Assembly: GCA_016196885.1 (NCBI GenBank)
Contig: JACPWU010000002.1
Location: forward strand, 22,358-86,357
Length of the DNA: 64,000 nucleotides
Direction: 5' to 3'
Source of the DNA: Chlamydiota bacterium
GTDB lineage: Bacteria; Auribacterota; JACPWU01
The translations under genes were made by a program, and so were the position numbers. Positions 1 through 64,000 of the stretch are shown here, one piece after another. The notes under the pieces are model-generated. The model worked only from the letters and a program-made list of their open reading frames with translations, was not told the origin of the DNA and made no database searches. How positions within the stretch are numbered: the stretch's first letter is position 1; the number at the start of each line of letters is the position of its first letter.

Positions 1-16
1 GCTTTTATCCTCATAG

Positions 17-430
17 TTATTCCGATTGAAGGAGTTTTTCTTTAAGGAAATGAATAATGTCTTCTGTCGAGGTGTCCGGGCCCCAAAGTTTATTCACCCC
101 TTTTTTCTCCAATTTTTCAATGTCTTCAGGTGGGATAATGCCGCCACCAATGAGGAGCATGTCTGTTAACTTTTTTCTCTTACGCAATTTTAAGAGTTCT
201 GAAAAAAGAGTCATGTGAGCCCCTGAAAGAATGCTAATCCCGATCGCATCCACGCCTTCTTGCAGAGCCGCATCCATAATGGCCTCTGGGGTTTGCTTAA
301 TGCCTGAATAAATCACGTCCATCCCTGCATCTCTGAGGGCACGGGCAATCACTTTAATCCCGCGATCGTGGCCGTCCAGACCCACCTTGGCGAGAAGAAT
401 CTTGATTGAACTCAAACCTTTTTGTGCCAT
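17..430 (-). CDS. Cobalamin (B12)-binding domain protein, resembles the methylmalonyl-CoA mutase C-terminal domain or small subunit
   Basis: Complete 137-aa ORF. Motif LAKVGLDGHDRGIKVIARALRDAGMDVIY is the classic DxHxxG B12-binding fold. Window starts just beyond its stop. Confidence 0.7.
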   Translation of the reverse strand: MAQKGLSSIKILLAKVGLDGHDRGIKVIARALRDAGMDVIYSGIKQTPEAIMDAALQEGVDAIGISILSGAHMTLFSELLKLRKRKKLTDMLLIGGGIIPPEDIEKLEKKGVNKLWGPDTSTEDIIHFLKEKLLQSE

Positions 431-461
431 TTAGACTCCTTGTGAAAGTGTCCGTTTGACC

Positions 462-1388
462 TTATCCACGAACTGATATGCCCACAGTTTTAAACGCCTT
501 TAAGTTTTTTCTTAAAGTTGCCGATTGAGAATTTTCCTTGATGAAGGAAAGGGCCTCTTCACAAGTTCGAATGGCATTCCCAAAATCCTTTCTCTCAAAA
601 AAAGAATTTGCAAAAATGAGGTAAAGGTCTGTTAAAAGTGCAGCCAGGTCCGGAAGATCGGGATCCAAGATATAGGCCTTGAGATAAAAGGGGAGGGCCT
701 GGAGGTATCTTTCCTCATGAATCCAATAAATTCCTTGATTGTAATAAATCACGGCAATCAGGGCGACCCCTTTCACAGTTCTTTTTCCTTTCCAGGTTTG
801 AAGATGACTGTTATAAATGAACTCGTTGCGCTGGACAACCCGTGTGCTCCCGGAAATCAAGCATCCATGGGGTGATGTGGTTTCTACTTCAATATTCTTT
901 CGCGAAATAGGATCCAAAAAAATCGAGAAGACATGGGTAGGAACTTCCCTTGCGGCGGTTGAAATGCCAAACCGCTCGCAAAGAATGTTAAAAAGCAAAG
1001 TCGCAGACACGCAATTGTAAAGTCCCTCCCTTAAGGTCTTTTGGATCTCTGTCGCTGTGGGATGATATTTTTTAAAAACACGCGCGTGCAAAAATAAAAG
1101 AATCACTTGGGCTTTTTGATTGGAGGAAAGTCTTTTCATGGGATACGCGAGAACCAATTGATTGTAAAATGAATCTATTTTCTGGATGTAGCGGGGAAGA
1201 TCTTTTTGGGAGACACCCGAGGCGATCAGCGCGGCCTGCTCTAGGCTCAGGCGGTCCAGACGCTTATCTTGAGCGTCTTCGAACAAAGCCTCTTCCAAGG
1301 AACCTCTGGGGAGTTTGAGAGGAGAGGCTGAGAGCAAAGGGGTACTCGTGAGGAAGACCAGTATGAGAAGAGTCGCCCAAATTTTCAT
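462..1388 (-). CDS. Secreted transglutaminase-like cysteine protease-fold protein with a C-terminal TPR-like region
   Basis: ORF track starts on TTG at 1433; ATG at 1388 gives signal peptide MKIWATLLILVFLTSTPLLSA. Cys...His arrangement (YNCVSATLLFNILCERFGI...THVFSIF) is typical of transglutaminase-like cores. Confidence 0.5.
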   Translation of the reverse strand: MKIWATLLILVFLTSTPLLSASPLKLPRGSLEEALFEDAQDKRLDRLSLEQAALIASGVSQKDLPRYIQKIDSFYNQLVLAYPMKRLSSNQKAQVILLFLHARVFKKYHPTATEIQKTLREGLYNCVSATLLFNILCERFGISTAAREVPTHVFSIFLDPISRKNIEVETTSPHGCLISGSTRVVQRNEFIYNSHLQTWKGKRTVKGVALIAVIYYNQGIYWIHEERYLQALPFYLKAYILDPDLPDLAALLTDLYLIFANSFFERKDFGNAIRTCEEALSFIKENSQSATLRKNLKAFKTVGISVRG

Positions 1389-1432
1389 GTATGTACTTTC
1401 ATTAGAATAAAACGAGCGGAAGTTGTCAAGCA

Positions 1433-2014
1433 ATGGTAGAGATCCTTTTAGATTATAAAGCGCTGGAAAGTTTTCAAGGATGGGAGGGCGTGTTTGGAAA
1501 AAAGGCCCCTCTCAAAGTGGACATGGGTTGCGGCAAGGATCCTTTCTTGATTCAATGTGCAATGAAGGATCCCAAATCTCATTTCATTGGGGTCGAGCAA
1601 GATTCTAAGATCGCCTACCGCTTCGAGAACAAGGTGAGAAAAAGCGGCCTTGAAAACATTCGCGTTCTTCATTTCGAAGGGCATTTCGCTTTGCAAAGAT
1701 TTTTTCTCCCTGAGAGCATTGACCATTTCTTTCTGCAGTTTCCGGATCCTTGGCCTAAAAAAAGGCATGTCAAAAGGAGAATTTTGAGTGTGGCATTTGT
1801 CAAAGAATTATGGCAGAAATTGAAACCTACCGGAGAATTTTTTATCGCAACGGATGTTCAAGAAATTGCGCAACTGGGACAAGAGGTGGTTGGACAGGCC
1901 GGAGGCTTCGAAAGAATGAGCGACGAAAAGCCTTATCCCTTTTTGACGCTTTACGAGGAAAAATTTTTAAAGCAGAAACTGCCGATTTATTATCAGAGGT
2001 ACAAGAAGGTTTAA
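1433..2014 (+). CDS. trmB: tRNA (guanine46-N7)-methyltransferase
   Basis: 193 aa. VDMGCGKDPFLIQCA SAM-binding motif and FPDPWPKKRHVKRR signature of TrmB. Confidence 0.85.
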   Translation: MVEILLDYKALESFQGWEGVFGKKAPLKVDMGCGKDPFLIQCAMKDPKSHFIGVEQDSKIAYRFENKVRKSGLENIRVLHFEGHFALQRFFLPESIDHFFLQFPDPWPKKRHVKRRILSVAFVKELWQKLKPTGEFFIATDVQEIAQLGQEVVGQAGGFERMSDEKPYPFLTLYEEKFLKQKLPIYYQRYKKV

Positions 2015-2019
2015 TCTCT

Positions 2020-2145
2020 AGTAGTTTGTCCGAAAACTCTGTTTTTCCCCTCCCTTGATGGGAGGGGTGAGGGGAGGGTGATCTTACATTCCCCCTCCCT
2101 GACCCTCCCCACAAGGGGGAGGGAAATGAGAGATAGAAGACTTTT
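2020..2145. repeat. Three consecutive G/C-rich hairpins built from the words CCCTCCC/GGGAGGG
   Basis: cccctccc-ttgat-gggagggg; tgaggggagggtga...ccccctccctga; ccctcccc-acaa-ggggggaggg. Lies between trmB stop and the next gene. Confidence 0.5.
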
Positions 2146-2169
2146 CGGGTAGCCTGGAAGGATGACAGG

Positions 2170-4236
2170 TTGATCTCTATGAAAATTGAAATTCGAAATC
2201 GCACAGTTTATGTAAATAATCAGGCCATCCCTCTTATCGGAGGCGAGGTTCATTATTGGCGCCTTCATCCTTCGGAGTGGGAGAAAATTCTCGATTCTGT
2301 GAAGGAATTAGGCCTCGAAATTATTTCCACCTATGTTCCTTGGGATTTTCACGAAACGGGACCCCGTCAATATGACTTTTTAGGTGAGACAGATGAAAGA
2401 AGAAATTTAAAAGCTTACTTAGAACTACTCGAGAAAAAAGGATTTTGGATTTTACTTCGACCGGGGCCCTATATTTACAGTGAATGGAAAAATTTAGGCG
2501 TGCCGGACCGCGTGATTCAGCATCACCGAACCCATCCAGAATTTGTTCAAGAATCTAGGCATTATCTCAAGAGCCTTTTCGAAACGGTCAAACCTCATCT
2601 GGCCAGTCGTGGTGGGCGCATTATTCTTGTTCAGCCGGACAATGAACTGGATCCCTTTCTTTACACTTATGAGGATCAGTTAGGTTTATGGCCCCAAAAA
2701 GGATCTGATAAAAATCTTGCCCCCTTTCAAGATTTTCTTAAGAAAAAATATCAGAATCTTTCTTCTTTGAATCGCTCTTGGGGGACCCATTTTAAGAATT
2801 TCAACGAAGCTCGTCCGACCTGTGATTTTCTTCATCTGGATTCTTTTCTTTGGAAAAGATTTTTGGATTTTAAAGAATTTATATATTACTGGGTCGAGAA
2901 AATGGGACAGCTTTGGCATGATGAATATCGTCAAATTGGTTTTGACGTTCCCCTCTATTTAAATCTCTATGGATTCCATGAAATTCAACCCTGGAAGGCT
3001 TTGGCTCAATGTGCCGATTTTTCAGCTCTGGATTTATATCCCTCTCAAGAATTCAAAAGCTCTGGCGACGAGCATCGCGATTTTTTGGAAAAGACAAGAG
3101 CCCTCAGAGTTGCAAGCAAAGTTCCTTTCATTGCTGAATTTCAATCGGGAACCTGGCATGGCTATCATGAAACCAGTGGTCTCTTGAGTCCCAACCATTA
3201 TCGCCTGAGTGCTGTGAGTGCTTGGTTGGGCGGAATCACAGGCTGGAGCTGGTACATGCTGGTCAACCGCGACAATTGGTATTTGTGTCCCATCGATGAA
3301 AGGGGGCAAATGAGGGAGGAGATTTGCTCTGTGTTTCGGGATCTGATTCGCGTTTTTAACGTTATCAAGCCGCATGCCTTAGAGAAAAAAACAAAAATAG
3401 GGGTCAGCTTTTTCCCTCTTCATTTTACCACTCGCTCTATTGCTCACAATGACCCGCTTCTCAAATCGCTTTATGAGGCCGACATCGATTATGATTTTGT
3501 AGATTTTGAAAATCAACCTTCTTCGAAATTCGTTTTTTATGCAGGCGCCTCCTGGCTCCCTCGATCTCTCCAGCAGAAAATGCTCCAATATGTGGAAGAG
3601 GGTGGCACGTTCATTTCTTTTCTTCAGCATCCTTGTCAGGACGAAAATTTAAAACCTCTGAATCTCCTAAAATTTCAAGAACCTTCCGCTATTCTCGGAG
3701 AAAGAGAAGGGCTCGGTTGTATCAAAAATTTAGAGCTTCTACTGGGAAAAGAAAAATTCCCTGTTCAAAGTCCCTTTTATGTTTATGAAAAAGTCCAAGG
3801 AGAGCCCATTTATGCTGCGGCTCCAGAATCTAAAAGCTTTGTCGGACAATGGAATTTGCTGCAAGGTCGACAATATAGTGTTGGCTATCGCCAAAGAAAA
3901 GGAAAAGGTGCGTTGATTCATCTCGGAGTTTCTCCAACTCCCGCTCTTCTGAAAGGCCTTCTCAAAAATTTAAAAATGATACCCTTTTGTCAATCCGACA
4001 CGCCCCTCATTCAAACAGCCGCCTATGAAAGTCCCCAAGAGGACTTTGTCTTTGTGACGCATTCAGGAAAAGAAAATAAATCAGTTCATCTCATCTTTCA
4101 TTCCAAGAAAATGTCCTGCGCTGATGCCCAAGACCTTTTCTCCGGAGAAAAATTCCCCCTCTATTCAGAAGGCCCACAAATGTCCCTTCATTTCCCAATT
4201 GCGAGGAAGAGTGGGACGGTGTTGAGGTTGGTGTAG
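2170..4236 (+). CDS. Glycoside hydrolase, beta-galactosidase-like (GH35/GH42-type TIM barrel)
   Basis: 688 aa. N-terminus IPLIGGEVHYWRLHPSEWEKILDSVKELGLEIISTYVPWDFHE matches the GH35-type YVxWNxHE catalytic-acid region. Family assignment is from motif memory only. Confidence 0.55.
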   Translation: MISMKIEIRNRTVYVNNQAIPLIGGEVHYWRLHPSEWEKILDSVKELGLEIISTYVPWDFHETGPRQYDFLGETDERRNLKAYLELLEKKGFWILLRPGPYIYSEWKNLGVPDRVIQHHRTHPEFVQESRHYLKSLFETVKPHLASRGGRIILVQPDNELDPFLYTYEDQLGLWPQKGSDKNLAPFQDFLKKKYQNLSSLNRSWGTHFKNFNEARPTCDFLHLDSFLWKRFLDFKEFIYYWVEKMGQLWHDEYRQIGFDVPLYLNLYGFHEIQPWKALAQCADFSALDLYPSQEFKSSGDEHRDFLEKTRALRVASKVPFIAEFQSGTWHGYHETSGLLSPNHYRLSAVSAWLGGITGWSWYMLVNRDNWYLCPIDERGQMREEICSVFRDLIRVFNVIKPHALEKKTKIGVSFFPLHFTTRSIAHNDPLLKSLYEADIDYDFVDFENQPSSKFVFYAGASWLPRSLQQKMLQYVEEGGTFISFLQHPCQDENLKPLNLLKFQEPSAILGEREGLGCIKNLELLLGKEKFPVQSPFYVYEKVQGEPIYAAAPESKSFVGQWNLLQGRQYSVGYRQRKGKGALIHLGVSPTPALLKGLLKNLKMIPFCQSDTPLIQTAAYESPQEDFVFVTHSGKENKSVHLIFHSKKMSCADAQDLFSGEKFPLYSEGPQMSLHFPIARKSGTVLRLV

Positions 4237-4379
4237 CTTTCACGTAATTTAAAGCGGAAGTTAAGGGGACATCTACTACCGCGGTCGGCCCTTGATCTGC
4301 CATTTAGGCAGCGGGCCTCCCTTGCTGAATTGGGGGGCAATGCAACGGGAGGGAGGCCCACTTACCTTTTGATATCTGG

Positions 4380-4490
4380 CTAATTTTTCTCTTTTTCGCT
4401 GACGCTCCATTCGCGGATTCGTTTGCCATCCACGATATTCAGAGCAGCGAATAAAAGTCCTGAGAACACAATCAAGTCTACCGGAATCAT
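4380..4490 (-). CDS. Candidate 36-aa single-TM peptide (MIPVDLIVFSGLLFAALNIVDGKRIREWSVSEKEKN)
   Basis: Strong SD (aaaggag) 7 nt upstream of ATG. Hydrophobic helix followed by a charged tail. Not in ORF track because it is under 60 aa. No homology claim. Confidence 0.3.
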   Translation of the reverse strand: MIPVDLIVFSGLLFAALNIVDGKRIREWSVSEKEKN

Positions 4491-4663
4491 AAGTGCTCCT
4501 TTGTTCTGATTTCTTAATGAGCATGTACTGTGCCAAAAATTAGTAGAACGGATTTTATTTTCTTAACTTATTCATTCGCAATTGGATATGAATAATCATT
4601 TAAAGGGTTTTCCCCCTCTTGAAAAAAAGAGATGGTATTTGAGTGATCCAAAATGAATCATGT

Positions 4664-4692
4664 TTGACATAAAATAAGTCGCTTGATATAGT
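4664..4692 (+). promoter_or_regulatory. Sigma70-like promoter: TTGACA, 17-nt spacer, TATAGT
   Basis: ttgaca (4664-4669), spacer taaaataagtcgcttga, tatagt (4687-4692). About 20 nt upstream of ATG at 4712. Confidence 0.45.
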
Positions 4693-4711
4693 GACTGACG
4701 AGGGCATTCGC

Positions 4712-4951
4712 ATGAAGAGAAAGTCGCTTCTTTTAGGATTAGGTTTTGATCATCGTGATCGGCATTTGAGAGTCACACGGGGTGAGAATTTTCATTTGGT
4801 TGGAGGTTCCGAGAAGACGCATTCCAAAATGCAGGAGAAAGCCATTTCTCTCAACGAAGAACTTTCCAAGCGCAAGAAGACCCTCGAAGACGTGAGCCGA
4901 GAGGAATTCATGGACATCGCTCGCGACATTGGGCTTGAAGAAATGCATTAA
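4712..4951 (+). CDS. Hypothetical small protein (79 aa)
   Basis: ORF track starts at GTG 4691, inside the predicted -10. ATG at 4712 with gaggg SD is more consistent with the promoter. No recognisable family. Confidence 0.5.
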   Translation: MKRKSLLLGLGFDHRDRHLRVTRGENFHLVGGSEKTHSKMQEKAISLNEELSKRKKTLEDVSREEFMDIARDIGLEEMH

Positions 4952-5042
4952 ACCCTAAATCCGCCGCTCTCTATTTCGCATTCTCCAGTTTTGCAAATGG
5001 CTTGAGTTTCTCTTGTTGAATGCCCCCCAGAAATTTTTCTAT

Positions 5043-5681
5043 TCACTTCATCAATTCCAAAATAACATGATAGGGGTCTTGGATACTTTTACATCTCTCG
5101 ATGAATATTTGAGCATGTTTTCCCCAGCTCATGCAAAGGGCAGGGTTTTGAGTGTGAGTCTTGACGGATAAATCTTCCAGGTTCCCGTGATCGCTGACAA
5201 TCAGAAATGTGGTAGATGAAAGATCAAGAGAAGATAAGGCGCTTTCTAAAAAGTCTTCTAAATGTTGAATGATTTTTTTGGATTGTTCCATGTTTTGTGC
5301 GTGCCCGGCGAAATCCGTTAAAAAATGTTCGAACATGAGAAAATTGGATCCCGAGGAGGCTTGAGCCATGATTTTTCCTGCTTCAGAAGGTGTGAAGAGG
5401 GGGGCTTCAAAACCTTGGGCCCTAAAAACTTCGTTTGTGAGGTCATGGCAAATGGATTTACGTTCCTGAAGATCTTTTTGACGATGCAGGGGAATTTCGG
5501 CGGCCAAGGCGGTGACCGTAGAGCAAGAAATCTTTTTCAGTTTGTTTTGTTGTTGGGCCTCGAAAAAAGAAGGACGATAGGTATTGAGAAAATCTACTTT
5601 TTTCCCTCTTTCTTTAAGCTTCTTGAGAATGGGCGAAGGGATTAAACTGAACGTCCTTCTTCCCAATTCCAACGCCGTCAA
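5043..5681 (-). CDS. Alkaline-phosphatase-superfamily metalloenzyme-domain protein (iPGM/phosphopentomutase-like C-terminal half), apparently truncated
   Basis: C-terminal TFLIVSDHGNLED motif typical of metalloenzyme-superfamily mutases. Only 212 aa; no N-terminal half in frame upstream. Upstream 5690-5740 is a repeat. Possible pseudogene. Confidence 0.4.
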   Translation of the reverse strand: MTALELGRRTFSLIPSPILKKLKERGKKVDFLNTYRPSFFEAQQQNKLKKISCSTVTALAAEIPLHRQKDLQERKSICHDLTNEVFRAQGFEAPLFTPSEAGKIMAQASSGSNFLMFEHFLTDFAGHAQNMEQSKKIIQHLEDFLESALSSLDLSSTTFLIVSDHGNLEDLSVKTHTQNPALCMSWGKHAQIFIERCKSIQDPYHVILELMK

Positions 5682-6041
5682 TGAAGAAGAGAATGATTTT
5701 GTTCACAAAGGTAGCGTACAGCACATAGCGTGGAGCGTACAGGAAAAACAGAAGAGATTACAAAATGTTTGCTTTTTAAAAGGACGCATGCTATATTGAG
5801 CCCAGTTTTAATAAAGGATGTCATCATAAATGAAAGCAGTTCGGTTTTCCATTCAAGACATGACGAAAAAGCCTCGCGTGGGCGTACGCTCTGCCGTATG
5901 CCTTCATGCGTGTGGGCTTTTGCCGTCATGGCTTTTGAAGGGAGAATAAGACGCTGCTTGTAAAATAGATTCAAACTTTAAAGCCCATGATTGCAAAAGC
6001 GATCATGGGCTTTTTTTTCAATTTTCTAAAGGAGGTGGACC

Positions 6042-6257
6042 ATGAAAGGGGAAATTCAGCGTCAGGGTGAGAAGAAGAAGGTGAACGCTTGGGTGATTCA
6101 TCCTGTGAAGCTCACAGCCCTCATGTATTTGAAAGAGGCGCTCTTGAAAGAGCGTTATGAAGAGTGCCACACCTTGATTCAAACAGCTGTGGAATTTGGT
6201 GCTTCGCCTTGGGAGATCAGGAATCTCTTGGAGGAACCGAGAAGGCCGGTGGGGTAA
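6042..6257 (+). CDS. Hypothetical small protein (71 aa)
   Basis: Strong SD aaaggagg, 7 nt, ATG. Followed by a word hairpin at 6255-6330. Confidence 0.4.
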   Translation: MKGEIQRQGEKKKVNAWVIHPVKLTALMYLKEALLKERYEECHTLIQTAVEFGASPWEIRNLLEEPRRPVG

Positions 6258-6329
6258 CATTGAATGTCCAATTCCCAATTTCCAATTGGACATTGAAGAA
6301 TTGGAAATTAATTTGTCATTGGTTATGGA

Positions 6330-6695
6330 TCATTGGGAATTTTTTCTGTCTTCATCGTAGATAATATTTTTTTCATCTGCGAAAGATAAAACCAGGTAAG
6401 GCCGCTGTTCTTGCTGAGGACTTTCAGGGTTCCAGTCCTCGGTAAGATTCGTAGGTTTGAGTAAAATTCCAGCATCCCCGCCATGAATGAGAATGGCTTG
6501 AGCGTCTCCTGAGTCTGTGATGCGTTGGGCGAAGGCAGATGCCGGTGAAGAAGGATTGCTCCATCCGGTGACATGGTAAAAAACTTCCTCACCTCTTTTC
6601 TCCAGAGGAATTTGCTTCACTTTCCGAGGAGGTGAGAGGTCTTGAAAAACAGCAGAGATTTCCTCTTCACCTATTTTGATGTAGAGCGTGATCAT
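6330..6695 (-). CDS. Hypothetical protein (121 aa), probably co-transcribed with the Rieske gene
   Basis: Same-strand ORF downstream of the Rieske gene. No confident family. Confidence 0.45.
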   Translation of the reverse strand: MITLYIKIGEEEISAVFQDLSPPRKVKQIPLEKRGEEVFYHVTGWSNPSSPASAFAQRITDSGDAQAILIHGGDAGILLKPTNLTEDWNPESPQQEQRPYLVLSFADEKNIIYDEDRKNSQ

Positions 6696-6715
6696 TCAGT
6701 TTTTTCTCTTTAATT

Positions 6716-6810
6716 TCTTAATGAAAATAACTGTGAGTTGTGAGGGGTGAGTTGTGAGTTTTGAAGGTATTTTTTTACTCACGACTCACCCCTCACTACC
6801 CACGACGGGT
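6716..6810. repeat. Word hairpin: GTGAGTTGTGAGGGGTGAG / CTCACGACTCACCCCTCAC
   Basis: Tandem-word imperfect inverted repeat between the two minus-strand genes. Confidence 0.5.
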
Positions 6811-6819
6811 TTATACGAA

Positions 6820-7167
6820 CTACGGTAACTCCACCCAGACTTCTTCTCCCTCAACTTTGACATTGTATTTCGCTTGAGAGATCGAAGGGCTGGTGGTGCA
6901 TTCGCCTGTTGTGACATTGTATTGCCACCCATGCCAGGGGCAAATGACTTCTTTTCCCTCTAAGCTTCCTTCGCCCAAGGGGCCGCCTCGGTGCTTGCAC
7001 GTATTTTCAATGGCATAAAAACTCCCCTCAACGTTAAATAGAGCAATGGATTTTCCCTCTACCTCAAGAGCTGTTCCCGTTCCCTCTGGGATGTCTTTTT
7101 TTTGAGCAACTTTAATAAAGTTTCCCATGTTCATTCTCCTTTTATCAAAAATGGGGTCAAGGGTCAT
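6820..7167 (-). CDS. Rieske [2Fe-2S] domain protein (NirD / small ferredoxin-like)
   Basis: CKHRGGPL...CPWHGWQY matches the CxH...CxxH Rieske ligand boxes. 115 aa. Confidence 0.8.
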   Translation of the reverse strand: MTLDPIFDKRRMNMGNFIKVAQKKDIPEGTGTALEVEGKSIALFNVEGSFYAIENTCKHRGGPLGEGSLEGKEVICPWHGWQYNVTTGECTTSPSISQAKYNVKVEGEEVWVELP

Positions 7168-7262
7168 GGGTCAAGGGGCAAGTAAAAGAAAAAGTGCTTT
7201 TATCCCTGTGTTGGTTTTTTGACCCTTGACTCTTGCAGCTTGACCCTTACATTTCGACCCTG
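7148..7262. repeat. Word repeat/hairpin built from TGACCCTTGAC / GGGTCAAGGGTCA
   Basis: gggtcaagggtcatgggtcaaggggcaag ... tgacccttgactcttgcagcttgaccctta. Lies immediately upstream of the Rieske start. A related string is at 40455-40500. Confidence 0.5.
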
Positions 7263-7470
7263 AAAGAATAACCCTTCAGCTTGGTCAAAGTCAATGTTCT
7301 CAAAATGAGGCCGATTTGATACAAAGTGGAGCGGAAAAGGGGGGCGCTCTGGAGCTTCAAAAAAGAGATTTTTTTCACAACTCCTTTTCTATTAAGAAGT
7401 TAATGATTTTTTATGAATTTGGCATGAAGCTTGCTCCTCTTAAGGCTAAAGAAGGGAGGAGGGGATTTTT

Positions 7471-7668
7471 ATGAAAAAGATTTTCTTGGTTATGGTGCTC
7501 ATGGTCGGTTGTCTTTTGGGGAGTCAGGTTCCGGCATCGGCTCATTCTTATTATTATCGCTCCCATGGATATCGGCCCTATTACACCTATCGTCCGGCTT
7601 ATTACTATGGTTATTACCGTCCTTATTGTTACGACGACGGGGCGGTTGTTTATTACAGTGGGTGTTAA
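7471..7668 (+). CDS. Secreted tyrosine/arginine/proline-rich small peptide
   Basis: Signal peptide MKKIFLVMVLMVGCLLGSQVPASA, then HSYYYRSHGYRPYYTYRPAYYYGYYRPYCYDDGAVVYYSGC, about 40% Tyr with 2 Cys. SD aaggaggag upstream; own terminator downstream. Confidence 0.55.
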   Translation: MKKIFLVMVLMVGCLLGSQVPASAHSYYYRSHGYRPYYTYRPAYYYGYYRPYCYDDGAVVYYSGC

Positions 7669-7694
7669 GCAAGAAAAGCTTTCAGCACTCAAGA

Positions 7695-7735
7695 GGCGCC
7701 TGGGATTTCGTTCAGAATCCCGGGCGCTTTTTTAT
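7695..7735 (+). terminator. Rho-independent terminator
   Basis: gcgcctggga-tttcgttcagaa-tcccgggcgc followed by tttttt. Confidence 0.6.
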
Positions 7736-7806
7736 TCTTCCATTGACCGGGGGATATTCATTTGATTAAATGACCCTGATCTATATCATAAATCATAAAG
7801 AGGCGT

Positions 7807-8832
7807 ATGTCTGTACCGATTCGTCAAGTTTTGAAGGTAGGTTCTTATGTTTTTCGCCAGCGCTTGAAAAAAAATAAGCGCTATCCTCTGGTCTTGATGT
7901 TGGAACCTCTTTTTCGTTGTAATCTCGCCTGCCCGGGCTGCGGTAAAATTCAATACCCGACAGACATTTTAAGAAGGCATCTTTCCCCTGAGCAATGTTT
8001 TAAGGCAGTGGAAGAATGTGGGGCGCCCGTGATTTCTGTTGCTGGAGGAGAGCCTTTACTGCATCCGCAAATTGAGGAAATTGTGAGTGGCCTGATTGGG
8101 CGCAAGAAATTTATTTATCTTTGTACCAATGCCATTTTGCTTGAAAGGAATTTACATAAATTTAAGCCGTCGGTTTATTTGACCTTGAGTATTCACATGG
8201 ATGGCCTAGAAGAATTGCATGACAAGGCTGTGGATCGCCGAGGGGTTTTTAGAGAGGCCGTAGGTGCGATTCAAAAGGCGAAGGAGTTGGGGTTTCGCGT
8301 GACTACCAACACCACCGTTTTTGATGGGGTGAATCCTCAAGAGATGATAGATCTTTTTGATGGTCTGACAGATTTAGGAGTAGACGGGATGATGGTGTCT
8401 CCCGGGTATGCGTATGAGAAAGCACCCGATCAAGAGCATTTTCTGAAGCGAAACAAGACGAAGACCCTTTTCTCCAAAATTTTAGGTGAGGATGGAAAGG
8501 GCAAAAAGAGGTGGAGATTTAATCATTCTCCTTTGTATCTGGAATTTTTGACAGGGCAGCATGATTATGATTGTACCCCTTGGGGCAATCCCAATTACAG
8601 CGTCTTAGGGTGGCAGCGTCCTTGTTATCTGATGGCGGAAGGGGGGCATGTTGAAAGTTTTAAAGAGTTAATAGAGGGGACCGATTGGTCCGGCTATGGA
8701 TGTAAAAGTGGCAACCCCAAATGCCAAGATTGTATGGTTCACTCCGGTTATGAGCCCACTGCGGTCAATGATTCCATGACCAGTGTTTCTAAAGCGCTGA
8801 AGTCTTTGGCGGGTGCTTTGGGGATTCGGTAA
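7807..8832 (+). CDS. Radical SAM protein, HpnH-like (adenosylhopane synthase family, C-terminal DUF3463-like)
   Basis: [16 protein letters not shown] CxxxCxxC cluster near the N-terminus. Cys-rich C-terminus ([12 protein letters not shown]...QRPCYLM). Identification as HpnH is from remembered similarity, not a search. Confidence 0.55.
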
Positions 8833-8834
8833 AA

Positions 8835-8908
8835 GATGGCGTACAGCGTGCAGAAAACAAACCTTCCTTTTTTACTGTCCGCTCCGCGCTGAACGCTATA
8901 CGCTTCTT
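8835..8908. repeat. CAGCGTACAGCG-family word hairpin, copy 2
   Basis: atggcgtacagcgtgcag...ctgtccgctccgcgctgaacgctatacgc. Placed after the radical SAM stop, so it is terminator-like. Confidence 0.5.
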
Positions 8909-9324
8909 TTCAACTTTTTCTCAAGAAAAACGCACAGTTTTGTACGAAATTTGCATGAGAACCCTTCAAGCAAAATAAATTGTATTAAATTCAAAAATAT
9001 TTTTTTACCTCTTCTATCTCAATCGTGTCTATCTCAATGGGTAGATGGTGTAACGAGCAAGCCTCAGGAGGCAGTGATGAAACCATTAAAAGTTTCACAA
9101 CATGCTGAAGGTGAGGTTATTGCGTATTCTAAAGCCTGTCCGGATTCTTCCTCTCTTCAGGATCAACTTCATCTCGAAAATCTTCGGTTTTTGAAATCTG
9201 AGGGTATTCTTTCTAAACATGATCTTTTGGATCTTTCTGTCGTCATTCTGCGGACAAATTCAGAAGAATTTAAAAAAGTTTAGTTAAAATTTGCCGGGGC
9301 GCGTTTTTTAGAAGGGGGCGAGAC

Positions 9325-9888
9325 ATGGAAGACTCACCGCGAGATCGGGAATTACTAAGGATTTTTCTCAAAGGAGGCGAAACGGGTTTCGATGAGTTGG
9401 TCTTGAAATATCGAAATCGTGTTTATAACACACTCTTCAGTCTTTTACGGAGTCGGGACTTGGCATGGGAAGGGGCGCAAGATGTTTTTTTAAAGGTGTA
9501 TCGCGAGCTAAAAGATCGAGAGGACGAATCCATTTTGGTGAAGGCATGGGTTTTTAGGATCACGTTAGATGAGGGCTTTGATCTTTTGAAAAGGGTTAGC
9601 AAACAGGTGAAAGTGGCTTTTGGCACAGGTGAAATGTTGGAGGCTGTCAACGGTTCGAAAGAATTAATTTTCTGGGATGAAGGTGAAGAATGGGATCGCG
9701 ACCAGTTTAGTCAAGCTTTGGGGAAGCTTTCTAAACTCCAAAAGGCGATTGTGGTCCTAAGACATTTCAGTGGGCTTTCTTTTGGAGAGGTTGCAGAGGT
9801 GCTGGCTCGAGACGAGGAGTCTGTGAAGGCCAATCATTATGATGCAGTTTCTCGCTTGAGGGAGATTTTGAAAAATGAAAGCACATAG
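9325..9888 (+). CDS. ECF-family RNA polymerase sigma factor (sigma-70 regions 2 and 4)
   Basis: 187 aa. Region-2-like DELVLKYRNRVYNTLFSLL...AQDVFLKVY and region-4 HTH LSKLQKAIVVLRHFSGLSFGEVAEVL. Confidence 0.85.
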   Translation: MEDSPRDRELLRIFLKGGETGFDELVLKYRNRVYNTLFSLLRSRDLAWEGAQDVFLKVYRELKDREDESILVKAWVFRITLDEGFDLLKRVSKQVKVAFGTGEMLEAVNGSKELIFWDEGEEWDRDQFSQALGKLSKLQKAIVVLRHFSGLSFGEVAEVLARDEESVKANHYDAVSRLREILKNEST

Positions 9889-11020
9889 TCTCGCACACAA
9901 ATGGGATGATGAGGGGTGGAAAAATCCTAGAGGGGGGCCTTCTCATGTTCATGAGTCCGGGAAGAATTGTGAAATTTGCACTTCCGAATACCAGGCAAAT
10001 CTTCAACTTGCGGATCAATTGAACAAGCGGGGCATTCATCAGGTGCGTTTCGGGAATGATCCGAACGATCCTTTCATGCTTACGCTTCGCAGGAGAATCA
10101 ATCAGGAAGTTCGAAGCGGTCAGAAAAAGCAATTGGCCTTGTGGATGCTTTTGGGAAAGGTGGAGGCAGCTGTCATTGGCCTTTTAATGGTAGGTCAGGT
10201 TTTGGCCTTGCAGAGCAGTCGGGCCGACCAGGCACGAATTGATTTTCTTTTGGGCAGGCAAACGATTTTAGAAAAAACCATCTCCTATTTGAAAGAACAA
10301 GTCTCCGTCGCCTCTACTACACTTTCTCAGACGATCGTTTCAAAAAGTGTAGTCGTTGAGGAAGGTGGAGTTGAAGAGTCGGATGAAGGAAAGGGGGAAG
10401 TACCTCCAGAGGTACGTTCTTCATCGCAGGAGGAAATCAAGTTGAATCCAATTCGAAAAGATATTCCACCCTTAAGATCGCCGCAGGTTTTAAAATCATC
10501 TTCATTCAATTTTATTTCTGATTTAAAAGGAAACCCTGTGATGCGTGTAGATTCTTTCAAGCCGGAGTTCATCAAGGATTTGAAAATGGGTTTGGGAAAA
10601 GACTTCAAATCTTTTATCCAGGACTCTATTTTTCCCATTGAAAACGTCGAAAATATTGAGAAAAACTTGAAGGTGCAAAATGCAAATTTAAGAGAAGGTC
10701 TTTCGAGGGAGAATGCCTCTTTGAGAAGTTCGTTGAATGTTCCACAGCCGAGTGTGGACACTTCGAAAAGTGACTTTCGAACTTCTCAATCTCAAGCCTT
10801 ACCTTCTGGAGGCAAGAAAAGTGAAAAGGATGGCCCTGCCGTTTCTCAAGTTCAGGATATTTCCAATATTCCTAGACCCCCCGGGTTGGCCAAGCCTGAT
10901 TCAGGTGATGTACGTCAGTCGGTTCTGGAGTCCAATCCCTCTGATAACCATCCTCGGTTGAATGAGTTAAAAGATAAGCTTTCTCCATCTCAAGGAACCT
11001 TAAAGGATCATCAATCCTGA
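9875..11020 (+). CDS. Putative anti-sigma factor: N-terminal HxxxxxCxxC zinc motif, one TM helix, Ser/Pro-rich periplasmic tail
   Basis: Overlaps the sigma gene by 14 nt. HVHESGKNCEIC motif; TM LALWMLLGKVEAAVIGLLMVGQVLAL; low-complexity C-terminus. Confidence 0.5.
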   Translation: MKAHSLAHKWDDEGWKNPRGGPSHVHESGKNCEICTSEYQANLQLADQLNKRGIHQVRFGNDPNDPFMLTLRRRINQEVRSGQKKQLALWMLLGKVEAAVIGLLMVGQVLALQSSRADQARIDFLLGRQTILEKTISYLKEQVSVASTTLSQTIVSKSVVVEEGGVEESDEGKGEVPPEVRSSSQEEIKLNPIRKDIPPLRSPQVLKSSSFNFISDLKGNPVMRVDSFKPEFIKDLKMGLGKDFKSFIQDSIFPIENVENIEKNLKVQNANLREGLSRENASLRSSLNVPQPSVDTSKSDFRTSQSQALPSGGKKSEKDGPAVSQVQDISNIPRPPGLAKPDSGDVRQSVLESNPSDNHPRLNELKDKLSPSQGTLKDHQS

Positions 11021-11105
11021 TCTTTTTTTTCTTCCTTTTTTATTTCATCTTTCCCCTTAAATCAGTTAGAATGCCCCCTTTAGTTCAAAAGGGAAAGGGG
11101 TTAGA

Positions 11106-13316
11106 ATGATGAAAATTTTATTTCGTATCTTGGTGGCTTTTTCCATTTTACTCATTGGGCTTTTTGTGACCGCCCAAGTGATTGTTAATCGTCCGTTCTT
11201 CCGTGAGAAAATCACACATGTCATTGCTGAGAAATTAAACCGAGAGGTGACTCTTTCAGGTTTAGGTTTGAGCTTTTTCCCCAACTTGGGATTGAATCTG
11301 AAGGGATTTACCATTCAAGAGAAGGACGGAAAAAGTTCCTTTCTCAGTTTAGAAAATCTTCAGATCCAGGCTAAAATCCTTCCCCTTCTCAAGAAAAAAG
11401 TGGTGGTCAGCGAGATTGTCCTCAGCACACCCAAGGTGAATGTGGTGAAAGATGCCCAGGGAAATTTTAATTTTTCGGATCTTGTATCAGCGTCATCCAC
11501 TCCTCCTAAAGTTGCAGATGTTCCTTCTCCAGCAGTCAGTTCAGGAGGCGCTCCCAATCTTGACATTCATTCTATTCAGGTCAGCAGGGCTGAATTTTCC
11601 TATACCGATCATTCATCCGAGCCCTCTGGGGCTTTTAAAATCGCTGGTTTGGATGTTGACATTGAGCATTTTTCCCTGGATCAGCCGATCACGATAAAGC
11701 TTTCTTGTGATTTGGGAAGCCGTTCGAAATTTTCTGTGAAGGGCGAGGTAGGTCCCCTCAATGCAGGGATGGAAAAGGGAGAGGCCAACGTCGAAGTCGC
11801 TTTGGAAAATTTGAATTCCAGTGATTTATCTCTCTTTATGGGAAAGGGAAAAGAGGCTCTTCATTTTGAAGATCTTTCAATTCAGGGATCTTTGAAAGGG
11901 AGTTTGGCGAAAGGGATTGCGGGCGACTTGGCCCTTTCTCTCAAGCCTTCATCGAGTCAGACCCTGGATTTGAAGGTTAAGCTTGAGGCAAACACTTTAG
12001 ACGATGTGGTGATCCAAGAAATGAATCTCAAGACGGGCGCTTCAGATTTATCACTTCATGGACAATTTCAAAATTTTTTCTCCGCTCTGAACAAATCTGA
12101 AAAGCTTCCCAAATTTCAGTTAGATCTTTCTTCTTCACAATTAAATGCAGATGACTTTGCTTTTGCAAAAGGGGCCTCCACAGAGTCTCAAGCCCCTCAG
12201 CCTTCAGCCCCTTCTGTTCAGGCCTCTACATCCGTGTCACAAAAGGGACTTGAAAATCCTCTTCGGACCCACAGCCTCTTTCAAAACACGCAAGGGTCTT
12301 TTTCGGCACAATTGAAAAAGGTGAAGGTTCAGGGGAATGAATTCAATGATATTCAAGTGAAGGCCCGATTGCAGGGGGGTATCCTTTCTATTGAAACGGC
12401 TGAGCTACAAGCCTATGACGGGAAGGTGAAGAGCGCTGGAGAAGTCAATTTCCAGGCTCAAAAAATAGGATATGATTTGAATTTTGATGTACAGGGTGTC
12501 GAGCTGGCAAAGGTTTCTTCTGCAAATACAGGTGAGGAAAAGATCGAAGGAACTTTGATGGGGCATGGCGCCTTTAAGGCAGTGGGGTATGCCCGACCTG
12601 ATTTGGAAAGAAATTTATCTGGGAATGCGCTTCTAGAGGTAAAGGAGGGAAAGATTTTGGGAAACGATATCAAATCTGAAGTTTTGATGAAAATGGACAA
12701 TCCTATTCTGATGCAATTTTTGCCGGGACTCTCTGCCATGCGTGATGAGGCTCAGCAATCTCCCAAGAAGGAAACTCCTTTTCATGATTTTGCCGTAGAT
12801 TTGGTTGTGGCCAATGGCAAGGCCCATCTTCAAAAAATGACGCTCCATACAGAGGATTTTCGTTTCAGGGCCAATGGCGTTGTGGATTTTGCATTGCAAG
12901 CGAATTTAGAAGCCCATGTGGTTTTTTCAAAAGAATTAACCGAGAAAATGACGCGGGGGCAGGATCTTTCCAATAAGCTTCCTTATGAAGACGGAGGGCT
13001 TCATATTCCAGTGAAAATCACAGGTCCTCTCACCAAACCTCGGGTGATGCCCGATTTGGCCACCCTTATTTCTGCTTTGACCCGTGGACAGCTTTCTGAT
13101 AAGGTAGGGGGCCTTTTAGGAGGTCAAAAAGGGGGGAGTAACCCTTTAGGCCAGATTTTGGGAGGTCAAAAATCCAGCAGTTCCGGGACATCTTCTAACT
13201 CAGGTTCTTCCAATACGTTAGGTAAAATTTTTGGAGGAGGAAGCCAAGATCAAGGGGGTTCTGAAGGGGGAGAAGAGAATAATAGCTCTAGTAAGTTGCC
13301 TTTCAAGTTATTTTAA
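11106..13316 (+). CDS. AsmA-family envelope protein with a Gly/Ser-rich C-terminal tail
   Basis: 736 aa. N-terminal TM anchor and AsmA-like start (KILFRILVAFSILLIGLFVTAQ...LSGLGLSFFPNLGLNLKGFTIQEKDG). Confidence 0.65.
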   Translation: MMKILFRILVAFSILLIGLFVTAQVIVNRPFFREKITHVIAEKLNREVTLSGLGLSFFPNLGLNLKGFTIQEKDGKSSFLSLENLQIQAKILPLLKKKVVVSEIVLSTPKVNVVKDAQGNFNFSDLVSASSTPPKVADVPSPAVSSGGAPNLDIHSIQVSRAEFSYTDHSSEPSGAFKIAGLDVDIEHFSLDQPITIKLSCDLGSRSKFSVKGEVGPLNAGMEKGEANVEVALENLNSSDLSLFMGKGKEALHFEDLSIQGSLKGSLAKGIAGDLALSLKPSSSQTLDLKVKLEANTLDDVVIQEMNLKTGASDLSLHGQFQNFFSALNKSEKLPKFQLDLSSSQLNADDFAFAKGASTESQAPQPSAPSVQASTSVSQKGLENPLRTHSLFQNTQGSFSAQLKKVKVQGNEFNDIQVKARLQGGILSIETAELQAYDGKVKSAGEVNFQAQKIGYDLNFDVQGVELAKVSSANTGEEKIEGTLMGHGAFKAVGYARPDLERNLSGNALLEVKEGKILGNDIKSEVLMKMDNPILMQFLPGLSAMRDEAQQSPKKETPFHDFAVDLVVANGKAHLQKMTLHTEDFRFRANGVVDFALQANLEAHVVFSKELTEKMTRGQDLSNKLPYEDGGLHIPVKITGPLTKPRVMPDLATLISALTRGQLSDKVGGLLGGQKGGSNPLGQILGGQKSSSSGTSSNSGSSNTLGKIFGGGSQDQGGSEGGEENNSSSKLPFKLF

Positions 13317-13421
13317 CTCATTCTTGTAAAGGAAGTTATAAATTTTTAACTTTTTTTTAACCCTTTTTGGCCTTTGAGGTGTCTCTTATATTAGGGGGGG
13401 ACCTTTGGAAGGAGGTTCTGA

Positions 13422-13859
13422 ATGCAGTTTTTAAGACGGTTTTTTCAGGGTCTTTTGGCTTTCCTTTTGCTTTCGTCTTGGGCTTTGGCAGGCAATACCA
13501 ATCTGAGCTTTGGGAGAAACAGTGCCGAGAGCCAGATGAGCAGCCCTGGTTTTGGTAAACTCAGTCTTCTGATTCAAGCATTTCTGGAAAGTTCTTTTGG
13601 AGATAAAATAGATCCTGATTCTCGTAAAAGGATGGGGGATCTTTTTGAATCTGAAGCCATTGAGATGAGGCTCTACAGAGATATTGTTCTCAATGAGCTG
13701 GATCTTTTTAAGAGTCGGGAAGAGCGATTGAAGAAAAGATATGTTTTATGTAAGAAGGTTCTTATTTCTTTGTGGAAAAAATCTCATCAAGATCCTAGAA
13801 TGAGAAAGTTGTTTAATCTTCTCAGGGATTCGAGGGATGAGACAAAACAAGCGTTTTAA
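13422..13859 (+). CDS. Hypothetical secreted protein (145 aa)
   Basis: Signal peptide LLAFLLLSSWALAGN. No family recognised. Confidence 0.4.
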   Translation: MQFLRRFFQGLLAFLLLSSWALAGNTNLSFGRNSAESQMSSPGFGKLSLLIQAFLESSFGDKIDPDSRKRMGDLFESEAIEMRLYRDIVLNELDLFKSREERLKKRYVLCKKVLISLWKKSHQDPRMRKLFNLLRDSRDETKQAF

Positions 13860-14961
13860 TTTTTTTCAACTCTGGATTTTTTTCTTTTTCATTCTCTTCC
13901 TCGGGTCGCATTTCTTTTCTTTTGCTTCTGAAACTCGAGGTCGGTCCTATCGCTATTACATCGTTCAGAAAGGCGATACCCTTTCTTCTATCGGCCGAAG
14001 ATTTCAGGTGAGTGTTCAAGATCTTGTCTCGGCCAATCATCTTCGAAATCAAAATCGCATTCGCGCGGGGCAGGCTTTGTTGATTCCTGCAGGACAAACC
14101 TCGTTTGTTCTTCCCAGAGAGGAGAAGACCTTGTCTATAAAAGAGTCTCCTTCCGAGATGAAACCAGAAGTGCCTGAAACCCTTGTGAAACCTCCCCCAG
14201 AGGGACCAAAACCTGAAGAGACATGGGTGGAGGCGCCTCCCGTTTTAGCTCAGGATGAAGAGGGTGTCGTGCGAAAAGAATCTCCTCCCATTGAAATGAT
14301 TTCTGATGAAGAAGAAAATTCTTCTGTGAGTCGCCGATATTTTGGCGTGGGCTTTGGCTGGTGGTTTGGTTTCATAGATGCGAAGGCCCAAATTTCTGTG
14401 GAGGGCCTGACGGGCACCGAAATTGATTTGGAAGATGATTTGGGTGTGGATGATTCGGTAGGGCTTCCGGTGGTCAATGTATGGCTTGCCCCTTTCTCCT
14501 GGCTTCGCCTTCAGGGGGAGTACATGAATTTGAGCGTGGAGGGACAGGCAGATATTGATCGGGATATTGTTTTTAATGGGATCACCTATCATATTTCAGA
14601 TCATGTCAGTGGGGAAGTAGATGTAGATCGCTTCAGTGGTTGGGTGGAGCTCAATCCTTTGAATGGCTCCTGGGGGTATTTGGGCGTCATGATCGGTGGG
14701 GAATATGTTCGATTGGATGCAGCGCTTTCTTCCGAATGGGTAGGAGAGACCCGTGCCAGTTTAGATGCAGGGACCGTCACTTTGGGTGCACAGGGGAGTT
14801 TAAATTTGACAGATCATTTTGAGTTACATGGCCGCTTGAGAGGGATGAAGTTTGAAATAAGGGATATTGATATTGCCGTTTTTGATTTAGGGGGGGGGGC
14901 TTTCTTATACCTTTTTAGATCATTTTCAATTGTCACTGGATTATCGCTATCTCACCTTTGA
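13837..14961 (+). CDS. LysM peptidoglycan-binding domain protein with a C-terminal beta-rich domain
   Basis: YYIVQKGDTLSSIGRRFQVSVQDLVSANHL...AGQALLIP is a canonical LysM. N-terminal hydrophobic segment. Confidence 0.65.
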   Translation: MRQNKRFNFFQLWIFFFFILFLGSHFFSFASETRGRSYRYYIVQKGDTLSSIGRRFQVSVQDLVSANHLRNQNRIRAGQALLIPAGQTSFVLPREEKTLSIKESPSEMKPEVPETLVKPPPEGPKPEETWVEAPPVLAQDEEGVVRKESPPIEMISDEEENSSVSRRYFGVGFGWWFGFIDAKAQISVEGLTGTEIDLEDDLGVDDSVGLPVVNVWLAPFSWLRLQGEYMNLSVEGQADIDRDIVFNGITYHISDHVSGEVDVDRFSGWVELNPLNGSWGYLGVMIGGEYVRLDAALSSEWVGETRASLDAGTVTLGAQGSLNLTDHFELHGRLRGMKFEIRDIDIAVFDLGGGAFLYLFRSFSIVTGLSLSHL

Positions 14962-15149
14962 TTTGGCAGAAAAAGAGGACTCAGGCGATTTGACTTTGCA
15001 AGGGCCAGTACTCAGTACACTTGTGAAGTTTTGATTTTCGTTATTCAGAAAGGTTTTGACAAGCTTGAGATGAAAAGGCTACGATTTGGGTGTTGATTTA
15101 GTTTTTTAGGTCAAGGTGTGTGAGGTTCTTAAAAAAGGGAGGCTATTTC

Positions 15150-15296
15150 ATGGAAGGCTATTGTGTAAAATGCAAGGCGAAGAGAGAAATGACCCAGACA
15201 AAAGAAGTTGAGATGAAGAATGGAAAAAGGGCCATGCAGGGGAAATGCCCTACCTGCGGTACAGGCATGTTTAAGATTTTAGGGGGAAAGAAATAA
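15150..15296 (+). CDS. Small zinc-ribbon protein (DUF5679-like, 48 aa)
   Basis: MEGYCVKCKAKREMTQTKEVEMKNGKRAMQGKCPTCGTGMFKILGGKK with two CxxC pairs. SD gggagg upstream; classic terminator downstream. Absent from ORF track because it is under 60 aa. Confidence 0.6.
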   Translation: MEGYCVKCKAKREMTQTKEVEMKNGKRAMQGKCPTCGTGMFKILGGKK

Positions 15297-15322
15297 TTTT
15301 AAGAGTTTTGTTTAAAATTTAA

Positions 15323-15357
15323 CAAGCAGCTTGTCCATCAAGCTGCTTGTTTTTTTA
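15323..15357 (+). terminator. Rho-independent terminator
   Basis: caagcagcttg-tccatc-aagctgcttg followed by ttttttt. Confidence 0.65.
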
Positions 15358-15430
15358 TTTAGTCTTCCTTCTCATTTGTTTTTTGATATAATCCGTGCCC
15401 TGTAAACTTTGAGAGAAAGTGGTGTGAATT

Positions 15431-16645
15431 ATGGCGAAGGAATTGGCTTACGTTTTAATCAATCCGTATACCATTTTGAAATCCAGAACGGGAGGGGTTA
15501 TTGCCCGATTGCTCGGTCGGACAGATCAAGAGTTGATCGGGGTGAGGCTCTTCTCCCCCAGTCAGAGGTTGGTTCAGGAATACGCCGAGCTCATTCGGAC
15601 TCAGGATGTGGAGGATGAAGTAGACATTCGAGATGGTAACAAAGAGGCGGTTCGGGATTTAGTCGCTCAATATGTGCTTGAAAATTATGGACCTGAACCG
15701 AGGACGGGACGGTGCCGGCGTGTTTTGATGCTTCTTTTTTATGGGGAAGATGCGGTTCATAAGTTGAGAGATGAGGTGGTGGGACATATTACCTCTCTTT
15801 CCATCAGTGGCGAAACCATCCGGGACACGTATGGTGATTGCGTCTTGGATAAAAGTGGGAAGGTCCGATATTTTGAGCCGGCTGTTTTGGTGATCCCCAA
15901 TCGAAAAGCGGCTCGAGAAAGTCTGGAGCTTTGGGCCAAATATTCCGATCAAGAGGCTGGGATTTTAGAAGATGTGATCAAGTATCCCAAGGGGGTGAAG
16001 CCCGAAAAGGTTTTGGTGCTCATTAAGCCAGAGAATTTTCAGAGGCCGACCAGTCGCGTCGGAAATATCATTGATATGTTTTCGAAGACGGGGCTTTACA
16101 TCATTGGAGCGAGAATTGTTCAGATGAGTGTAGCCCAGGCGATGGAATTTTATGGTCCTGTGAAGAAGGTGCTTCAGGAGAAAATGAAACCGGCGGTGGC
16201 AGATCGTTTGAAAGCAGCCATGCTAGAAAAATTTGATTTTCCGATGCCTGAGGGGGTGATTCAAAATGCGACTTCAGAGATTGCACCTCTTTTTGGCGCG
16301 CATGAATTTAATAAAATCATCAAATTTATGACAGGGAAAGATCCCACAGAGGTTTCTGAAAAGGAGCATGCACTTCAGGGTGAGCAAAAATGCCTCGCCT
16401 TGGTGTATCAAGGAAGAGATGCCGTTTCCAAGATTCGCGGCGTTTTGGGTCTCACGGATCCTAAGAAGGCGGCGCCGGCCACCGTTCGCCGAGAATATGG
16501 TCAGAATATTTTAGTGAATGCGGCTCATGCCTCTGATTCGGTGGAGAATGCCGAACGGGAGCTGAAGATTTTGGATATTGCAAAGAATGATATTCGGCCG
16601 ATCATTCAAAACTTTTTTTCTCAAAAGGTGGAGAGTTTAAGATGA
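15431..16645 (+). CDS. Tandem nucleoside-diphosphate-kinase-domain protein: N-terminal degenerate NDK-like domain plus C-terminal catalytic NDK domain
   Basis: 404 aa. Two NDK-like starts (AYVLINPYTILKSRTGGVIARLLGR and VLVLIKPENFQRPTSRVGNIIDMF). Catalytic-His motif NAAHASDSVENAERE only in the second domain. Confidence 0.6.
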   Translation: MAKELAYVLINPYTILKSRTGGVIARLLGRTDQELIGVRLFSPSQRLVQEYAELIRTQDVEDEVDIRDGNKEAVRDLVAQYVLENYGPEPRTGRCRRVLMLLFYGEDAVHKLRDEVVGHITSLSISGETIRDTYGDCVLDKSGKVRYFEPAVLVIPNRKAARESLELWAKYSDQEAGILEDVIKYPKGVKPEKVLVLIKPENFQRPTSRVGNIIDMFSKTGLYIIGARIVQMSVAQAMEFYGPVKKVLQEKMKPAVADRLKAAMLEKFDFPMPEGVIQNATSEIAPLFGAHEFNKIIKFMTGKDPTEVSEKEHALQGEQKCLALVYQGRDAVSKIRGVLGLTDPKKAAPATVRREYGQNILVNAAHASDSVENAERELKILDIAKNDIRPIIQNFFSQKVESLR

Positions 16646-17820
16646 ACACCCTGACCAAAACGCAAGTCGGTTTGTCGAAGCGGGTGGTGAGTATCAGCGA
16701 GTCTGAAACCTTGGCGATCAATGCCCGTTCGAATGAATTGAAGGCCCAGGGAATGGATGTGGTGAGCCTTGCGGCTGGGGAGCCTGATTTTGATACGCCA
16801 GAGCATATCAAGGCCGCCGCCAAAAAGGCGATTGATGAAGGTTTTACGAAATACACACCTTCGGGTGGAACGGTCGAACTGAAAAAAGCTATTTGTGAAA
16901 AATTGAAGCGGGATCAACATTTAGAATATGGTCCTGAAAATATCATCGTTTCTTGCGGGGCCAAGCACTCTTTGTTTAATGCGATTTTGACGCTTTGCGA
17001 CAAGGATGATGAGGTGGTGATCCCAGTTCCTTATTGGGTCACTTATCCGGAACTCGTGAGACTGGCCAATGCGACACCCGTTTTCTTGAAGACGCGGGAG
17101 GAAAATGGATTCAAGATTAATCCGGTAGATTTAAAAAAGGTGGTAAGTCGAAAAACAAAAATCATTATCATTAACAGTCCTTCAAATCCAACAGGAGCTG
17201 CCTATTCTGGGGATGAGCTGAGAGAGATTTCTAAAATTGCCTTTTCGGATGGCATTTATGTGATTTCGGATGAGATTTATGAAAAGGTGCTTTACGATGG
17301 GTTGACTCATGAAAGCATCGCCTCTTTTCAGAAGGATCAGACTTTAATTGTCAATGGAGTTTCTAAATCGTATGCCATGACGGGCTGGCGGATCGGTTAT
17401 TTGGCAGGGCCGGCACCTTTTGTGGCTGCAATGAATCGTCTTCAGAGTCACAGCACATCCAATCCGACCTCCATTTCTCAGAAGGCGGCCTTGGCGGCTT
17501 TAAAAGGCTCAGATGAATGCGTGACAAAAATGGTTCAGGCCTTTGAGGAAAGAAGGAATTATATCGTAGATCGCTTGAACAGCATTCCCAAAGTTCATGT
17601 TCGTAAGCCAGAAGGTGCTTTTTATGTTTTTCCCAATATTTCGAAATATGGAGTGGGATCCAACAAGCTTTCTCAACGTTTGCTCGAAGAGGCGCATGTG
17701 GCGGTGATTCCAGGCGCTCCTTTTGGAACAGATGATCACATTCGGCTTTCTTATGCGACTTCGATGGAAAACATCAAGAAGGGGATGGATAGAATAGAGG
17801 AATTTTTTAGAAAACTTTAA
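16642..17820 (+). CDS. aspC: Aspartate/aromatic aminotransferase (PLP fold type I, class I)
   Basis: SLAAGEPDFDTP, IINSPSNPTGAAYS, VSKSYAMTGWRIGY (PLP-Lys region). ATGA overlap with the upstream gene. Confidence 0.85.
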   Translation: MNTLTKTQVGLSKRVVSISESETLAINARSNELKAQGMDVVSLAAGEPDFDTPEHIKAAAKKAIDEGFTKYTPSGGTVELKKAICEKLKRDQHLEYGPENIIVSCGAKHSLFNAILTLCDKDDEVVIPVPYWVTYPELVRLANATPVFLKTREENGFKINPVDLKKVVSRKTKIIIINSPSNPTGAAYSGDELREISKIAFSDGIYVISDEIYEKVLYDGLTHESIASFQKDQTLIVNGVSKSYAMTGWRIGYLAGPAPFVAAMNRLQSHSTSNPTSISQKAALAALKGSDECVTKMVQAFEERRNYIVDRLNSIPKVHVRKPEGAFYVFPNISKYGVGSNKLSQRLLEEAHVAVIPGAPFGTDDHIRLSYATSMENIKKGMDRIEEFFRKL

Positions 17821-17828
17821 TTAGAAAT

Positions 17829-17880
17829 CCGTACTTCGAACATCGTACTTCGATGCTCGATGTTCGAAGTACGAATTACG
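17829..17880. repeat. GTACTTCG/CGAAGTAC-family word hairpin, copy 1
   Basis: ccgtacttcgaacatcgtacttcgatgctcgatgttcgaagtacgaattacgg, between aspC and icd. Confidence 0.55.
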
Positions 17881-17896
17881 GGGTTTAGAATAAAAT

Positions 17897-19132
17897 ATGA
17901 CACGTCACGAAGTTCTTGAGAAGGGTTCGCCTATCATTAAAGAGGGAGGTCGGCTTAAAGTTTCTGTGAAGCCGATTGTCCCTTATATTGAAGGCGATGG
18001 AGTGGGGCCCGATATTTGGGCAGCTTCGCGTCCTGTTTTTGATGCGGCCGTTCGCAAGGCTTATCAGGGCCAGAGAGAAATTCAATGGTGTGAGATTTTT
18101 GCCGGAGAAAAAGCTAAAGATAAAAAGGGCGAATGGCTGCCCAAAGAGACTTTAGATGCGCTTCGTGAATTTAGAGTGGGGATTAAAGGGCCTCTGACGA
18201 CACCGGTCGGTGGAGGAATCCGCAGCCTTAATGTGACGCTTCGCCAGGAGTTGGATCTTTACGCTTGTGTGAGGCCTGTGAGACATTTTGAGGGAGTTCC
18301 CTCGCCTGTGAAAAGGCCAGAGCTTGTAAACATGGTGATTTTTCGGGAGAACACTGAAGATGTTTATGCAGGGATTGAGTGGAAGGAAGGAACGCCTGAG
18401 GCTCAAAAGGTCATTCGATTTTTAAATGAAGAAATGAAATGCCATGTTCGATCAGATTCGGGTATTGGCGTCAAGCCGATGAGTGTGATGGGCTCGAAGC
18501 GCTTGGTTCGCATGGCTATTTTATATGCCCTTCAACATCATAAGCCCACGGTGACCTTGGTGCATAAAGGCAATATCATGAAGTATACCGAAGGTGCTTT
18601 TCGGGAGTGGGGATACGAACTGGCTCGCGATGAGTTCTCTGGGAAGGTCATGAATTGGGAAGAAGTTGAAAAGCATTTTAGCGGCAAGAGACCGCAAGGG
18701 GTCGTGCTCATCCATGATGTGATTGCGGACGCGATGTTTCAGCAGGTTTTGCTGAGGCCAGCGGATTACAGCGTATTAGCGCTTCCTAATTTAAATGGCG
18801 ATTATATATCCGATGCCTTGTTGGCTCAGGTAGGTGGTTTGGGACTGGGACCGGGGGCCAATATTGGAGATGATGTGGCCGTTTTTGAAGCGACGCACGG
18901 CACCGCTCCAAAATATGCGGGCCAGGACAAAGTTAATCCTAGCTCTCTGATTCTCTCTGGAGTGATGATGATGGAGCATCTGGGCTGGGATGAAGCGGCT
19001 CAATTAATTTTAAAGGGTCTTCAGAAAACTTTTAGAGAAAAACGTGTCACTTATGACTTGGAACGTCAGATGGAAGGCGCTAAACTCTTAAAATGCTCCG
19101 AATTTGGTCGAGCGATTATTGAAAATATGTAA
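17897..19132 (+). CDS. icd: Isocitrate dehydrogenase (NADP-dependent, prokaryotic homodimeric type)
   Basis: 411 aa. [32 protein letters not shown] and [10 protein letters not shown] motifs. Confidence 0.9.
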
Positions 19133-19134
19133 AG

Positions 19135-19217
19135 ACCGTACTTCGTGCTTCGTACATCGTACTTCGTAATAAACGAACGACGTACGAAGTACGATGAACA
19201 ATGTACGAAGTACAGCT
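19135..19217. repeat. GTACTTCG/CGAAGTAC-family word hairpin, copy 2
   Basis: ccgtacttcgtgcttcgtacatcgtacttcg...cgtacgaagtacgatgaacaatgtacgaagtac. After icd stop, before tRNA-Asp. Confidence 0.55.
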
Positions 19218-19223
19218 TTTCGG

Positions 19224-19300
19224 GGGGGTGTAGCTCAACCGGCTAGAGCGCTGCCCTGTCACGGCAGAGGTTGCGGGTTCGAGCCCCGTCACTCCCGCCA
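19224..19300 (+). tRNA. tRNA-Asp (anticodon GTC), CCA encoded
   Basis: Hand-folded cloverleaf. Acceptor gggggtg/cactccc; anticodon loop ctGTCac; T-loop ttcgagc; 3' gcca. The minus-strand ORF 19116-19343 over it is spurious. Confidence 0.85.
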
Positions 19301-19302
19301 GT

Positions 19303-19375
19303 TTGGATTTTAGATTGCGGATTTTGGAATAAAAAAATTTCAAAATTTCTAAATTCTAAAATCCAAAATCCAAAA
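19303..19375. repeat. Word hairpin GGATTTTAGATTGCGGATTTTGG / CCAAAATCCAAAATTG
   Basis: Inverted word repeat directly after tRNA-Asp, so it is terminator-like. Confidence 0.5.
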
Positions 19376-19392
19376 TTGAAAAGGGGGATACT

Positions 19393-19956
19393 ATGGTTCA
19401 AATTAATCATAAAGTCACGGATTTTGAGGTGGATGCGTTTCAGAATGAAGAAATTAAGAAGGTTAAATTTTCAGATTATCGTGGCAAATGGATGGTGCTT
19501 ATTTTCTATCCTGCGGATTTTACCTTTGTCTGTCCGACGGAATTAGAAGATGCAGCGAGGCATTATGATGAATTTAAAAAAGAAGGTGCTGAGGTTTTTG
19601 CGGTGAGTACGGATACCGTTTACGCTCATAAAGCTTGGCATGATACATCTCCTGCGATTAAGAATGTCCAATATCCCATGGTTGCGGATCCGACAGGGAA
19701 GGTTTGTAGAGAGTTTGGAACCTACATCGAAGAAGCAGGGCTTTCCTTGCGCGGGACTTTCATTATTGATCCCGATGGGATTTTGAAAACCATTGAGATT
19801 CATGACAACAGCATTGGCCGGAGTGCCAAGGAATTGCTGCGCCGGCTTCAGGCTGCAAAATTTGTGCGGGAGCACAAAGGCGAGGTTTGTCCCGCCAGTT
19901 GGGAACCTGGAGGTAAGACATTAAAGCCAGGGCTCAATCTTGTAGGAAAAATCTAG
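19393..19956 (+). CDS. ahpC: Peroxiredoxin (typical 2-Cys, AhpC/Tsa family)
   Basis: FYPADFTFVCPTEL peroxidatic Cys; C-terminal resolving Cys (GEVCPASWEPG). SD aaaggggga. Confidence 0.9.
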   Translation: MVQINHKVTDFEVDAFQNEEIKKVKFSDYRGKWMVLIFYPADFTFVCPTELEDAARHYDEFKKEGAEVFAVSTDTVYAHKAWHDTSPAIKNVQYPMVADPTGKVCREFGTYIEEAGLSLRGTFIIDPDGILKTIEIHDNSIGRSAKELLRRLQAAKFVREHKGEVCPASWEPGGKTLKPGLNLVGKI

Positions 19957-19980
19957 CGATTGATTCAATAGGGGGGAACC

Positions 19981-20661
19981 ATGAATTTCTTAAAGAGATT
20001 TTTTCTTCTTTCTTTGCTGTTTTCTATCATGAGTACTTCTCTTGTCTTTTCGGGGGAAGAATTGCGTCGTTGTGTGAATGAAAAATGCGGTCAATACGCC
20101 GTTTCGGAAACCTGGGCCTATTGCCCTTACTGCGGAACCCGGTTGCCTGAACTGGAAAAGAAGGAAATGGATTTTTCAGGAGAGAGCATCGTTTTGGGCA
20201 ATGTCTATAAGAATAAGACCTATCAATTCCAGATCGAGAAGCCAACAGAGGCATGGTCCTTTTTGACAGACGAGGCCTTGAATGAATTTAACAAAGAGGC
20301 GACGGTCGCCATGCGTTCAGAAAATGTTTACAGCATGGTCATCGTCGACAAGATGCCCAATGTCTCATTGAAAGATTATGAGGAAATTGTCTCTCCAGAT
20401 TTGGAAGGTCTTGAGAAAGTCTATGAACAGGAGACAGAGGTTTCAGGACAAAAGGGATTAAAAATCAAATGGTCTGGTAAATTTCACAAGCTACCTCTCT
20501 ATTATTATTATACCTTGGTAGAATCTGGAAACTTGAAATTCCAGATCATTGCTTGGTGTTACTCTGGAAATGATACGGATCAAACTCAAGCAGAGGTCCT
20601 GGGCATTGAAAACAGTTTTAAGATTTTAACTCCAGAGGAATCCTCTAAGGGAGAGAAGTAA
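19981..20661 (+). CDS. Hypothetical secreted protein with N-terminal zinc-ribbon-like CxxC...CxxC
   Basis: Signal peptide; CVNEKCGQYAVSETWAYCPYCGTRL. Confidence 0.45.
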   Translation: MNFLKRFFLLSLLFSIMSTSLVFSGEELRRCVNEKCGQYAVSETWAYCPYCGTRLPELEKKEMDFSGESIVLGNVYKNKTYQFQIEKPTEAWSFLTDEALNEFNKEATVAMRSENVYSMVIVDKMPNVSLKDYEEIVSPDLEGLEKVYEQETEVSGQKGLKIKWSGKFHKLPLYYYYTLVESGNLKFQIIAWCYSGNDTDQTQAEVLGIENSFKILTPEESSKGEK

Positions 20662-20670
20662 ATTTTTAAT

Positions 20671-20743
<73 letters not shown>

Positions 20744-20799
20744 TTTTTAAAAGCCGTTCTTCGTATTTCGTGCATCGTTGTTCGTTAAATCCTAACTAC

Positions 20800-22017
20800 T
20801 CATTTCTTTAATTGCATAAGTTCAATTCTTTCCCGAATATGCTCCTCAAAAGTTAAAGCCTGCATTTGCCCCAGGGGACGTAGAAAGACGGCCCCTGTTT
20901 TTCGAGCCATGTCTTGGAAGCGCTTTTTGTTTTTTGGATGAATCGAATAGCCAATCGCTTGAAGCGCATTTTCCCATCCTTTAAGAACAGAAACAAGACT
21001 TCCTAAACCTCCAAGGGGTTTTACGAAAATGGTGCGATTCAGACAAGAGGGATGAAAAGCAGAATCATTTTCGTAGAGGACTGTCCAGCTTGTATTCGGA
21101 TGACTGGAGAGAGAAAAAGCTTTTTTCTTAAATTGATAGCGGCCTCGTATTTGATGAATCTGAGAGGCTTCTCCCGCAGAGATTTTGCCTGGGGGAAAAA
21201 GATGAGAAATTTCTTTCATGGCTTCAGCCAGTATTTTGGCCCATTCGCGAGCCGAAATTTTTGATTCTTTCTCAACATAAATGGCATGGGGTGATACGCA
21301 ACCTTGTTGATCATAGAGGCAAATGTCATAAGCCGCGCGTCTAGCTAATTTCTTTGCGTTTTGAGAGCGGAGACTTTCTTTATCAATGACCGCGATACTG
21401 ACTTTGTGTCCAAAGGGTAAGAATTTCTTTCTGGAAGGAAGCCGTTTTTGAATTTCTAAAAGGGTCTCATCGTTTCCATAAACATGGATAAGATCAGATG
21501 CTTTAAAAATGGTTTTCTCAAAATTAAATTCTCCGCCTTTCCACCCACAACAAGAAATGCAGTTGCCTAGTTTAGGATCTACTTGACGAATAGATTCAGC
21601 CAAGAGCATGGGAAAGAAAGGTGCGCGGGAAGAACATTTCACGAAAACAGATGATTTGAGAAGAAGCGCCCAAAAAATATCAAACAACATGGGGGTGGGA
21701 ATAATGCCTGCGAAAATAAAACTGGAGAGTTTGGGATTTGAAAAGACGTGTTTTTTCTGAAGGGCCGTCTTTAAATGATGAGATTGAACTTCCCTAAAGG
21801 CGATATTGAGGCCTTCAGAAATAACTTTCCTTGAGCATCCTGTGCTTTCAGAGAGGATGGTTTCTGCCTCCCGACGGGTGGGACTTTTCGTATCTAGCCA
21901 GAGAAGGGTGACTTGATGGAGTTTTTGAATGAGGGCTTCGTTGGGGAGAGGACTTAAGTAGGATGCTTGTTTTTCTTTAAGTCTTTTTAAGATTTTTTTT
22001 AAGTTGTTTTGATTCAT
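20800..22017 (-). CDS. LuxC-family acyl-CoA (acyl-protein) reductase-like protein
   Basis: 405 aa, aldehyde-dehydrogenase-like fold with conserved Cys (DQQGCVSPH). Occurs in the same strand block as a LuxE-like gene. Confidence 0.55.
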   Translation of the reverse strand: MNQNNLKKILKRLKEKQASYLSPLPNEALIQKLHQVTLLWLDTKSPTRREAETILSESTGCSRKVISEGLNIAFREVQSHHLKTALQKKHVFSNPKLSSFIFAGIIPTPMLFDIFWALLLKSSVFVKCSSRAPFFPMLLAESIRQVDPKLGNCISCCGWKGGEFNFEKTIFKASDLIHVYGNDETLLEIQKRLPSRKKFLPFGHKVSIAVIDKESLRSQNAKKLARRAAYDICLYDQQGCVSPHAIYVEKESKISAREWAKILAEAMKEISHLFPPGKISAGEASQIHQIRGRYQFKKKAFSLSSHPNTSWTVLYENDSAFHPSCLNRTIFVKPLGGLGSLVSVLKGWENALQAIGYSIHPKNKKRFQDMARKTGAVFLRPLGQMQALTFEEHIRERIELMQLKK

Positions 22018-22082
22018 AAGACCTTGACAAAAGAAAACTAGTTTATTAAACTAGTTGTGTTGGAAAACTGCAAGGACTTTTT

Positions 22083-22355
22083 ATGATGGAAGAGTATGGA
22101 TATGGACAAGATGTAAGTGCCTTTGAGGCCAAAACCCATCTTTCGGAGCTTTTAAGGGAGACGGAGCAAGGAAGGTCTTTTGTGATTCGTCGCAGGGGGA
22201 AAATGGTTGCAAGGTTGGTTCCCCCTCTACGAGAAAATAAACATGCCGAGATGGATAAAATTCTGGCGTCGTTTCGAGAAATTCGTCGGCATGTTGCAGG
22301 TCGTGGGAAGCCCATCAAGATTAAGAATCTTATTGAAGAAGGAAGAAGGTTTTGA
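22083..22355 (+). CDS. Type II antitoxin, Phd/YefM family
   Basis: 90 aa; VSAFEAKTHLSELLRETEQGRSFVIRRRGKMVARLVPP is a canonical Phd N-terminus. ATGA overlap with the downstream PIN gene. Confidence 0.75.
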   Translation: MMEEYGYGQDVSAFEAKTHLSELLRETEQGRSFVIRRRGKMVARLVPPLRENKHAEMDKILASFREIRRHVAGRGKPIKIKNLIEEGRRF

Positions 22356-22780
22356 TGGATTGGGTTCTGGACTGTTCTTTTGCGCTCTCCTGGACTTTCC
22401 CTGATGAGCGTTCAGAGTCGTCAGAGCGGCTCCTTAAAAATCTATCACAAGAATCTTTACTTTGGGTCCCTTCCTTGTGGTGGGTGGAGCTATCCAATGC
22501 AATGAGGGTGGGTTTAAAGAAGAAGAGGTTGTCAGAAGCTGATTTGACACTGGCGATGGATCATTATGGGTCACTTCGGATTCAAACGGATTTTGCGGGT
22601 CAATCTGACTATGTGTGGCGTCTTCTGAGTTTGACCAGAGAATATGATTTGTCTGCCTATGATGCTTCTTATCTCGAGTTATCTCAGAGAAAGGGTTTGG
22701 GTCTTGCTACTCTGGATCGTGCCTTAGCTTCTGCTGCTCAAAAAGCAGGTGTTAAATTGGCTCTTCGTCACTTAAGTTAA
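22352..22780 (+). CDS. vapC: Type II toxin, VapC (PIN domain)
   Basis: 142 aa; VLDCSFALSW start (LDxS), YDASYLELSQRKGLGLATLDRAL C-terminal PIN signature. Confidence 0.75.
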   Translation: MMDWVLDCSFALSWTFPDERSESSERLLKNLSQESLLWVPSLWWVELSNAMRVGLKKKRLSEADLTLAMDHYGSLRIQTDFAGQSDYVWRLLSLTREYDLSAYDASYLELSQRKGLGLATLDRALASAAQKAGVKLALRHLS

Positions 22781-23863
22781 ATAATTCTGCATAACTAGAG
22801 AGCAACCTCTGGGTTCTGCGCGAGGAGCCCTTCCCAGAATTTCGAATCCATCTCCCATTTTCACACCCATGTCTTCCGTCAAAAGCCCCATGACACTGGA
22901 GCGATTGGCCAAATCATAATGTTGAAGAAGACCTATTTTACCTTTGGGTTGTTCCTCCAGTGTAGAGGGATTGAGCACACGTGTTCTTACCCAAGGAGGA
23001 ATGTTTTTGTAAATTTTTCTTTTTCGTTTCTGAATAAAATTTTGAAGGGTGTTGTCATAAAATTGGGAACCCATTTCGGTCATGCCGTATTCGTTTACAA
23101 TATGGGTGAGAGGAATATCCAATATTTGATGAATCATTTCATAAAGTTCTTTTTTCGCAAGCTCCCGGGATTTCCCTTTGGTGCCCCCTGTTTCCATCAC
23201 ACGTGAACCTGAAGGGAGTTTAAATTTCCACTTTTTCTCGACACAATGATCTAGAAAATGGACGAATGAGAAGGCTGTTCCTAAGATAATGACGGGTTGA
23301 TCGGACGAAGAAAATGATTCCAGTTTTTTCTGAAGGAATTCTGAAAGGAGTTTCCCTTTTTTTAAGAAATAATAGGTTTTACCTTTGATGCCTATTTCTT
23401 TTTCGAGAACACCCATCATGTGACACAGAGATGAATGGGGCATTTCTTGAGGAGTGGGCGTTAGGATGAGCAAGGGCCATCGCTTTTCATGGATGCAAAA
23501 GCTATTTTTAAAATGGATGAGAAGCGATTTTTCGTAGAACCTTAAATTTTCAAGATAGTGGCGACCCTTCTTTTGAAGGGTTGTTCCACTGGTGTGAAAG
23601 ACTTTTTGTGCCTTTCGAAATGGGAAACAGCATAGGATTTCTTCTTTGAAAACAGTTGTGGGTACAAAGGGGATCTCTTTCCAATGGGAAATTTTGCAAG
23701 GGATTCGGCCTAATTGAAGGCAGTATTTTTGAAAAGGGCGATTGTGAAGATATTGATATTTAAAAAGTTCAAGGGCGAGGGAATTAAATTTTTTTTCATT
23801 TGCTTGTGCCTCTTCCATAAAATCCAAAATAAGACAGTCTAATTTTTTTGTGCTGAGAGACAT
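22772..23863 (-). CDS. LuxE-family acyl-protein synthetase/adenylating enzyme-like protein
   Basis: 363 aa; N-terminal LELFKYQYLHNRPFQKYC and HTSGTT(LQKKG) adenylation-type motif. Confidence 0.6.
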   Translation of the reverse strand: MSLSTKKLDCLILDFMEEAQANEKKFNSLALELFKYQYLHNRPFQKYCLQLGRIPCKISHWKEIPFVPTTVFKEEILCCFPFRKAQKVFHTSGTTLQKKGRHYLENLRFYEKSLLIHFKNSFCIHEKRWPLLILTPTPQEMPHSSLCHMMGVLEKEIGIKGKTYYFLKKGKLLSEFLQKKLESFSSSDQPVIILGTAFSFVHFLDHCVEKKWKFKLPSGSRVMETGGTKGKSRELAKKELYEMIHQILDIPLTHIVNEYGMTEMGSQFYDNTLQNFIQKRKRKIYKNIPPWVRTRVLNPSTLEEQPKGKIGLLQHYDLANRSSVMGLLTEDMGVKMGDGFEILGRAPRAEPRGCSLVMQNYLT

Positions 23864-25179
23864 TTTTCAATCACTTTGTAAGCGTGTCCAAGTTGTTTTT
23901 CGGAAATGCTCAAGGGAGGTGTAAAGATGAGCACGTTGCCATCCATCCCATCTGAAAGGAAGATAACTCCTTCTCTCAAAGCTTGCGTAACCAAATCTCT
24001 TGCCCTGCGGGGATCCGCTCTTCTAGAATTTTTCTGAACAATTTCGACTCCGATCATGAGTCCTCTTCCTCGAATTTCGCCGATACAAGGATAGGTCCTT
24101 TGAAGCTTCCGGAGTTGTAAAATCCATTTTTCTCCCAAGATTCGTGCCCTTTCTATCAATTTAAGCTTTTGAATTTCTTGAAGATTCCTAAGGGCCATGG
24201 CACATCCCAAGGGACTTGCCATGAAAGTGCTGGTGTGAAGTGCCTCGTCGTGGTAGCGAGGCCAATGGGACATGACTTTGCGAGTACCGATGCAGGCGGA
24301 AATAGGAAAACCTCCAGAAAGGCCTTTACCAATGGTCATAATATCAGGAACAATGTCACTCGCTTGGAAGGCAAACCAAAATCCAGTTCTCCCCATCCCT
24401 GAATAAATTTCGTCAGCAATCAATAAAACATGATATTGATTGCACAGATGCCGCAGCCCTTTTATGAAGAGGGGAGGGGCCATTCGAATGCCGCCTCTTC
24501 CCTGAATGGGTTCAATCAGCACAGCGCCTATTTTATTTTTTTTGAAAAGCGTTCCCATTTTTTTGAACAAGTGATGGATTTGTTCGGAGGTGAAATTGTG
24601 AGGATAAGAAACTGAAATGCTTCGAAGGCCCAGTTGATTTTTAAAAGGTTGATGTAGATTAAGAAAATTTGTGGCTTTCAAGGCTCCGTAACTCATGCCG
24701 TGATAGCTGCCTTCGAAAGTGATAAGGCCTGATTTTCCCGTGGCCAAAAACGCTGTCTTAATAGCGATTTCAACTGCCTCTGCCCCTGACGATCCAAAAA
24801 TTATTTTTTCAAGAGGGGAGGGAAAAATTTTACTTAAGCGTTCAAGCAATTGGATTTTGGATTTGTCAGGATAGACATCACTCAAGGAATGAAGAAGTTT
24901 TTGGGCCTGTTTCATTAGGGCTTTCACGACGCTAGAATTTGTGTGGCCCGTTTGTGCTACACCAAATCCAGCTGTGAGATCAAGGTAGCGATTCCCATCC
25001 ACATCCCAGACGTTGGCTCCTTGGGCTTTTTCCCAAACAATGGGGGTGTTCTTATTGATAAGGGTGATGTTGGGGCATTCATGACGCAAAAGTTTTTTTG
25101 CCAGGGCCCTAGATTTTGGGCCTGGAATTGCGGTGCTTCTGATTTCAGGAAGAAATGTCCTAGAGGTATTTTTCATCAA
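23839..25179 (-). CDS. Class-III (PLP fold type I) aminotransferase
   Basis: 446 aa; GSSGAEAVEIAIKTA and LLIADEIYSGMGRTGFWFAF...TIGKGLSGGFP (PLP-Lys). Confidence 0.8.
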   Translation of the reverse strand: MMKNTSRTFLPEIRSTAIPGPKSRALAKKLLRHECPNITLINKNTPIVWEKAQGANVWDVDGNRYLDLTAGFGVAQTGHTNSSVVKALMKQAQKLLHSLSDVYPDKSKIQLLERLSKIFPSPLEKIIFGSSGAEAVEIAIKTAFLATGKSGLITFEGSYHGMSYGALKATNFLNLHQPFKNQLGLRSISVSYPHNFTSEQIHHLFKKMGTLFKKNKIGAVLIEPIQGRGGIRMAPPLFIKGLRHLCNQYHVLLIADEIYSGMGRTGFWFAFQASDIVPDIMTIGKGLSGGFPISACIGTRKVMSHWPRYHDEALHTSTFMASPLGCAMALRNLQEIQKLKLIERARILGEKWILQLRKLQRTYPCIGEIRGRGLMIGVEIVQKNSRRADPRRARDLVTQALREGVIFLSDGMDGNVLIFTPPLSISEKQLGHAYKVIEKCLSAQKN

Positions 25180-25281
25180 GACGAATTTACCGTGTCTGTT
25201 AGAGGAAGATCAAGAAAATCCGAAAAGTATTTAATCCCTTTCAGATATCTTTAGAAACCTCTGGACAAATACACTTTTTTG

Positions 25282-25313
25282 GAATAATATGCGATTATAA
25301 TCGCATATTATTC
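25282..25313. promoter_or_regulatory. Perfect 32-bp palindrome GAATAATATGCGATTA|TAATCGCATATTATTC in a divergent intergenic region
   Basis: 16+16 nt exact reverse complement, flanked by T-runs. Lies between the divergent starts at 25179 (-) and 25349 (+). Confidence 0.5.
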
Positions 25314-25348
25314 TTTTTTTATCTTAACCATCTTATTACAAATAGGTT

Positions 25349-26632
25349 ATGGACTCTAAAATTCCGAAATATCAGAATCCTTGGTGGGAAAACCCACAGG
25401 CCATGCTTGATGACCAGCATCTTCTTGCCATTCGAGGGAAACCCTACGAATATACCCCATCGCTGGTTTGTGAGACGCCATTTGCTCCAGGGGACATTTT
25501 TGTCTTGAGAGGTCCTAGACAGGTTGGGAAGACAACAACCCTTAAAATGTTTATTCACCGTTTGCTCCAAAAAGAATGTGTCGACCCACACTCTGTTTTT
25601 TACTTGAGTTGTGAGGCGATCATTGATTTTAGAGAGTTGATAGAAGTTCTTTCAGAATATTTTGCGGACCGGAAAGGAAAAAGAACTTACCTCTTCCTGG
25701 ATGAAATTTCTTTTGTTTCAAAGTGGCAAAGGGCGATTCTTGCAATTGCAAATCAAGGCTTGATAAATTCTTCAACCCTTGTGTTGACAGGATCCAATGC
25801 AAGAGATTTGAGAGAGAGCAGTGAGCGTCTTCCCGGAAGAAGAGGGAAGGGAAAAGATCTGGAACTTTTTCCGCTGTCTATTCCACAATTGAAAACATTA
25901 CCCTGTTTTCAAGAGTGTTCGTTCAAGAGGCTTTTAGAGATTTATATGCTTGTGGGAGGGTTTCCCAGGGCAATTGCAGACTTTGTCACGCTGGGGGCTG
26001 TTACTGACAATACTTATGATATCTATCGTAATTGGATTGTGGGGGATGCCAGTCGCTATGATTTAAGACAGGAGACATTAAAGCAGATTCTCTTTCGGAT
26101 TGCCCAAACCATGGGAAGTCGTATCACCTGGCCTAAACTGATTGAGAATAGCCCTGTCAAAAGCCATGAAACAGCGCTTGAATATGTTGAACATTTGAAA
26201 GATGCTTTTCTCTGTCATGTCCATTACTGTTATGACCCCGATCTAAACGGCCCCTCTTTTCATAAGGCGAGAAAAATCTATTTTATGGATCCTCTTCTTT
26301 ATGGGGTTGCTGTATGTTGGCGTGAGGGCAGGGTCAATATAGCCCAGTGGATGAAAGAAACGCTTCAGGATGATTCAGAATACGGCCACATGTTTGAGTC
26401 TACTGTGATCAATCACGCGGCAAGAATTTATCCTGAAATTTTCTTTTGGTACTCTGCCAAAGAGCAAAAAGAGATTGACCTCGTTCTCAAATATTCAGGT
26501 GAAACAAGCCTTTATGAAGTCAAGCGATCAGAAGATTCAACGGTGCTTCGCGCCTTGGGTAGAAACGTCTCTATTCTTCATCCGCAATCGTTCGAGAAAT
26601 TTCTAACAAATTGTTCAGTGCCTCGTTCTTGA
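25349..26632 (+). CDS. AAA+ ATPase with C-terminal DUF4143-type (PD-(D/E)xK-like) domain
   Basis: 427 aa; Walker A LRGPRQVGKTTTL; architecture of the AAA_14+DUF4143 family. Confidence 0.7.
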   Translation: MDSKIPKYQNPWWENPQAMLDDQHLLAIRGKPYEYTPSLVCETPFAPGDIFVLRGPRQVGKTTTLKMFIHRLLQKECVDPHSVFYLSCEAIIDFRELIEVLSEYFADRKGKRTYLFLDEISFVSKWQRAILAIANQGLINSSTLVLTGSNARDLRESSERLPGRRGKGKDLELFPLSIPQLKTLPCFQECSFKRLLEIYMLVGGFPRAIADFVTLGAVTDNTYDIYRNWIVGDASRYDLRQETLKQILFRIAQTMGSRITWPKLIENSPVKSHETALEYVEHLKDAFLCHVHYCYDPDLNGPSFHKARKIYFMDPLLYGVAVCWREGRVNIAQWMKETLQDDSEYGHMFESTVINHAARIYPEIFFWYSAKEQKEIDLVLKYSGETSLYEVKRSEDSTVLRALGRNVSILHPQSFEKFLTNCSVPRS

Positions 26633-28078
26633 AGAAAGTTTTTTAGTTTGCTTAATATCGAACTCATTTTCCGAAATCAAAATGGCGGTCATCCCTCCTT
26701 GCTGGGCGACGTTGACGATTTCTCTCTGGGAGGCTCGGCCTAAAATGCCCAATCCATAAGGAGAATAAATGAAGCCGCAGACGACATTCAAGTTTTTCTC
26801 AGTGACTCTTCCTTTTTCATCTAGGATGGGAAATTTTTTCTTTCTTGTCGCGCATCGTTTTTGAAGAACATAAGAACCTGGATCTCGAATGGCCTTCTCG
26901 AGGGCCTTCTCCCAAGTTATTTTTGGAGTCTCGTCCCCCATCAAAATGCCCATGCCTCCGTAACCGCGATTGGGTTTGAGAACCCATTCATTTCGATGGT
27001 GAATCGCATGGGAGATCAGGTCAACCCTTTTTCCATCGGGGTCTGTCGTTTTTGTCTCTCGCACGAGCCGTGTCCACAAAACATGTTTCTTGAAAATTTT
27101 CCTTTCCTCTAAATTGAAGTGGTGTTCAAACTCTGGGTTGCTGAAAATTTCAAAGGCGCTTTTATGATCGAGTTCTCCGGAGAGTCCTGAAACCACGACA
27201 TTTTCTTGAAAGGCTTTTCGAATGGCTTTAAGAGGCTTTCCCTCTTCTTTTTCCATTTCGATGAATTCTTCGAGGGTGCTGTCACGGTAAAGAATGTCTA
27301 GGGGCAAATCCTTATACACGATTTCTCCCTTTTTGATTTTGAGGTCTCGTGGATCTGCAACCACGGCTTCGATTCCTTGGGATTGAAAAAGTTGGGCGAG
27401 GTAAAAAAAATCGAGAGGTCCGCCTTTGGTTCGGTCATCTAGGATGAGTCCGATGTTACATCGACGCTTGCCCAACATTTTTAAATGGGCTTGAAGTTCC
27501 CATAGAAGAATGGAGCGAATGTCATCATTGGGCCGGACTTGAAGGTTTGGGGCGAGGGGACGTAAGGAGTGGATCACCGTTTCTAAAATAATTCTTTCAG
27601 CCGTCGGCGTGTAATGAAGGCCGCCCACCCCTACGCCATTAACCTCCAGAAAATGAAAGGCCGCCCGCCAATCTTGTCCACTGAAGTTGGCATTTGCGTC
27701 CCAGCGGGTGATGGCGGTACGGGGAGCCTCTCGATTTTGGGGGAAGTATTGGAGGAACCATTCCTCTTCTTTTTTCTGAAAGGGGAAGAGTTTTTTCACT
27801 TTAGGATTTTTGAGATAAAGCCATGACAATTTTTGATAGGCCTGGTTCATGTGGTAGCATGTCTTTAGAAAAAAGGTGCGTTGGAGAGGTGTGATCAAGC
27901 GAGGCCTCATCAGAAGTGGGATCAGGCGGGTAGAGCCGTTTTCCTCTTCGTACACCATGCCTTTTTTGCGGCTTTCTTTTTGAATTTCTCGAAAAAGTTT
28001 TTGAATCTCGTGTTTGTCCAACTTCATGAAGAGCTGATGAATGGAGTTAGAGAGGGAATAATCGGGCCAAGGACTCAT
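26615..28078 (-). CDS. Circularly permuted ATP-grasp (type 2)-like ligase
   Basis: About 487 aa from ATG at 28078 (ORF track start 28120 runs into an upstream hairpin repeat). Gly-rich ATP-grasp-like segments PNRGYGGMGILMG and VAQQGGMTAIL. Family call is tentative. Confidence 0.5.
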   Translation of the reverse strand: MSPWPDYSLSNSIHQLFMKLDKHEIQKLFREIQKESRKKGMVYEEENGSTRLIPLLMRPRLITPLQRTFFLKTCYHMNQAYQKLSWLYLKNPKVKKLFPFQKKEEEWFLQYFPQNREAPRTAITRWDANANFSGQDWRAAFHFLEVNGVGVGGLHYTPTAERIILETVIHSLRPLAPNLQVRPNDDIRSILLWELQAHLKMLGKRRCNIGLILDDRTKGGPLDFFYLAQLFQSQGIEAVVADPRDLKIKKGEIVYKDLPLDILYRDSTLEEFIEMEKEEGKPLKAIRKAFQENVVVSGLSGELDHKSAFEIFSNPEFEHHFNLEERKIFKKHVLWTRLVRETKTTDPDGKRVDLISHAIHHRNEWVLKPNRGYGGMGILMGDETPKITWEKALEKAIRDPGSYVLQKRCATRKKKFPILDEKGRVTEKNLNVVCGFIYSPYGLGILGRASQREIVNVAQQGGMTAILISENEFDIKQTKKLSSRTRH

Positions 28079-28093
28079 GAAGCACCTTTTATG

Positions 28094-28168
28094 ACCAGCG
28101 GTCAGCGTACAGTTTTGCAAGGAATTGATTTTTTTTCCTGACTGCTAAACGCTGACCGCTGACCGCTT
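28094..28168. repeat. CAGCGTACAGCG-family word hairpin, copy 3
   Basis: accagcggtcagcgtacag...ctgctaaacgctgaccgctgaccgc in the divergent intergenic region. Confidence 0.5.
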
Positions 28169-28245
28169 CTTTATTTATGATATTAAAATAAGTCATCAGT
28201 TGCTATGATTAAAGGGGAGTCCTTGGGTTAAAGAAAGGAGAAATC

Positions 28246-28479
28246 ATGGTTGATACAGATTTGAAAGATGTGAAGGAGATCGTTTCTACTGTGAAAGAGT
28301 TGCAGGGAAATATTAAGGATTTAGTGGAGATTTTTTCAAAATTGCCTTCGGGGAAGCACCGCGGTGTTTCTGGAGATTTAGAATTGACCACGAAAGAAAA
28401 AGAAGTCTTGAAATTAATTCAGCGGGAACAAGAGAGGGCAGATCAGGTCGTCAATGCCTTGACGCAGGCGATTCGTTAG
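28246..28479 (+). CDS. Hypothetical small protein (77 aa)
   Basis: SD aaaggag; charged helical protein; no family. Confidence 0.4.
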   Translation: MVDTDLKDVKEIVSTVKELQGNIKDLVEIFSKLPSGKHRGVSGDLELTTKEKEVLKLIQREQERADQVVNALTQAIR

Positions 28480-28482
28480 ACA

Positions 28483-28600
28483 ATGGCCTATTCCCAATGA
28501 CAAATGACAAATCAATATCCAATGCCCAATGACCTATGGGACATTCGTTGTGGGTCATTCATTTGGCATTGGGGATTGGAAATTTGCCATTTTTTAATTA
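28483..28600. repeat. CCAATGACC...GGGTCATTCATTTG element, copy 1
   Basis: cccaatgacctatgggacattcgttgtgggtcattcatttggcattggggattggaaatt. Near-identical core recurs at 47835-47940. Confidence 0.55.
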
Positions 28601-28700
28601 CAAATGAGAAAGGGTCTGATATTCTTAGTTTGAGTGGGCGTTAAATGATGAGTTTAATGAAGGCCATTTAAAGGAGAGGAAGGATCGTACTTACACGATC

Positions 28701-29726
28701 ATGCGAGTCGGGCTGACATACAATCTCAAAGAAAATGCCAGTCTAGCAGATGAACATTCTGCAGAATGGGACTTACCTGAAACCATTGACGCCATCGCGA
28801 ATGCTCTTTCCCGCGAGCATGAGGTCATTTGGGTTTTGGCGGATGCCGATGCCTATGAGAAGTTGAGACATTCTCGGGCAGACATCGTGTTCAATGTTGC
28901 GGAAGGAAAAGACGGCCCCAATCGAGAAGCACATTTACCTGCCATTTTAGAATTCTTGAGAATTCCATACACAGGTTCTGACTCTTTGACTTTGAGTCTT
29001 TGTCTCAACAAGGCTCGGACCAAGGAAATTCTTTTCTATCACGGGATTCCCACACCTGATTTCCAAGTTTTTCACGCCTCCAATGAACCTCTCGTCTTGA
29101 CCGATTATCCAATGCTGGTGAAGCCGTTATGGGAAGGTTCGAGCATTGGAATTCATGACAATGTCTGGGTTGAAAATGAGAAGGAACTTCGTTCAAAAAT
29201 GAAGGGGATCATTGTTCAACATCATCAACCTGCGATTGTTGAAGAAGCCTTGACGGGAAGAGAGTTCACCGTGGCTCTTTTGGGAAATGGAACTCAGTTG
29301 AAGGTGTTGCCTTTGGTTGAAGTGATGTTGGATGCATTGCCCCATGAGGCCCATCCGCTTTATTCTTATGAGGCGAAATGGATTTGGGACACCCCTGAAA
29401 AGCCTTTGGATATTTTTCATTGTCCGGCCCAGGTGGAGGATGTTTTAAAGGGAAAAATAGAAGGAATTGCCAAGGCCGCTTTTAGAGCCTTGGGGTGCCG
29501 TGATTGGTGCCGGATCGATGTTCGGTTGGACCGAGAGGGAAATCCCTCCATCCTAGAGGTGAACCCGCTCCCGGGCATTTTACCCAATCCTCGTCAAAAT
29601 TCTTGTTTTCCAAAAGCGGCTCGGGCGGCTGGGATGGATTATCCCGAAATGGTTCTTTCCATTTTGGGGGCGGCGCTGGAGCGCTGTGGAATGTTAGAAT
29701 CTGTGGGGAGTTCGAAAAGGCGTTAG
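28701..29726 (+). CDS. D-alanine--D-alanine ligase-family ATP-grasp enzyme (paralog A)
   Basis: 341 aa; ADIVFNVAEGKDGPNREAHLPAILEFLRIPYTGSDSLTLSLCLNKARTKEIL matches the Ddl N-terminal/central-domain consensus. Confidence 0.7.
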   Translation: MRVGLTYNLKENASLADEHSAEWDLPETIDAIANALSREHEVIWVLADADAYEKLRHSRADIVFNVAEGKDGPNREAHLPAILEFLRIPYTGSDSLTLSLCLNKARTKEILFYHGIPTPDFQVFHASNEPLVLTDYPMLVKPLWEGSSIGIHDNVWVENEKELRSKMKGIIVQHHQPAIVEEALTGREFTVALLGNGTQLKVLPLVEVMLDALPHEAHPLYSYEAKWIWDTPEKPLDIFHCPAQVEDVLKGKIEGIAKAAFRALGCRDWCRIDVRLDREGNPSILEVNPLPGILPNPRQNSCFPKAARAAGMDYPEMVLSILGAALERCGMLESVGSSKRR

Positions 29727-29896
29727 CCCGCATTTCTCATCAGATTTCGTCGCGAGAGCGTCGAGTCTGCCTTGGATGCGAGGAAGACGCTCCGTGCCAT
29801 GCGAGGCATACTTTACAGTATGTTGAGCGTGGCCGACCGAGTCTGCACGGAGAGACGAGGCGGAATCGGAGAAGAGCAGCAGAAATGTGATGAGAA

Positions 29897-30952
29897 ATGT
29901 GGGCTAGCATGAAAAAAATTATCATTCTTTATGATGCCACTCCAGGCTTCCAGCTAGATCCGGAGGCAAAAAAGGCCTTGGATGTTTTTAGGGATGTTGA
30001 AAAAATAGGATGTATTTTGAAAAAACAGGGCTTTCAAATTCAAACCTTGGGGTTGGACTTTCCGATCATTCGTAAGATTCAAGAATTGGTAAACACCGAT
30101 GTGGATTTGGTTTTTAACCTTTGTGAGGGATTGGGGGATGAGAGTGCCTATGAAATTCATGTGGCCTCTTTGTTAGAATTGATGAAAGTTCCCTTTACAG
30201 GATCGGGTTCTCTCAGCCTCGCCTTCTGTCACAACAAGGCGATTGCGAAGGCCCTCTTGAATATGCATGGCATGCCGACGCCGAATTATATTTTAGTTGA
30301 AGCAGGGGATCCCATCTCTAAACAAGGATTGGAATATCCTTTGATTGTGAAGCCAGTACATGAGGACGGGAGTTTTGGAATTGATGAAGATTCAGTGGTG
30401 CACCATGATGGGCCCCTGAAGAAAAAGGTTTCTTTTATTCATGAATTTTTTCGGCAGCCCGCTATTGTGGAAGAATTCATTGATGGCCGAGAGTTTAACG
30501 TTTCGATTTTGGGAAATGATCCTTTGGAAATGGTGAAGGTTCGTGAAATTTGTTTTTCCTCAAGGTACGAGCCTCGCATTGTGAGTTTTGATGCAAAGTG
30601 GAAAAAATCAAGCCGTGCCTTTCGCGCCACGAGGCCTTGTCGGGTGGAGGATCTTCCACAAGGGGTTAAGGAAAAGATGATACAGGTTGCGATTCGATGC
30701 CACGAGATTTTTAAAATGAAGGATTATGGACGAATTGATTTTCGATTGGGGAAAAGCGAGATTCCTTATGTCATTGATTTAAATCCCAATCCCTGTATTT
30801 CAGCTGATTCGGGAATGGCCTTGGCAGCCGTTGAGGATGGGATTTTATATGAAGAACTTATCGGAAAAATCGCAAGCCTTGCCTTGTCTCGAGAAAATGG
30901 GAAAGGTCTTCAGGGTTCGGGAAGCAACTCCATCGGATCGAGAGAGGATTGA
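29897..30952 (+). CDS. D-alanine--D-alanine ligase-family ATP-grasp enzyme (paralog B)
   Basis: 351 aa; VDLVFNLCEGLGDESAYEIHVASLLELMKVPFTGSGSLSLAFCHNKAIAKALL. Confidence 0.7.
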   Translation: MWASMKKIIILYDATPGFQLDPEAKKALDVFRDVEKIGCILKKQGFQIQTLGLDFPIIRKIQELVNTDVDLVFNLCEGLGDESAYEIHVASLLELMKVPFTGSGSLSLAFCHNKAIAKALLNMHGMPTPNYILVEAGDPISKQGLEYPLIVKPVHEDGSFGIDEDSVVHHDGPLKKKVSFIHEFFRQPAIVEEFIDGREFNVSILGNDPLEMVKVREICFSSRYEPRIVSFDAKWKKSSRAFRATRPCRVEDLPQGVKEKMIQVAIRCHEIFKMKDYGRIDFRLGKSEIPYVIDLNPNPCISADSGMALAAVEDGILYEELIGKIASLALSRENGKGLQGSGSNSIGSRED

Positions 30953-31385
30953 GGAGATTCTCAAGGCGTCAAAAGTTTTTAGCCAAGCCGAGGTTGCTTG
31001 TGCCCTTTCTCTTTTCGAGATTTATCTGGAGAGAGGAGGAGCGGATGAGTATGTTTTTTGCTGTGCCTGCGATGAGGCAGATGTTGTTCAGGGATTGATT
31101 TGCTATGGGAAGGCTTCTCTGACGGATGCAGTTTATGATCTTTATTGGGTGGTGACGCATCCAGTCCATCAGGGAAGAGGGATCGGGAGCTTGCTCATGG
31201 AAGAACTGGACCATCGCCTGAAAATTTTAGAGGCTAGAATGATTTTAGCTGAGACTTCTTCGAGGGCTGATTACGAGAAGTCTCGGGCGTTCTACCGTGC
31301 CCATGGGTATGAGCTTGTTTCGACGATTCAAGATTATTATGCGTTGGGAGAAGATTTGGTTGTTTTTGGGAAAAGATATCCTTAA
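30897..31385 (+). CDS. GNAT-family N-acetyltransferase (possible beta-lysine N-acetyltransferase, AblB-like)
   Basis: GNAT motif A HPVHQGRGIGSLLMEEL. Start at ATG 30897 (ORF track 30831) overlaps the previous gene by about 56 nt in another frame. Confidence 0.65.
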   Translation: MGKVFRVREATPSDRERIEEILKASKVFSQAEVACALSLFEIYLERGGADEYVFCCACDEADVVQGLICYGKASLTDAVYDLYWVVTHPVHQGRGIGSLLMEELDHRLKILEARMILAETSSRADYEKSRAFYRAHGYELVSTIQDYYALGEDLVVFGKRYP

Positions 31386-31430
31386 GACTGTTATTCGTAC
31401 TTCGTTTTAAAAGAAATAAAGGAGGATTTT

Positions 31431-32678
31431 TTGAACAATCGCGTTCAAGAAATTTTAAAGGCGACATCTCAAGAATGGAACGATTGGCATTGGCAGATGC
31501 GTCATCGCATCTTGAGCGTGGACGATTTAGAAAAATTGATTCAACTATCTGAAGAAGAAGAAAAAGGAATTGAGTGGGCTTCTCATCAGAGAAGCCTCCC
31601 CTTGGCCGTCACCCCTTTTTTTGTCTCTCTGATGGATCCTGAGAACTTCGATTGCCCGGTTCGAAAACAGGTCATTTGTAGGCAAGAGGAATCCCTGGAT
31701 GCCCTTTTTGACATGCAGGATCCTTGCGGGGAAGATTCTCACAGCCCTGTTCCCAATTTGGTGCATCGTTATCCAGACCGGGTGCTTCTGATTGCAACGG
31801 ATCGTTGTCTTTCTTATTGCAGGTATTGTACGCGCAAGAGAATTGTGGGAAGTGGAGAGGTGGGTCTCTCCACAGAGAAATTGGACAAGATTTGCGATTA
31901 TTTGGAGTGCACACCGCAGGTGAGAGATGTTCTCATTTCAGGGGGGGATCCTTTGATTCTTTCAGATGAAAGAATTGATTATCTCTTGGGGCGTCTTCGG
32001 AAAATCAAGCACTTGGAAATTTTAAGAATTGGAACGCGAGGCCCTGTTTTTCTTCCGCAGAGGATTACTCCGGACTTGGTCTCTATCTTAAGAAAATACC
32101 ATCCTTTTATGATGAGCATTCATGTGAATCATCCAAAGGAATTGGCGCCTGAGGTGTCGCGTGCCTTAGAAATGCTGGCGGATGGAGGGATTCCCTTGGG
32201 GAGCCAAACCGTTTTGCTCAAGGGCGTGAATGATGACCCAGACGTTGTGATGAAATTGTGCCATGAACTTTTAAAGGTCAGGGTGCGGCCTTATTATCTT
32301 TACCAGTGCGATCCTGTCTTTGGGACAGAGCATTTTCGGACCTCTGTGGATGTGGGGGTGAAGATCATCGAGAAGATGAGGGGCCATACCACTGGTTATG
32401 CCGTTCCCACTTTTGTGGTGGATGCCCCCGGAGGGGGAGGGAAAATTCCTATCTCTCCCAATTATCTGGTTTCCAATGTTCGAGGGAAAACCATTTTGCG
32501 CAATTACGAGAATAAAATTTTTGAATATCATGATCCTTTGGAAATTGGGGCTAAAAAGAGACGGTCGAGGGCGAAGACATGGACTTCTTTACAAATGACA
32601 TTGCCTCTTAAAGTAGAATCTTTCACTCCTTCCGAGCCCTTTGTTCAGCCTAAAAAGGCCAAGAGCGCCATTCGTTAA
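31431..32678 (+). CDS. kamA: Lysine 2,3-aminomutase (radical SAM, KamA/AblA family, full-length type)
   Basis: 415 aa; HRYPDRVLLIATDRCLSYCRYCTRKR (CxxxCxxC), plus SGGDPL and C-terminal domain. Length matches KamA rather than short EpmB. Confidence 0.85.
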   Translation: MNNRVQEILKATSQEWNDWHWQMRHRILSVDDLEKLIQLSEEEEKGIEWASHQRSLPLAVTPFFVSLMDPENFDCPVRKQVICRQEESLDALFDMQDPCGEDSHSPVPNLVHRYPDRVLLIATDRCLSYCRYCTRKRIVGSGEVGLSTEKLDKICDYLECTPQVRDVLISGGDPLILSDERIDYLLGRLRKIKHLEILRIGTRGPVFLPQRITPDLVSILRKYHPFMMSIHVNHPKELAPEVSRALEMLADGGIPLGSQTVLLKGVNDDPDVVMKLCHELLKVRVRPYYLYQCDPVFGTEHFRTSVDVGVKIIEKMRGHTTGYAVPTFVVDAPGGGGKIPISPNYLVSNVRGKTILRNYENKIFEYHDPLEIGAKKRRSRAKTWTSLQMTLPLKVESFTPSEPFVQPKKAKSAIR

Positions 32679-32711
32679 ACATTTTCTTCTCGACCTTACC
32701 TTCGGATCATC

Positions 32712-33629
32712 TTGAAAGGGGGGTTTTCTGTGCAAAAAATAGACTTTGGTATTGCCTGGGAGTGGGAATACGATGGAGATTTTATTCGGCTTTTAGAGGC
32801 CGAGTGTGAAAGGCAAGGTTTGAGTGTTTGGGTCGTCCATCCCAAGAATTTTGATGCGGTTCATGAAAAGATAGAGAGAAAAGAAATTTCTTTGAGTGCC
32901 TATTTGGATCGCGCGGGCGATGTCTTGGAGCGCTTTGCCCGATTTGCGGAAGGCCTCAGGGCTCAAGGCGCCTGGGTTCTCAATCCATTCTCGCATGTTG
33001 AAAGGTCGAGAGACAAGGCCACGATGCATTTAGAATTTCTCACCAAGGGTCTTCAAGTTCCTTTTACAGTGATTCTTTCCCCTTATGACAAAGACCCCGA
33101 ACTGAGGTTCAGCGAACTTGAGAAATTGGGCCGTCCTTTTATCATCAAACCTGCTTGTGGGGGAGGAGGCTTGGGCGTGGTGATGGGTGCTGAAAATTTG
33201 TTGGATGTAATTGAGGCCCGGAAGGAATACCGCGCCGATAAATATTTGCTTCAGAAGAAGATTATTCCAAAGTGTTTTGGGCTCCGGCGAGCTTGGTTTC
33301 GCTCCTTTTATGTGTGTGGGAAGGTCATTTCCTGCTGGTGGAATGATGAGACGCATCTCTACGACGTTTTGACGGATGAAGAAAAAGAACTTTATCACTT
33401 GGTAAAATTAAAAAATGTGACCCGCTCTATTGCAGAGGTATGCGAGTTAAATTTTTTTTCAACCGAGATCGCTATTGACGAGGAGGAAAAATTCGTGGTG
33501 GTGGATTATGTGAATGAGCCTTGTGACATGAGAATGAAGTCTGTTCATCGGGATGGTGTTCCAGATGAAGTGGTTCAAGAGATTGTGCAAGCCTTGGTAG
33601 AAGGGGTCAAAAAGACAGTTATAAGTTGA
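32712..33629 (+). CDS. ATP-grasp domain protein (RimK/GSH-synthetase-like)
   Basis: 305 aa; FIIKPACGGGGLGVVMG ATP-grasp glycine-rich loop. Confidence 0.6.
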   Translation: MKGGFSVQKIDFGIAWEWEYDGDFIRLLEAECERQGLSVWVVHPKNFDAVHEKIERKEISLSAYLDRAGDVLERFARFAEGLRAQGAWVLNPFSHVERSRDKATMHLEFLTKGLQVPFTVILSPYDKDPELRFSELEKLGRPFIIKPACGGGGLGVVMGAENLLDVIEARKEYRADKYLLQKKIIPKCFGLRRAWFRSFYVCGKVISCWWNDETHLYDVLTDEEKELYHLVKLKNVTRSIAEVCELNFFSTEIAIDEEEKFVVVDYVNEPCDMRMKSVHRDGVPDEVVQEIVQALVEGVKKTVIS

Positions 33630-33752
33630 GACCTCTGAAAAAGGTCCATCTGCTGCGTTGCCTGCTTCGCTCAGTCGTGCGGCGTACCGGAAAACGTACG
33701 CCTCCTCCTTCGCTTGCAGGCGCCTTGCATCTGGGACCTTTTTGAGAGGTCT
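33628..33752. repeat. Long GC-rich imperfect hairpin flanked by a 20-nt perfect inverted repeat (gagacctctgaaaaaggtcc / ggacctttttgagaggtctc)
   Basis: Sits between convergent gene ends (ATP-grasp + strand, ftsB - strand). Candidate bidirectional terminator or MITE-like. Confidence 0.5.
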
Positions 33753-33832
33753 CTAGAAGTTGGGGTTTTTCAGAGGTTTCAAGTTGTAAGTTTTAAGTTT
33801 AAAGGAGTTTATTTTCACTTAAAATTTACAAC

Positions 33833-34126
33833 CTATAACTGGTTTTTCTCTTTCTCCTCATCAAATTTGTATATGATTTCCTTCGGTTTAGACATCCCGA
33901 GTTCTTCTCTCGCGACTTTTTCAACGTAAAGGGGGTTGTTTTTTAATTTGAAAATTTCTTCTTGAAGGTTTTGGTTTCTAACTTGAAGTTGTTTAACCTC
34001 TTCATCCAACGCCTTCATCTGACGGTAGATTTGGGTCAGATGAAGAAAATTGGGTGAAAAAAGATAAATGAGGACAGAAAGAAGAGCGACAGAGAGAACA
34101 ATGGTTTTCCAACGATCAAGTCTCAT
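33833..34126 (-). CDS. ftsB: Septum formation initiator (FtsB/DivIC family)
   Basis: 97 aa; N-terminal TM then coiled coil (LDEEVKQLQVRNQNLQEEIFKLKNNPLYVEKVAREELGM). Confidence 0.65.
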   Translation of the reverse strand: MRLDRWKTIVLSVALLSVLIYLFSPNFLHLTQIYRQMKALDEEVKQLQVRNQNLQEEIFKLKNNPLYVEKVAREELGMSKPKEIIYKFDEEKEKNQL

Positions 34127-34132
34127 AGAAAA

Positions 34133-34220
34133 TAGCGTTCAGCGTACAGCGCTCAGCGGTCAGAAAAAAACTTGTTCTGTATAAACTGTACGCTATACGC
34201 TAAACGCTGTACGCTGTGTT
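34133..34220. repeat. CAGCGTACAGCG-family word hairpin, copy 4
   Basis: agcgttcagcgtacagcgctcagcggtcag...ctgtacgctatacgctaaacgctgtacgctg, between eno stop and ftsB start (minus strand). Confidence 0.55.
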
Positions 34221-34223
34221 TGA

Positions 34224-35561
<1,338 letters not shown>

Positions 35562-35580
35562 TTAAAAAAGTGGAGGTTGT

Positions 35581-37512
35581 TTGTACAATGGGTGCATGAA
35601 GAAAAATGCTAGAGAATATGGGACGTGGATAGGTCTTTCTTTTTTAATATTTCTCTATCTTACTTTTTATGGAATGATTTGTTTTCTCAAATACCATTCC
35701 TTTTCTTATCACGATTTTGATCTGGCCCATCACGCCCAAACGTTGTGGAATCTTTGCCATGGCTCGTGGCAATGTTCTATCTTGGGAATCCCGTTTTTGG
35801 GGAATCACGCCCACTGGATTCTATTTTTACTGGTTCCTTTTTATAAGGTCTGGTCTTCGCCTTTGCTACTTCTCTTTTTACAAACAGGGGCTCTCGGATT
35901 GGGTGCCTGGCCTTTTTTTCTCGTGGCACAAAAGTGGGTGGGGAACAGGGCCTCACTTTTCTTTGTCGCAATGTATCTTCTTTATCCCGCATTAGGTTAC
36001 GCCAATCTTTTTGAATTTCATCCGCCCGTTTTTGCAACGTTTTTTATATTTTGGACGGCTTGGGCCTATTTTGAAAAAAAGTTTTGGATTTATCATCTCT
36101 TTTTAATTTTGGCCTGTCTTTGTCAGGAAAATATCCTCTTGGGTTCTATCCTGTGGGGGCTGTACGCCCTTTTTCAAAAAAGGGGATGGCGATGGTTTGT
36201 TTTTTCAGTTTTATGGGGTGTCTTAGGCTTTTGGATTTCGACACAGGGGGTCATGACTTCTTTAAATGGAGGAAAGGTAGGTTTTGAAAATCTTTATCTT
36301 CATCTGGGACGAAATTTAGCAGAGGTTCTGTCAGCTTTTTTTCTCAAACCGAATGAGGTCTTAAAATTTTTTTTCCAGACAGATCATTTGAAATTCCTTG
36401 TTCAGCTTTTCGCCCCTCTTTTCTTTCTCTCTTTCCTGAGTCCGTCCATTTTATTCTTGGCCTTACCCTTTTTTCTCCAGCATCTCTTATCGGCGAGGAT
36501 TCAAGAACATTCCATTTACTATCATTACACCTTGGAAGTGATACCGTTCATTTTTTTATCTGCGGTGGCTGGTTTTTCCAAAATTCAACGACTGAATTTT
36601 TTTAAGAAGAAATGGGTTTTATTTATTTTGGGAGGGATGGGGGCCTTGTTCTATGAAAGTGTTTCGGGTCCTCTTCTTCCTACCCTCAGTCAAGCCCATC
36701 TCCTGAAAAGAGACGAGTTGGATCAAGTCAGAGAATCTCTTGTGAGTCAGGTGAAAAATCAATCCGTGATGGCGACATTTGAGTTTCTTTCGCATTTGGC
36801 GAATCGGCGAGAGCTTTATTCTTTTCATCATTTGTATTCTGGAAAATACACCTTGAGTGATCACGCTTATGAAATTCCATCTCATTTGGATGCCCTTTTA
36901 GTGGATTTTACCGATCCCTTGACCTTTGGCTCTTTTGATTCTCCTCAAGGGGGACGCCGACTGAGAAGCTTTTTGAAAGGGGGGGGATGGCAGGCAGATA
37001 GGGTGATTGAAAATATGGTTCTTTTTCGGCCGCATGTGATTCACCCTATCAACCTTTTCCGAGAGTGGCCTAAAGTAGAAATTTCTGAAAAACCGATTGC
37101 AATTTTTAATCGAAATTTAGAGTGTCTTCGCGTGGAATTTGAGAAAAATGTTGTTGCCAGGGGAGAAACGCTTCAGATTTCTTTCCTCTGGCGAGCGTTA
37201 AAGAAAATTCCAGAAGACGATTATCTTTGTCTTTTCTTGTCCGATGCCTCGGGACATGAAATTTGGCAGGTGATTCATCCCTTTTGCTATCGCATGGATC
37301 CTACCTTTGATTGGAGTGAGGGAGAGATTGTTCAGGAAAATTTATTTCTTTTGATTCCTCAAGGGGCTTTGCCGGGTCGCTACGTTTTGACAGGTTTTGT
37401 TTTTGATCGGAGGGATCGAAAAATTTTGAAAGTGGAAGCAGAACCTAGAAGAAAGAAGAAAGGAAACAGGGTTTTTTGGGGAACCTTTTCCATTGATCGA
37501 TCGTGTATTTAA
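35581..37512 (+). CDS. Polytopic integral membrane protein (DUF2079-like; N-terminal multi-TM domain plus C-terminal soluble domain)
   Basis: 643 aa, at least 10 predicted TM helices by eye. Family label tentative. Confidence 0.45.
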   Translation: MYNGCMKKNAREYGTWIGLSFLIFLYLTFYGMICFLKYHSFSYHDFDLAHHAQTLWNLCHGSWQCSILGIPFLGNHAHWILFLLVPFYKVWSSPLLLLFLQTGALGLGAWPFFLVAQKWVGNRASLFFVAMYLLYPALGYANLFEFHPPVFATFFIFWTAWAYFEKKFWIYHLFLILACLCQENILLGSILWGLYALFQKRGWRWFVFSVLWGVLGFWISTQGVMTSLNGGKVGFENLYLHLGRNLAEVLSAFFLKPNEVLKFFFQTDHLKFLVQLFAPLFFLSFLSPSILFLALPFFLQHLLSARIQEHSIYYHYTLEVIPFIFLSAVAGFSKIQRLNFFKKKWVLFILGGMGALFYESVSGPLLPTLSQAHLLKRDELDQVRESLVSQVKNQSVMATFEFLSHLANRRELYSFHHLYSGKYTLSDHAYEIPSHLDALLVDFTDPLTFGSFDSPQGGRRLRSFLKGGGWQADRVIENMVLFRPHVIHPINLFREWPKVEISEKPIAIFNRNLECLRVEFEKNVVARGETLQISFLWRALKKIPEDDYLCLFLSDASGHEIWQVIHPFCYRMDPTFDWSEGEIVQENLFLLIPQGALPGRYVLTGFVFDRRDRKILKVEAEPRRKKKGNRVFWGTFSIDRSCI

Positions 37513-37676
37513 AAGTGTGTCCTTTTAAGAGGAGGCGGGTCCTGTCCCTCCTCACCCCCGCTGACGGCATCGGTCTCGGTTTGGTTCTTGAAGAGTCATT
37601 TTCAAGTCTCGACCTGCTGGCGATCAGCGGGAGGCCCCCAGTCGGGCCACCCGCATCAATAAAAGGACACACTTTT
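37511..37676. repeat. R1 repeat element, copy A (MITE-like; TIR aaaagtgtgtcctttt / aaaaggacacactttt)
   Basis: Begins at the stop codon of the upstream gene. Conserved ends CCTGyCCCTCCTCACCC ... CCTGCTGGCG ... GGGrGrCCCCCAGTCGGGyCACCC shared with copies at 38.6 and 43.5 kb. Confidence 0.6.
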
Positions 37677-37741
37677 AAATACAGCATCCATTGATCTAGC
37701 CGTGTAGATTTAATTGACGCAAGGGCAAAAAGTTATGTAAA

Positions 37742-38536
37742 ATGATATCTGTCGAGATCTTCAATGAAAGGAGGCCTTTCGTGAATCTCCAACTTGCTTT
37801 AAGTTTTCCCTTTAAGGATTCAAATTGGGTGTTGAAGTTGTTGATCGGGGGTGTCTTGTCTTTGATTGGACTCTTGCCCATGGCGTTTGGGATTTTAGGG
37901 GTCGAGAGTGTTTTTTTCAGACTTCTCACTTATGTTTTATTTTTCGGGCTTTTTGTTCTTTTCTTAGGGCCGTTGGGATACGGTTTTTCCATTCTTAAAA
38001 GTGCCGAAGAGGGACAATCCCCTTCTCTTCCAGAGTGGAAGGATTGGGGAGTTATTTTTAAAAATGGTTTGATGGTCTTGGGTGTTTGCTTGGCTTATGG
38101 TGTCATTATCTGGGTTTTGGCCTGGCTGGTGGGAATTTTGAGTACACGCATCCCTGTCTTTGGCTCGATTCTCTCGCTCTTGCAAATTGTGATAGGTTTT
38201 CTAACGCTTCTCATCGGGCCTGTGATTGCAATTGCGCTTTGCAAATTGGCTCAAACGGGTCAAATTGCTGCTTCTTTTAAATTTATGGAAGTGCTTTCCG
38301 AATTAAAATCCAAAGCGGCAGAATACATCAGTGTTTCTTTGATTCTGATCGGGATCAAAGAGGTGGTCAAGACTTGCTTGGGACTGAATCTTTATCAATA
38401 CATGATGGCCGCCCGCGTCTTTTGGAAACCTGCGGCGATGACTTTTCCCTTGGTGGCGTGGCTGACCCCCTTTGCCCTGTTTTGGATTCTGATTGTTTCG
38501 TTTCGGATGTATGGGGAGATTTACGGGAAAAAGTAG
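37742..38536 (+). CDS. Integral membrane protein (DUF4013-like)
   Basis: 264 aa, 5-6 TM helices; N-terminal FPFKDSNWVLKLLIGGVLSLIG. Tentative family. Confidence 0.45.
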   Translation: MISVEIFNERRPFVNLQLALSFPFKDSNWVLKLLIGGVLSLIGLLPMAFGILGVESVFFRLLTYVLFFGLFVLFLGPLGYGFSILKSAEEGQSPSLPEWKDWGVIFKNGLMVLGVCLAYGVIIWVLAWLVGILSTRIPVFGSILSLLQIVIGFLTLLIGPVIAIALCKLAQTGQIAASFKFMEVLSELKSKAAEYISVSLILIGIKEVVKTCLGLNLYQYMMAARVFWKPAAMTFPLVAWLTPFALFWILIVSFRMYGEIYGKK

Positions 38537-38599
38537 AGGGGTAAGAGAAAATTTATATTAGCAAGCGAGAACGATAGAATTGAGTTATTGAACGTCGCG

Positions 38600-38748
38600 G
38601 GGCCTGCCCCTCCTCACCCCCCCACCGGCGGCACAGAGGTTATAGCCCCTGTGGGGTCGGTGTCGGGAAAGTTTTGAGAATAAATATTTAGAGTCGGGGG
38701 CTCCACCTGCTGGCGTCCGGTGGGGGACCCCCAGTCGGGTCACCCGCT
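38600..38748. repeat. R1 repeat element, copy B
   Basis: ggcctgcccctcctcaccccc ... cacctgctggcgtccggtgggggacccccagtcgggtcacccgctcc. Immediately upstream of the nucleotide-sugar dehydrogenase start. Confidence 0.6.
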
Positions 38749-38751
38749 CCT

Positions 38752-40095
38752 ATGACCCATTTGAGTTCTATTTTTCCGTTTAGAGGGGTGGGTGTGAATT
38801 TCAAAGATCGAGTTAAAGAACGTGATATTTGTGTGGGTGTGATTGGTTTGGGCTATGTGGGTCTTCCTTTGGCGGTGGCTTTTGCCGAAGCTGGATTTCA
38901 TACCTTGGGATTTGATCTTCTCAAAGAGAAAGTAGCCAAGATCAATCAAGGCCTTTCTTATATTCCGGATGTTGCAAAAAATCGTTTGAGGCCTCTCGTC
39001 AAAAAGGGTCTTCTCGAGGCCACTTCTGACTTTTCCCGTCTTCGAGAAGTGGATGCCATCAGCATTTGTGTTCCGACCCCTTTGAGGAAAACCAAAGATC
39101 CTGATATCTCTCATATCATTCAGTCTGTCGAGGCTGTGGCTCAATATTTAAGGAAAGGGCAATTGGTTGTTCTGGAAAGCACGACTTATCCGGGAACGAC
39201 AGAGGAGGTGGTTTTGCCAATTCTAGAGGGAAAAGGCAAAAAGGTAGGAAAAGATTTTTTTCTGGCTTTTTCTCCTGAGCGAATTGATCCTGGCAATGCG
39301 CATTATGAGACGCGAAATATTCCAAAGATTATCGGGGGTATGACACCCCTTTGTACAGAGCGGGCAAAGACTTTGTATGAGAGCATCGTTGTTCAAGTCG
39401 TAAGTGTTTCTTCCACCCAAGTCGCAGAGATGGTAAAGCTTCTTGAGAATACCTTTCGTGCGGTGAACATTGGTCTTGTGAATGAGATGGCCATTCTGTG
39501 CCATAAAATGCGTATTGATATGTGGGAGGTGATTGAAGGGGCACGGACGAAACCCTTTGGATTCATGGCTTTTTATCCAGGCCCTGGCTTGGGGGGACAT
39601 TGCATTCCGGTGGATCCCATTTATCTTTCCTGGAAGGCAAAACTCATTAATTCTGAAGCCCGGTTCATTGATTTGGCTGCGCAAGTGAATGGCCAAATGC
39701 CTCATCATGTGAGGGATTTGGTGGTGGAGGGTTTGAATCGGGAGAAAAAGGCGCTTAATGGCGCCAAGATTTTGATTTTGGGCGTCACCTACAAAAAAGA
39801 TGTGGATGATGTCAGAGAATCTCCTGCGCTTGATATTTGGAAATTGCTGTCAGAGGGAGGAGGGGACGTGTCTTATCACGATCCTTATGTTCCTCAACTT
39901 CGAATTGAACTGAAAACTTTTAAGTGTCAACCTCTGACGTCTAAAGTCTTAAAACAGGCAGACGCCGTTGTCATTATTTCCGATCACAGCGTGTTTAATT
40001 ATGCAAAAATTGTGAAAGAAGCCCGTCTTGTTGTAGATACCCGCCATGCGACTCGGAATGTGAAGAGTGGGCGAGATAAGATTGTGAAAATATAG
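38752..40095 (+). CDS. Nucleotide-sugar dehydrogenase (UDP-glucose/GDP-mannose dehydrogenase family)
   Basis: Rossmann GVIGLGYVGLPLAVAFAEAG; catalytic-Cys region GPGLGGHCIPVDP. True start may be the GTG about 40 nt downstream of 38752. Confidence 0.8.
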   Translation: MTHLSSIFPFRGVGVNFKDRVKERDICVGVIGLGYVGLPLAVAFAEAGFHTLGFDLLKEKVAKINQGLSYIPDVAKNRLRPLVKKGLLEATSDFSRLREVDAISICVPTPLRKTKDPDISHIIQSVEAVAQYLRKGQLVVLESTTYPGTTEEVVLPILEGKGKKVGKDFFLAFSPERIDPGNAHYETRNIPKIIGGMTPLCTERAKTLYESIVVQVVSVSSTQVAEMVKLLENTFRAVNIGLVNEMAILCHKMRIDMWEVIEGARTKPFGFMAFYPGPGLGGHCIPVDPIYLSWKAKLINSEARFIDLAAQVNGQMPHHVRDLVVEGLNREKKALNGAKILILGVTYKKDVDDVRESPALDIWKLLSEGGGDVSYHDPYVPQLRIELKTFKCQPLTSKVLKQADAVVIISDHSVFNYAKIVKEARLVVDTRHATRNVKSGRDKIVKI

Positions 40096-40118
40096 ATTAT
40101 TTTAAGTGCCCAGGCTTG

Positions 40119-40236
40119 TGCATTTGACTCAAATGTCGTCTATTTGTAGTCGCCCCATTCATGGGGCAATGTGTGGATTGCCCGATAAATCGGGCGACTA
40201 CGCTTGACGGATCAAGGATACTTGAGTCAAGTGTAT
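40119..40236. repeat. R2 repeat element, copy 1 (MITE-like; TIR ...ttgactcaa / ttgagtcaa...)
   Basis: Core gtcgtctatttgtagtcgccccattcatgggg...attgcccgataaatcgggcgactacgcttgacggatcaaggatacttgag. 10-bp stem gtagtcgccc/gggcgactac. About 90% identical to the copy at 59287-59425. Confidence 0.6.
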
Positions 40237-40243
40237 AAGCATA

Positions 40244-40600
40244 TTAAGTGTGAATCAACAGTTTTAATTCGCTCGCATGTGCAAATCGTTTGAAGTCCTG
40301 ATCTCTTGTAATTAAAGGAATTCCGTGGGCTAGGCAACTTTGGGCGATGAGTGTATCTGCCAGACGGGCCTTTTCTCCTTTGGCGAGTAGATGAGATCTT
40401 AAGAAACCGGCTCTTTCCCAATAACCTTGGTCAGAGACTAAGAAATATATTTTTTTCTTGCCCCTTGCCGCTTGCTGCTTGACCCTTGCCTTATGACCCT
40501 GTATTGTCATTCGTTTGGGGTGTTTGCCAGCTTTCGGAATCATTGGTATGATGATGCCCATCGGGGCATTTCTTTTTGCGGTGTTTGTGGCAGATCCCAT
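40244..40600 (-). pseudogene. Degraded PIN-domain (VapC-like) toxin remnant
   Basis: Only the C-terminal about 60 aa (ADTLIAQSCLAHGIPLITRDQDFKRFA) looks PIN-like. N-terminal part is low-complexity and runs through a word repeat (ttgccccttgccgcttgctgcttgaccc). No partner antitoxin. Confidence 0.45.
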
Positions 40601-40617
40601 ACAAGAGAAAACTAAAT

Positions 40618-41361
40618 ATGAACGAGCTTAAAAAAATTTTTCAAGAAATTTACAATCGCCTGATTTTGGAAAAACAGTCAGGGAAGAAAACCCTTTTTCT
40701 TCCGACCTTTTCAGAAAATTCTAAACTTTTTGCTGAAGGGGAGAAAGTTGAAAGGGTAACCGCTTCTGGGAAAGTAGAAATGTTGGGACATCGGCCTGTG
40801 GTTCAGATTGCATCGTCTTTTCGAGAGTTTCGTGAAAAGGTTTTGAAATGTGAGCGTTGTGCTTTAGCCGGGGGCAGAACCCAGGTTGTTTTTGGCACGG
40901 GCAATGAAAAGGCCTCTTTGCTTTTTGTAGGGGAGGCGCCTGGATTTGATGAAGACCGTCTGGGAGAGCCTTTTGTGGGTAAGGCGGGACAGCTTCTGAC
41001 AAAGATGATTGAGGCGATGGGGCTTAAAAGAGAGGATGTTTACATTGCCAATATTATTAAATGTCGTCCGCCTAACAACCGTACACCAGAGCCTTCAGAA
41101 ATTGAGCAGTGTTATCCCTATCTTTTGGAACAGATTCGGCGTATTTCTCCAAAGGTGATTTGTGCCTTGGGGAATGTCGCTGCGCAGACCCTGCTCGGAA
41201 CAGAAAAGACGATTACGAGATTAAGGGGCCTTTTTCAGGATTGGAATGGAATTAAATTAATGCCCACTTTTCATCCCTCTTATCTCCTTAGAAATCCGGA
41301 GTACAAACGCGAGGTTTGGAGAGATTTACAGTGGGTGATGAAGGAGTTAGTAAGCGCGTAA
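40618..41361 (+). CDS. Uracil-DNA glycosylase, family 4
   Basis: Start at ATG 40618 (MNELKK). CERCALAGGRTQVVFGTGN...LFVGEAPG...GEPFVGKAG...HPSYLLRNP are family-4 UDG motifs. Confidence 0.8.
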   Translation: MNELKKIFQEIYNRLILEKQSGKKTLFLPTFSENSKLFAEGEKVERVTASGKVEMLGHRPVVQIASSFREFREKVLKCERCALAGGRTQVVFGTGNEKASLLFVGEAPGFDEDRLGEPFVGKAGQLLTKMIEAMGLKREDVYIANIIKCRPPNNRTPEPSEIEQCYPYLLEQIRRISPKVICALGNVAAQTLLGTEKTITRLRGLFQDWNGIKLMPTFHPSYLLRNPEYKREVWRDLQWVMKELVSA

Positions 41362-41458
41362 GTGTCTAAGTGCTTAGGTGCTTAAGTTGAAAAGGAAATA
41401 AATTTATTCCTTATTAACTTAAGCACTTAGACACTTATCAACTTAAGCACTCACATGT
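41362..41458. repeat. Word hairpin (GTGCTTAAGTTG / CTTAAGCACTTAGACAC)
   Basis: gcgtaagtgtctaagtgcttaggtgcttaagttg...caacttaagcacttagacacttatcaacttaagcactcac, after the UDG stop. Confidence 0.5.
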
Positions 41459-41464
41459 ATTCTT

Positions 41465-43462
41465 ATGAACTACGCCCGTCTTTTTTTTGAAGTTCCATTA
41501 AAGCAAGGTTTTGATTACCTCATTCCTGAACACTTGCGATCCCAGGTGGTGGAAGGTTCTCGCGTCTTGGCCCCTTTCGGTCGCGCGAGGAAGTGGGGTT
41601 ATGTGAAGGAACTTTTAGTCAAGCCGGATGTATCTGAAGTGAAAGAAATTTTAGAAATTGCAGAAGGCCCTCCCGTTTTTACGCCTGCCCTTTTTCAATT
41701 GGCCCAGTGGATGAGCGATTATTACCTTTCTCCTCTGGGCATGGTTTTGAGAACGATGTTGCCCGGTCCATTTCGAAAATTTCGTTCAGCGACATCGAGA
41801 GTGAAGGAGACTCTTTTCGAAGAAGAAAATGAAATGGAGTCCCCTCATCTCTTGAATGAAGAACAGAAAAAGGCCCAAGGGCTTATTTTTAAAAGATTAG
41901 ATGAAGCCATTTTTTCCGTGGTTCTCATTCATGGTGTGACGGGCAGTGGAAAAACGGAGCTCTATCTTTCGAGTATTGAAAAAGTCTTGGCCCAAGGAAA
42001 AGATGTGATTGTGCTGGTGCCTGAAATTTCTTTGACGCCACAAACAGTAGAGCGGGTAAAAAATCGCTTTGGTAAAATTGTGGCCTTGATGCACAGCCGC
42101 ATGAGCGAGGGGGAGCGCGTTAAGGAATGGGAGAGAATTCAAAGGGGTGAGGCCCGCATTGGGGTAGGGCCTCGTTCTGCGGTGTTTGCGCCTTTTCGGA
42201 ATTTAGGTCTGATCATTGTGGATGAAGAGCATGAGCGTACCTATAAACAAGAAGAAATGCCGCGTTATCAGGGTCGGGATGTCGCGATCATGCGGGCCAA
42301 GTTCGAAAGGGCCGTGGTGCTTTTGGGATCGGCGACTCCGGCTTTGGAGTCCTATTTTAACGCAGAACAGGGAAAATACGATCTTGTGACTCTTTTGAAG
42401 CGCGTGATGAACCGGCCCATGCCGGAGGTGCGAGTTGTGGACATGCGCAAAGAATCAGAAGCTTATGGACGACTTATTTCTTTTTCCAAAACGTTAAGTG
42501 ATGAGATCAATGAACGGCTGAAGCGTCGGGAGCAAGTGATTCTATTTTTAAATCGTCGCGGCTATGCCCCCATGGTTTTATGTCCCAAATGTGGTCATGT
42601 CATTATTTGCGTGGAGTGCGATCAGGCAATGACCTATCATCGGAACAGAGAATACATGCTTTGCCATCTATGTGAATCTCAAATTCCCATTCCTCAAAAG
42701 TGTCCGAAATGCGAGCATCCTAGGCTTCATCGCTTGGGGGTGGGAACGCAGCGCATTGAAACCCATTTGGAAAAAATTTTGCCTCATGCGACGCTTCGCC
42801 GCATGGATACGGACTCGACACGGACTAAAGATGCGCATGAAAAAATTCTACAGTCTTTTCGATCAGGGGAGGTTCAAATCCTGGTGGGAACCCAGATGAT
42901 TGCGAAGGGGCTAGATTTCCCAAATGTCACTTTGGTGGGGGTGATGAGTGCAGATGTGGCCATGAGTCTTCCGGATTTCAGAATGGGCGAGCATACGTTT
43001 CAGTTGTTAACCCAGGTGGCAGGCCGCTCAGGAAGGGGAGACAAAAAGGGGGTGGTGTTGATTCAGACGCTCACGCCCTTTCATCCTGTGATTCGAGCGG
43101 CGATGGCGCAAGATTATTTACAATTTTATAAAAGCGAATTGGTTTATCGCAAACAGTTGGTCTATCCTCCTTTTTCGCGCATTGTCTCCATGGAATTTGA
43201 AGGCAAGCCTGAGCCCAAGGTCATTCAGGTGGCGAAAGAAATGAGCGTCTTAGTCAAAAAACATCTTCCCTCCTCAACTCGCGTTTTCGGTCCTCATCAA
43301 GCGCCCATTTCCAAGATCAAAGGAAAATTCCGCTGGCAAATCATTCTTTTTTATCCGCGTGGCCAATCCATTCATGAACCTTTGAGACGGGTTCTGGATG
43401 ATTTTAATCAGGATAGATTAGTGAAGGTGATGATCGACGTGGATCCGGTGAGTTTGATTTAG
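41465..43462 (+). CDS. priA: Primosomal protein N' (replication restart helicase)
   Basis: 665 aa; Walker A HGVTGSGKTELY, DExH IVDEEHE, Cys4 zinc fingers (CPKCGH...CVECD...CHLCES...CPKC). Confidence 0.9.
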   Translation: MNYARLFFEVPLKQGFDYLIPEHLRSQVVEGSRVLAPFGRARKWGYVKELLVKPDVSEVKEILEIAEGPPVFTPALFQLAQWMSDYYLSPLGMVLRTMLPGPFRKFRSATSRVKETLFEEENEMESPHLLNEEQKKAQGLIFKRLDEAIFSVVLIHGVTGSGKTELYLSSIEKVLAQGKDVIVLVPEISLTPQTVERVKNRFGKIVALMHSRMSEGERVKEWERIQRGEARIGVGPRSAVFAPFRNLGLIIVDEEHERTYKQEEMPRYQGRDVAIMRAKFERAVVLLGSATPALESYFNAEQGKYDLVTLLKRVMNRPMPEVRVVDMRKESEAYGRLISFSKTLSDEINERLKRREQVILFLNRRGYAPMVLCPKCGHVIICVECDQAMTYHRNREYMLCHLCESQIPIPQKCPKCEHPRLHRLGVGTQRIETHLEKILPHATLRRMDTDSTRTKDAHEKILQSFRSGEVQILVGTQMIAKGLDFPNVTLVGVMSADVAMSLPDFRMGEHTFQLLTQVAGRSGRGDKKGVVLIQTLTPFHPVIRAAMAQDYLQFYKSELVYRKQLVYPPFSRIVSMEFEGKPEPKVIQVAKEMSVLVKKHLPSSTRVFGPHQAPISKIKGKFRWQIILFYPRGQSIHEPLRRVLDDFNQDRLVKVMIDVDPVSLI

Positions 43463-43472
43463 ATTTTTATCC

Positions 43473-43672
43473 CATTGTGAGTCCTGCCCCTCCTCATCCA
43501 GCAAAGGAGGTTTTTCTGCCAGTGGCAGAAAAAAGCCGACTGCGGTAGTAAATGTTCTTTTTCCTCTGTCCCCATCGATGGCATCGGCTTCGTTAATGGT
43601 TTTTTGTTTAAGTCTTATGTCTCAGCCTGCTGGCACTCGATGGGGGACCCCCAGTCGGGTCACCCACAATGT
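43473..43672. repeat. R1 repeat element, copy C (TIR cattgtgagt / acccacaatg)
   Basis: gtcctgcccctcctcatcc ... cagcctgctggcactcgatgggggacccccagtcgggtcaccc. Starts 10 nt after the priA stop. Confidence 0.6.
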
Positions 43673-43763
43673 GATAAAAAAGGGGTGGTGTGGTAAAAAA
43701 AATCATCTCAAAATTAATAATCATACTATGATTGTATGATAAATAATGACGTATGAGAGGTGA

Positions 43764-43964
43764 ATGATGAAGATTACAACATATATTGATGGAGATCTCT
43801 TGAAGCGGGCTTTAAAGGAAACAGGATCTCATTCTCAGCGTGAGGTGATTGAGACAGGTCTCAGAAATCTCTTAGCTGATTTTAAAAGAAAGCGTTTTGT
43901 GAAGGATTTTAATAACCTGCGCCTCAATCTTTCTCTGGAAACCCTTAAAAAAGAGCGTTCATGA
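43764..43964 (+). CDS. VapB-like type II antitoxin (DUF2191-like), orphan
   Basis: 66 aa; MMKITTYIDGDLLKRALKETGSHSQREVIETGLRNLL. Its stop overlaps an ATG (tcATGa) that opens only a 23-codon ORF, which looks like a decayed toxin. Confidence 0.5.
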   Translation: MMKITTYIDGDLLKRALKETGSHSQREVIETGLRNLLADFKRKRFVKDFNNLRLNLSLETLKKERS

Positions 43965-44075
43965 CAAAGCTATCTTTCTTCATGCAGACATCGATTTTGA
44001 CCGAATTGCTAAAATTTGCTCTCCACAGGTAGAGAGCTGTGTCAAAGAAACACGAGAGTAATAGGTTGAGTAAAT

Positions 44076-45470
44076 TTATTTCTGATACGCCTTCTGAACC
44101 CTCTGTGAGACGTCTTTGTAGGCGATGTCGACTTCGAAGATTTTTTTGTATTCCATGACGGCTTTGGGGATTTGATTCATGGCTTCGTAGACGAGGCCTA
44201 GATGGTAGAGGACGTCTTTTTTGAAGGCGTCCATGTCTGTGAGTTCTTCGGAAACTTTTAACAGTTGTTTTTCGGCCAGGTCATAAAATTTTTTCTCAAG
44301 GAAGCACAGACCCAGATAATAAAGGGCTTTGAGCCTTTTCTGAGGATCCTTCGCAGCTTGCTGAAATTCCTGGATGGCATGATCGAACTGCCCTGCTCCA
44401 TAGTAAAGACTCCCCAGTTCGTAACGGTAAGGCAGTTGGTTAGGGTAGCGTTCGACCCGCTTTTTGCATTCTAAAAGGGCCATTTCACTTTTTTGCTTTT
44501 CGAGTTCTTGAATTTGTTGGGTGAGGGACGCATCCGTTGATTTTTTCGCGAATTCATTGCGGAGTCTAAAAAGTTTTTCTTCTGTTTTTCTGAGTGTCAA
44601 AATCGAGACTTGTTGAGCAAATCCGCCATCTGAAGGAAGAAGCTTGGCCAATTTTTCATAAGTGGCGATGGCGTGATCGTATTCTTTCCCTTGTTCATAG
44701 AACTTGGCCAATTCGCGTAATAAAGAAGTGTTATCCGGTTGATTCTGCAATTTTTTCTGAAGATCAGCCACCAAGAGTGTCAAATCCTCTTCGCTTTTCA
44801 CAACCCGGCCCTGGGTTTCCAGAAGGTTTGCCTCTTTCTCATCCCTGATTTTGTTCCGATAAGTCGAGGTGTCCGACCATTGTCCCTGTTGAATGGTGCG
44901 CATGGCCTCAATGTCCTTGAATCCTTTGGCGGCCACTGGATCGGATGAATTTTTCTTGAGCGCTTCTTGAAAATATTTTTTGGACTTTTCAAAATTTCCT
45001 TCCTTAAGATGGAGCTGAGCCAGTTGGTTTAAGACAGAGGTGTCTTGGGGGCAGAGTTTTCTCAAAATTTCAAAGGTGTCTTGCGCCGTTTGCGTCCAGC
45101 CTAAGAGAAGGGCGGTGAGGGCCAGTTTTTTTAAGGCATAGATGTTTGTCGGATCAATTTTCAAAATAAGTTCCAGTGTTTGGGTTATGGCCAAATCTCT
45201 TTTTCTCATTTCTTGAATAAAAAGAAGACCCCATAAGGGAAGGGTAAAAATCCATTGAAAAACTTTTTTTGGGAGGAGAAATTTTCCGCTTTCCGCTTTT
45301 TGAAGCTGAAGCGTTCTAAGAAGAGCCCTCGCCTTGTGAAAATCAGGGTAAGAGAGGAGAAGATTCTTGAGCAGCGTGGAGGCATATTTGAAATGGCCCA
45401 TGTTGTAGGCCTCTTTCGCCTTCTCATAGAAATCAGTCGCTCTTTGAGATATTTCGTGCTGAGATCCCAT
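44076..45470 (-). CDS. TPR-repeat protein
   Basis: 464 aa; multiple 34-aa TPR-like units with W/LG/Y/A/F/A/P periodicity, e.g. AIATYEKLAKLLP and AIQEFQQAAKDPQ. Confidence 0.7.
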   Translation of the reverse strand: MGSQHEISQRATDFYEKAKEAYNMGHFKYASTLLKNLLLSYPDFHKARALLRTLQLQKAESGKFLLPKKVFQWIFTLPLWGLLFIQEMRKRDLAITQTLELILKIDPTNIYALKKLALTALLLGWTQTAQDTFEILRKLCPQDTSVLNQLAQLHLKEGNFEKSKKYFQEALKKNSSDPVAAKGFKDIEAMRTIQQGQWSDTSTYRNKIRDEKEANLLETQGRVVKSEEDLTLLVADLQKKLQNQPDNTSLLRELAKFYEQGKEYDHAIATYEKLAKLLPSDGGFAQQVSILTLRKTEEKLFRLRNEFAKKSTDASLTQQIQELEKQKSEMALLECKKRVERYPNQLPYRYELGSLYYGAGQFDHAIQEFQQAAKDPQKRLKALYYLGLCFLEKKFYDLAEKQLLKVSEELTDMDAFKKDVLYHLGLVYEAMNQIPKAVMEYKKIFEVDIAYKDVSQRVQKAYQK

Positions 45471-45561
45471 TCCCTATCCTTTGCGATAAGTTTGTGTCAA
45501 TGAATATTTTCTCTAAATTCTAAAAGACGAGTCTAGAGAAGGTATGATATCATAAAGCCCT

Positions 45562-46107
45562 ATGATTCGAGAAATTCGTTTATACGGGGATCCTGTTTTG
45601 AGGCGCAAGGCTGAAGAGGTGAAGGCCTTTGATGCGCGGCTCAAGGCCCTCGTCCAGGATATGTTTGAGACCATGGAGGATGCGGGTGGAGTCGGGCTTG
45701 CGGCTCCACAGATTGGGATTTCCCAAAGGATTTTTGTGATTGATTTAAAGGGTCCCGCGACGCGTTTAGGGGTGATCAATCCTCATCTAAAAATATCGGG
45801 TCCTTTGATCAAGGGATCAGAGGGGTGCCTTTCCATCCCTGGAATTTCTGCTCAGGTGGCCAGGCCAGCGCATGTGCATCTTCAGGCGATGGATGAGGAG
45901 GGAAGGCCTTTTGAACTCGAGGCCGAGGGGCTCATGAGCCGGGCCCTGCAGCATGAATTGGATCATTTGGACGGCATTTTCTTTCTGGACCGCCTCAGTT
46001 TAACGCAGAGATCTCTCCTTTTAACAAAGGTCAAGCGGCTGGAGAAAGAGGTCGCTGCGGGTCACAAGGTGGAGAGGCCCCGGGAAAACGCCGAGAGTGT
46101 TCTTTAA
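45562..46107 (+). CDS. def: Peptide deformylase
   Basis: GVGLAAPQIG, EGCLSIPG and HELDHLDG motifs. Confidence 0.9.
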   Translation: MIREIRLYGDPVLRRKAEEVKAFDARLKALVQDMFETMEDAGGVGLAAPQIGISQRIFVIDLKGPATRLGVINPHLKISGPLIKGSEGCLSIPGISAQVARPAHVHLQAMDEEGRPFELEAEGLMSRALQHELDHLDGIFFLDRLSLTQRSLLLTKVKRLEKEVAAGHKVERPRENAESVL

Positions 46108-46899
46108 ATGCGAGACACCTTCCTTTGCGTCTTTCTTCATTCCCTGAGAGGTTTTCGCTATGTCTCTCTTGTGGTTCCATGGTCCGGCAAGCGGATCTTT
46201 GGATACTTATGCTTTCTGGGGTTGTGTTTTTCGCTGGTGTTTCTTTTTTTTCAACTTTCTCCTTTGATCAAGGGTCTAAACTCAACGACAGAATGGGCGA
46301 TTCATGAACTTCCGACGTTCAGAATTGAAAATGGGCATCTTCGAATTTTAGAAGAATCCTCTCCTAAAAAAGAATCAGAGTCCAAAAAAGTTTATCGTCC
46401 GGTATGGAATCAATCCTTTGCCCTTTGGTTGGATGAGAATGCTCAAGGTTCAGATTTAGCTCCTTACCCCTTTGGCATGATTTTGAAATCGGGCGAGATG
46501 ATTGTCAAAAGGGGACTCATGATTCAAAACGTTCACTATGGCCAGGATTTTTCTATCACCATTTCCCCGTATACCCTTCGGGAGGCTAGAGACATCCTCT
46601 TGTGGGTGTCTCCTCTTTTTCTCCTAGGGGCAGGCTGGTTCAATTTGGTTTTGATCAAGGGCCTGGAGGCCATTTTCTTAGGGACGTTGGCCTGTGTGGG
46701 GAGCCGGCTCTTTGGAAGAAAAATTTCCTGGAAATCCTCTTTTACCCTGGCTGTGGTGGCCTTAGCACCTGCTCTTCTTTTCTCATCGGTGCTGGGGATT
46801 TTTGGAATTTCCCTTCATTGGGGGAATCATTTTTATGATGGTCTTTATCTTCTCTTTTTTGGTGGGGCTTGTATTCAATGGGTGCGAGAGGTGAGATGA
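46108..46899 (+). CDS. Hypothetical integral membrane protein (possibly DUF1189-like) encoded between def and fmt
   Basis: 263 aa, several TM helices; wedged into the def-fmt operon. Confidence 0.45.
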   Translation: MRDTFLCVFLHSLRGFRYVSLVVPWSGKRIFGYLCFLGLCFSLVFLFFQLSPLIKGLNSTTEWAIHELPTFRIENGHLRILEESSPKKESESKKVYRPVWNQSFALWLDENAQGSDLAPYPFGMILKSGEMIVKRGLMIQNVHYGQDFSITISPYTLREARDILLWVSPLFLLGAGWFNLVLIKGLEAIFLGTLACVGSRLFGRKISWKSSFTLAVVALAPALLFSSVLGIFGISLHWGNHFYDGLYLLFFGGACIQWVREVR

Positions 46900-47834
46900 A
46901 AATTGTTTTTATGGGGACGCCGCACGTAGCGGCCCTGGCCTTGGAGGGGGTGGCAAGGCATTTTCCAATCACGGGGGTGGTGACTCAACCCGATCGGCCT
47001 CGAGGACGTGGGCTTCATGTTTTTCCCTCTCCTGTGAAGGAAATGGCCATTCGTTTGGGTCTTGCGGTTTTGGAACCCGTGAAAACAAGGGATCCCGTTT
47101 TTCTCGCAAATTTAAAAAGTTGGGCCCCTGATTTGATCGTGGTGGTGGCCTATGGTGGACTCTTGCCGCGCTCGGTTCTTGAAATTCCTTCCCTAGGTTG
47201 TGTGAACCTTCATTCTTCGCTTTTACCCAAATACCGCGGAGCGGCCCCGGTTCAATGGGCTTTTTTAAATGTGGAAAAGGAAACAGGATGGACCACTTTT
47301 TATCTTTCAGAGGGGATGGATTCTGGGGACATGATTCTTCAGAAAAAAATGTGGGTGCAACCTGAGGATGATGCCGCTTCTTTTTTTGAAAGGATGATTC
47401 CGTCAGGAATTGAATTGTTAAAAGAAACGATTCAGCAGGTTTTAAATGGAAGGGCGCCGCGCATCCCCCAAAATCATAGGGAGGCGACCCTCGCGCCTAA
47501 ATTAAGCAAGGCCGACGGAAAAATAGATTGGAATCAGTCGGCTGTTTCCCTTTGGAATCGGGTTCGCGGGCTTCTCCCCTGGCCTGTGGCCTTTACCTCC
47601 TTTGAATGGAAAGGGAAGTTGCATGAGTTACGCATTTTTAAGGCATCTGTCGAAACGGGAAAATCACCTGCGCCGGGTAAGATCTTAGAAATTCGTTTGG
47701 ATGGATTTTTGGTAGGGACGGGTCGGGATGCTTTATGGATTCAAGAAGTTCAGAAAGAAGGTTCTCGCCGGATGAGCGCGGAAGAATTTTTGAGAGGGCA
47801 TGCGATTGCGGTCGGGACTGTTTTAGGGAAATAA
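46899..47834 (+). CDS. fmt: Methionyl-tRNA formyltransferase
   Basis: Start at ATG 46899, overlapping the upstream TGA (MKIVFMGTP). HSSLLPKYRGAAPVQWA signature. Confidence 0.9.
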   Translation, partial: KIVFMGTPHVAALALEGVARHFPITGVVTQPDRPRGRGLHVFPSPVKEMAIRLGLAVLEPVKTRDPVFLANLKSWAPDLIVVVAYGGLLPRSVLEIPSLGCVNLHSSLLPKYRGAAPVQWAFLNVEKETGWTTFYLSEGMDSGDMILQKKMWVQPEDDAASFFERMIPSGIELLKETIQQVLNGRAPRIPQNHREATLAPKLSKADGKIDWNQSAVSLWNRVRGLLPWPVAFTSFEWKGKLHELRIFKASVETGKSPAPGKILEIRLDGFLVGTGRDALWIQEVQKEGSRRMSAEEFLRGHAIAVGTVLGK

Positions 47835-47940
47835 AACAAATTTCCAATAACAAATGTCAAATTAATTTCCAATTCTCCAATGACCCATTGGGGATTGGAG
47901 CATGGGTCATTCATTTGATATTTGTTATTGGAAATTGGTT
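47835..47940. repeat. CCAATGACC...GGGTCATTCATTTG element, copy 2
   Basis: tccaatgacccattggggattggagcatgggtcattcatttgatatttgttattggaaattgg, after the fmt stop. Confidence 0.55.
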
Positions 47941-47946
47941 ATTTCT

Positions 47947-48487
47947 ATGAGTCCTCGTGACGCTGCCTTTCACGCCCTTCAAAATTGGGAAAAGAAATCT
48001 TTGCCTATCTCTTACACCCTCGAGCCCTATTTTTTAAAGGCGAGTGAAGAAGATTTTTGAGAACATGAGGCGGTTGGGAATCAAAATGATTCTACCGATG
48101 GTGGCGGATGCGACGAAGATCAAAAATCTTTTTAAAATTCCTTTTGACCGCATTTTGGTAGATGTCCCGTGTTCTAATTGCGGAGTTTTTGCTAAAAGGG
48201 TCGAGGCCCGCTGACGGTTTTCTATGAAAGAAGTCAAGCGCTTGGCTGCGTTACAGATTCAAATTTTAAAAGAGGCGCTTCGGCTTCTAAAGTCAGGGGG
48301 GATTTTGGTGTATTCTACGTGCAGCATTGATCCTATCGAAAATGAGGAAGTGGTTCGAGCTTCCTTGAAAGACCAAGCTCAATTCCAGCTCACCGATGAA
48401 AAAACAATATTTCAAACTCTTCAGCAGGCGGGGGGCTATTGGGCAAAGATAAGACTTTCCCTTGACAAGGGCGCTTTCCTAATTTAG
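47947..48487 (+). pseudogene. rsmB: 16S rRNA m5C967 methyltransferase remnant with large internal deletions, a frame break and an in-frame TGA
   Basis: Pieces in order: NusB-like N-terminus MSPRDAAFHALQNWEK; FDRILVDVPCSNCGVFAKRVEAR-TGA-RFSM...; C-terminal GGILVYSTCSIDPIENEEVV. The TGA aligns with the conserved Trp of DAPCSxTGVxRRHPDIKW. Canonical def-fmt-rsmB synteny. Confidence 0.6.
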
Positions 48488-48518
48488 ATTGAGTCTCAAT
48501 TAAACCCAGGAGTGTCAG

Positions 48519-49925
48519 ATGTTTGAATCGTTCATTATTACCTTGAGAGAAGGGATTGAGGCCTCCCTGGTGATCGGCATCCTTTTGGGGATTTTGAAAA
48601 AAATCTCGAGGGAGGACCTCGTTCGCTTCGTTTACGGGGGTGTGGGGGCCGCGGTCGTGGCCAGTGGCCTGGGGGCTCTTTTCCTCCAATCCTTTGTCAT
48701 CAATGAAGAGGTGTATGAAGGGACCCTTTACCTTGTCGCCGCTTTTTTTGTGATCACCATGCTTTGTTGGATGCGCCGGCATGCCAGAACATTAAAGGGA
48801 GAAATTGAAACGGCTGTTCATCACATGACAGGTGGAGCCCAGAAAAAAGGAGAGGCCTGGGGAATTTTTGCCTTCACCTTTTTCATGGTTTTTCGGGAAG
48901 GGGTTGAGACGGTTCTTTTTTTAAGTGCCGTGGGTCTTACCACGCAAAAGCTTTTGTCTTTTATCGCAGGACTGTTGGGTCTGGTGCTGGCCGTTCTTTT
49001 CTGCGTGGCTTTTGTGAAGGGGACCCTGCGGATTGATTTGGGGAGATTTTTCCGGGTGAGCACCGCCGTTTTATGGATTTTTGTTTTTCAATTGTGGGTC
49101 AATGGTTTTCACGAATTGTCCGAAGCTCAAATTTTACCTGCCAGTCAAAGGGAGATGGCCCTTGTAGGACCTTTGGTTAGAAACAATGCCTTTTTTATTT
49201 TGGCCATTCTGGCGATTCCCATTTTTATTTTTTTATTCTCTGCTCGGAAAAGGGAAAATTTACCCGATGAAATGTCAGGCCCTGAACGCAGACTGGCGTT
49301 GTCCAAGGCGAAAAGTGAAAGGCGCTGGCGTTTCAGTTGGTCGGCTGTCTCTTTTTTGATTCTTCTGTCTTTGGGGGCGCATACCGTTTATTCCAATCGG
49401 TCTGAAAAAATAGACCCTCCCCTTCTCGTAGAAAGCCAAGGCGGCTCGATTAAAATTCCTCTTTCTGAAGTAAATGATGGAAGGCTTCATCGGTTTGGCT
49501 TGAATGTTGGGGAAGGCATGGTTCGTTTTCTTGTCATTAAAACCAGCGATGATCGTTATCGAACAGCCTTTGATCTTTGCGAAATCTGTGGAGATTATGG
49601 CTATCGCCAAGAAGGTGAGAATATTATTTGTCTCAATTGTACGGCGGCCATCCATCCTCCGACAATGGGTGTGGCAGGGGGATGCAATCCCATTCCTTTA
49701 CAATCGTGGGTCGAGGGAGGGGAGCTTTTGGTTAAAGAGACAGATTTAAAAGTGTTTCAAGATCATTTCAAAATGAAGGTGCTACCGGAAGTGACGTGCA
49801 CCCTTTGTCACATGAAATTACATTTTGAAGAGGCAAAAGAAATAAAGGCGAAGGGAAAAACTTTTTATCTTTGTCCGATGGAATCTTGCCAAAAAGAATT
49901 TGAGAAACGGTATTTGAATTATTAA
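48519..49925 (+). CDS. FTR1/EfeU-family iron permease fused to a C-terminal Cys-rich (DUF2318-like) domain
   Basis: Two REGxE motifs (TLREGIEASL, VFREGVETVL) in the TM helices. C-terminal 200 aa with CEICGDYGY...CLNCTAAIHPP...GGCNPIP...CTLCHMKLH...CPMESC. Confidence 0.7.
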   Translation: MFESFIITLREGIEASLVIGILLGILKKISREDLVRFVYGGVGAAVVASGLGALFLQSFVINEEVYEGTLYLVAAFFVITMLCWMRRHARTLKGEIETAVHHMTGGAQKKGEAWGIFAFTFFMVFREGVETVLFLSAVGLTTQKLLSFIAGLLGLVLAVLFCVAFVKGTLRIDLGRFFRVSTAVLWIFVFQLWVNGFHELSEAQILPASQREMALVGPLVRNNAFFILAILAIPIFIFLFSARKRENLPDEMSGPERRLALSKAKSERRWRFSWSAVSFLILLSLGAHTVYSNRSEKIDPPLLVESQGGSIKIPLSEVNDGRLHRFGLNVGEGMVRFLVIKTSDDRYRTAFDLCEICGDYGYRQEGENIICLNCTAAIHPPTMGVAGGCNPIPLQSWVEGGELLVKETDLKVFQDHFKMKVLPEVTCTLCHMKLHFEEAKEIKAKGKTFYLCPMESCQKEFEKRYLNY

Positions 49926-49964
49926 AAACTAATTTGGACGAAATTATTTTTAGAGACTTTTCCT

Positions 49965-51227
49965 ATGCTCTTACGAATCCTCAGTGAATCTTTCATGCGT
50001 CGCAAGCGGCGCAAAATACTGGGTGTTTTTGCCGTTTCCCTGGGCGCCAGCCTGGCGACGGCGGTGATTGGGATTTCCTTGGAAGTGGGAGATAAGGTGA
50101 GTCGTGAATTGAATGTTTATGGCTCGAATATCGTGGTTCATCCTTCGGATATTGTAGATGAAGAAGAGGGCCCCGTTCTGGGACAGCCCAGGCTCGACGA
50201 ATCGGACCTTCCCAAAATGAAAACGATTTTCTGGGGCAATAACATCATGGATTTTGCCCCTTTTCTTTTGAGCGAGGTTACCCTCAAGGGCGAGACAATT
50301 TCTATTGAAGGAACATGGTTCTCTAAAGAAATGAGTGTCCCAGATGGCCCATCCGTTAGAACGGGAGTCGAAACCCTTTTCCCTACCTGGCATGTGGAAG
50401 GGTCTTGGCCTCGAGATGATCAGGCCTTGAGAGAGGTGCTCGTAGGAAAAGAGATCGCGGCCCAGTTTAATATTCATCCTTCTCAAAAAATCACGATTGA
50501 GAAAAACGGAAAACCACTTGAGGTTTTAGCAACAGGAATTTTAAATTCGGGAGAGCAATACGATTCGAAAATTTTGGTGGATTTAGATTTGGCCCAAGGG
50601 CTCACTGGACTTCCTAAGGGAGTGGACCAAGTTTTCGTTCGAGCGCTCACCATTCCAGAAGATGATTTTCTGAAGCTTTACGCGCGTCATCCGCAGTCTC
50701 TTTCTCCTCAAGAGTATGAACGGTGGTCATGTTCCCCTTATGTCAGTACCGTTGCGGCTCAGCTTCAGGAGGCGATTGCGCATGCGGTTGCAGAGCCCAT
50801 TCTTGAAGTTTCTCAAAGAGAAGGGGTTTTGCTTAAAAAGCTCAAAGGACTTTTTATTTTTATTTGTGCAGTTGCTTTATTAGCCGCTGGAGTTGCTTTA
50901 ACCACTGTTTTAATGGCCACGGTGGTAGAAAGGCGTCAGGAGGTCGGGCTTTTAAGGGCTTTAGGCGCAGGCTCCAAAGATGTGGTTTTAATTTTTCTAT
51001 CTGAATTGGCTGTCATGGCCATCCTCGGATCTTTTTTGGGGGGGGCCTTAGGCTATGGATTGGGACAATGGATATCCTTTCATTTGTTTCACTCTTTTAT
51101 TCAACCTAATCCGATGGTTCTCTTTATTGTTGCGGGAGTGACATTGACCATCTCTCTTATGGGAGGCCTTTTCCCTATACGATTTGCCCTCAAAGTAGAC
51201 CCTGTGAGAGTCTTGCATGAAATTTAA
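49965..51227 (+). CDS. ABC transporter permease, FtsX/MacB-type (N-terminal TM, periplasmic domain, C-terminal FtsX 3-TM)
   Basis: C-terminal LRALGAGSKDVVLIFLSELAVMAILGSFLG FtsX-domain signature. Confidence 0.75.
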   Translation: MLLRILSESFMRRKRRKILGVFAVSLGASLATAVIGISLEVGDKVSRELNVYGSNIVVHPSDIVDEEEGPVLGQPRLDESDLPKMKTIFWGNNIMDFAPFLLSEVTLKGETISIEGTWFSKEMSVPDGPSVRTGVETLFPTWHVEGSWPRDDQALREVLVGKEIAAQFNIHPSQKITIEKNGKPLEVLATGILNSGEQYDSKILVDLDLAQGLTGLPKGVDQVFVRALTIPEDDFLKLYARHPQSLSPQEYERWSCSPYVSTVAAQLQEAIAHAVAEPILEVSQREGVLLKKLKGLFIFICAVALLAAGVALTTVLMATVVERRQEVGLLRALGAGSKDVVLIFLSELAVMAILGSFLGGALGYGLGQWISFHLFHSFIQPNPMVLFIVAGVTLTISLMGGLFPIRFALKVDPVRVLHEI

Positions 51228-52332
51228 AATGTTTTTAAAACTTTGTTTTGCTTCGATTTCTCATCAAAAGGGTAAATCAGCTTTGATGATGATTGTTTCT
51301 GTTATGGCCGTTGCGGTGACCACCAGTCTCTTGGGATTGATTTATGATGTTCGGCTTCAAATGCAAAAGGAACTCATGGCCTTTGGCCCTAATTTTAAAG
51401 TCCAACCTCAATGGAATACCATTGGCAACATGATTTCGTGGGCCCAGTACGACGAAATTGAAAAAATGTTTTTCAGGCCAGATGCAATTATTTGCCCTGT
51501 TTTAGCGGGTGTGGTGTTGTGGAAAGATCGCTCTCAATTAATAGAAGGCGTTTTATTAGATGCTTACCAAAAGATTTCCAAGCATTGGATAGTGGAAGGT
51601 ACATGGCCAAATAAGCCAGGAGAAGTTTTAGTGGGAGAAAAAGTCGCTCAGAAATTTCATTTAAAGTTGGGAGAGACTTTGACTTTTGATCAGTCCTCTC
51701 AAGCTTTTTTGATTCGAGGTTTTTTTCGATCAGGGACCCGAGAAGAAGAAAAAATAGTTTTCTCAATGAAAGGCGCGCAAAAAATTTTAAAAGAGGAAAA
51801 AAACTTTTCATTTGTTTTTGCCAGATTAAACAATTCTCTTCAGGAATTAGAAAATTTAAGCGAAAATATTGAAAAACATTTTCCTGATTTAAAGGCGGTT
51901 CCTATTCGAAGGGTTTCTTTGGCGGAGGGAGCGATTCTAGATCGTATTGGCAGTTTAGTGGGATGGGTGAATATCCTGATTTTGATGGTTGCTGCGTTGG
52001 CTTTGATGGCGACTTCAACAGTTTTGGTGGATGAGCGCCGTGAAGAGTTTGGCTTGCAGCGGGCCTTGGGAGCAAGTCCCGCTCAATTGATGCGGCTTTT
52101 TTACATGGAAACTTTTTTGAGTGCCTTCATCGTTTCACCCCTTGGTTTTTTACTAGGATTCTGGGGGCTAAAAATATTGGCTTATGAGGTTTTTTCGGCT
52201 CAAGCGACTTTTCGGTGGGAAATGGTTCCTGTGATTTTGATTGTTTTAATGGTTGTCATTCTTCTAGGAGAGAGTGTGGCTGTGAGAAGAATTGCGACCC
52301 TTGAGCCGGCGATGGTTTTAAAAGGGGAGTAA
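51217..52332 (+). CDS. ABC transporter permease, FtsX/MacB-type (second copy)
   Basis: C-terminal QRALGASPAQLMRLFYMETFLSAFIVSPLGF. Overlaps the upstream gene by 11 nt. Confidence 0.75.
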   Translation: MKFKMFLKLCFASISHQKGKSALMMIVSVMAVAVTTSLLGLIYDVRLQMQKELMAFGPNFKVQPQWNTIGNMISWAQYDEIEKMFFRPDAIICPVLAGVVLWKDRSQLIEGVLLDAYQKISKHWIVEGTWPNKPGEVLVGEKVAQKFHLKLGETLTFDQSSQAFLIRGFFRSGTREEEKIVFSMKGAQKILKEEKNFSFVFARLNNSLQELENLSENIEKHFPDLKAVPIRRVSLAEGAILDRIGSLVGWVNILILMVAALALMATSTVLVDERREEFGLQRALGASPAQLMRLFYMETFLSAFIVSPLGFLLGFWGLKILAYEVFSAQATFRWEMVPVILIVLMVVILLGESVAVRRIATLEPAMVLKGE

Positions 52333-52370
52333 ATGAGTAAAGGACGATGGACGATGGAAGATGGACGAAG

Positions 52371-53444
52371 ATGAGCAGCCTTATTCAAGCAAAAAATTTA
52401 ACGCGTCGTTATAGTGACCATGTCATGGCCCTCGATCATGTAGATTTAACAGTTGAACGAGGTGAATGGCTTGCCATGATGGGGCCTTCTGGGTCTGGGA
52501 AGACGACCTTGCTGAATTTATTGGGTTGTTTGGATCGTCCCACGGAGGGAGAAATTTTCTTTGAAAATCGTTTGATCAGTACTTTCAGTGCTCAAGAGTT
52601 GAATCGCTTTCGCCGCGAAAATGTAGGGATCGTTTTTCAGCAATTTCATTTGATTGGTTATTTGACGGCCCTGGAAAATGTAATGTTGGCTCAGTATTAT
52701 CACAGCATGGTCGATCGTGAGGAGGCAAAGCGTGCCCTAGAGGATGTCGGATTGGGTGAGCGGATTCATCATTATCCGTCACAACTTTCGGGAGGGGAGC
52801 AACAGCGGGTTTGCGTGGCCCGGGCCTTGATTAATCAGCCTAAATTGATTTTGGCAGATGAACCTACAGGAAATTTGGACGAGAAAAGCGAAGAGACGGT
52901 GCTGGATCTTTTTCGGCGTTTGCACGCAAAGGGACACACTATTTTAATGGTCACGCATGACGTGACCGTTGGAAAAATGGCGGATCGTCAACTGCAATTG
53001 GAACACGGAAGAATAGCAGGATCTTATTTAAGTCCCCTTCAAGCAGAGGAGGATATTGAGAATTTTCTCAAGCGCTTATGGGAATTACGTGAAGAGGGTA
53101 AGCTTTCGTATGACTATTTGCAGAAAAATAATTTTTTGGATCATGCGGGTGTTTTGAAATACATGCAGGCCAAAGAACTTTTGGAAGTGAAAGATCGAAA
53201 AATCTATTTTACTTCAGCAGGTGAGCTTCGTATGAGAGATATCATTCGTCGCCACCGGCTGGCCGAAATACTTTTTTCTAAAGCTTTACACATGGATAAA
53301 GAAGAGTCGGCTGTTGAGGCCTGTCAATTTGAGCACATGCTCAATCCCGATATCACAGAAAGAATCTGTACTTTTTTTCATCATCCAAAGAAATGTCCTC
53401 ATGGGAAGGAAATTCCTGGAGGGAAATGCTGTGAAAGACCGTAG
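52371..53444 (+). CDS. ABC ATPase (LolD/MacB-like) fused in frame to a C-terminal DtxR/MntR-like metalloregulator module
   Basis: Walker A GPSGSGKTTL, signature LSGGEQQRV, Walker B ILADEPT. Then LWELREEGK...RRHRLAEILF...EACQFEHMLNPDITERICTFFHHPKKCPHGKEIP, matching DtxR-family dimerisation/metal-site motifs (RRHRL, EH, CPHGxxIP). Confidence 0.7.
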   Translation: MSSLIQAKNLTRRYSDHVMALDHVDLTVERGEWLAMMGPSGSGKTTLLNLLGCLDRPTEGEIFFENRLISTFSAQELNRFRRENVGIVFQQFHLIGYLTALENVMLAQYYHSMVDREEAKRALEDVGLGERIHHYPSQLSGGEQQRVCVARALINQPKLILADEPTGNLDEKSEETVLDLFRRLHAKGHTILMVTHDVTVGKMADRQLQLEHGRIAGSYLSPLQAEEDIENFLKRLWELREEGKLSYDYLQKNNFLDHAGVLKYMQAKELLEVKDRKIYFTSAGELRMRDIIRRHRLAEILFSKALHMDKEESAVEACQFEHMLNPDITERICTFFHHPKKCPHGKEIPGGKCCERP

Positions 53445-53449
53445 CTCGT

Positions 53450-53528
53450 CTTTCGTCGTTCGTCTTCCGTTTATAAGCAAGAAGTTAGTAACGGACGACG
53501 AACAACTAACGAAGAACGACGAACAAAA
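53450..53528. repeat. Word hairpin CGTCGTTCG / CGAACGACG (related to the GTACTTCG family)
   Basis: gtagctcgtctttcgtcgttcgtcttccg...cggacgacgaacaactaacgaagaacgacgaac, between the ABC gene and hemL. Confidence 0.5.
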
Positions 53529-53554
53529 ATTGTTCAAAAGAAAAACAGGTTGTT

Positions 53555-54832
53555 ATGAACCCCTATCATGGCTTATGGCTTAAGGCTCAAGAATTAATGC
53601 CCGGCGGTGTCAACAGTCCCGTACGGGCTTTTAAGTCTGTGGGGCTTGATCCGCTGATTGTTTCCAAAGCCAAGGGTTCCAAAATTTATGATGTTCGAGG
53701 CAAGGCCTATTTGGATTTGGTCATGTCCTGGGGACCTTTGATTTTAGGGCATGCGCATCCTGAGATTTTGAAAGCAGTAAAAGAGGCTTTGGAGGAGGGG
53801 TCTAGCTTTGGTGCCTTGTCTCATCGCGAAATTCTCTTGGCTGAGGCGATTTGTAACGCGCTGCCTTCCCTTGAAAAAATCCGTTTTGTCAGTTCGGGAA
53901 CAGAAGCGGCCATGACAGCCATTCGTTTGGCGCGGGCTTTTACTGGAAGGGATAAAATGATCAAGTTCGAAGGTTGCTATCACGGCCATTCCGATTTTCT
54001 TTTGGCCAAGGCGGGCTCTGGCCTTGCGACTTACAGTCTCGCAGGAAGCGCGGGGATTCCTAAAGAGGTTTTGAAATCTACGCTTGTTCTGCCATTCAAT
54101 GATTGGGTGGCTCTTGAAAAAACAATGAATCGCTTCGGTCGTGAAATCGCCTGTATTTTGGTAGAACCCATTCCCGCCAACATGGGCTTGGTGTTTCCCG
54201 AAAAGGATATGCTTAAGACCTTAAGAAAAATGTGTACGCAAAAAGGAATCCTTTTAATCTTTGACGAAGTGATCACAGGTTTTCGAGTCGGATACGGAGG
54301 CGCACAAGAGCTTTATCACGTTCAACCTGATTTAACTATTTTAGGGAAAATCATTGGCGGCGGATTTCCCGTGGGTGCTGTCGGTGGGCGTAAAGAAATC
54401 ATGGATCAATTGGCACCTTTGGGACCCGTGTATCAAGCAGGAACCCTTTCTGGAAATCCGGTGGCCATGGCTGCGGGATTAAAAACTTTGGAAATTCTGA
54501 AGAGAAAAGGCGCTTATGAAAAACTTGAAAAGCTGGGCGCAACTCTTGCTGGTGGTCTCGAAGAAATATTAAAGAAGAAAAAAATTTCCTTTCAGCTCCA
54601 TCGCATCGGCTCCATGATGACTCTCTTTTTTAATGATCGGCCGATTGAGAATTATCAGGATGTATTACAATGTAATACAGAAAAATTTAATCAATTCTTT
54701 AGAGAGATGTTTCGAAAAAGAATTTTCCTTCCTCCCTCTGCCTTTGAAACCTGGTTTTTGAGCTTGAGCCACTCTGCTCAAGACATCGAGAGCTTCTTAA
54801 AGGCAGCTGACCAGACGTTCAAGGCTTATTAA
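53555..54832 (+). CDS. hemL: Glutamate-1-semialdehyde 2,1-aminomutase
   Basis: LMPGGVNSPVRAF, FDEVITGFRVGYGGAQE, GKIIGGGFPVGA (PLP-Lys). Confidence 0.9.
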   Translation: MNPYHGLWLKAQELMPGGVNSPVRAFKSVGLDPLIVSKAKGSKIYDVRGKAYLDLVMSWGPLILGHAHPEILKAVKEALEEGSSFGALSHREILLAEAICNALPSLEKIRFVSSGTEAAMTAIRLARAFTGRDKMIKFEGCYHGHSDFLLAKAGSGLATYSLAGSAGIPKEVLKSTLVLPFNDWVALEKTMNRFGREIACILVEPIPANMGLVFPEKDMLKTLRKMCTQKGILLIFDEVITGFRVGYGGAQELYHVQPDLTILGKIIGGGFPVGAVGGRKEIMDQLAPLGPVYQAGTLSGNPVAMAAGLKTLEILKRKGAYEKLEKLGATLAGGLEEILKKKKISFQLHRIGSMMTLFFNDRPIENYQDVLQCNTEKFNQFFREMFRKRIFLPPSAFETWFLSLSHSAQDIESFLKAADQTFKAY

Positions 54833-55427
54833 GAGCTCTTTTCCAACCCATTGTACAAGAAGGAGTAAGATTTTGTTCATTTTTGTTTAACTTAACTCAT
54901 TCTTTAGCAAGGAGTTAAGTTCTGAAATATTAAATTATTCTTTTAATCTTTCTGAAATGAACAGTGTCTATATATATGGGTGGGGAGATAGGACGAGGAA
55001 GCCATGTCAACGAGAGAGTATATTTTGAATCAAGTGGAGCTGATCAAGAGAGATTGTGCAAAGTTGAAGATTACGCCAGAAGAATGGGTTTCAAGATTTG
55101 CCAAGAAGTACCATGATGAACATGCTTTGCAGGTGGTTGTGGCTTAATATCAAATCAGACTTTCTGCCCAATTTAACCTTACCTAGAGATCCAGGACTTT
55201 CTTCAGAACTCAGTTCATCCCAGTTAAACTCAGATTTTGCAATAGACGCGTGGACTCAAGAGCAAGAGCTTGAGCCAGACAGGCCTTTGCAGTCCCTGTG
55301 GGATTGGCCTGAAGAAAACAAACAAATCAGGCAAACTTGTGCCAGTGGCACAAGGCAAACTGACGCGTTAGTAAATGAGTTCCTCTTTATAGCATGCAAA
55401 AATTTGCCTGTCGAGTATTTCTGAAGG

Positions 55428-56261
55428 TCAAGTGCCTTCGCATACGGTAACGCCGGCTGCTTTGAGAGCTTCTATCTTAGAAACTGCTGTTCCTGAACCT
55501 CCTGAAACAATAGCTCCGGCATGGCCCATTCTTTTGCCGGAGGGGGCGGTTGTGCCGCTGATAAAGGCGACCACGGGTTTAGTGAATTTTTCCCGAATGT
55601 ATTCAGCGGCAATTTCTTCTTGGCTTCCTCCAATTTCTCCGATGAGAATGACCGCTTCTGTTTGAGGATCTTTTTCGAAGAGTTCGAGAAGTTCAATGTA
55701 GCCGGTTCCAATAATAGGATCACCGCCAATTCCAATACAAGTAGATTGGCCCAAGCCTAAAGAGGTCAATTGCCAAACGGCTTCGTAAGTCAATGTTCCA
55801 CTTCTTGAAATAACACCGATAGAGCCGGGTTTATGAATGTAGCCGGGCATAATGCCTATTTTACATTCACCCGGGGTGATAATGCCTGGGCAATTGGGCC
55901 CGATCAATGTAGTGTCTGTTCCCTGTAAAACCCTTTTGACTTTGGCCATGTCGAGCGTAGGGATCCCTTCAGTAATACAGGCAATCAGTTTGATGCCAGC
56001 CGCATGGGCTTCTAAAATGGCATCCGCGGCAAAAGGGGCTGGAACATAAATCACAGACGCATTGGCCTGGGTTTTCTGAACAGCTTCCTGAACCGTGTCA
56101 AAAATGGGAATCTTTTCGAAATTTGTTCCGCCTTTGCCAGGGGTAACACCTGCTACCATTTTTGTCCCGTATTCCACCATTTGACGGGTATGGAAAGAGC
56201 CGGCTGAACCGGTGATGCCTTGGCAAATGACGCGGGTATTTTTGTCGACCAGAATAGACAT
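55428..56261 (-). CDS. sucD: Succinyl-CoA ligase, alpha subunit
   Basis: [15 protein letters not shown] CoA-binding; SRSGTLTYE; catalytic His region [10 protein letters not shown]. Confidence 0.9.
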
Positions 56262-56395
56262 AATAGACTCTTTCTCTTAAAATTCGAAATACGAAACACA
56301 GAGTAAAAGCAGGCACGAAATACCAAGCACTAATTTTGAATTTGGGTATTAGAATTTGTTTCGAATTTTGTGCTTCGTTCTTCGAATTTTATTCG

Positions 56396-57553
56396 TCATA
56401 CCCTCTTCACGATTTCCTCTGCTGCTTGTGCCATGGTCTCAGCCGTTACAATCGGTAATCCTGATTCTTTTAATATTTTTCGTCCGGCCTCTACATTCGT
56501 TCCTTCGAGACGCACAACCAGGGGAATCTGGATTTTGACACCCCGAGCCGCCTCTACAATGCCGTTCGCAATCACATCGCATTTCATGATGCCGCCAAAA
56601 ATGTTGACTAGGATTCCTTTCACTTCTGTGTGGGCTAATAAAATTTTAAAAGCAGCCGTGACCATTTCGGTTGAAGCCCCACCTCCCACATCCAGAAAAT
56701 TGGCAGGGGATCCACCGTGGAACTTAATAATATCCATCGTGGCCATGGCAAGACCCGCACCATTGACCATGCAGCCGATGTTTCCGTCTAGGCTGATGTA
56801 ATTCAAGTTGTGTTCACCTGCTTGTACCTCGAGAGGATCTTCCTGGGTGATATCTCTAAAATTTTTGATATCGGCATGACGAAAAAGGGCGTTGTCGTCA
56901 AAATTGATTTTGGCATCGAGGGCCAAGACTTTCCCGTCTTGAGAAAGGACAAAGGGATTGATTTCCACCAGAGAGCAGTCTTTTTCAAGAAAAAGGCGAC
57001 CGAGGGCAAGAAGGATTTGAGAGACTTCATTTGCCCATTTTTCTTTGAAACCGAGGGCATAGGCCACGAGTCGAGCCTGATAAGGTTGAAGTCCCATCAC
57101 AGGATCCATCCATAATTTACAAATTTTTTCAGGTGTTTTTTTTGCGACTTCTTCGATTTCAACACCCCCTTCTATAGATGCGAGAATCACGGGCGCATTT
57201 TTTTGGCGGTCGAGTGCGATGCCAATGTAGTATTCATGGGCAATGTCTGTACTTACCTCCACCCACACCTTTTCAACGGGAATGCCCTCAGGACCCGTTT
57301 GATGGGTGACGAGTCTCTTGCCCAAAATGGTTTCAGCAGCCTTTTGGGCATGAGCGGGAGAGGTTACGATTTTGACGCCGCCCGCCTTCCCTCGCCCCCC
57401 CGCATGAATCTGGGCCTTCACTGCCCATTTTTTGGCAGAGATACCTTTCGCAATTTCAAAGGCGTCTTTAGGGGAAAAGGCAATTTTCCCTTCTACCACA
57501 GGAATTCCGTATTGTTTGAGCAATGCCTTCGCTTGATATTCGTGAATTTTCAT
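56396..57553 (-). CDS. sucC: Succinyl-CoA ligase, beta subunit
   Basis: MKIHEYQAKALLKQYGIPV start; ATP-grasp and CoA-ligase domains. Confidence 0.9.
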   Translation of the reverse strand: MKIHEYQAKALLKQYGIPVVEGKIAFSPKDAFEIAKGISAKKWAVKAQIHAGGRGKAGGVKIVTSPAHAQKAAETILGKRLVTHQTGPEGIPVEKVWVEVSTDIAHEYYIGIALDRQKNAPVILASIEGGVEIEEVAKKTPEKICKLWMDPVMGLQPYQARLVAYALGFKEKWANEVSQILLALGRLFLEKDCSLVEINPFVLSQDGKVLALDAKINFDDNALFRHADIKNFRDITQEDPLEVQAGEHNLNYISLDGNIGCMVNGAGLAMATMDIIKFHGGSPANFLDVGGGASTEMVTAAFKILLAHTEVKGILVNIFGGIMKCDVIANGIVEAARGVKIQIPLVVRLEGTNVEAGRKILKESGLPIVTAETMAQAAEEIVKRV

Positions 57554-57709
57554 ATTGTGAGCGCTAATTTACCTGAAAAGGTTTGGATTTGCAAATGTTG
57601 AGTGAGGAGTGCTTTAGACGGATATTCTATTTAAAAAGGTCTGAGTGCGTTCCCGTTCTTTCAAAGATAATTTGGTTTTCAGTTTGTCGTGTGTAGACAG
57701 GAATTAACA

Positions 57710-57970
57710 TCAGATGCCCAATCGTTTGAACATATCATTTGTATCACGACAGACAATTAAATCTCTCTTTGCATCTGTGTTTGTAAAAGTTTTGAGCGTA
57801 TTCCTGTTGGGAATACTGACATCGAAGGGAAGTCCTCTTCTGAGGGTGATTTGTTTGTAAAATATTGTGACGGCTTGGGAGACTGAAAGTCCAAGCCGGT
57901 GCAGTAATCCTTCTGCCTCATTCTTAAGATGAGGCTCTATTCGCGCATGAATCGTAGCCGTTTTATTCAT
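57710..57970 (-). CDS. RelB/DinJ-family type II antitoxin, orphan
   Basis: Start at internal ATG 57970 (MNKTATIHARIEPHLKNEAEGLLHRLGLSVSQAVTIFYKQITLRRGLPF matches the DinJ consensus). No YafQ/RelE partner fits in the 150 nt before sucC. Confidence 0.55.
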   Translation of the reverse strand: MNKTATIHARIEPHLKNEAEGLLHRLGLSVSQAVTIFYKQITLRRGLPFDVSIPNRNTLKTFTNTDAKRDLIVCRDTNDMFKRLGI

Positions 57971-58071
57971 AGCATATCTCCTTGTTTGCCTTAGGGGAGA
58001 TGTAGCACAACCAGTACACATATGCAAGTGTTTTTGTGCTTTTCCATTGTTGAGACAGGAACCCGAGAATT

Positions 58072-59205
58072 TTATCCTCCCCACATGCGTCGAAAGAATC
58101 CGGCTTTTTTCACTTCCTCTTTTGCTTCTATATTGACACGGGCCAGGGTTTCTTCATCCAGGGTCGCAATATATTGGGCAATGATTTGGCCTTGGGTGAT
58201 GGGGGCTTCGAGTGAAGGGGGGATGAAAATGGAAAGTTTGACTTGGGAGGCCTTGTCTTTGGGGACCATGAAGAAAAGATTGTCACTTGCGATACCCTGA
58301 TCAGAAGAAGGTTTGCCATGATGAATCGGAATGTCGAATACTTGGCCTTTACAGGGAACAACCACATTGGTGAAGCGGTTGAAGCCATCATTCAGAAGTT
58401 GTCTCGTATATTCGGAACGTTCTTTGTTGGTGAGGGCTCCCAAGAGAACAGAAATCAATCTCATGTTTCCCTGTTTGGCTACACCCACCAAGCAATAGAG
58501 GGCCTCGTCGGTATAACCTGTTTTAAGTCCGAGCATGCCAGGATATTTTCCAATCAATTTATTCGTGTTGATGAAACGGTATTTTCCCTGCCGAATAAAG
58601 ATTTGTTTTTGCGATGAATATTGAAAAACTTCTGGGTAATCTCTCCATATGGCCAATGTCAGGCGTACCAGATCACAGGCTGTTGTCGTATCTTTGGGGG
58701 TATCTAGAGCTGGGGGAAGTCCATGGGGGCTTCTGAAAACCGTTTGTTTGAGACCTAAGGTCTTGGCTTTTTCATTCATGAGCTGGACAAAATTTTCCTG
58801 AGAGCCAGAGATCATTTCGGCCAGGGCAGCCGCTGCGTCATTGGCGCTTCCGACAGCGGTTGCTTTCACAAGGTCACGGGCAGAAATTTTTTCACCCTGC
58901 CACATTTTGGCTTCGGATCCGCGAATGGCTGCAATTCTGAGCGGAACGGTGTAAAGGCTGTCCCAGTGAATTTTGCCCTGATGGACGGCTTCGAAGGTGA
59001 GGTAAAGGGTCATGATTTTGGTGAGGCTAGCCGGGGCATGCGGCGCGTCTTTATTTTTTTGGGTTAGAATGTCGCCTGTGTCTGCATTTACGACCAGATA
59101 GGAACTGACAGGAATGTCTGTGCCTTTAGGTTTTAACTCTTTTGCTTGCAAGGAAAAGGGAATGATGCTCAGTAAAAAAAAGATCGAAAGTGTTTGTTTT
59201 TTCAT
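58072..59205 (-). CDS. D-alanyl-D-alanine carboxypeptidase (peptidase S11, PBP5/6-like)
   Basis: Signal peptide; SxxK (ASLTKIMT), SxN (SANDAA), KTG (LKTGYTD). Confidence 0.8.
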   Translation of the reverse strand: MKKQTLSIFFLLSIIPFSLQAKELKPKGTDIPVSSYLVVNADTGDILTQKNKDAPHAPASLTKIMTLYLTFEAVHQGKIHWDSLYTVPLRIAAIRGSEAKMWQGEKISARDLVKATAVGSANDAAAALAEMISGSQENFVQLMNEKAKTLGLKQTVFRSPHGLPPALDTPKDTTTACDLVRLTLAIWRDYPEVFQYSSQKQIFIRQGKYRFINTNKLIGKYPGMLGLKTGYTDEALYCLVGVAKQGNMRLISVLLGALTNKERSEYTRQLLNDGFNRFTNVVVPCKGQVFDIPIHHGKPSSDQGIASDNLFFMVPKDKASQVKLSIFIPPSLEAPITQGQIIAQYIATLDEETLARVNIEAKEEVKKAGFFRRMWGG

Positions 59206-59286
59206 AAATGCACAGTCCTATTTTTGAGGACAGATTCTAACATTTCTTAAAAAAAAGGAAATGATTTTGGGTTTATTTTTTTTATA

Positions 59287-59425
59287 GGCATATGCACTTG
59301 ACTTAAAGATGTCGTCCATTTGTAGTCGCCCCATTTATGGGGCCGTGCCCCTTGCATGGATTGCCCGATAAATCGGGCGACTACGCTTGACGGATCAAGA
59401 ATACTTGAGCCAAGTGCATATGCCT
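59287..59425. repeat. R2 repeat element, copy 2 (TIR ggcatatgcacttg / caagtgcatatgcc) followed by T-run
   Basis: Core as copy 1 with a 13-nt insertion (ccgtgccccttgc). Perfect 14-bp terminal inverted repeat then tttttttttatttttt. Confidence 0.6.
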
Positions 59426-59466
59426 TTTTTTTATTTTTTAAGGGGTTCATATGATATAATGAAAGA

Positions 59467-59862
59467 ATGAGAATGAAGCTGGTTCCTGTTTTGATTCTCG
59501 TAGTGGCGTTAATAGGCTCTTGTAGTCTTTTCTCGGGCCGCTGTTGTGCTGCCCAACAAGAGAAGGGCAATCATCACTCCTGTCATTCTTCTCCTGGTTC
59601 TGAATCTTCTGGAAAATCTAATTTGAGCCCTTGTTGCTGTACCCTTTTTTCTGATCTTCCCAAAATTCCAGAACAAATATTAAGCTCTTTTCATTCAGGG
59701 TTTCTTTCCTTTTTTCAAGGAGAAGTTTTGGTTGAGAGCTTCCAAGGTTTTAAGAATATTTTCTGGGATTCTTTTTCAGATCCTCCACCCTGGGGTGATC
59801 TTCATTTCTACGATCTTGTTTTTTCCTCTCAAGCGCCTCCACAAGCAGCGTTCAGCGTATAG
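59467..59862 (+). CDS. Cys/His-rich lipoprotein (candidate metal-binding) heading the efflux operon
   Basis: Lipobox LIGSC; CCAAQQEKGNHHSCHSS...SPCCC. Confidence 0.45.
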   Translation: MRMKLVPVLILVVALIGSCSLFSGRCCAAQQEKGNHHSCHSSPGSESSGKSNLSPCCCTLFSDLPKIPEQILSSFHSGFLSFFQGEVLVESFQGFKNIFWDSFSDPPPWGDLHFYDLVFSSQAPPQAAFSV

Positions 59863-59930
59863 CGTACAGCGGACAGTAAGAAGGGGTACTTGTTTTTCCT
59901 GTCCGCTGAACGCTGTACGCTGTGCGCTGT
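59846..59930. repeat. CAGCGTACAGCG-family word hairpin, copy 5
   Basis: agcgttcagcgtatagcgtacagcggacag...ctgtccgctgaacgctgtacgctgtgcgctg, overlapping the lipoprotein stop. Confidence 0.55.
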
Positions 59931-59941
59931 GAGTTCTTTTT

Positions 59942-61222
59942 ATGGAGGTATTCTCAATGAAATTTATATTCGTCGTTTTTTTATCATCTCTCTATTTTTC
60001 ATGCGCCTTTGCCGAAGAGAGAGAGAGGCTTTCTTTACCCGCTCTTATCGAGGAAGTTCTTCAAAAGAATCCTGACTTGAAGATGGCCGAGAAAAAATGG
60101 GAGGCTGCCCATGCCCAAATTCTTCAGGCGGGTGTTCTGGAAGATCCGATGTTGGGAGTCGAAGTTGAAGGAATTCCCACCGATACGGTAGATGTGGGAC
60201 GTTACAACGATATTGAATGGAGTTTCTCCCAGAATTTTCCTTTTCCTGGGAAGCTTTCACTCAAGAAAAAAATTGCTTGGGAAGAAGCAGAGAAGGCGCA
60301 TCTTGAATATTTTGAAAAGAAAAATCAAATTGTTGCCGATGTCAAAATGGCATATGTGGATTATGATTTGATGTTTAGAACGATTCAAATCTTGGAAGAC
60401 GATGAGCGGATTTTGAGTCAATTTGAAGAGAGTGCCCGAAGTAAGTATGAAGTAGGCAAAGTCTCTCAACAGGATGTTCTCAAGGCACAGGTTGAGTGGA
60501 CGAAGATTAAAAATCAAATTCTGATTAAGAATCAAGAAAAAGAGACCTTGGCTGCAAGAATCAATATGTTACTCTCCCAGTCGCCTGGAGAATTATTGGG
60601 AGATCCGGAACCTTTGTCTGAAGAGACTTCAGAGTTGGATCTGGATTCACTCCTTTCAAGCGCCTTGGAGGGTCGTCCAGAACTGAAGATGAAAGAAGCT
60701 GAAATAAAAGGGATGGAATGGGCGCTTCGGTTGGCCCGGCGGCAGTATGAACCTGATTTTTTTACAAAACTTGAGAGCCGACAATTTCAAGGAGCAGGAT
60801 TGGAAGAGTATGACGTCATGCTTGGGATGAGCATTCCGTGGCTGTGGACGCGTTCTCGCGTGGAGGGTGCAGTCCAAGAGGCCCGGGCCAATTTAGAGGC
60901 TGCACGAAATGAATACGAAGCAAAAAAATGGGCGATTTTATTTGAGGTTAAAGAATCGTGGGTGAAGGTTCATACCTCTGTCAGTCTGGTTAATCTTTAT
61001 CGGTCCAATATTCTTCCGAAGGCGGATCAAATGATCAAAGTTTCTCAAATAAATTACGAGACGGATAAAATTGATTTTTTAATGCTTTTGGACAGCCTTA
61101 GAACTTTGGTGGCATTTCAATTGGAATATCGAGAGGCGATTGCGGATTATCATAAAAATTCTGCGCAGTTGGAGAGGAGAGTGGGAAAGCAGAATACAGA
61201 ATTCAGAATTCAGAATAAATAA
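59942..61222 (+). CDS. Outer-membrane efflux protein (TolC/CusC/CzcC family)
   Basis: Signal peptide; two-repeat OEP architecture (LSLPALIEEVLQKNPDLK...). Start may be the ATG at 59957. Confidence 0.75.
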   Translation: MEVFSMKFIFVVFLSSLYFSCAFAEERERLSLPALIEEVLQKNPDLKMAEKKWEAAHAQILQAGVLEDPMLGVEVEGIPTDTVDVGRYNDIEWSFSQNFPFPGKLSLKKKIAWEEAEKAHLEYFEKKNQIVADVKMAYVDYDLMFRTIQILEDDERILSQFEESARSKYEVGKVSQQDVLKAQVEWTKIKNQILIKNQEKETLAARINMLLSQSPGELLGDPEPLSEETSELDLDSLLSSALEGRPELKMKEAEIKGMEWALRLARRQYEPDFFTKLESRQFQGAGLEEYDVMLGMSIPWLWTRSRVEGAVQEARANLEAARNEYEAKKWAILFEVKESWVKVHTSVSLVNLYRSNILPKADQMIKVSQINYETDKIDFLMLLDSLRTLVAFQLEYREAIADYHKNSAQLERRVGKQNTEFRIQNK

Positions 61223-61282
61223 GGAGGGGGTTGTTTTTATTCTGAATTCTGGATTCCGACTTCTGAATTCTAAAAAAGGATC
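61196..61282. repeat. Word hairpin CAGAATTCAGAAT / ATTCTGAATTCTG
   Basis: Between the outer-membrane gene and the adaptor gene. Confidence 0.5.
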
Positions 61283-61285
61283 TTT

Positions 61286-62839
61286 ATGAAAACACGTATC
61301 TTTATCATATTGATAGTAGTTTTAGGACTCACGTCTTTTCTTTTGATTTATCGCCATTCTGTTTCTGGTAGGAAGCAGGATTCTTCTGAGAAAGTAGAGA
61401 GTGCGACGTATTACTGTCCCATGCATCCGACCTACACGAGTGATCGGCCGGGGAACTGTCCGATTTGCAACATGACATTGGAGAAGAGAGAAGAAGTTCA
61501 GCCGTCTCCCTCGCAGTCTTTGAATTCAAAAGATATTTGCTTCATGCACAATTGTCCCATGATGAAAGAGGGGGAAACATGCCCCATGATGGTGGTGGCG
61601 AAAGTTGGGGAGAAGGTTACCTGTCCTGTGTGTGGGTCTCATGTTGCACAGGAATCAAAGCAGGGCCCAGAAAAGAAAATTCTTTATTGGACGGATCCGA
61701 TGATGCCGGATTTTCGTTCGGATAAACCCGGCAAGTCGCCTATGGGCATGGACTGGGTCCCTGTTTATGAAGAAGAGGCAGTTGCTGGAGGGGATCATGC
61801 GGCTTCTCCATCAGGATATACCCCCATTCTGGTAAGTCCTCAAAAGATACAGTTGATTGGCGTTAAGACTGTTCTTGCCAAGAAGCAAAATTTAACAAAG
61901 CAAATTCGTACGGTAGGGCGAGTGACAGTGGATGAAACCCGCATCGTTCGTGTTCATCCCAAAGTAGAGGGTTGGGTTGAGGAGATTTTTGCGAAGTATG
62001 AAGGGGATCGGGTGAATAAAGGTCAGCCGCTTTTTTCATTTTACAGCCCTGATTTTGTCTCTGCCCAGGAAGAATATCTTTCGGCTTTGAAAATGCAAAG
62101 TGGGCTTCCCTCGGATGTGTCTAGCGATGCCCGAAGAGATGCCCAGGCCAATGTGGATTCTGCACAGAAGCGTCTTCAATGGTGGGATGTGACGGATGAA
62201 CAAATTGAGGAGTTGAGAAAGCGTCAAGCCCCTCAAAAGACGCTTGTTTTGACGTCTCCTATCGATGGAGTCATTCTCAAGAAAAATGTTTTTGCGGGCC
62301 AGTTTATGGAAAGAGGTGCAGGCTTTTTTGAATTGGCGGATCTTTCGAGCGTGTGGGTGGATGCAGATTTATATGAGTATGATTTGCCTTGGGTCAAGGT
62401 GGGAGAAGAGGGGCGTGTCACATTGCCCAATGATTCCAAGAATGAATGGAGCGGAAAGGTGATTTATGTGGCCCCTCTCTTAAAGGCGGAAACGCGAACC
62501 GCCGTGGCTCGTTTGGAGTTGTCGAATGCGGACAACGTTCTAAAGCCCGAGATGTACGTGACAGTCGAAATCTCTATTGATTTGGGAGAGCGGCTTGTTG
62601 TACCTGCGGAGGCTCTCTTGGATACGGGAGAGCGTAAAATTGTTTTTGTCAGCAAGGAGAATGGAATTTTTGAACCTCGAGAGGTGGTGATGGGGGCAAA
62701 GACGAATAAATCCGTCGAGATTGAAAAAGGGATTGATGAAGGGGAAGTCGTGGTGATCAATGGAAATTTTCTCATTGATTCTGAGAGCAGGTTGAAAGCG
62801 GCGATGGAGGGGATGGGAAGTGGAGAACATCAACATTGA
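61286..62839 (+). CDS. RND efflux periplasmic adaptor (CusB/CzcB-like) with N-terminal repeated metal-binding motifs
   Basis: YYCPMHPTYTSDRPGNCPICNM (the YxCPMHP...CPxCxM heavy-metal-binding-domain motif) plus two further Cys/Met-rich repeats, then MFP beta-barrel/lipoyl regions. Confidence 0.8.
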   Translation: MKTRIFIILIVVLGLTSFLLIYRHSVSGRKQDSSEKVESATYYCPMHPTYTSDRPGNCPICNMTLEKREEVQPSPSQSLNSKDICFMHNCPMMKEGETCPMMVVAKVGEKVTCPVCGSHVAQESKQGPEKKILYWTDPMMPDFRSDKPGKSPMGMDWVPVYEEEAVAGGDHAASPSGYTPILVSPQKIQLIGVKTVLAKKQNLTKQIRTVGRVTVDETRIVRVHPKVEGWVEEIFAKYEGDRVNKGQPLFSFYSPDFVSAQEEYLSALKMQSGLPSDVSSDARRDAQANVDSAQKRLQWWDVTDEQIEELRKRQAPQKTLVLTSPIDGVILKKNVFAGQFMERGAGFFELADLSSVWVDADLYEYDLPWVKVGEEGRVTLPNDSKNEWSGKVIYVAPLLKAETRTAVARLELSNADNVLKPEMYVTVEISIDLGERLVVPAEALLDTGERKIVFVSKENGIFEPREVVMGAKTNKSVEIEKGIDEGEVVVINGNFLIDSESRLKAAMEGMGSGEHQH

Positions 62840-62840
62840 C

Positions 62841-62944
62841 TTCGCGTACTTCGTACATCGTACGTCGTACCTAGAACATCGAACATCGTTTCTTGCGTAG
62901 ATTGTTTTACGAAGTCCGATGTCCGAAGTACGAAGTACCAGGGT
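62841..62944. repeat. GTACTTCG/CGAAGTAC-family word hairpin, copy 3
   Basis: cttcgcgtacttcgtacatcgtacgtcgtacc...cgaagtccgatgtccgaagtacgaagtacc, between the adaptor and RND pump genes. Confidence 0.55.
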
Positions 62945-62951
62945 TAAGCTC

Positions 62952-64000
62952 ATGAATGAATACAAAAAAGAAGGTTTCATCGAGAGACTGATCGAATTTT
63001 CTGCTCGTAATAAATTTCTTATTCTTGCCCTTATTCTTGCGGCGGCAATCGGGGCGGGTTATACCCTTAAAAATATTCCTTTGGATGCGATTCCGGATCT
63101 TTCGGATACCCAGGTGATTGTTTACTCTCGCTGGGATCAGAGCCCCGATATTATTGAAGATCAAGTGACCTATCCCATTGTCACGGCTCTTTTGGGTGCA
63201 CCCAATGTCAAGGCCATTCGGGGGTTCTCTGATTTTGGATTTTCTTATGTCTATGTGATTTTTAAAGATGGAACGGATATTTATTGGGCCCGGAGCCGGG
63301 TTCTCGAATACTTAAGCAAAATTACTGCGAAACTTCCTGAGGGAGTGAAGACCGAGTTGGGTCCGGATGCGACAGGGGTGGGATGGGTGTTTCAATATGC
63401 CTTGGTGGATACTTCTGGGAAACACGATCTCCAGGAGTTGAGGTCGTTTCAGGACTGGTATCTTAGGTACCATCTTCAAAGTGTGCAGGGAGTTTCTGAA
63501 GTGGCGTCCCTGGGGGGATTTGTGAAGCAATATCAGATCACCCTTGATCCCAATAAGCTTTTGGCCTATCACATTCCCATTTCGAAGGTCGTGGAGGCCA
63601 TCCGCAGTGGAAATCAAGAAGTGGGCGGGCGGCTTCTTGAATTTTCCGGGGCAGAGTATATGGTGAGGAGCCGCGGATATGCGAAGTCTATAGAGGATCT
63701 TGAAAAAATTGTAGTGGGGGTTGACTCAAAAGGAACGCCCATTTTGGTGAAGCATGTTGCGAATGTGGCCATGGGGCCGGAGATTCGAAGAGGGCTGGCG
63801 GATTTAGATGGAGAAGGGGACGTAGTAACGGGGACTGTGATTATGAGGTATGGGGAAAATGCCTTAAGGGTGATTGATCGGGTGAAGGGAAAATTAAAAG
63901 AGATGGAGTCTTCTTTTCCGTCAGGGGTCACCTGGAAAGTGACTTATGACCGTTCAGAGCTGATTAAGAAATCCATAGAGACTTTGAAACATCAGTTGAT
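62952..64000 (+). CDS. Heavy-metal efflux RND pump (CusA/CzcA family), 5' part only; continues past the window
   Basis: MNEYKKEGFIERLIEFSARNKFLILALILAAAIGAGYTLKNIPLDAIPDLSDTQVIVY is a canonical HME-RND start. No stop before position 64000. Confidence 0.85.
   Translation, partial: MNEYKKEGFIERLIEFSARNKFLILALILAAAIGAGYTLKNIPLDAIPDLSDTQVIVYSRWDQSPDIIEDQVTYPIVTALLGAPNVKAIRGFSDFGFSYVYVIFKDGTDIYWARSRVLEYLSKITAKLPEGVKTELGPDATGVGWVFQYALVDTSGKHDLQELRSFQDWYLRYHLQSVQGVSEVASLGGFVKQYQITLDPNKLLAYHIPISKVVEAIRSGNQEVGGRLLEFSGAEYMVRSRGYAKSIEDLEKIVVGVDSKGTPILVKHVANVAMGPEIRRGLADLDGEGDVVTGTVIMRYGENALRVIDRVKGKLKEMESSFPSGVTWKVTYDRSELIKKSIETLKHQL

Follow-up and report, generated by a model that had tools for sequence, protein, structure and literature searches.

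Three GC-rich elements, here called R1 copies A, B and C, lie at gene ends on the plus strand of the 64,000-nt stretch of DNA that was analysed (hereafter the window), and the question is whether they are insertions of a non-autonomous mobile element, a family of structured RNAs or terminators. Their relatedness had been proposed from shared ends in a sequence-only reading, and these ends are conserved well beyond chance. The 3' motif CCCCCAGTCGGGYCACCC has exactly three matches at up to three mismatches, against 0.03 expected, and the 5' motif CCTGYCCCTCCTCAYCC has three exact matches; with up to three mismatches the latter has seven against 0.43 expected, the four extra ones being chance matches in coding DNA. 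The internal blocks GGCATCGG..TCG and CCTGCTGGC are present as first described. The same three sites were grouped independently by a repeat search of the window, and a covariance model run with filters off scored copy A (core 37535-37654, +) at 135.9 bits, copy B (38597-38747, +) at 95 bits and the 3' part of copy C (43477-43667, +) at 96.7 bits, the next-best match beyond them reaching 13.5 bits. No reading frame is common to the copies, and the view that they are non-coding, structured, multi-copy insertions is supported.

The analysis covered ~82 kb of the source genome, and all three copies fall into a 6.2-kb part of it. Additional copies were absent from the other parts of the 93-kb contig, from the syntenic loci of three relatives, and from IMG/VR, the GTDB species representatives and the JGI metagenomes, collections in which the source genome has no self-match; no scanned collection yielded an autonomous partner element. 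Rfam 15 returned two tRNAs only for the whole window and, at E <= 5, no match on any R1 copy in 37000-44200, such that R1 matches no Rfam family. The claim that no transposase is nearby holds for most called genes, as no transposase, reverse transcriptase or recombinase occurs among the scanned genes of ~82 kb of contig (all but a few ORFs around 25.3-28.1 kb of the window).

The cores are only ~80% alike, the flanks of the three copies are unrelated to each other, and copy C is identical in four independent assemblies or sequencing runs. The copies are old and diverged, and their current mobility is thus unproven. These observations, together with the compensatory changes described below, have already largely refuted the idea that the similarity is an assembly artefact or a local segmental duplication without structural constraint. 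Such an origin would fit the clustering of the copies and a 148-nt indel that separates the window from the deposited record elsewhere, but it is very improbable.

The operon whose spacers the copies occupy (DUF4013, UDP-glucose dehydrogenase or UDPGdh, UDG and PriA) is compact in relatives. The closest sequenced relative has a PriA identity of only 64%. Three relatives keep the gene order and lack the copies: the DUF4013-UDPGdh spacer is 25-29 nt in relatives vs 257 nt here, and the spacer after PriA is 5-58 nt vs ~300 nt here. Because the three syntenic relatives have spacers of only 5-58 nt at the B and C sites, these two copies are, as judged from synteny, lineage-specific insertions.

One fold is common to the three cores. 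Helix P1 closes it and is followed by a C/U-rich strand of 16-18 nt (CCUGYCCCUCCUCA); P2 is a long, irregular helix, and P3 is a hairpin of 5 bp. In copy A, P1 pairs 37535-40 with 37649-54, P2 pairs 37557-64 with 37624-31, and P3 occupies 37633-48; the C/U-rich strand lies at 37541-56 and an inner irregular helix at 37565-79 / 37608-23. Copy B has P1 at 38597-602 / 38742-47, P2 at 38621-28 / 38717-24, P3 at 38726-41, the C/U-rich strand at 38603-20, an extra hairpin at 38632-53 and the inner helix at 38654-67 / 38701-16, whereas copy C has P1 at 43477-82 / 43662-67, P2 at 43570-78 / 43637-45, P3 at 43646-61, the C/U-rich strand at 43483-99, a 70-nt insert (module M2) at 43500-69 and the inner helix at 43579-92 / 43621-36. 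The cores, ~120-190 nt in size, have the termini GCGGGT.. and ..ACCCGC. Six to nine base pairs stay paired despite changes on both sides. In a test of the fold, 95% of cells were paired and six pairs had changed on both sides, which was reached by none of 500 shuffles; slid controls were 38-50% paired. To these six pairs the inner helix adds three more compensatory ones. The R1 fold is maintained by compensatory changes. The absence of both additional copies and covariation had been named as grounds for giving up the family: extra copies are absent from every collection scanned, and covariation among the three copies is clear. Most conserved are the unpaired blocks, with 14 of 17 positions invariant in J1/2 and 14 of 16 in the P3 region, vs 5 of 34 in the apical region. 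The folding strand is left ambiguous, because the plus-strand A.C mismatches in P1 of copy C and P2 of copy A would be G.T/G.U wobbles on the minus strand, and folding energies favour neither strand.

The fold raises a serious rival, possible but on the whole unlikely, in which R1 copies are paralogous structured RNAs (cis-acting elements between cistrons or in leaders, or small RNAs cut out of the operon transcript) that do not move. The invariant unpaired segments CCUGCCCCUCCUCA and GGCAUCGG / CCUGCUGGC and the loop CCAGUC would then be functional sites, the CCUCC strand an anti-Shine-Dalgarno seed, and the long outer duplex a stem for processing by RNase III. Helices that all three show compensatory changes, unpaired blocks that are more conserved than stems, a GC content of 64-66% in a genome of 44% GC, and insertions tolerated at peripheral positions only are consistent with such RNAs, and the co-orientation of the three clustered copies with the flanking genes fits them equally well. 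As read from the sequence, the C/U-rich strand of copy B can also pair over 10 bp with the UDPGdh ribosome-binding site, and a GGAGG segment near copies A and C pairs with theirs. However, the same spacers are empty in three relatives, and no shared regulon logic is evident because the genes downstream of the copies (DUF4013, UDPGdh, vapB) are unrelated. A riboswitch or leader RNA was rejected on the same two observations, absence upstream of the same genes in the relatives and mutually unrelated downstream genes. Further arguments against immobile RNAs are the direct repeats that flank copies A and B, the truncated relatives with shared modules on the opposite strand, the lack of a promoter and terminator pair around any copy, and the absence of homologues from Rfam and every scanned collection; covariation among three sequences, moreover, is compatible with selection in a mobile source lineage as much as with selection in place.

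Copy A is bracketed by a 10-nt exact direct repeat, TCCATTGATC, at 37489-37498 (+, in the last DUF2079 codons) and 37687-37696 (+), a candidate target-site duplication whose length was reached in 2 of 500 shuffles and in none of 300 in a separate test. With the insert removed, the sequence after the right repeat, CTAGCCGTGTAG, would give back an ORF end, ..SIDLAV*. Inside the repeats lies a perfect 24-bp inverted repeat at 37504-37527 / 37660-37683 (5' arm 37503-37527, 3' arm 37660-37683, both +; 24 nt, 100% complementary), whose 5' arm provides the present DUF2079 stop codon (TAA, 37510-37512). With this outer helix, the full insert folds at -91.7 kcal/mol (z = -9.4). Copy B has a 9-nt exact direct repeat, TAGAGGGGT, at 38534-38542 (+), overlapping the DUF4013 stop codon, and at 38781-38789 (+), in the Shine-Dalgarno region of the UDPGdh gene; this length was reached in 16 of 500 shuffles, and deleting the insert restores a 10-nt stop-SD-start junction. 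Its left outer segment (38543-38596, +) is AT-rich, lacks a partner arm and carries a weak sigma-70-like site at 38552-38580. Copy B had been said to end at a start codon, but ATG 38752 is an over-long ORF call; the true UDPGdh start is GTG 38794, 46 nt downstream, with an N-terminus (MNFKD / MNLKD) common with relatives. Copy C has an imperfect outer stem of ~18 bp (arms 43464-43476 and 43668-43680, both +; one A.C and one C/U mismatch), which starts 2 nt past the PriA stop codon (43460-62). Of the target-site duplications that the sequence-only reading had proposed to look for, candidates in the form of direct repeats are present at A and B and absent at C, and of the perfect terminal inverted repeats ascribed to A and C, only that of A is perfect, their difference between copies being upheld. 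No direct repeat lies immediately at the R1 core boundaries, and the other long hairpins of the window have no flanking direct repeats.

MITEs are shorter than 500 bp, non-coding, typically AT-rich and carry conserved terminal inverted repeats (PMC10969869); target-site duplications at their flanks, many dispersed copies and a related autonomous insertion sequence are further marks of them. The R1 inserts, non-coding and 188-248 nt long, are within this size range, but, contrary to that definition, the part they conserve is a GC-rich core (52-66% GC vs 44% for the window), and their outer inverted repeats are perfect over 24 bp in A, imperfect over ~18 bp in C, absent in B (ends pairing at only ~9/15) and unrelated in sequence between A and C. 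R1 is thus not a classical MITE family as had been suggested, because the outer repeats are unrelated between copies; since they are also absent in B, and C has no direct repeat, a single DDE-type transposase acting on common ends is likewise unsupported.

Copy-specific stems around a conserved core could also be explained if R1 folds as single-stranded DNA and is a non-autonomous derivative moved by an HUH/Y1 (IS200/IS605-like) or IS110/IS1111-like enzyme, which recognises hairpins and inserts into palindromes. The cores of A and C are exactly central in their unrelated palindromes, and the absence of direct repeats right at the core boundaries, the mismatches that become wobbles on the minus strand and the strand-neutral energies are all in keeping with this. 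In IS200/IS605 elements each end has its own subterminal hairpin, the target tetranucleotide is conserved and the target is not duplicated. In R1, by contrast, P1 and P2 join the 5' and 3' parts over 60-150 nt, no conserved tetranucleotide precedes the cores, copy B lies outside any palindrome, and direct repeats of 9-10 bp, as at A and B, are unexpected for HUH/Y1 or IS110-like enzymes. With no such enzyme gene among the scanned contig genes, and with HEARO and the other omega-RNA families of Rfam unmatched, movement as single-stranded DNA appears improbable. An IS200/IS605-derived element or a TnpB/IscB omega RNA was rejected on the pairing of 5' with 3' parts, the differing sequences upstream of the cores and the lack of an Rfam match.

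Several other classes were considered. No terminator-like site occurs in 37200-39000 or 43200-44000, and R1 is not an intrinsic terminator, as had also been proposed, because no U-tract follows any copy. REP/BIME sequences do not fit, as no 20-40-nt palindrome unit with a GTAG head is visible in the cores and no Y1 transposase is among the scanned contig genes. Integron attC sites lie 3' in mobile cassettes and consist of an imperfect palindrome between the core sites R'' (RYYYAAC) and R' (GTTRRRY); the R1 cores have GCGGGT.. and ..ACCCGC as their ends, and the flanking genes are syntenic housekeeping genes in relatives rather than cassettes. ARAGORN finds nothing in 37000-44000, which argues against a tRNA, a tmRNA or a tRNA-derived repeat.

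The interiors of the copies vary, as had been noted, but they are partly built of other repeated modules. A free-standing relative of the 5' half of copy C (module M2) lies at 4268-4345 on the minus strand; it comprises TGCCCC..CAGCAAGGGAGG, a hairpin (CTGCC-loop-GGCAG) and GCCGACCGCGGTAGTAGATG, lacks P2 and P3, and aligns locally to copy C with a score of 44. Its nhmmer E value of 6e-13 is partly circular, because this copy is itself one of the three rows that build the profile. A second M2 relative (55318-55379, +; E = 6e-12, likewise a row of the profile's own alignment) is preceded by a small hairpin, AGTCCCTGTGGGA (55291-55303), that resembles the extra hairpin of copy B, the whole spanning 55291-55379. 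Partial copies of R1 modules thus occur in both orientations, and the family is mosaic because the 70-nt insert of C and the extra hairpin of B recur elsewhere in the window.

We give about an even chance to the reading that R1 is a new, mosaic family of small insertion elements, structured, non-autonomous and restricted to one lineage, which are presumably co-transcribed with the operon. They would be "small mobile sequences" as broadly understood for MITEs, BIMEs and BOX, but defined by the folded core rather than by conserved terminal inverted repeats. An enzyme whose gene lies in another part of the genome would have moved them in trans, and they probably entered, or arrived with, DNA able to form hairpins, from which the copy-specific outer stems would stem. 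Selection would have worked on the fold in the lineage, or lineages, from which the element came. After insertion and co-transcription with the plus-strand operon, R1 transcripts are predicted to form very stable structures (-92 kcal/mol for copy A), the 24-bp perfect duplex of copy A would be a substrate for RNase III, and the CCUCC anti-Shine-Dalgarno-like strand may be exposed or masked. The processing, stability or translation of the flanking cistrons would thus be what they likely affect. A bolder proposal, which we regard as improbable, is that R1 is a new type of mobile structured RNA, whose three-helix core would be the recognised and propagated unit, entering hairpin loops or gene junctions and acquiring copy-specific outer stems; in its invariant unpaired strands would lie the active sites of an RNA that binds protein or is catalytic, and its anti-Shine-Dalgarno strand would tune the translation of the neighbouring cistron.

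If R1 is confirmed genome-wide, the known bacterial repeats would gain a type of small insertion element that is structured and defined by its core, and that comes from an uncultivated, Chlamydiota-like lineage of deep branching. It would also show, in a natural setting, stable RNA modules placed among the genes of a housekeeping operon, one with priA and a UDP-glucose dehydrogenase gene. The fold is known in enough detail that mobility, processing by RNase III and the masking of ribosome-binding sites could be tested directly. At present, R1 is a well-supported, small and lineage-restricted family that is useful as a covariance-model seed and opens no long-standing question.

Among known systems, sibling CU-rich small RNAs such as Listeria LhrC1-5 and Staphylococcus RsaE mask ribosome-binding sites; each is transcribed independently, from its own promoter to an intrinsic terminator, and different species conserve them. 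R1 resembles them in having several close, paralogous intergenic copies with exposed C/U-rich motifs complementary to Shine-Dalgarno sequences, but its copies have no promoter or terminator signal and the relatives lack them. Enterobacterial BIMEs/REP and pneumococcal BOX elements consist of modular hairpin units, lie between cistrons or at operon 3' ends and, when transcribed, affect mRNA stability; REP units are 20-40-nt palindromes with a GTAG head that are tied to RAYT transposases, and BOX elements are made of boxA-B-C modules. R1 is similarly modular and intercistronic, its small hairpin units recurring in various combinations, whereas its three-helix junction, long-range 5'-3' pairing and 17-nt invariant unpaired strand set it apart, and it has no sequence similarity to them. 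Other parallels are MITEs with a structured core, such as QMITE2 of Coxiella burnetii, in which direct repeats of 7-10 bp and inverted repeats of 23-29 bp surround a core of 113-145 nt, and the Correia elements of Neisseria, whose long terminal duplexes are RNase III substrates (PMC10969869). Unlike these, R1 conserves its GC-rich core rather than terminal repeats, no target duplication flanks copy C, R1 has no known parent insertion sequence and only three copies are seen. Like them, R1 is shorter than 500 bp, non-coding and intergenic at gene ends, its transcripts are by prediction as prone to very stable stem-loops, and copy A has the very geometry of QMITE2, with a 10-bp direct repeat, a 24-bp inverted repeat and a core of ~120 nt.

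The GC-rich folded repeat R1 is present in three plus-strand copies, with refined core boundaries at 37535-37654 (copy A), 38597-38747 (copy B) and 43477-43667 (copy C). When up to three mismatches are allowed, the 3' motif CCCCCAGTCGGGYCACCC has three matches in the window against 0.03 expected; three sites match the 5' motif CCTGYCCCTCCTCAYCC exactly, and a repeat search of the window clusters the identical three sites. The trimmed cores gave a covariance model that, searched against both strands of the window with filters off, scores the copies at 136, 97 and 95 bits, with the runner-up at 13.5 bits. The GC content of the cores is 52-66%, compared with 44% for the window. Motif counts, repeat search and covariance model thus agree that the copies noticed in the sequence-only reading are real, and it is very improbable that their similarity is an artefact.

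A single folding scheme accommodates all three copies. Helix P1 has 6 bp (GCGGGU/ACCCGC, or GUGAGU/ACCCAC in copy C) and is followed by an invariant C/U-rich strand of 16-18 nt (CCUGYCCCUCCUCAYC), helix P2 has 8-9 bp (CCCGCUGA/UCAGCGGG in A, CCCACCGG/CCGGUGGG in B, CCCCAUCGA/UCGAUGGGG in C), and the 5-bp hairpin P3 (G(G/A)CCC-CCAGUC-GGG(C/U)C) adjoins the 3' strand of P1. P2 is extended by an irregular helix built from the conserved blocks GGCAUCGG and CCUGCUGGC, in which G.G and U.C oppositions are conserved along with a bulged U; the apical hairpin is variable and AT-rich. Across P1, P2 and P3, 95% of cells are paired. This level was matched by 0 of 500 column shuffles, and pairing is 38-50% when the partners are slid. 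The covariation that the sequence-only reading proposed to look for is present, six pairs being changed on both sides among the three copies, and RNAalifold finds three further compensatory pairs in the inner helix. Conservation is highest in the unpaired blocks (14/17 in the C/U strand versus 5/34 in the apical region). The R1 core is fold-constrained and non-coding. Coding was rejected for want of a common frame across the copies.

Covariation in three sequences is compatible with selection in place or in a mobile source lineage, and does not tell the two apart. Folding energies for the plus and minus strands are mixed, and two A.C mismatches in the plus strand become G.U if the minus strand folds. 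A single-stranded-DNA hairpin element could draw on both observations; we regard it as quite unlikely.

In the loci of three relatives, the gene order is DUF4013, UDP-glucose dehydrogenase, epimerase, UDG, PriA and TPR (minus strand), with spacers of 25-29 nt between DUF4013 and the dehydrogenase and of 5-58 nt after PriA. The window spacers at these junctions measure 257 nt, containing copy B, and about 300 nt, containing copy C and then an orphan vapB. The gene before copy A encodes DUF2079, which the relatives lack at that place. Judged by sequence comparison, the R1 copies are insertions relative to the three relatives. Candidate target-site duplications, for which the sequence-only reading had suggested a check, flank two copies: a 10-nt direct repeat TCCATTGATC brackets copy A (37489 and 37687; as long in 2 of 500 shuffles) and a 9-nt repeat TAGAGGGGT brackets copy B (38534 and 38781; as long in 16 of 500), while copy C has no flanking direct repeat. 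With the inserts removed, the ORF end ..SIDLAV* reappears at A, and at B a 10-nt stop-SD-start junction of the kind seen in the relatives. The called UDP-glucose dehydrogenase ORF begins 14 codons too early, at ATG 38752; GTG 38794 is shared with the relatives, gives an N-terminus, MNFKD, that aligns with MNLKD of one of them (L080), and is preceded by AGAGGGG. Between the shared, compensated fold on one side and these junctions on the other, a non-mobile family of paralogous RNAs is a less probable but serious alternative account of R1.

Relative to the three relatives, the locus at 35581-44076 has gained the DUF2079 gene and, after priA, the orphan vapB antitoxin gene, and has lost the epimerase gene, in whose place there is a minus-strand PIN-toxin gene. 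This region counts as a hot spot for small insertions. A 115-nt repeat (40133-40245 and 59309-59428, 92-94% identity, no Rfam match) adjoins the PIN-toxin gene with one copy and lies upstream of a 129-aa ORF with the other; it seems to fold into a junction that GTAGTCGCC...GGCGACTAC close and that contains two internal hairpins. Many long intergenic hairpins with arms of 27-50 nt were also observed (6733-6803, 19131-19220, 34134-34209, 41344-41452, 47835-47940, 53450-53530, 59843-59928 and 61185-61270). Their arms are tandem 7-nt, sometimes 8-nt, units (such as CGTACTT, AGCGTWC, CAGAATW and GTGAGTT), and one hairpin stops 4 nt short of a tRNA gene (19224). No flanking direct repeats were found at these other hairpins of the window, which were examined to test whether the outer stem of copy A belongs with them. 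At about 48040-48490 (L072 19293-19736), adjacent ORFs of 56 and 87 aa both match the RsmB-F methyltransferase family, and the pair looks like a fragmented gene.

The build of R1 is mosaic. Between its C/U strand and P2, copy C carries an insert of 70 nt (43500-43569, plus strand), a nested copy of a module, M2, homologous to two free-standing elements at 4268-4345 (minus strand) and 55318-55379 (plus strand). Common to all three are TGCCCC..CAGCAARGGAGG, a CUGCC-loop-GGCAG hairpin with a co-varying stem, and GCCGACYGCGGTAGTARATG; the module also has a CCUCC..GGAGG hairpin and an invariant GCGGTAGTARATG, and is unmatched in Rfam. The homology between copy C and the 4.3-kb element begins within the C/U strand, which gives A and B the appearance of a longer C-like element that has suffered internal deletions. 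The 4.3-kb and 55.3-kb elements look like relatives without the 3' half. The extra hairpin of B (AGCCCCUGUGGGG) resembles a hairpin at 55291. The left end of B also shares a 13-nt similarity with sequence flanking the 4.3-kb element (AAGAGAAAA.TTA), which was judged no better than chance.

The window was also compared with a deposited record, JACOUD010000070.1, from a groundwater MAG (assembly GCA_016178005.1) that carries the label 'Chlamydiae/Chlamydiota bacterium'. There, the 55.3-kb element lies between two copies of a 14-nt direct repeat, AGTCCCTGTGGGAT (L082 3858-3871 and 4024-4037), which is also a small hairpin; the window has the first repeat only (55291-55303). Copy B contains a similar hairpin at 38644-38656. 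One substitution (53512), inside a long ACGA-repeat hairpin, separates the two sequences, and 148 nt of the record are absent from the window (at about 55436; L082 about 4004-4151), a deletion that shortens sucD at its 3' end, from 288 to 277 aa, and takes away the second repeat. Partial, module-sharing copies in both orientations have the look of decaying small mobile sequences.

No family in Rfam 15, searched as the sequence-only reading had proposed, matches R1 at gathering or permissive thresholds; ARAGORN gives no tRNA-like origin, and blastn leaves R1 unmatched among plasmids and phages. The covariance model and nhmmer found no new copy in the contig remainder, the three relatives' loci or the sister assemblies, and four assemblies are identical across copy C, with no presence/absence polymorphism. 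The IMG/VR, GTDB and JGI collections yielded no self-match, so the source genome lies outside them. In IMG/VR, the five inspected matches to the 3' composite motif are all coding or phage hairpins, and 20 matches to the 5' motif reach at most 24 bits with the covariance model. Among GTDB species representatives, 66 pattern matches are chance occurrences in GC-rich genomes, none with the 5' motif or CACCC tail, and three exact-pattern matches in JGI metagenomes are likewise chance. A six-frame peptide profile of the 3' block, aimed at catching spurious ORFs lying over other copies, gave 234 word-sharing candidates among 5.8 billion predicted proteins and none at E <= 10; a known spurious ORF (of L110) was likewise unrecovered. 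The closest PriA relatives are only 60-64% identical, so that calling R1 "lineage-specific" says little beyond the lack of sequenced close relatives. R1 as a riboswitch was rejected since it is not conserved in the relatives, and as attC since the core sites are absent.

The reading we favor, which has about an even chance of being right, is that R1 is a small structured insertion element, mobilised in trans, co-transcribed with its operon and acting at the RNA level. The mobilising enzyme would be encoded elsewhere, and the scanned contig genes include no transposase, recombinase or reverse transcriptase. The target may be hairpin-forming DNA. Once transcribed with the plus-strand operon, the 24-bp duplex of copy A would be an RNase III substrate, and the CCUCC strand could serve as an anti-Shine-Dalgarno mimic. 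In A and C the predicted partner of this strand is a nearby GGAGG; in copy B, CCUGCCCCUC (38603-12) can form 10 bp (8 Watson-Crick and 2 G.U) with GAGGGGUGGG (38783-92), which immediately precedes the GTG start. No terminator-like site was found beside any copy.

Of what the sequence-only reading offered, structured insertions stand, whereas terminators fall for lack of a U-tract and a classical MITE falls because the core, not the ends, is conserved. R1 is represented by three copies in one uncultivated lineage. Copy A resembles a MITE in its 10-bp repeat, 24-bp perfect inverted repeat and core of about 120 nt, a geometry comparable to QMITE2 (PMC10969869), and the folding energy of the complete insert is -91.7 kcal/mol (z = -9.4). 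Unlike a textbook MITE, R1 is GC-rich and conserved in its core, the outer stem of C is imperfect and of different sequence, and B has no outer stem. R1 belongs among the known small interspersed structured repeats, as a new variety.

Follow-up and report, generated by a model that had tools for sequence, protein, structure and literature searches.

The closest described relatives of the locus analysed here are the FetMP-FetABCDEF iron-acquisition clusters of Campylobacter jejuni (cj1658-cj1665) and of Escherichia coli, Salmonella and Yersinia (FetMP-Fls/Flp). Canonical FetA is an 8-TM protein (PMC10783030) carrying the cysteine motif CxxC-x13-CxxC-x14-C (PMC6083913), and in C. jejuni fetA, fetB, fetC and fetD are each required for growth in low iron (PMC10783030; PMC6083913). 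Further points of comparison are EfeUOB of E. coli, FtrABCD of Brucella and Bordetella, for which uptake is reported to be ATP independent (PMC11966278), and YtgC-YtgR of Chlamydia trachomatis, a fusion of a DtxR-like domain with an ABC transporter subunit, where the domain, once cleaved, acts as an Fe2+-dependent repressor of the operon encoding it (PMC5599777).

In the window (the whole 64-kb stretch of DNA analysed), four co-directional, closely spaced genes, ORF1-ORF4, occupy positions 48519-53444 of the forward strand (Table 1). The start of ORF3 overlaps the end of ORF2 by 11 nt, and ORF4 (52347-53444), 365 aa as read here, begins at Met9 (357 aa) in an independent gene call on an identical contig. 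All four ORFs and their Pfam domains confirmed the order proposed in a first-pass annotation, namely FTR1 permease, two FtsX permeases and an ABC ATPase. The annotation's likening of this order to the Campylobacter cluster also held: it matches ftr1-p19-DUF2318-FtsX-FtsX-ATPase on E. coli plasmid pEK499, whose complete canonical Fet cluster was our reference for synteny and homology. Because the ORFs are long and their matches to curated models strong, this is not a chance pattern. The locus is a four-gene metal uptake operon of an environmental chlamydia, the metal most likely being iron; there is good support for its membership of the Fet-type family and for probable iron regulation, and we think it rather probable that the locus is a self-contained, streamlined member of that family working by the mechanism proposed below.

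Table 1. Features of the Fet-like locus (positions in the window).
Feature	Position	Strand	Description
Promoter-like site	48462..48490	+	TTGACA-17 nt-TAGATT; 29 nt upstream of ORF1 start codon
Candidate iron-regulator operator	48488..48500	.	perfect 13-bp palindrome ATTGAG-T-CTCAAT overlapping the -10 hexamer
Ribosome-binding site	48508..48512	+	AGGAG, 6 nt before ATG; direct sequence reading
ORF1	48519..49925	+	468 aa; FTR1 core, TM8, periplasmic DUF2318/FtrD-like domain, TRASH-like Cys tail
FTR1 permease core	48519..49244	+	7 TM helices; REGIE in TM1, REGVE in TM4
DUF2318/FtrD-like domain	49470..49769	+	aa 318-417 of ORF1; predicted periplasmic; PF10080
C-terminal 4-Cys module	49788..49898	+	C427-x2-C430-x21-C452-x4-C457; where FetA has its YHS domain
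ORF2	49965..51227	+	420 aa; FetB-like FtsX-type permease; Pfam FtsX
ORF3	51217..52332	+	371 aa; FetC-like FtsX-type permease with MacB-like periplasmic core domain; Pfam MacB_PCD and FtsX
ORF4, N-terminal part	52347..53021	+	FetD-like type VII ABC ATPase domain
ORF4, C-terminal part	53046..53444	+	aa 234-365; DtxR/IdeR-like core
Hairpin or structured RNA	53429..53510	+	possible operon end, between the ATPase stop and hemL

ORF1 begins with an EfeU-like minimal FTR1 core, as in EfeUOB and FtrABCD, with which it shares iron-regulated uptake as its expected role. Pfam FTR1 matches aa 1-203 (114.7 bits against a cutoff of 25.3), and the best NCBIfam model is EfeU, at 141.8 bits and thus below its equivalog cutoff of 255 bits. 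The two REGxE motifs noted earlier, shared with the Fet permease, are present at aa 10-14 and 126-130, and all of 30 diverse homologues keep R10/E11/G12/E14 and R126/E127/G128/E130 unchanged. This part aligns with FetM 365-572 (27%, E 8e-16), the ORF1 C-terminus aligns with FetA 235-443 (30%, E 3e-26), and no homology was detectable between the FTR1 core and the FetA membrane domain (hhalign E 0.16). By these alignments ORF1 is a putative FetM-core/FetA-C-terminus hybrid, found as a two-domain architecture in >2600 homologues. Unlike the Fet systems, the locus has no separate FetM: the FTR1 core lacks the N-terminal extension of about 360 aa present in FetM and is covalently linked to the periplasmic module of FetA, where it replaces FetA's own 7-TM region. 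Since FetA is already an 8-TM protein of the same length as ORF1 (PMC10783030), ORF1 is better seen as an FTR1 core in place of the FetA membrane domain than as a 'fusion'.

The DUF2318-like module that the first-pass annotation had placed at the FTR1 C-terminus was confirmed by a PF10080 match (98.2 bits against a cutoff of 26.3, E 3e-28). Its five cysteines (C354-x2-C357-x13-C371-x2-C374-x14-C389), all invariant in the 30 homologues, follow a TM helix and form a motif identical to that published for C. jejuni FetA (PMC6083913). The same annotation had counted about 12 cysteines with CxxC pairs in this tail; the pairs are there, starting at 354, 371 and 427, whereas the count is 11 in ORF1 and 9 in its C-terminal part. 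The Cys domains are predicted to be periplasmic because the predicted cytoplasmic loops hold 20 K+R and the short periplasmic loops 2. In an AF2 model of ORF1 (pLDDT 77), the DUF2318 domain (pLDDT about 90) models as a Rieske-like fold: its best PDB matches are Rieske [2Fe-2S] domains (probability 0.96-0.99), a similarity that is weak by E-value (only 0.06-0.1). The domain may have the redox or ferrireductase function suggested in the first-pass annotation. A conventional Fe-S cluster is uncertain in a predicted periplasmic domain, since a dedicated assembly or export pathway would be required to place it there, and the cysteines may instead form disulfides or bind Zn, Fe or Cu. As in the Fet systems, a YHS/TRASH-position module follows. 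In alignment it coincides with the Cys-less YHS domain of E. coli FetA, from which the TRASH-like four-Cys module here differs; TRASH (E 0.004) and Zn-ribbon models match below threshold, and Pfam YHS matches at this position in many homologues with 47-51% identity.

ORF2, ORF3 and ORF4 are the counterparts, in the same order, of FetB (37% identity over 425 aa), FetC (29% over 350 aa) and FetD (57% in the ATPase domain, against 43% to LolD), forming by homology a MacB/FtsX-type (type VII) ABC machine. Like MacB, LolCDE, FtsEX, HrtBA, BceAB and YbbAP, it combines FtsX 4-TM permeases, with a periplasmic domain between TM1 and TM2, and an ATPase domain (NBD) of the MacB/LolD/FtsE mechanotransmission class, structurally nearest to the MacB, LolD, FtsE and HrtA NBDs (Foldseek TM 0.88-0.92); MetNI was also among the fold matches. 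It differs from these named systems in scoring far under every curated equivalog cutoff and in being a heterodimeric FetB/FetC-like complex, always found with an FTR1-DUF2318 protein. Coupling to an ABC machine also sets the locus apart from FtrABCD.

The FetD counterpart, unlike FetD itself, bears a DtxR-like domain, as had been claimed: Pfam finds ABC_tran and Fe_dep_repr_C (aa 289-357, 78.8 bits against a cutoff of 27), and phmmer aligns the tail to IdeR/DtxR residues 8-136 (E 6e-12). The tail is the whole two-domain DtxR/IdeR core (IdeR residues 10-136) and not the C-terminal domain alone, comprising a divergent winged helix and a metal-binding/dimerisation domain, without an SH3 domain and with an invariant Cys/His cluster at its end; AF2 gives the complete winged-helix topology a1-a2-a3-wing-a4-a5-a6. 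H303, E307, C326, E329 and H330 correspond to DtxR H79, E83, C102, E105 and H106 and are invariant or nearly so. Conservation within the ORF4 protein is lowest in the HTH segment (10-40% per column, against a mean of 69% in the metal/dimer domain), and the Pfam DtxR HTH model PF01325 does not match the tail even at E up to 10. YtgC-YtgR, placed like this locus in Chlamydiae, likewise has a DtxR-family module with its metal ligands kept, translationally fused to a metal-related ABC subunit; there the module is on the permease of an MntABC/Znu-type importer, here on the ATPase of a type VII system, with a poorly conserved HTH, and the ATPase-DtxR fusion is widespread beyond Chlamydiae (Acidobacteriota, Planctomycetota, Latescibacterota and others). 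In a Nitrospirota locus (L010) the module is a separate gene adjacent to a plain ATPase, a Rosetta-stone link. The MetN C2, ModC and MalK regulatory domains offer an analogy, each being an extra ligand-binding, dimerising NBD C-terminus placed to couple a cytosolic ligand to NBD closure, although the fold here is DtxR-like rather than ACT/OB-type and the presumed ligand is a metal ion.

The promoter-like site, a consensus match at 10/12 positions, is the top sigma-70-like match in 47700-53700. Like the Fet systems, the locus has an iron-regulator box upstream, here a candidate operator that would most likely bind Fur. Its exact 13-bp palindrome occurs once in the window, and the extended form GAgATTGAG-T-CTCAATaTC agrees with the E. 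coli Fur-box consensus at 13/19 positions. At ≤2 mismatches, 2 copies were found against 4.9 expected, so the palindrome is not statistically remarkable by itself; it carries weight because the exact match recurs across genomes. In chlamydial relatives the cassette directly follows fur-hemP-DUF6662; two of them carry the identical 13-mer between fur and hemP (L001, 4168-4180; L087, 4858-4870), and a variant with one or two bases changed lies just upstream of fur. The exact 13-mer was absent from the other 86 loci fetched at that stage, and in planctomycete loci with a tail-less ATPase the same half-sites recur in an upstream palindrome. At the other end of the operon, the RNA at 53429-53510 has an MFE of -36.8 kcal/mol (z -3.65; as stable in 0/200 shuffles), with a terminator-like match at 53431-53456 that lacks a strong T-run.

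Consistent with the first-pass annotation, tblastn with E. coli P19/FetP, EfeO, EfeB, a TlpA-type thioredoxin and an NqrC-like FMN_bind protein found none of them in the 64-kb window, no match being better than E 0.24. The locus therefore differs from the Fet systems in being without P19/FetP, the FetE/F thioredoxins and the FMN protein, and from EfeUOB and FtrABCD in being without EfeO/EfeB, FtrA (P19) or the FtrB cupredoxin. The fused architecture occurs in at least 542 stretches of GTDB species genomes. We surveyed 84 loci, with 10-kb flanks, that represent at least 8 phyla: FTR1+DUF2318 was followed by FetB/C-like genes in all 84, with an ATPase in 77 and the ATPase-DtxR fusion in 64. No P19, EfeO or EfeB homologue lay within 10 kb in any of the 84; a TlpA-like gene was detectable with the queries used in 2 and FMN_bind in 1.

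We propose that the tethered Cys-rich domain would capture periplasmic iron and either cycle its redox state or pass it on, in place of the soluble P19/cupredoxin protein with which FTR1 permeases otherwise work, and that the FTR1 core would then move iron across the membrane. The FetBCD-like complex would not carry the metal; cytoplasmic ATP hydrolysis would instead drive periplasmic conformational or redox work on the Cys-rich domain. Rising cytosolic Fe2+ may bind the conserved Cys/Glu/His site of the ORF4 tail, and because two NBDs bear two tails, metal-driven dimerisation would most likely throttle the ATPase (trans-inhibition), a role as repressor being less likely. Transcription would start at TTGACA-17-TAGATT and would cease when the cell is replete with iron, through binding of a regulator, most likely Fur, to the ATTGAGTCTCAAT palindrome.

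The first-pass claim that the FtsX and ATPase genes belong to metal uptake held against the reading that they form a Lol- or MacB-type envelope system merely neighbouring an FTR1 gene. Top NCBIfam models lean that way (LolD/FtsE/MacB for ORF4, ADOP/LolCE/YbbP for ORF2 and ORF3, all far below cutoffs), but full-length matches to FetB, FetC and FetD reach 290, 172 and 259 bits against 29, 29 and 175 for E. coli LolE, LolE and LolD, the FetB-like to FetC-like order is preserved, the genes lie directly 3' of the fused gene in all 84 loci and the neighbouring genes include none for lipoproteins or efflux adaptors; we consider it refuted, with a negligible residual chance. Handling of another metal (Mn, Zn, Cu or Pb), or export or detoxification instead of iron import, seems improbable. 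The FTR1 family does include non-iron members such as PbrT-type lead transporters, copper- and zinc-handling proteins often contain TRASH/YHS and CxxC modules, with weak TRASH and Zn-ribbon matches here, MacB-type systems are usually exporters or extractors, and the planctomycete cassettes are flanked by a CzcCBA-type efflux system on one side and a P-type ATPase on the other. Iron import is nevertheless favoured by the invariance of both REGxE motifs, by nearest characterised homologues that are iron-acquisition genes, by the tie to fur and hemP and a Fur-box-like operator, by a tail Cys matching DtxR C102, as is usual in Fe-responsive and not in Mn-responsive members, and by a repressor site over the -10 box, which fits an uptake gene turned off by metal.

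Within the iron-uptake reading, the tail could be a true transcriptional repressor, as in YtgC-YtgR, rather than an allosteric ATPase brake, released by proteolysis or acting tethered on the palindrome to autoregulate the operon. Its alignment to the full DNA-binding and dimerisation core, its winged-helix model, the Chlamydia precedent, a palindrome placed rightly for a repressor and the free module beside the L010 operon all speak for this; we nonetheless hold it unlikely, given the poorly conserved HTH without a PF01325 match, a palindrome that is also found 5' of fur itself and hemP in relatives, that resembles a Fur box rather than a DtxR/IdeR operator, and that keeps its half-sites in planctomycete loci where the ATPase is tail-less. 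Somewhat less doubtful is that the locus is not self-sufficient, 'no partner' being a matter of gene location: a ferroxidase of P19, cupredoxin or multicopper-oxidase type, a thioredoxin or FMN protein, or both kinds of partner could be encoded elsewhere, beyond the 64-kb window inspected in this genome or the 10-kb flanks of the surveyed loci. Characterised FTR1-family permeases are all described as oxidase dependent (Ftr1p-Fet3p; FtrC with FtrA/FtrB; PMC11966278), FetP and FetE/F are required in C. jejuni (PMC10783030), and in two chlamydial relatives FMN_bind and Aq_1264_TM membrane-protein genes lie immediately upstream of the fused gene, so that a redox partner may be needed and be missing or elsewhere here. 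Against this stand the near absence of partners from the surveyed flanks, the constant adjacency of partner genes in canonical clusters (PMC6083913), and the loss of linkage in at least 8 phyla together with a DUF2318 domain tethered to the permease, which is what partner replacement would look like.

The P19-less fused architecture is not peculiar to this genome; it is the form that a large uncharacterised family normally takes. We infer iron as its metal at this locus, which is a compact, partner-less version of Fet, common in uncultured bacteria, with a putative metal sensor on its ATPase.

The four ORFs of the operon (coordinates, domains and bit scores of all features in the table) are packed closely, with a 39-nt gap between ORF1 and ORF2, an 11-nt overlap between ORF2 and ORF3 and a 14-nt gap between ORF3 and ORF4. 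ORF calls and Pfam assignments bear out the gene order given in the first-pass annotation: an FTR1 permease, two FtsX-like permeases and an ABC ATPase. The flanking genes are housekeeping genes. On the 5' side come def, a gene encoding a membrane protein with DUF1189, fmt and the remains of rsmB; on the 3' side, hemL is followed by sucDC, which lies on the opposite strand.

Features of the Fet-like operon and its flanks, in window coordinates
Feature	Position	Strand	Length	Content
DUF1189 membrane protein gene	46108–46899			Between def and fmt
Hairpin	47835–47940		~105 nt	Directly 3' of fmt; MFE −47.4 kcal/mol, z −7.8
rsmB fragments	47929–48487			16S rRNA methyltransferase; N-terminal piece of ~37 codons, a stop, then an 87-aa ORF
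Promoter-like site	48462–48490	+		TTGACA-17-TAGATT; best of the region, consensus match
Candidate operator palindrome	48488–48500			ATTGAGTCTCAAT, also written GAnATTGAGNCTCAATnTC
Operon	48519–53444	+		ORF1 to ORF4, co-directional
ORF1	48519–49925	+	468 aa	FTR1 (PF03239) aa 1–203, 114.7 bits (cutoff 25.3); 'FtrD-like' PF10080 (formerly DUF2318) aa 318–417, 98.2 bits
ORF2	49965–51227	+	420 aa	FtsX (PF02687)
ORF3	51217–52332	+	371 aa	MacB_PCD and FtsX (PF02687)
ORF4	52347–53444	+	365 aa	ABC_tran; Fe_dep_repr_C (PF02742) aa 289–357, 78.8 bits (cutoff 27)
Cys/His cluster of ORF4	53367–53432			ORF4 aa 341–362
Structured region	53429–53510			ATPase stop to hemL; MFE −36.8 kcal/mol, z −3.65

Several features of the flanks are recorded here in their own right. 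The genes def and fmt are usually adjacent, and here the DUF1189 gene sits between them. The rsmB remnant, whose 87-aa ORF matches positions 108–168 of the 199-position RsmB-F profile, lies between fmt and the operon, where chlamydial relatives have fur-hemP-DUF6662 instead. Because a second, independent assembly for this organism (SRR12113387; L090) has the identical locus, remnant included, the decay is not an assembly error. The near-perfect hairpin 3' of fmt, whose arm sequence does not occur again in the window, may act as a terminator or be a small inverted repeat that marks a point of rearrangement. The structured region 3' of the ATPase gene contains repeated CGACGAAC-type words, has no clear T-run, and may serve either to terminate the operon or as a leader of hemL.

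An eight-gene iron cluster, fetMP-fetABCDEF (cj1658–1665), is known from Campylobacter jejuni and is also found in Escherichia coli, Salmonella and Yersinia; in it FetM is an FTR1 permease, FetP is P19, FetA is a 467-aa protein with eight transmembrane (TM) helices plus DUF2318 and YHS domains on the periplasmic side, FetB and FetC serve as permeases, FetD is the ATPase and FetE and FetF are thioredoxins (PMC6083913; PMC10783030). The genes fetA through fetD are each required in low iron, and the biochemical role of FetABCD, which accompany FetMP in pathogens, has not been established (PMC6083913; PMC10783030). The likeness to the Campylobacter cFtr1-P19 neighbourhood proposed at first reading is upheld by piecewise homology to the canonical cluster of E. 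coli plasmid pEK499. ORF1 residues 4–205 match FetM's FTR1 core (residues 365–572; 27% identity, E = 8e-16), the two REGxE motifs lining up, and ORF1 residues 257–463 align with FetA 235–443 (30%, E = 3e-26), a stretch that takes in the TM helix ahead of DUF2318. Directly 3' of ORF1, and in the canonical order, lie FetB-, FetC- and FetD-like genes, with full-length matches of 37% and 290 bits for ORF2, 29% and 172 bits for ORF3 and 57% and 259 bits for ORF4; the matches of ORF2 and ORF3 to FetB and FetC are reciprocal-best within the pair.

A Lol or MacB identity for the ABC genes was ruled out by control BLAST, in which the FetBCD scores lay far above those of E. coli LolE, LolE and LolD (29, 29 and 175 bits for ORF2, ORF3 and ORF4). 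NCBIfam equivalog scores for LolCDE, MacB and FtsEX were likewise all far under their cutoffs for ORF2–ORF4. As in type VII permeases, ORF2 and ORF3 have the C-terminal FtsX permease domain and a predicted periplasmic domain between TM1 and TM2, matched by MacB_PCD in ORF3 and weakly in ORF2 orthologues. By predicted structure, the ATPase domain (NBD) of ORF4 belongs to the MacB/LolD/FtsE/HrtA class and the ABC complex to type VII (Foldseek TMt 0.88–0.92, E ~1e-24 to the NBDs of MacB, LolD, FtsE, HrtA and YbbA). Two readings that would detach the locus from Fet thus both fail: the C-terminal part of ORF1 is DUF2318, and the ABC genes are of FetBCD type and not a stray Lol/MacB system unrelated to metal uptake.

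The two REGxE motifs anticipated for the permease are present in ORF1 as REGIE (residues 10–14) and REGVE (126–130); they fall within helices 2–28 and 109–137 of the AF2 model (TM1 and TM4) and are invariant among 30 diverse homologues. On the sequence evidence, ORF1 is a member of the FTR1/OFeT family and not an EfeU orthologue, scoring 141.8 bits against a cutoff of 255 for the NCBIfam EfeU model NF041756 and 128.9 against 303.8 for TIGR00145. FetM differs in carrying an N-terminal extension of ~360 aa that is absent from ORF1, and tblastn found no separate FetM permease gene in the window, the N-terminus of ORF1 being the sole FTR1 match. Iron transport by ORF1 is predicted, and iron is its probable metal. 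No solved structure matched ORF1 by sequence, the only match being a spurious one to a PHD finger (E = 0.048). In the AF2 model (pLDDT 77), seven FTR1-core helices are followed by a long eighth helix and a beta-rich domain, and Lys and Arg residues number 20 in the predicted cytoplasmic loops versus 2 in the short periplasmic loops. The predicted topology is N-out with eight TM helices (the seven of FTR1 plus one), which would put DUF2318 and the C-terminal tail of ORF1 on the periplasmic side, the arrangement that has been proposed for FetA.

Since canonical FetA is as long as ORF1 and shares its count of eight TM helices, its membrane part was examined as a cryptic FTR1 domain. Pfam detected FTR1 neither in E. 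coli FetA nor in 120 FetA homologues. Alignment of 113 enterobacterial FetA N-termini with 121 FTR1 regions of the fused family revealed no detectable homology (hhalign probability 0.4%, E = 0.16, from alignments of low diversity), and the idea of a degenerate FTR1 in the N-terminal seven-TM region of FetA was dropped; a full-length hhalign match and a tblastn extension to FetA residue 174 were both carried by the C-terminal match. ORF1 is best described as an EfeU-like minimal FTR1 core that stands in place of FetA's own, undetectably related polytopic domain.

The Cys-rich, DUF2318-like module proposed at the C-terminus of the FTR1 protein is recovered by PF10080. Its CxxC pairs are real (at residues 354, 371 and 427), whereas the count of about 12 cysteines for the tail was too high, ORF1 having 11 in all, nine of them beyond residue 350; this is the sole correction to the first-pass annotation, whose overall interpretation is supported. 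The published FetA-type motif CxxC-x13-CxxC-x14/15-C is matched exactly (C354, C357, C371, C374 and C389), and the five DUF2318 cysteines are invariant across 30 diverse homologues. Over DUF2318 the AF2 model reaches a pLDDT of ~90, and nearly all of its top Foldseek matches in the PDB are Rieske [2Fe-2S] domains of ring-hydroxylating oxygenases (probability 0.9–0.99, E 0.06–0.5). This similarity is marginal and no proof of an Fe-S cluster; we take it as a lead that DUF2318 may be a metal or redox domain of Rieske-like or rubredoxin-knuckle type whose ligands are all Cys. Assembly of Fe-S clusters in the periplasm is problematic. The last 45 residues of ORF1 contain a C-x2-C-x21-C-x4-C pattern with sub-threshold TRASH/Zn-ribbon matches and no Pfam YHS match; the same region matches YHS (PF04945) in many homologues, close ones included, and aligns with the YHS domain of FetA.

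The general view is that FTR1-family permeases depend on a partner in the periplasm, either an oxidase or a metal-binding protein (Fet3, EfeO/EfeB, P19 or FtrA/B). The reported lack of a P19/EfeO or thioredoxin gene was confirmed across the 64-kb window: tblastn with E. coli P19/FetP, EfeO and EfeB gave a best P19 match of E = 0.61, and no P19/FetP, EfeO, EfeB, TlpA-type thioredoxin or NqrC-like FMN_bind gene was found. The locus therefore differs from canonical Fet in having no FetP/P19, no FetE/F thioredoxin, no separate FetM and no FMN-binding seventh gene, the last of which is also carried by canonical clusters of Gram-positives and spirochaetes (PMC6083913). The gene for a partner may lie in another part of the genome, outside the window.

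The same architecture is widespread. ORF1 has >2,600 homologue clusters, and all 120 of those listed combine FTR1 with FtrD-like, many with YHS as well; the listed homologues come from Acidobacteria, Planctomycetes, Verrucomicrobia, Geobacter, KSB1 and Latescibacteria. ABC_tran and Fe_dep_repr_C occur together in 120 of 120 listed homologues of ORF4, and a scan of the GTDB species genomes found at least 542 relatives. For a synteny survey, ORFs were called in 84 loci with flanks of up to 10 kb and queried with the full set of Fet, Efe and accessory proteins. The FTR1-DUF2318 gene (hereafter the fused gene) was followed by FetB/C-like genes in every locus, the ATPase was present in 77 and the DtxR-like fusion in 64; P19, EfeO and EfeB occurred in none within 10 kb, and the queries used detected a TlpA-like gene in two loci and an FMN_bind gene in one. 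Also seen was a second ABC ATPase gene on the same strand, 5' of the fused gene, in 36 of the 84 loci (mostly acidobacterial; one locus has two). In one chlamydial relative (L001, 6808–7901) and on the contig of a further relative (P0002), genes for FMN_bind and Aq_1264_TM membrane proteins lie directly 5' of the fused gene, and the window has neither; their presence hints at a possible need for an electron donor.

The locus is thus a typical member of a widespread, uncharacterised and streamlined Fet variant and is not unique to this genome. In the survey of Liu et al., P19 and a separate FTR1 gene were present in 33 of 33 clusters examined (PMC6083913). Neither Fet paper mentions a fusion (PMC6083913; PMC10783030), and our literature search found 'DUF2318' and 'FTR1' together only in Liu et al. 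For these reasons the FTR1-DUF2318 variant seems not to have been described before, even though databases contain it in abundance under generic names.

The DtxR-like domain ascribed to the ATPase is borne out. In addition to the Fe_dep_repr_C match, phmmer against PDB sequences aligned ORF4 residues 237–358 with residues 10–136 of IdeR/DtxR (E = 6e-12), a span that covers their entire winged-helix and metal-binding/dimerisation core. The SH3-like/FeoA third domain is absent, ORF4 ending eight residues past the PF02742 match. Five of the seven DtxR metal ligands (primary M10, C102, E105 and H106; ancillary H79, E83 and H98) are kept: H79, E83, C102, E105 and H106 correspond to H303, E307, C326, E329 and H330, which are invariant or nearly so among 120 family members, and M10 and H98 are replaced by N239 and A322. 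At the extreme C-terminus of the tail, six further residues (C341, H346, C350, H352, C361 and C362) have no DtxR/IdeR counterpart; this cluster, invariant among the 120 family members, may form an additional metal site.

What the tail does can be read in two ways. We favour a metal-sensing regulator of the transporter, acting by trans-inhibition through metal-driven dimerisation of the tail. A serious rival is a repressor of transcription resembling YtgR, possibly freed by proteolysis and acting on its own operon, for which there is a precedent in YtgCR, where a DtxR-like module is fused to an ABC permease (PMC5599777). Both proteins join a DtxR-like module to an ABC subunit, the partner being the ATPase here and the permease in YtgCR. 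A repressor is consistent with the phmmer alignment reaching IdeR residues 10–70 and with the winged-helix topology of the AF2 model (pLDDT 85.7), in which a1-a2-a3-wing-a4-a5-a6 can be followed and the helix-turn-helix (HTH) is the least confident part (pLDDT 64–79). Against it, the HTH segment is the least conserved part of the tail (10–40% per column among the 120 family members) and has no match to the Pfam HTH PF01325 at E values up to 10; the metal-binding/dimerisation half has a mean conservation of 0.69. Among the matches listed for the NBD fold, none carries a DtxR-type C-terminal domain, and the only regulatory one is that of MetN, which is unrelated. It is because the metal ligands are conserved and the HTH is not, together with these NBD matches, that a regulatory role on the transporter is preferred. 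The module is also tied to the operon by a Nitrospirota locus (L010), where a stand-alone DtxR-like protein (8290–9003; Fe_dep_repr_C and FeoA, without a Pfam-detectable HTH) is encoded just 5' of the fused gene, the ATPase is plain and a Fur-like gene lies nearby, which makes for a Rosetta-stone link. The stand-alone protein retains only part of the C-terminal Cys/His cluster.

Transcriptional control is more readily attributed to Fur. The perfect palindrome overlaps the −10 box of the promoter-like site and has its sole exact copy in the 64 kb there. In two chlamydial relatives (L001 and L087), where the cassette lies between fur-hemP-DUF6662 and hemL, the identical 13-mer is found in the fur-hemP intergenic region and a near-identical copy immediately 5' of fur, so that the candidate operator is common to the fur and hemP promoters; the remaining 86 loci retrieved all lack the exact 13-mer. 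As a stand-alone statistic the palindrome was dropped, since copies with up to two mismatches are not enriched in the window (2 found versus 4.9 expected) and only its exact recurrence across genomes is informative. We argue that it is an operator because it is kept exactly at promoters although the relatives' proteins are only 61–74% identical to those of the window; the closest named relative of ORF4 among the matches listed is a 'Chlamydiae bacterium' MAG with 74% identity. The extended form, GAgATTGAG-T-CTCAATaTC, agrees at 13 of 19 positions with the classical Fur box. This likeness and the copy at fur itself, which fits Fur autoregulation, make Fur the most likely binder, and iron-repressed transcription of the operon is most likely. 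Elsewhere, many acidobacterial loci (within L018–L085) have a strongly conserved Fur-box-like palindrome, TTGAAATTGAAATTCATTTTCAA, 20–50 bp 5' of the fused gene, with sites (extended forms of up to 33 bp among them) ranging over 17–145 bp, and the planctomycete loci L002–L004 have AATTGAG-N7-CTCAATT, the half-sites of the window at a different spacing.

In the mechanism that we propose, iron would be captured and redox-cycled or passed on by the tethered periplasmic Cys domains, which would take the role of P19, and the FTR1 core would translocate the iron. The type VII ABC complex would supply mechanical or redox work in the periplasm and would not form the transport path; Fe2+ bound to the tail would limit ATPase activity, and Fur would repress transcription. 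As a whole, we regard as tentative, and on balance rather unlikely to be right in every part, a partner-free, ATP-coupled FTR1 importer in which the type VII (mechanotransmission) ABC complex drives the transfer of metal, or redox chemistry, at an all-Cys, Rieske-like domain joined to the permease, and cytosolic Fe2+ directly gates the ATPase through a DtxR-derived domain that would have lost DNA binding. If true, the tail would be the first case of a trans-inhibition module that senses metal on an ABC ATPase, and the four genes would form a natural 'minimal Fet system' showing what FetABCD do.

Although not unique to this genome, the locus is useful as a minimal Fet-type system, in which one can ask what the Cys domain binds or reduces, what the ABC motor is for and what limits flux. 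It represents a large unstudied family (Acidobacteriota, Planctomycetota, Nitrospirota, Omnitrophota, Chlamydiota and others) in which the partner is gone, DUF2318 is joined to the permease and a DtxR-type metal site is built into the ATPase. The genes are at present annotated as 'FTR1 family protein', 'Fe-S-containing protein' and 'putative ABC transport system', which suggests that soil and sediment bacteria have an iron route outside current annotation. For chlamydial biology, the ATPase adds a second DtxR-to-ABC fusion beside YtgCR, and does so in a lineage where Fur is retained.

Follow-up and report, generated by a model that had tools for sequence, protein, structure and literature searches.

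The gene at 52371-53444 (+) of the window (the whole 64-kb stretch of DNA analysed here) encodes an ABC ATPase joined in frame to a DtxR-like module, and this fusion is genuine. Of the readings considered, control of the ATPase by metal has the best support. We further consider it an even chance, judging from sequence, predicted structure and analogy, that the DtxR-fold module acts in cis as an iron sensor which feedback-inhibits the ATPase of an FTR1-type uptake machine: the module has lost the hallmarks of DNA binding, so that cellular iron would most likely switch the pump off directly.

Conservation of the in-frame fusion

Counted from the first ATG, the fusion ORF extends over 52347..53444 (+) and 365 aa. 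The start at 52371 is preferred because the homologues, and an identical protein in the database (P0001), begin at the corresponding position; the resulting product is 357 aa long and begins MSSLIQ. In this protein, Pfam recovers ABC_tran at aa 21-166 (E 4e-35) and Fe_dep_repr_C (PF02742) at aa 281-349 (E 2.9e-22, profile positions 1-69 of 70), both within one ORF, in line with the initial annotation, which had proposed an in-frame fusion of a LolD/MacB-type ATPase to a DtxR-family module. Its statement that neither a stop nor an internal start separates the two parts was borne out as well. The frame is open throughout, with zero stop codons at the junction, and no methionine occurs between M203 and M265, so that an internal start could not give the whole DtxR-like module; a separate regulator produced from such a start is thus ruled out. 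All the motifs that had been quoted for the module were recovered: RRHRL (aa 293-297), FEH (aa 320-322) and CPHGKEIP (aa 342-349).

At the protein level, at least 120 clusters, the best-matching ones, all have the combination PF00005+PF02742 and a length of about 355 aa. Related genome loci were collected with a 6-sequence C-terminal alignment, and the ABC and DtxR-like parts share one frame in 61 of 61 fused loci. The hosts are metagenome-assembled genomes (MAGs) of Acidobacteriota, Planctomycetota, Chlamydiae-like bacteria and others, and the closest named homologue comes from a Chlamydiae MAG. The idea that a missed stop or frameshift has merged adjacent genes for an ATPase and a small DtxR-family regulator, for which nothing speaks beyond the prior suspicion that MAG-type sequence attracts, is refuted by the recurrence of the same fusion, in length and frame, in these independent clusters and loci from different studies and phyla, and the AF2 model, in which secondary structure runs unbroken over the junction, also speaks against it; its probability is practically nil. 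Being widespread in MAGs of several phyla, the architecture is not the unusual one it had been taken for. Matches in the representative library with other architectures are truncated ABC fusions or, in one case, a probable chimera (P0180). Our literature searches (Fe_dep_repr_C; DtxR+ATPase fusion; DtxR+FTR1) returned no description of an NBD+DtxR fusion, and a fold search with the full-length model gave matches to the nucleotide-binding domain (NBD) only, with no solved NBD+DtxR architecture.

The ATPase and its gene cassette

The N-terminal part of the protein (52371..53024, +; aa 1-218) is an NBD of the MacB/LolD/MJ0796 type, as judged from Pfam, motifs and predicted structure. It possesses the Walker A (GPSGSGKT), Q-loop (FQQFHL), signature (LSGGEQQR), Walker B (LILADEPT, with the catalytic Glu), D-loop (NLD) and H-loop (VTHD) motifs, the columns of which are invariant or near-invariant among 55 homologues, suggesting that the protein is an active engine and not a relic. 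The predicted domain superimposes on the MacB NBD with a TM-score of 0.93 and an rmsd of 1.4 Å. The best NCBIfam matches, LolD (score 215.8, cut-off 307.75), FtsE (211.2, cut-off 264.85) and MacB (207.4, cut-off 966), all remain under the curated equivalog cut-offs; by sequence, the ATPase falls in the MacB/LolD/FtsE-like subgroup, yet is none of the three named proteins.

The fusion gene is the last of a conserved four-gene cassette (FTR1+DUF2318, FtsX, FtsX, ATPase), found identically organised in 47 of 47 loci with sufficient upstream sequence. The first gene (48519..49925, +) codes for a 468-aa FTR1-family iron permease fused to an FtrD-like/DUF2318 Cys-rich domain (Pfam FTR1 6.6e-33, FtrD-like 3.3e-28). 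Its best NCBIfam match is EfeU, under the cut-off; it carries two RExxE motifs (REGIE and REGVE) and the arrangement CxxC-x13-CxxC-x14-C, which is the DUF2318 motif (PMC6083913). Two different FtsX-type ABC permeases follow, one of 420 aa (49965..51227, +; Pfam FtsX 3.3e-17) and one of 371 aa with a MacB-like periplasmic core (51217..52332, +; FtsX 1.3e-17, MacB_PCD 2.8e-10), and the ATPase gene is the only one of its kind beside them. This context suggests that the ATPase powers a MacB-type mechanotransducer which aids the FTR1 permease, rather than being the iron channel itself.

In its gene content, the cassette is a compact, P19-less relative of the Campylobacter FetMP-FetABCD system. Like FetMP-FetABCDEF (cFtr1-P19, cj1658-cj1665; C. 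jejuni and UPEC), it combines an FTR1 permease, a DUF2318 Cys-rich membrane protein (FetA), two FtsX-type permeases (FetB, FetC) and a MacB/LolD-type ATPase (FetD). It differs in that FTR1 and DUF2318 form one fused protein and in that P19/FetP and the thioredoxins FetE/F are missing, none of these genes lying in or adjoining the cassette, either in the window or according to the gene tables for L001, L003 and L004. Moreover, the cassette ATPase bears the DtxR-like domain, which is not mentioned for FetD in PMC10783030 and PMC6083913. All of the shared components are needed by C. jejuni to grow under iron limitation (PMC10783030, PMC6083913), and what the FetBCD-type ABC module does in FTR1/P19 systems is considered an open question (PMC10783030).

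Putative metal sites and degenerate DNA-binding domain of the DtxR-like module

The distal part of the module is a DtxR domain-2-like metal-binding/dimerisation segment with a Cys-rich tail (53214..53441, +; aa 282-357), defined by the PF02742 match (2.9e-22) and by invariant columns; PF02742 is matched in 24 of 24 members of the fusion family. The identities of DtxR-family ligands are established (PMC4805248, PMC9253540): those of the primary site are M10, C102, E105 and H106 in DtxR (D8, E99, E102 and H103 in MntR), and those of the second site in SloR/MtsR are H76, E80, C123 and H125 (PMC9253540). Candidate ligands for both sites are present in the fusion. For site A these are C318/E321/H322, which correspond to DtxR C102/E105/H106 and are invariant among the 55 homologues, and the M10/D8 equivalent is the variable N231, with an acidic residue mostly one position earlier. 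For site B, H295/E299/C342/H344 correspond to H79(H76)/E83(E80)/C123/H125; E299, C342 and H344 are invariant and H295 is found in at least 90% of the members. The RRHRLAE helix is shared with the DtxR family, and the interdomain pair E241/R296 (DtxR E20/R80) is invariant. Beyond the canonical sites, C333, H338, C353 and C354 are invariant too, which brings five invariant cysteines (C318, C333, C342, C353 and C354, the last two forming a terminal CC pair) into 40 residues. The additional cysteines could hold structural Zn or an Fe-S cluster instead of taking part in Fe2+ sensing.

The proximal part (53034..53213, +; aa 222-281) resembles DtxR domain 1 in its AF2 secondary structure (alpha1, a short alpha2, alpha3 and a beta-wing) and by fold match, with W237 and E241 invariant. 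The C-terminal 140 aa are modelled with a pLDDT of 91.5 and match two-domain IdeR/DtxR structures, domain 1 included, with TM-scores of 0.77-0.81 over 127-135 columns. However, PF01325 was not detected in the window protein at E<=0.1 or in any of 24 fusion members at E<=1, while the positive controls were readily matched (DtxR 3.7e-20, MntR 5.8e-27), and generic wHTH profiles stayed silent in the 24 fusions; in 8 of 8 stand-alone relatives, neither these profiles nor PF01325 gave a match. Pairwise identity over aa 242-281 is 0.22, versus 0.64 in the NBD and 0.56-0.69 elsewhere in the module, so the HTH part is the least conserved region of the protein, and in a positional alignment the DtxR base-contact positions S37/P39/Q43 are occupied by N/F/A. 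The net charge of the HTH region varies from -6 to +6 across the family, a range that is uninformative since DtxR and MntR themselves are near neutral. The initial annotation had described the DtxR module as complete; this holds for the predicted fold, but not for the winged helix, which is the fastest-evolving part and lacks DNA-binding sequence signatures, and among the Pfam families it had named, PF00005 and PF02742 were found but PF01325 was not.

Judging from the model, the winged-helix fold has most likely been kept, although its DNA-binding sequence signature is lost; a fold predicted with such confidence would also fit DNA binding through a divergent recognition surface. Predicted helix alpha1 begins 2-3 residues past the last NBD strand, leaving no linker for release of the module; the model leaves uncertain how the NBD and the sensor are oriented to each other (pTM 0.60).

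In comparison with DtxR, IdeR, MntR, SloR and MtsR, the module shares the predicted fold of domains 1 and 2 (TM about 0.8), the site ligands C102/E105/H106 and H79(H76)/E83(E80)/C123/H125, the RRHRLAE helix and the E20/R80 pair, but has no PF01325 match, is short of about 5 residues around alpha2, lacks the SH3/FeoA third domain, adds the invariant C333, H338, C353 and C354, and carries a 220-aa ATPase on its N-terminal side.

Stand-alone relatives next to FeoB

The nearest relatives of the module are stand-alone Cys-rich DtxR-like+FeoA proteins of 216-240 aa and about 40% identity, encoded in L021, L047, L065, L068, L075, L084 and other loci. They share the CxF..HP..CPHG..IP.G.CC motif and a degenerate HTH with the fusion, and a rough NJ tree places the fused domains beside them as a single clade; they are separate proteins, which have a FeoA domain instead of the NBD. 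In all 5 loci tested, their gene comes immediately downstream of feoB and is the only FeoA-like sequence detected. Upstream of the same feoB, L021 and L065 also encode a canonical PF01325+PF02742 repressor. One may speculate, with somewhat less than even confidence, that a clade of DtxR-fold proteins gave up DNA binding to become transporter-tethered iron sensors, and that these have been employed at least twice, fused to the ATPase and attached through FeoA to FeoB.

Transcription of the cassette

The best sigma-70-type match within 47800-53700 (TTGACA-17-TAGATT, 10/12) is a promoter-like site before the cassette (48462..48490, +), a position consistent with a single operon from 48519 to 53444. 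A perfect 13-bp palindrome, ATTGAGTCTCAAT, lies at 48488..48500 and overlaps the -10 hexamer; 18 bp separate it from the first start codon. This candidate operator has no other exact match within the window and is unlike the DtxR or Fur consensus; it was not found in the closest relative, L001 (74% identical).

The ATPase gene itself is bordered by repeats. Three overlapping GACGAWG-type 7-nt repeats were located by repeat search in the short spacer before it (52343..52368, +), and 6 of 6 matches to GACGAWGRACGA in the window flank the gene, versus 0.8 expected by chance. Right after its stop codon, GACGA-type repeats form a long imperfect hairpin with 37-nt arms (53446..53519, +; RNA fold -36.3 kcal/mol, z = -4.4), which is likely the operon end or an mRNA-stability element.

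Among 54 cassette upstream regions, no meaningful enrichment of the canonical Fur, DtxR/IdeR or MntR box consensus was seen. De novo search revealed that the cassettes of Acidobacteriota are preceded by AGTTGCAACT-N-AGTTGCAACT (written out, AGTTGCAACTNAGTTGCAACT), an operator that remains unchanged among clades with completely different alpha3 helices. The exact 21-mer also occurs in metagenomes ahead of FUR-family genes, TonB-dependent receptors and a family of secreted proteins; of 80 such loci in total, 42 are away from the cassette. Fur-family genes abut the cassette in L001 (identified by Pfam) and in L005-L007, L009, L049 and L056 (identified by C-terminal sequence), while neither a fur nor another dtxR gene occurs in the 64-kb window; a weak MntR match at 34.8 kb proved to be enolase. 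The operator common to cassette, fur genes and TonB-dependent receptors makes it probable that the cassette is under the transcriptional control of a Fur-type regulator in Acidobacteriota, a lineage other than that of the window, a conclusion not strictly incompatible with the fusion protein being the regulator of this regulon.

Proposed mechanism and its precedents

In the scheme that follows, we infer that the module binds metal and which metal this is, that it dimerises, that its effect is to inhibit and not to activate, and that it works as a lever. Instead of reading DNA, the C-terminal module would sense metal in the cytoplasm, most likely Fe2+, as a built-in part of the ATPase. Its DtxR-type dimerisation domain would hold two ATPase chains together beneath the NBD dimer. 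Imported iron would then fill sites A and B, the latter possibly completed by the C353/C354 tail, and re-orient domain 1 against domain 2 as in DtxR activation. This movement might be relayed by helix alpha1, joined nearly without a linker to the last NBD strand, to the NBDs, where closure or ATP hydrolysis would be restrained and uptake throttled within seconds, a trans-inhibition like that of MetNI and ModBC. Transcription of the cassette would be left to a separate regulator, in Acidobacteriota probably Fur.

The precedent lies in dimerising ligand-binding domains at the NBD C-terminus that block ATP hydrolysis (PMC10710835). In MetNI, through its C2 domain, and in ModBC of M. acetivorans, the C-terminal domain dimerises under the NBD pair, and bound substrate parts the NBDs and stops ATP hydrolysis (PMC10710835). 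The fusion is topologically the same, with an extra domain on the NBD C-terminus in the same order, its ability to dimerise being deduced from PF02742 membership. It differs in its regulatory fold (DtxR domains 1 and 2, versus ACT-like or TOBE), in its ABC class (a type VII mechanotransducer of the MacB/FtsX kind, whereas MetNI and ModBC are type I importers) and in that the sensed ion would enter by a separate permease, FTR1. The trans-inhibited ABC systems known to us are type I importers, and we know of no MacB-type (type VII) example.

Alternative explanations

The DtxR-like module might instead be a transcription factor tethered to the transporter which, when iron is replete, binds an operator of the cassette, while attached or after proteolytic release, and represses its own operon. 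Such an arrangement exists in C. trachomatis YtgCR (CT069), where a DtxR-family repressor at the C-terminus of a metal-uptake ABC subunit is released by cleavage, and similar permease fusions are reported from 11 phyla (PMC5599777). The Chlamydiae origin of the closest named homologue, in keeping with the chlamydia-related lineage of YtgCR, the full two-domain fold predicted with its wHTH, the palindrome over the -10 of the cassette promoter and a window devoid of fur or other dtxR genes would all suit this possibility. Nevertheless, YtgCR has a permease as fusion partner, not an ATPase, and belongs to a TroA/Ytg-type cluster A-I system, not to an FTR1-based cassette, and the fusion has neither a DNA-binding signature nor a linker or evident cleavage site. 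No member examined matches PF01325, which readily detects the controls, or other wHTH profiles, the HTH region is the least conserved, the palindrome was not found in L001, and DtxR-box-like sequence is not enriched upstream of the cassettes. The acidobacterial operator stays constant over unrelated alpha3 helices and its regulon includes fur itself. In DtxR-operator structures, the N-terminus of alpha1 is close to the DNA, so that a directly attached NBD should clash with it. We thus regard a tethered repressor as unlikely. Much the same evidence disfavours the suggestion of the initial annotation that the ATPase moonlights as a regulator: the HTH is degenerate, no linker is present, the acidobacterial cassette operator is shared with fur genes, several loci have fur genes beside the cassette, and the feoB clusters of the sister clade also encode canonical DtxR repressors.

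A purely structural role appears improbable to the same degree. Here the DtxR-like domain, with structural Zn in its Cys/His-rich motif, would pair the ATPases under a heterodimeric FtsX without conveying any signal. PF02742 is indeed a dimerisation domain, MntR, ScaR and PgMntR dimerise without metal (PMC4805248), C333, H338, C353 and C354 would suit a structural Zn site, and two different permease genes are combined with one ATPase gene. However, the NBDs of MacB, LolCDE and FtsEX function without such a domain. The invariance or near-invariance of candidate ligands in both regulatory metal sites, and that of the E20/R80-type pair, goes beyond what dimerisation alone needs. That the same module is also tied to FeoB, an iron importer unrelated to the first, suggests that the signal has to do with iron.

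More doubtful still is a module that senses Fe-S status or oxidative stress for the ATPase, with C318, C333, C342, C353 and C354 holding an Fe-S cluster or reversible disulfides. FeoC of the Feo system carries an Fe-S cluster on a winged helix. The five invariant cysteines within 40 residues, with their terminal CC, are absent from DtxR/IdeR. In the cassette, the DUF2318 domain of the partner protein also shows an Fe-S-like Cys pattern (PMC6083913). Conversely, C342/H344 and C318 map to ordinary mononuclear sites of the DtxR family. The spacing of the cysteines fits no Fe-S motif known to us.

Implications of the proposed iron-sensing ATPase

Surplus Fe2+ is toxic and iron import must therefore stop fast, while the control of bacterial iron uptake known to us is almost entirely transcriptional (Fur, DtxR). 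If the ATPase is indeed inhibited by its own iron sensor, the latter would represent a fast, protein-level brake on iron import, and ATP turnover would be the regulated step of the FetBCD-type module. No trans-inhibition module would have been known before on an ABC system of the MacB type, and a transcription-factor fold would have been exapted as an allosteric transporter switch. The occurrence of the same module beside FeoB suggests a general strategy, in which the ATPase-fused and the FeoB-linked modules would both exert direct post-translational feedback on iron import. Regulon predictions from genomes could miscount the fusion as a DtxR repressor, and the family is hidden by automated annotation, under which its members appear as 'ATP-binding cassette domain-containing protein'.

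Architecture and distribution of the fusion

The in-frame fusion of an ABC ATPase to a DtxR-like module proposed in the initial annotation is real: a single unbroken ORF (window 52347..53444, plus strand) carries Pfam matches to both ABC_tran (PF00005; aa 21-166, E 4e-35) and Fe_dep_repr_C (PF02742; aa 281-349, E 2.9e-22), whereas PF01325, the DtxR N-terminal DNA-binding domain also expected there, was not found. Its 357-aa product from the second ATG (52371) matches database protein P0001 exactly and aligns collinearly with every homologue. The fusion is confirmed by the motifs RRHRL, FEH and CPHGKEIP, all present as claimed, by the lack of a stop codon between the two parts and by the absence of any methionine between M203 and M265. 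LolD, FtsE and MacB are the nearest NCBIfam models for the N-terminal 216 aa; every equivalog cut-off is missed, and the ATPase is none of these proteins proper.

PF00005 and PF02742 occur together in each of the best 120 clusters from a collection of 5.8 billion proteins; these share 50-74% identity with the query, are 346-387 aa long (except for one 320-aa fragment) and bear the names of Chlamydiae, Acidobacteria, Planctomycetes and Latescibacteria MAGs. When one genome per GTDB species was scanned for a peptide pattern of the C-terminal part, 97 places were confirmed; the 80 kept all come from uncultured organisms. Both parts share one frame in 61 of the 80, and the remaining 19 encode stand-alone proteins. 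Being found in at least 120 clusters and 61 genome loci, the architecture is not rare, although it had been called unusual for this ATPase family, and the same recurrence rules out an assembly artefact. The clusters are labelled 'ATP-binding cassette domain-containing protein' and no more, and we found no account of the architecture in the searchable literature. The family is widespread, unstudied and mechanistically suggestive.

Fold and metal ligands of the C-terminal module

The last 141 aa align with residues ~8-136 of IdeR/DtxR, corresponding to domains 1 and 2 (phmmer against PDB sequences, E 6e-12). From an alignment of 24 C-terminal-domain sequences, AlphaFold2 predicted (pLDDT 91.5, pTM 0.85) the order alpha1, short alpha2, alpha3, two-stranded wing and alpha4 to alpha6. 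Since Foldseek matched two-domain IdeR, DtxR, DR2539 and SloR (TM 0.72-0.81 over 127-135 columns), the module, initially described as complete, is indeed whole in the predicted fold of domains 1 and 2, but it lacks the PF01325 signature and the third, SH3/FeoA domain. In the full-length model, only 2-3 residues separate the last strand of the nucleotide-binding domain (NBD) from helix alpha1; a fold search with this model found no solved structure combining an NBD with a DtxR-like module.

Ligand conservation was read from 55 homologues. C318, E321 and H322, corresponding to the primary-site residues C102, E105 and H106 of DtxR (PMC4805248), are invariant, as are E299, C342 and H344, which together with H295 (conserved in at least 90%) are equivalent to H76/E80/C123/H125, site 1 in SloR and MtsR (PMC9253540). 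The equivalents of DtxR E20 and R80 (E241 and R296) are also invariant, and the ligand position equivalent to M10/D8 is not conserved. Unlike DtxR, the fusion homologues possess four further invariant residues, C333, H338, C353 and C354.

The winged helix

Neither PF01325 nor any generic winged helix-turn-helix (wHTH) profile matched any of 24 fusion members at E<=1; the controls DtxR and MntR matched PF01325 at 4e-20 and 6e-27, together with several MarR/HTH models. Mean pairwise identity drops from 0.64 in the NBD and 0.44 in alpha1 to 0.22 across alpha2, alpha3 and the wing, and rises to 0.56 in alpha4-alpha6 and 0.69 in the Cys-rich tail. About five residues are lost around alpha2, and in the window protein N, F and A stand at the positions that correspond, counted from conserved anchors, to the base-contacting S37, P39 and Q43 of DtxR/IdeR. 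Judged by its sequence, the segment does not qualify as a DtxR-family DNA-binding domain. The predicted fold is nevertheless kept, suggesting that the domain still has some job.

The iron-transport cassette

The fusion gene (52371-53444) is the fourth and last of a cassette that comprises, by Pfam, an FTR1 permease fused to an FtrD-like/DUF2318 domain (48519-49925), an FtsX permease (49965-51227) and a MacB_PCD+FtsX permease (51217-52332). The FTR1 permease has both RExxE motifs, and its Cys-rich domain carries CxxC-x13-CxxC-x14-C, the exact DUF2318 motif of Cj1660/FetA (PMC6083913). With a promoter-like site in front (10/12; 48462-48490) and a strong hairpin after the ATPase stop codon, the four genes look like one operon. 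Their order is kept in three distant relatives with gene tables and in all 47 fused genome loci whose upstream sequence extends to 4.6 kb or more.

The cassette is a compact relative of Campylobacter jejuni fetMP-fetABCDEF, in which FetA (DUF2318), the permeases FetB/C and the ATPase FetD are each required when iron is limiting, no biochemical role having been assigned to them (PMC10783030). It differs in lacking P19/FetP and the thioredoxins, and in the DtxR-like extension of its ATPase, of which there is no mention for FetD in PMC10783030 or PMC6083913.

The gene 5' of the cassette (47948-48487) seems to be what is left of an RsmB/Sun-type rRNA methyltransferase: ~540 bp hold a short ORF for the N-terminus and one of 87 aa for the C-terminus (YSTCSIDPIENEEVV), whereas a full gene should encode ~430 aa. 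It may be a pseudogene, and its 3' end contains the cassette promoter. Lineage-specific repeats bracket the fusion gene, both in the window (52343-52368 and 53446-53519) and in its 74%-identical relative L001 (7871-7995 and 9069-9200). All six window matches to GACGAWGRACGA flank the gene (0.8 expected), and the downstream copies fold into a hairpin (-36 kcal/mol, z = -4.4); in L001 an unrelated, AT-rich element of ~125 nt stands on both sides of the orthologous gene, as direct copies. Such repeats may act in mRNA processing or stability and so set the dosage of the ATPase, or they may be left over from an exchange of the cassette.

Transcriptional control

In Acidobacteriota, the -10 hexamer is followed by an operator, AGTTGCAACT-N-AGTTGCAACT (alternatively read as AGTTG-N11-CAACT), placed 10-60 bp 5' of the FTR1 start codon (L011, L014-L017, L022-L061 and others). 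We know of no prior description of it. In 1.05 Mb, near-matches to its 17-mer number 35 beside FTR1 starts and 13 elsewhere. The operator is unchanged in clades with unrelated alpha3 helices (VDPVRTLGRMAD vs VQWRKLINTMAG), a constancy not easily squared with its being read by these helices.

A metagenome scan with the exact 21-mer operator hit 105 stretches, and 80 of them (L085-L164) were retained. The 21-mer precedes the cassette in 38, with a fused ATPase in all seven having enough room, and lies elsewhere in 42, where its neighbours include a ~288-aa secreted protein family without Pfam match (16 loci), FUR-family genes (PF01475, 5.6e-25; six loci and one weaker match) and TonB-dependent receptors; in several loci the FUR-family and ~288-aa genes are divergently transcribed. 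Being common to fur, TonB receptors and the iron permease, the operator is probably the Fur box of that phylum. A fur gene also lies directly 5' of the cassette in L001 (Pfam), as do fur-family genes, by C-terminal sequence, in L005-L007, L009, L049 and L056. We infer, from Acidobacteriota rather than the phylum of the window, that a Fur regulon would account for cassette transcription without DNA binding by the fusion protein. The window itself has a candidate operator, a perfect 13-bp palindrome (48488-48500) that overlaps the -10 hexamer and is not present in L001; no fur/dtxR homologues were found elsewhere in its 64 kb.

Bryobacteraceae-type loci (e.g. L033, L036, L052, L060, L074) carry a second conserved palindrome, CGGACC-ATTTT-GGTCCG or variants, ~45-70 bp before the FTR1 start, around position -35 and 5' of the TTGCAACTGAGTTGC operator, which suggests that another regulator acts on this promoter too. 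An operator-like 17-mer, TTGAAACTGGGTTGCAA (2-3 mismatches), recurs within the FTR1 coding sequence always at exactly +286 (L033, L036, L051-L053, L055, L060, L067, L069, L071, L077); this could be either chance in the coding sequence or an operator inside the gene. The clade with NRATFLLMAQEEL-type helices has operator-like repeats ~120 nt upstream (L004 3950-4016; L062 5' of FTR1) and a GC-rich, hairpin-forming leader before the start codon (e.g. GAGAGGTCCTCCC...GAGACCTCCCGGG), a possible 5'-UTR element.

A possible iron sensor on the ATPase

The most likely function of the module, to which we would give even odds, is that of an iron sensor acting in cis on the ATPase. In MetN and ModC, a C-terminal domain dimerises under the NBDs, and bound transported substrate props these apart and stops ATP hydrolysis (PMC10710835). 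Such trans-inhibition is the known analogy for the fusion, which would be regulated in a mode similar to MetNI/ModBC but with DtxR parts as building material: domain 2 would be the dimerising unit of the ATPase pair, and domain 1, its first helix continuous with the NBD, the lever, the wHTH being kept as a mechanical element instead of a DNA reader. DtxR itself is activated by metal-dependent re-orientation of domain 1.

The module might instead be a repressor, tethered or cleaved, as in YtgCR, which provides a precedent (PMC5599777); we consider this unlikely. It is also improbable that the module is purely structural, serving dimerisation or holding Zn, and an Fe-S or thiol redox sensor built on the five invariant cysteines seems very doubtful.

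The stand-alone sister clade

The stand-alone proteins (19 of the 80 kept genome loci) are 216-240 aa long, longer or spurious start calls aside, and share the pattern of the fusion (LWxLxE ... RRHRLAE ... CxF.GHP..CPHG..IP.G.CC), followed by a FeoA domain; PF01325 is absent from all eight inspected. Against a library of 1.84 billion representatives, the C-terminal module gave 1714 matches at E<=1e-3 and 334 at E<=1e-10, the best being mostly of stand-alone size. A rough NJ tree places the 65 fused domains in one clade, with a single stand-alone sequence inside, which suggests one fusion event from the sister-clade lineage.

FeoB is encoded directly upstream of the stand-alone protein in all five cases tested, and the FeoA domain of that protein was the only FeoA-like sequence detected in these operons. 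In L021 (3364-6712) and L065 (4302-7654), a canonical DtxR/MntR repressor (PF01325 at 1e-17 and 7e-14, plus PF02742) lies upstream of feoB and the divergent, Cys-rich protein downstream; the presence of a normal repressor in the same cluster speaks for another role of the Cys-rich protein, plausibly that of a FeoA-type FeoB partner carrying a metal sensor. Similar feoB clusters occur in L047, L068 (where the upstream regulator is of ArsR type instead), L075 and L084, and in the Nitrospirota-type loci L019, L025 and L058 the protein follows a radical-SAM gene. One protein of the representative library, P0180 (428 aa), joins transketolase pyrimidine-binding and C-terminal domains to the Cys-rich DtxR-like+FeoA module; it is probably a chimera due to gene calling or a frameshift.
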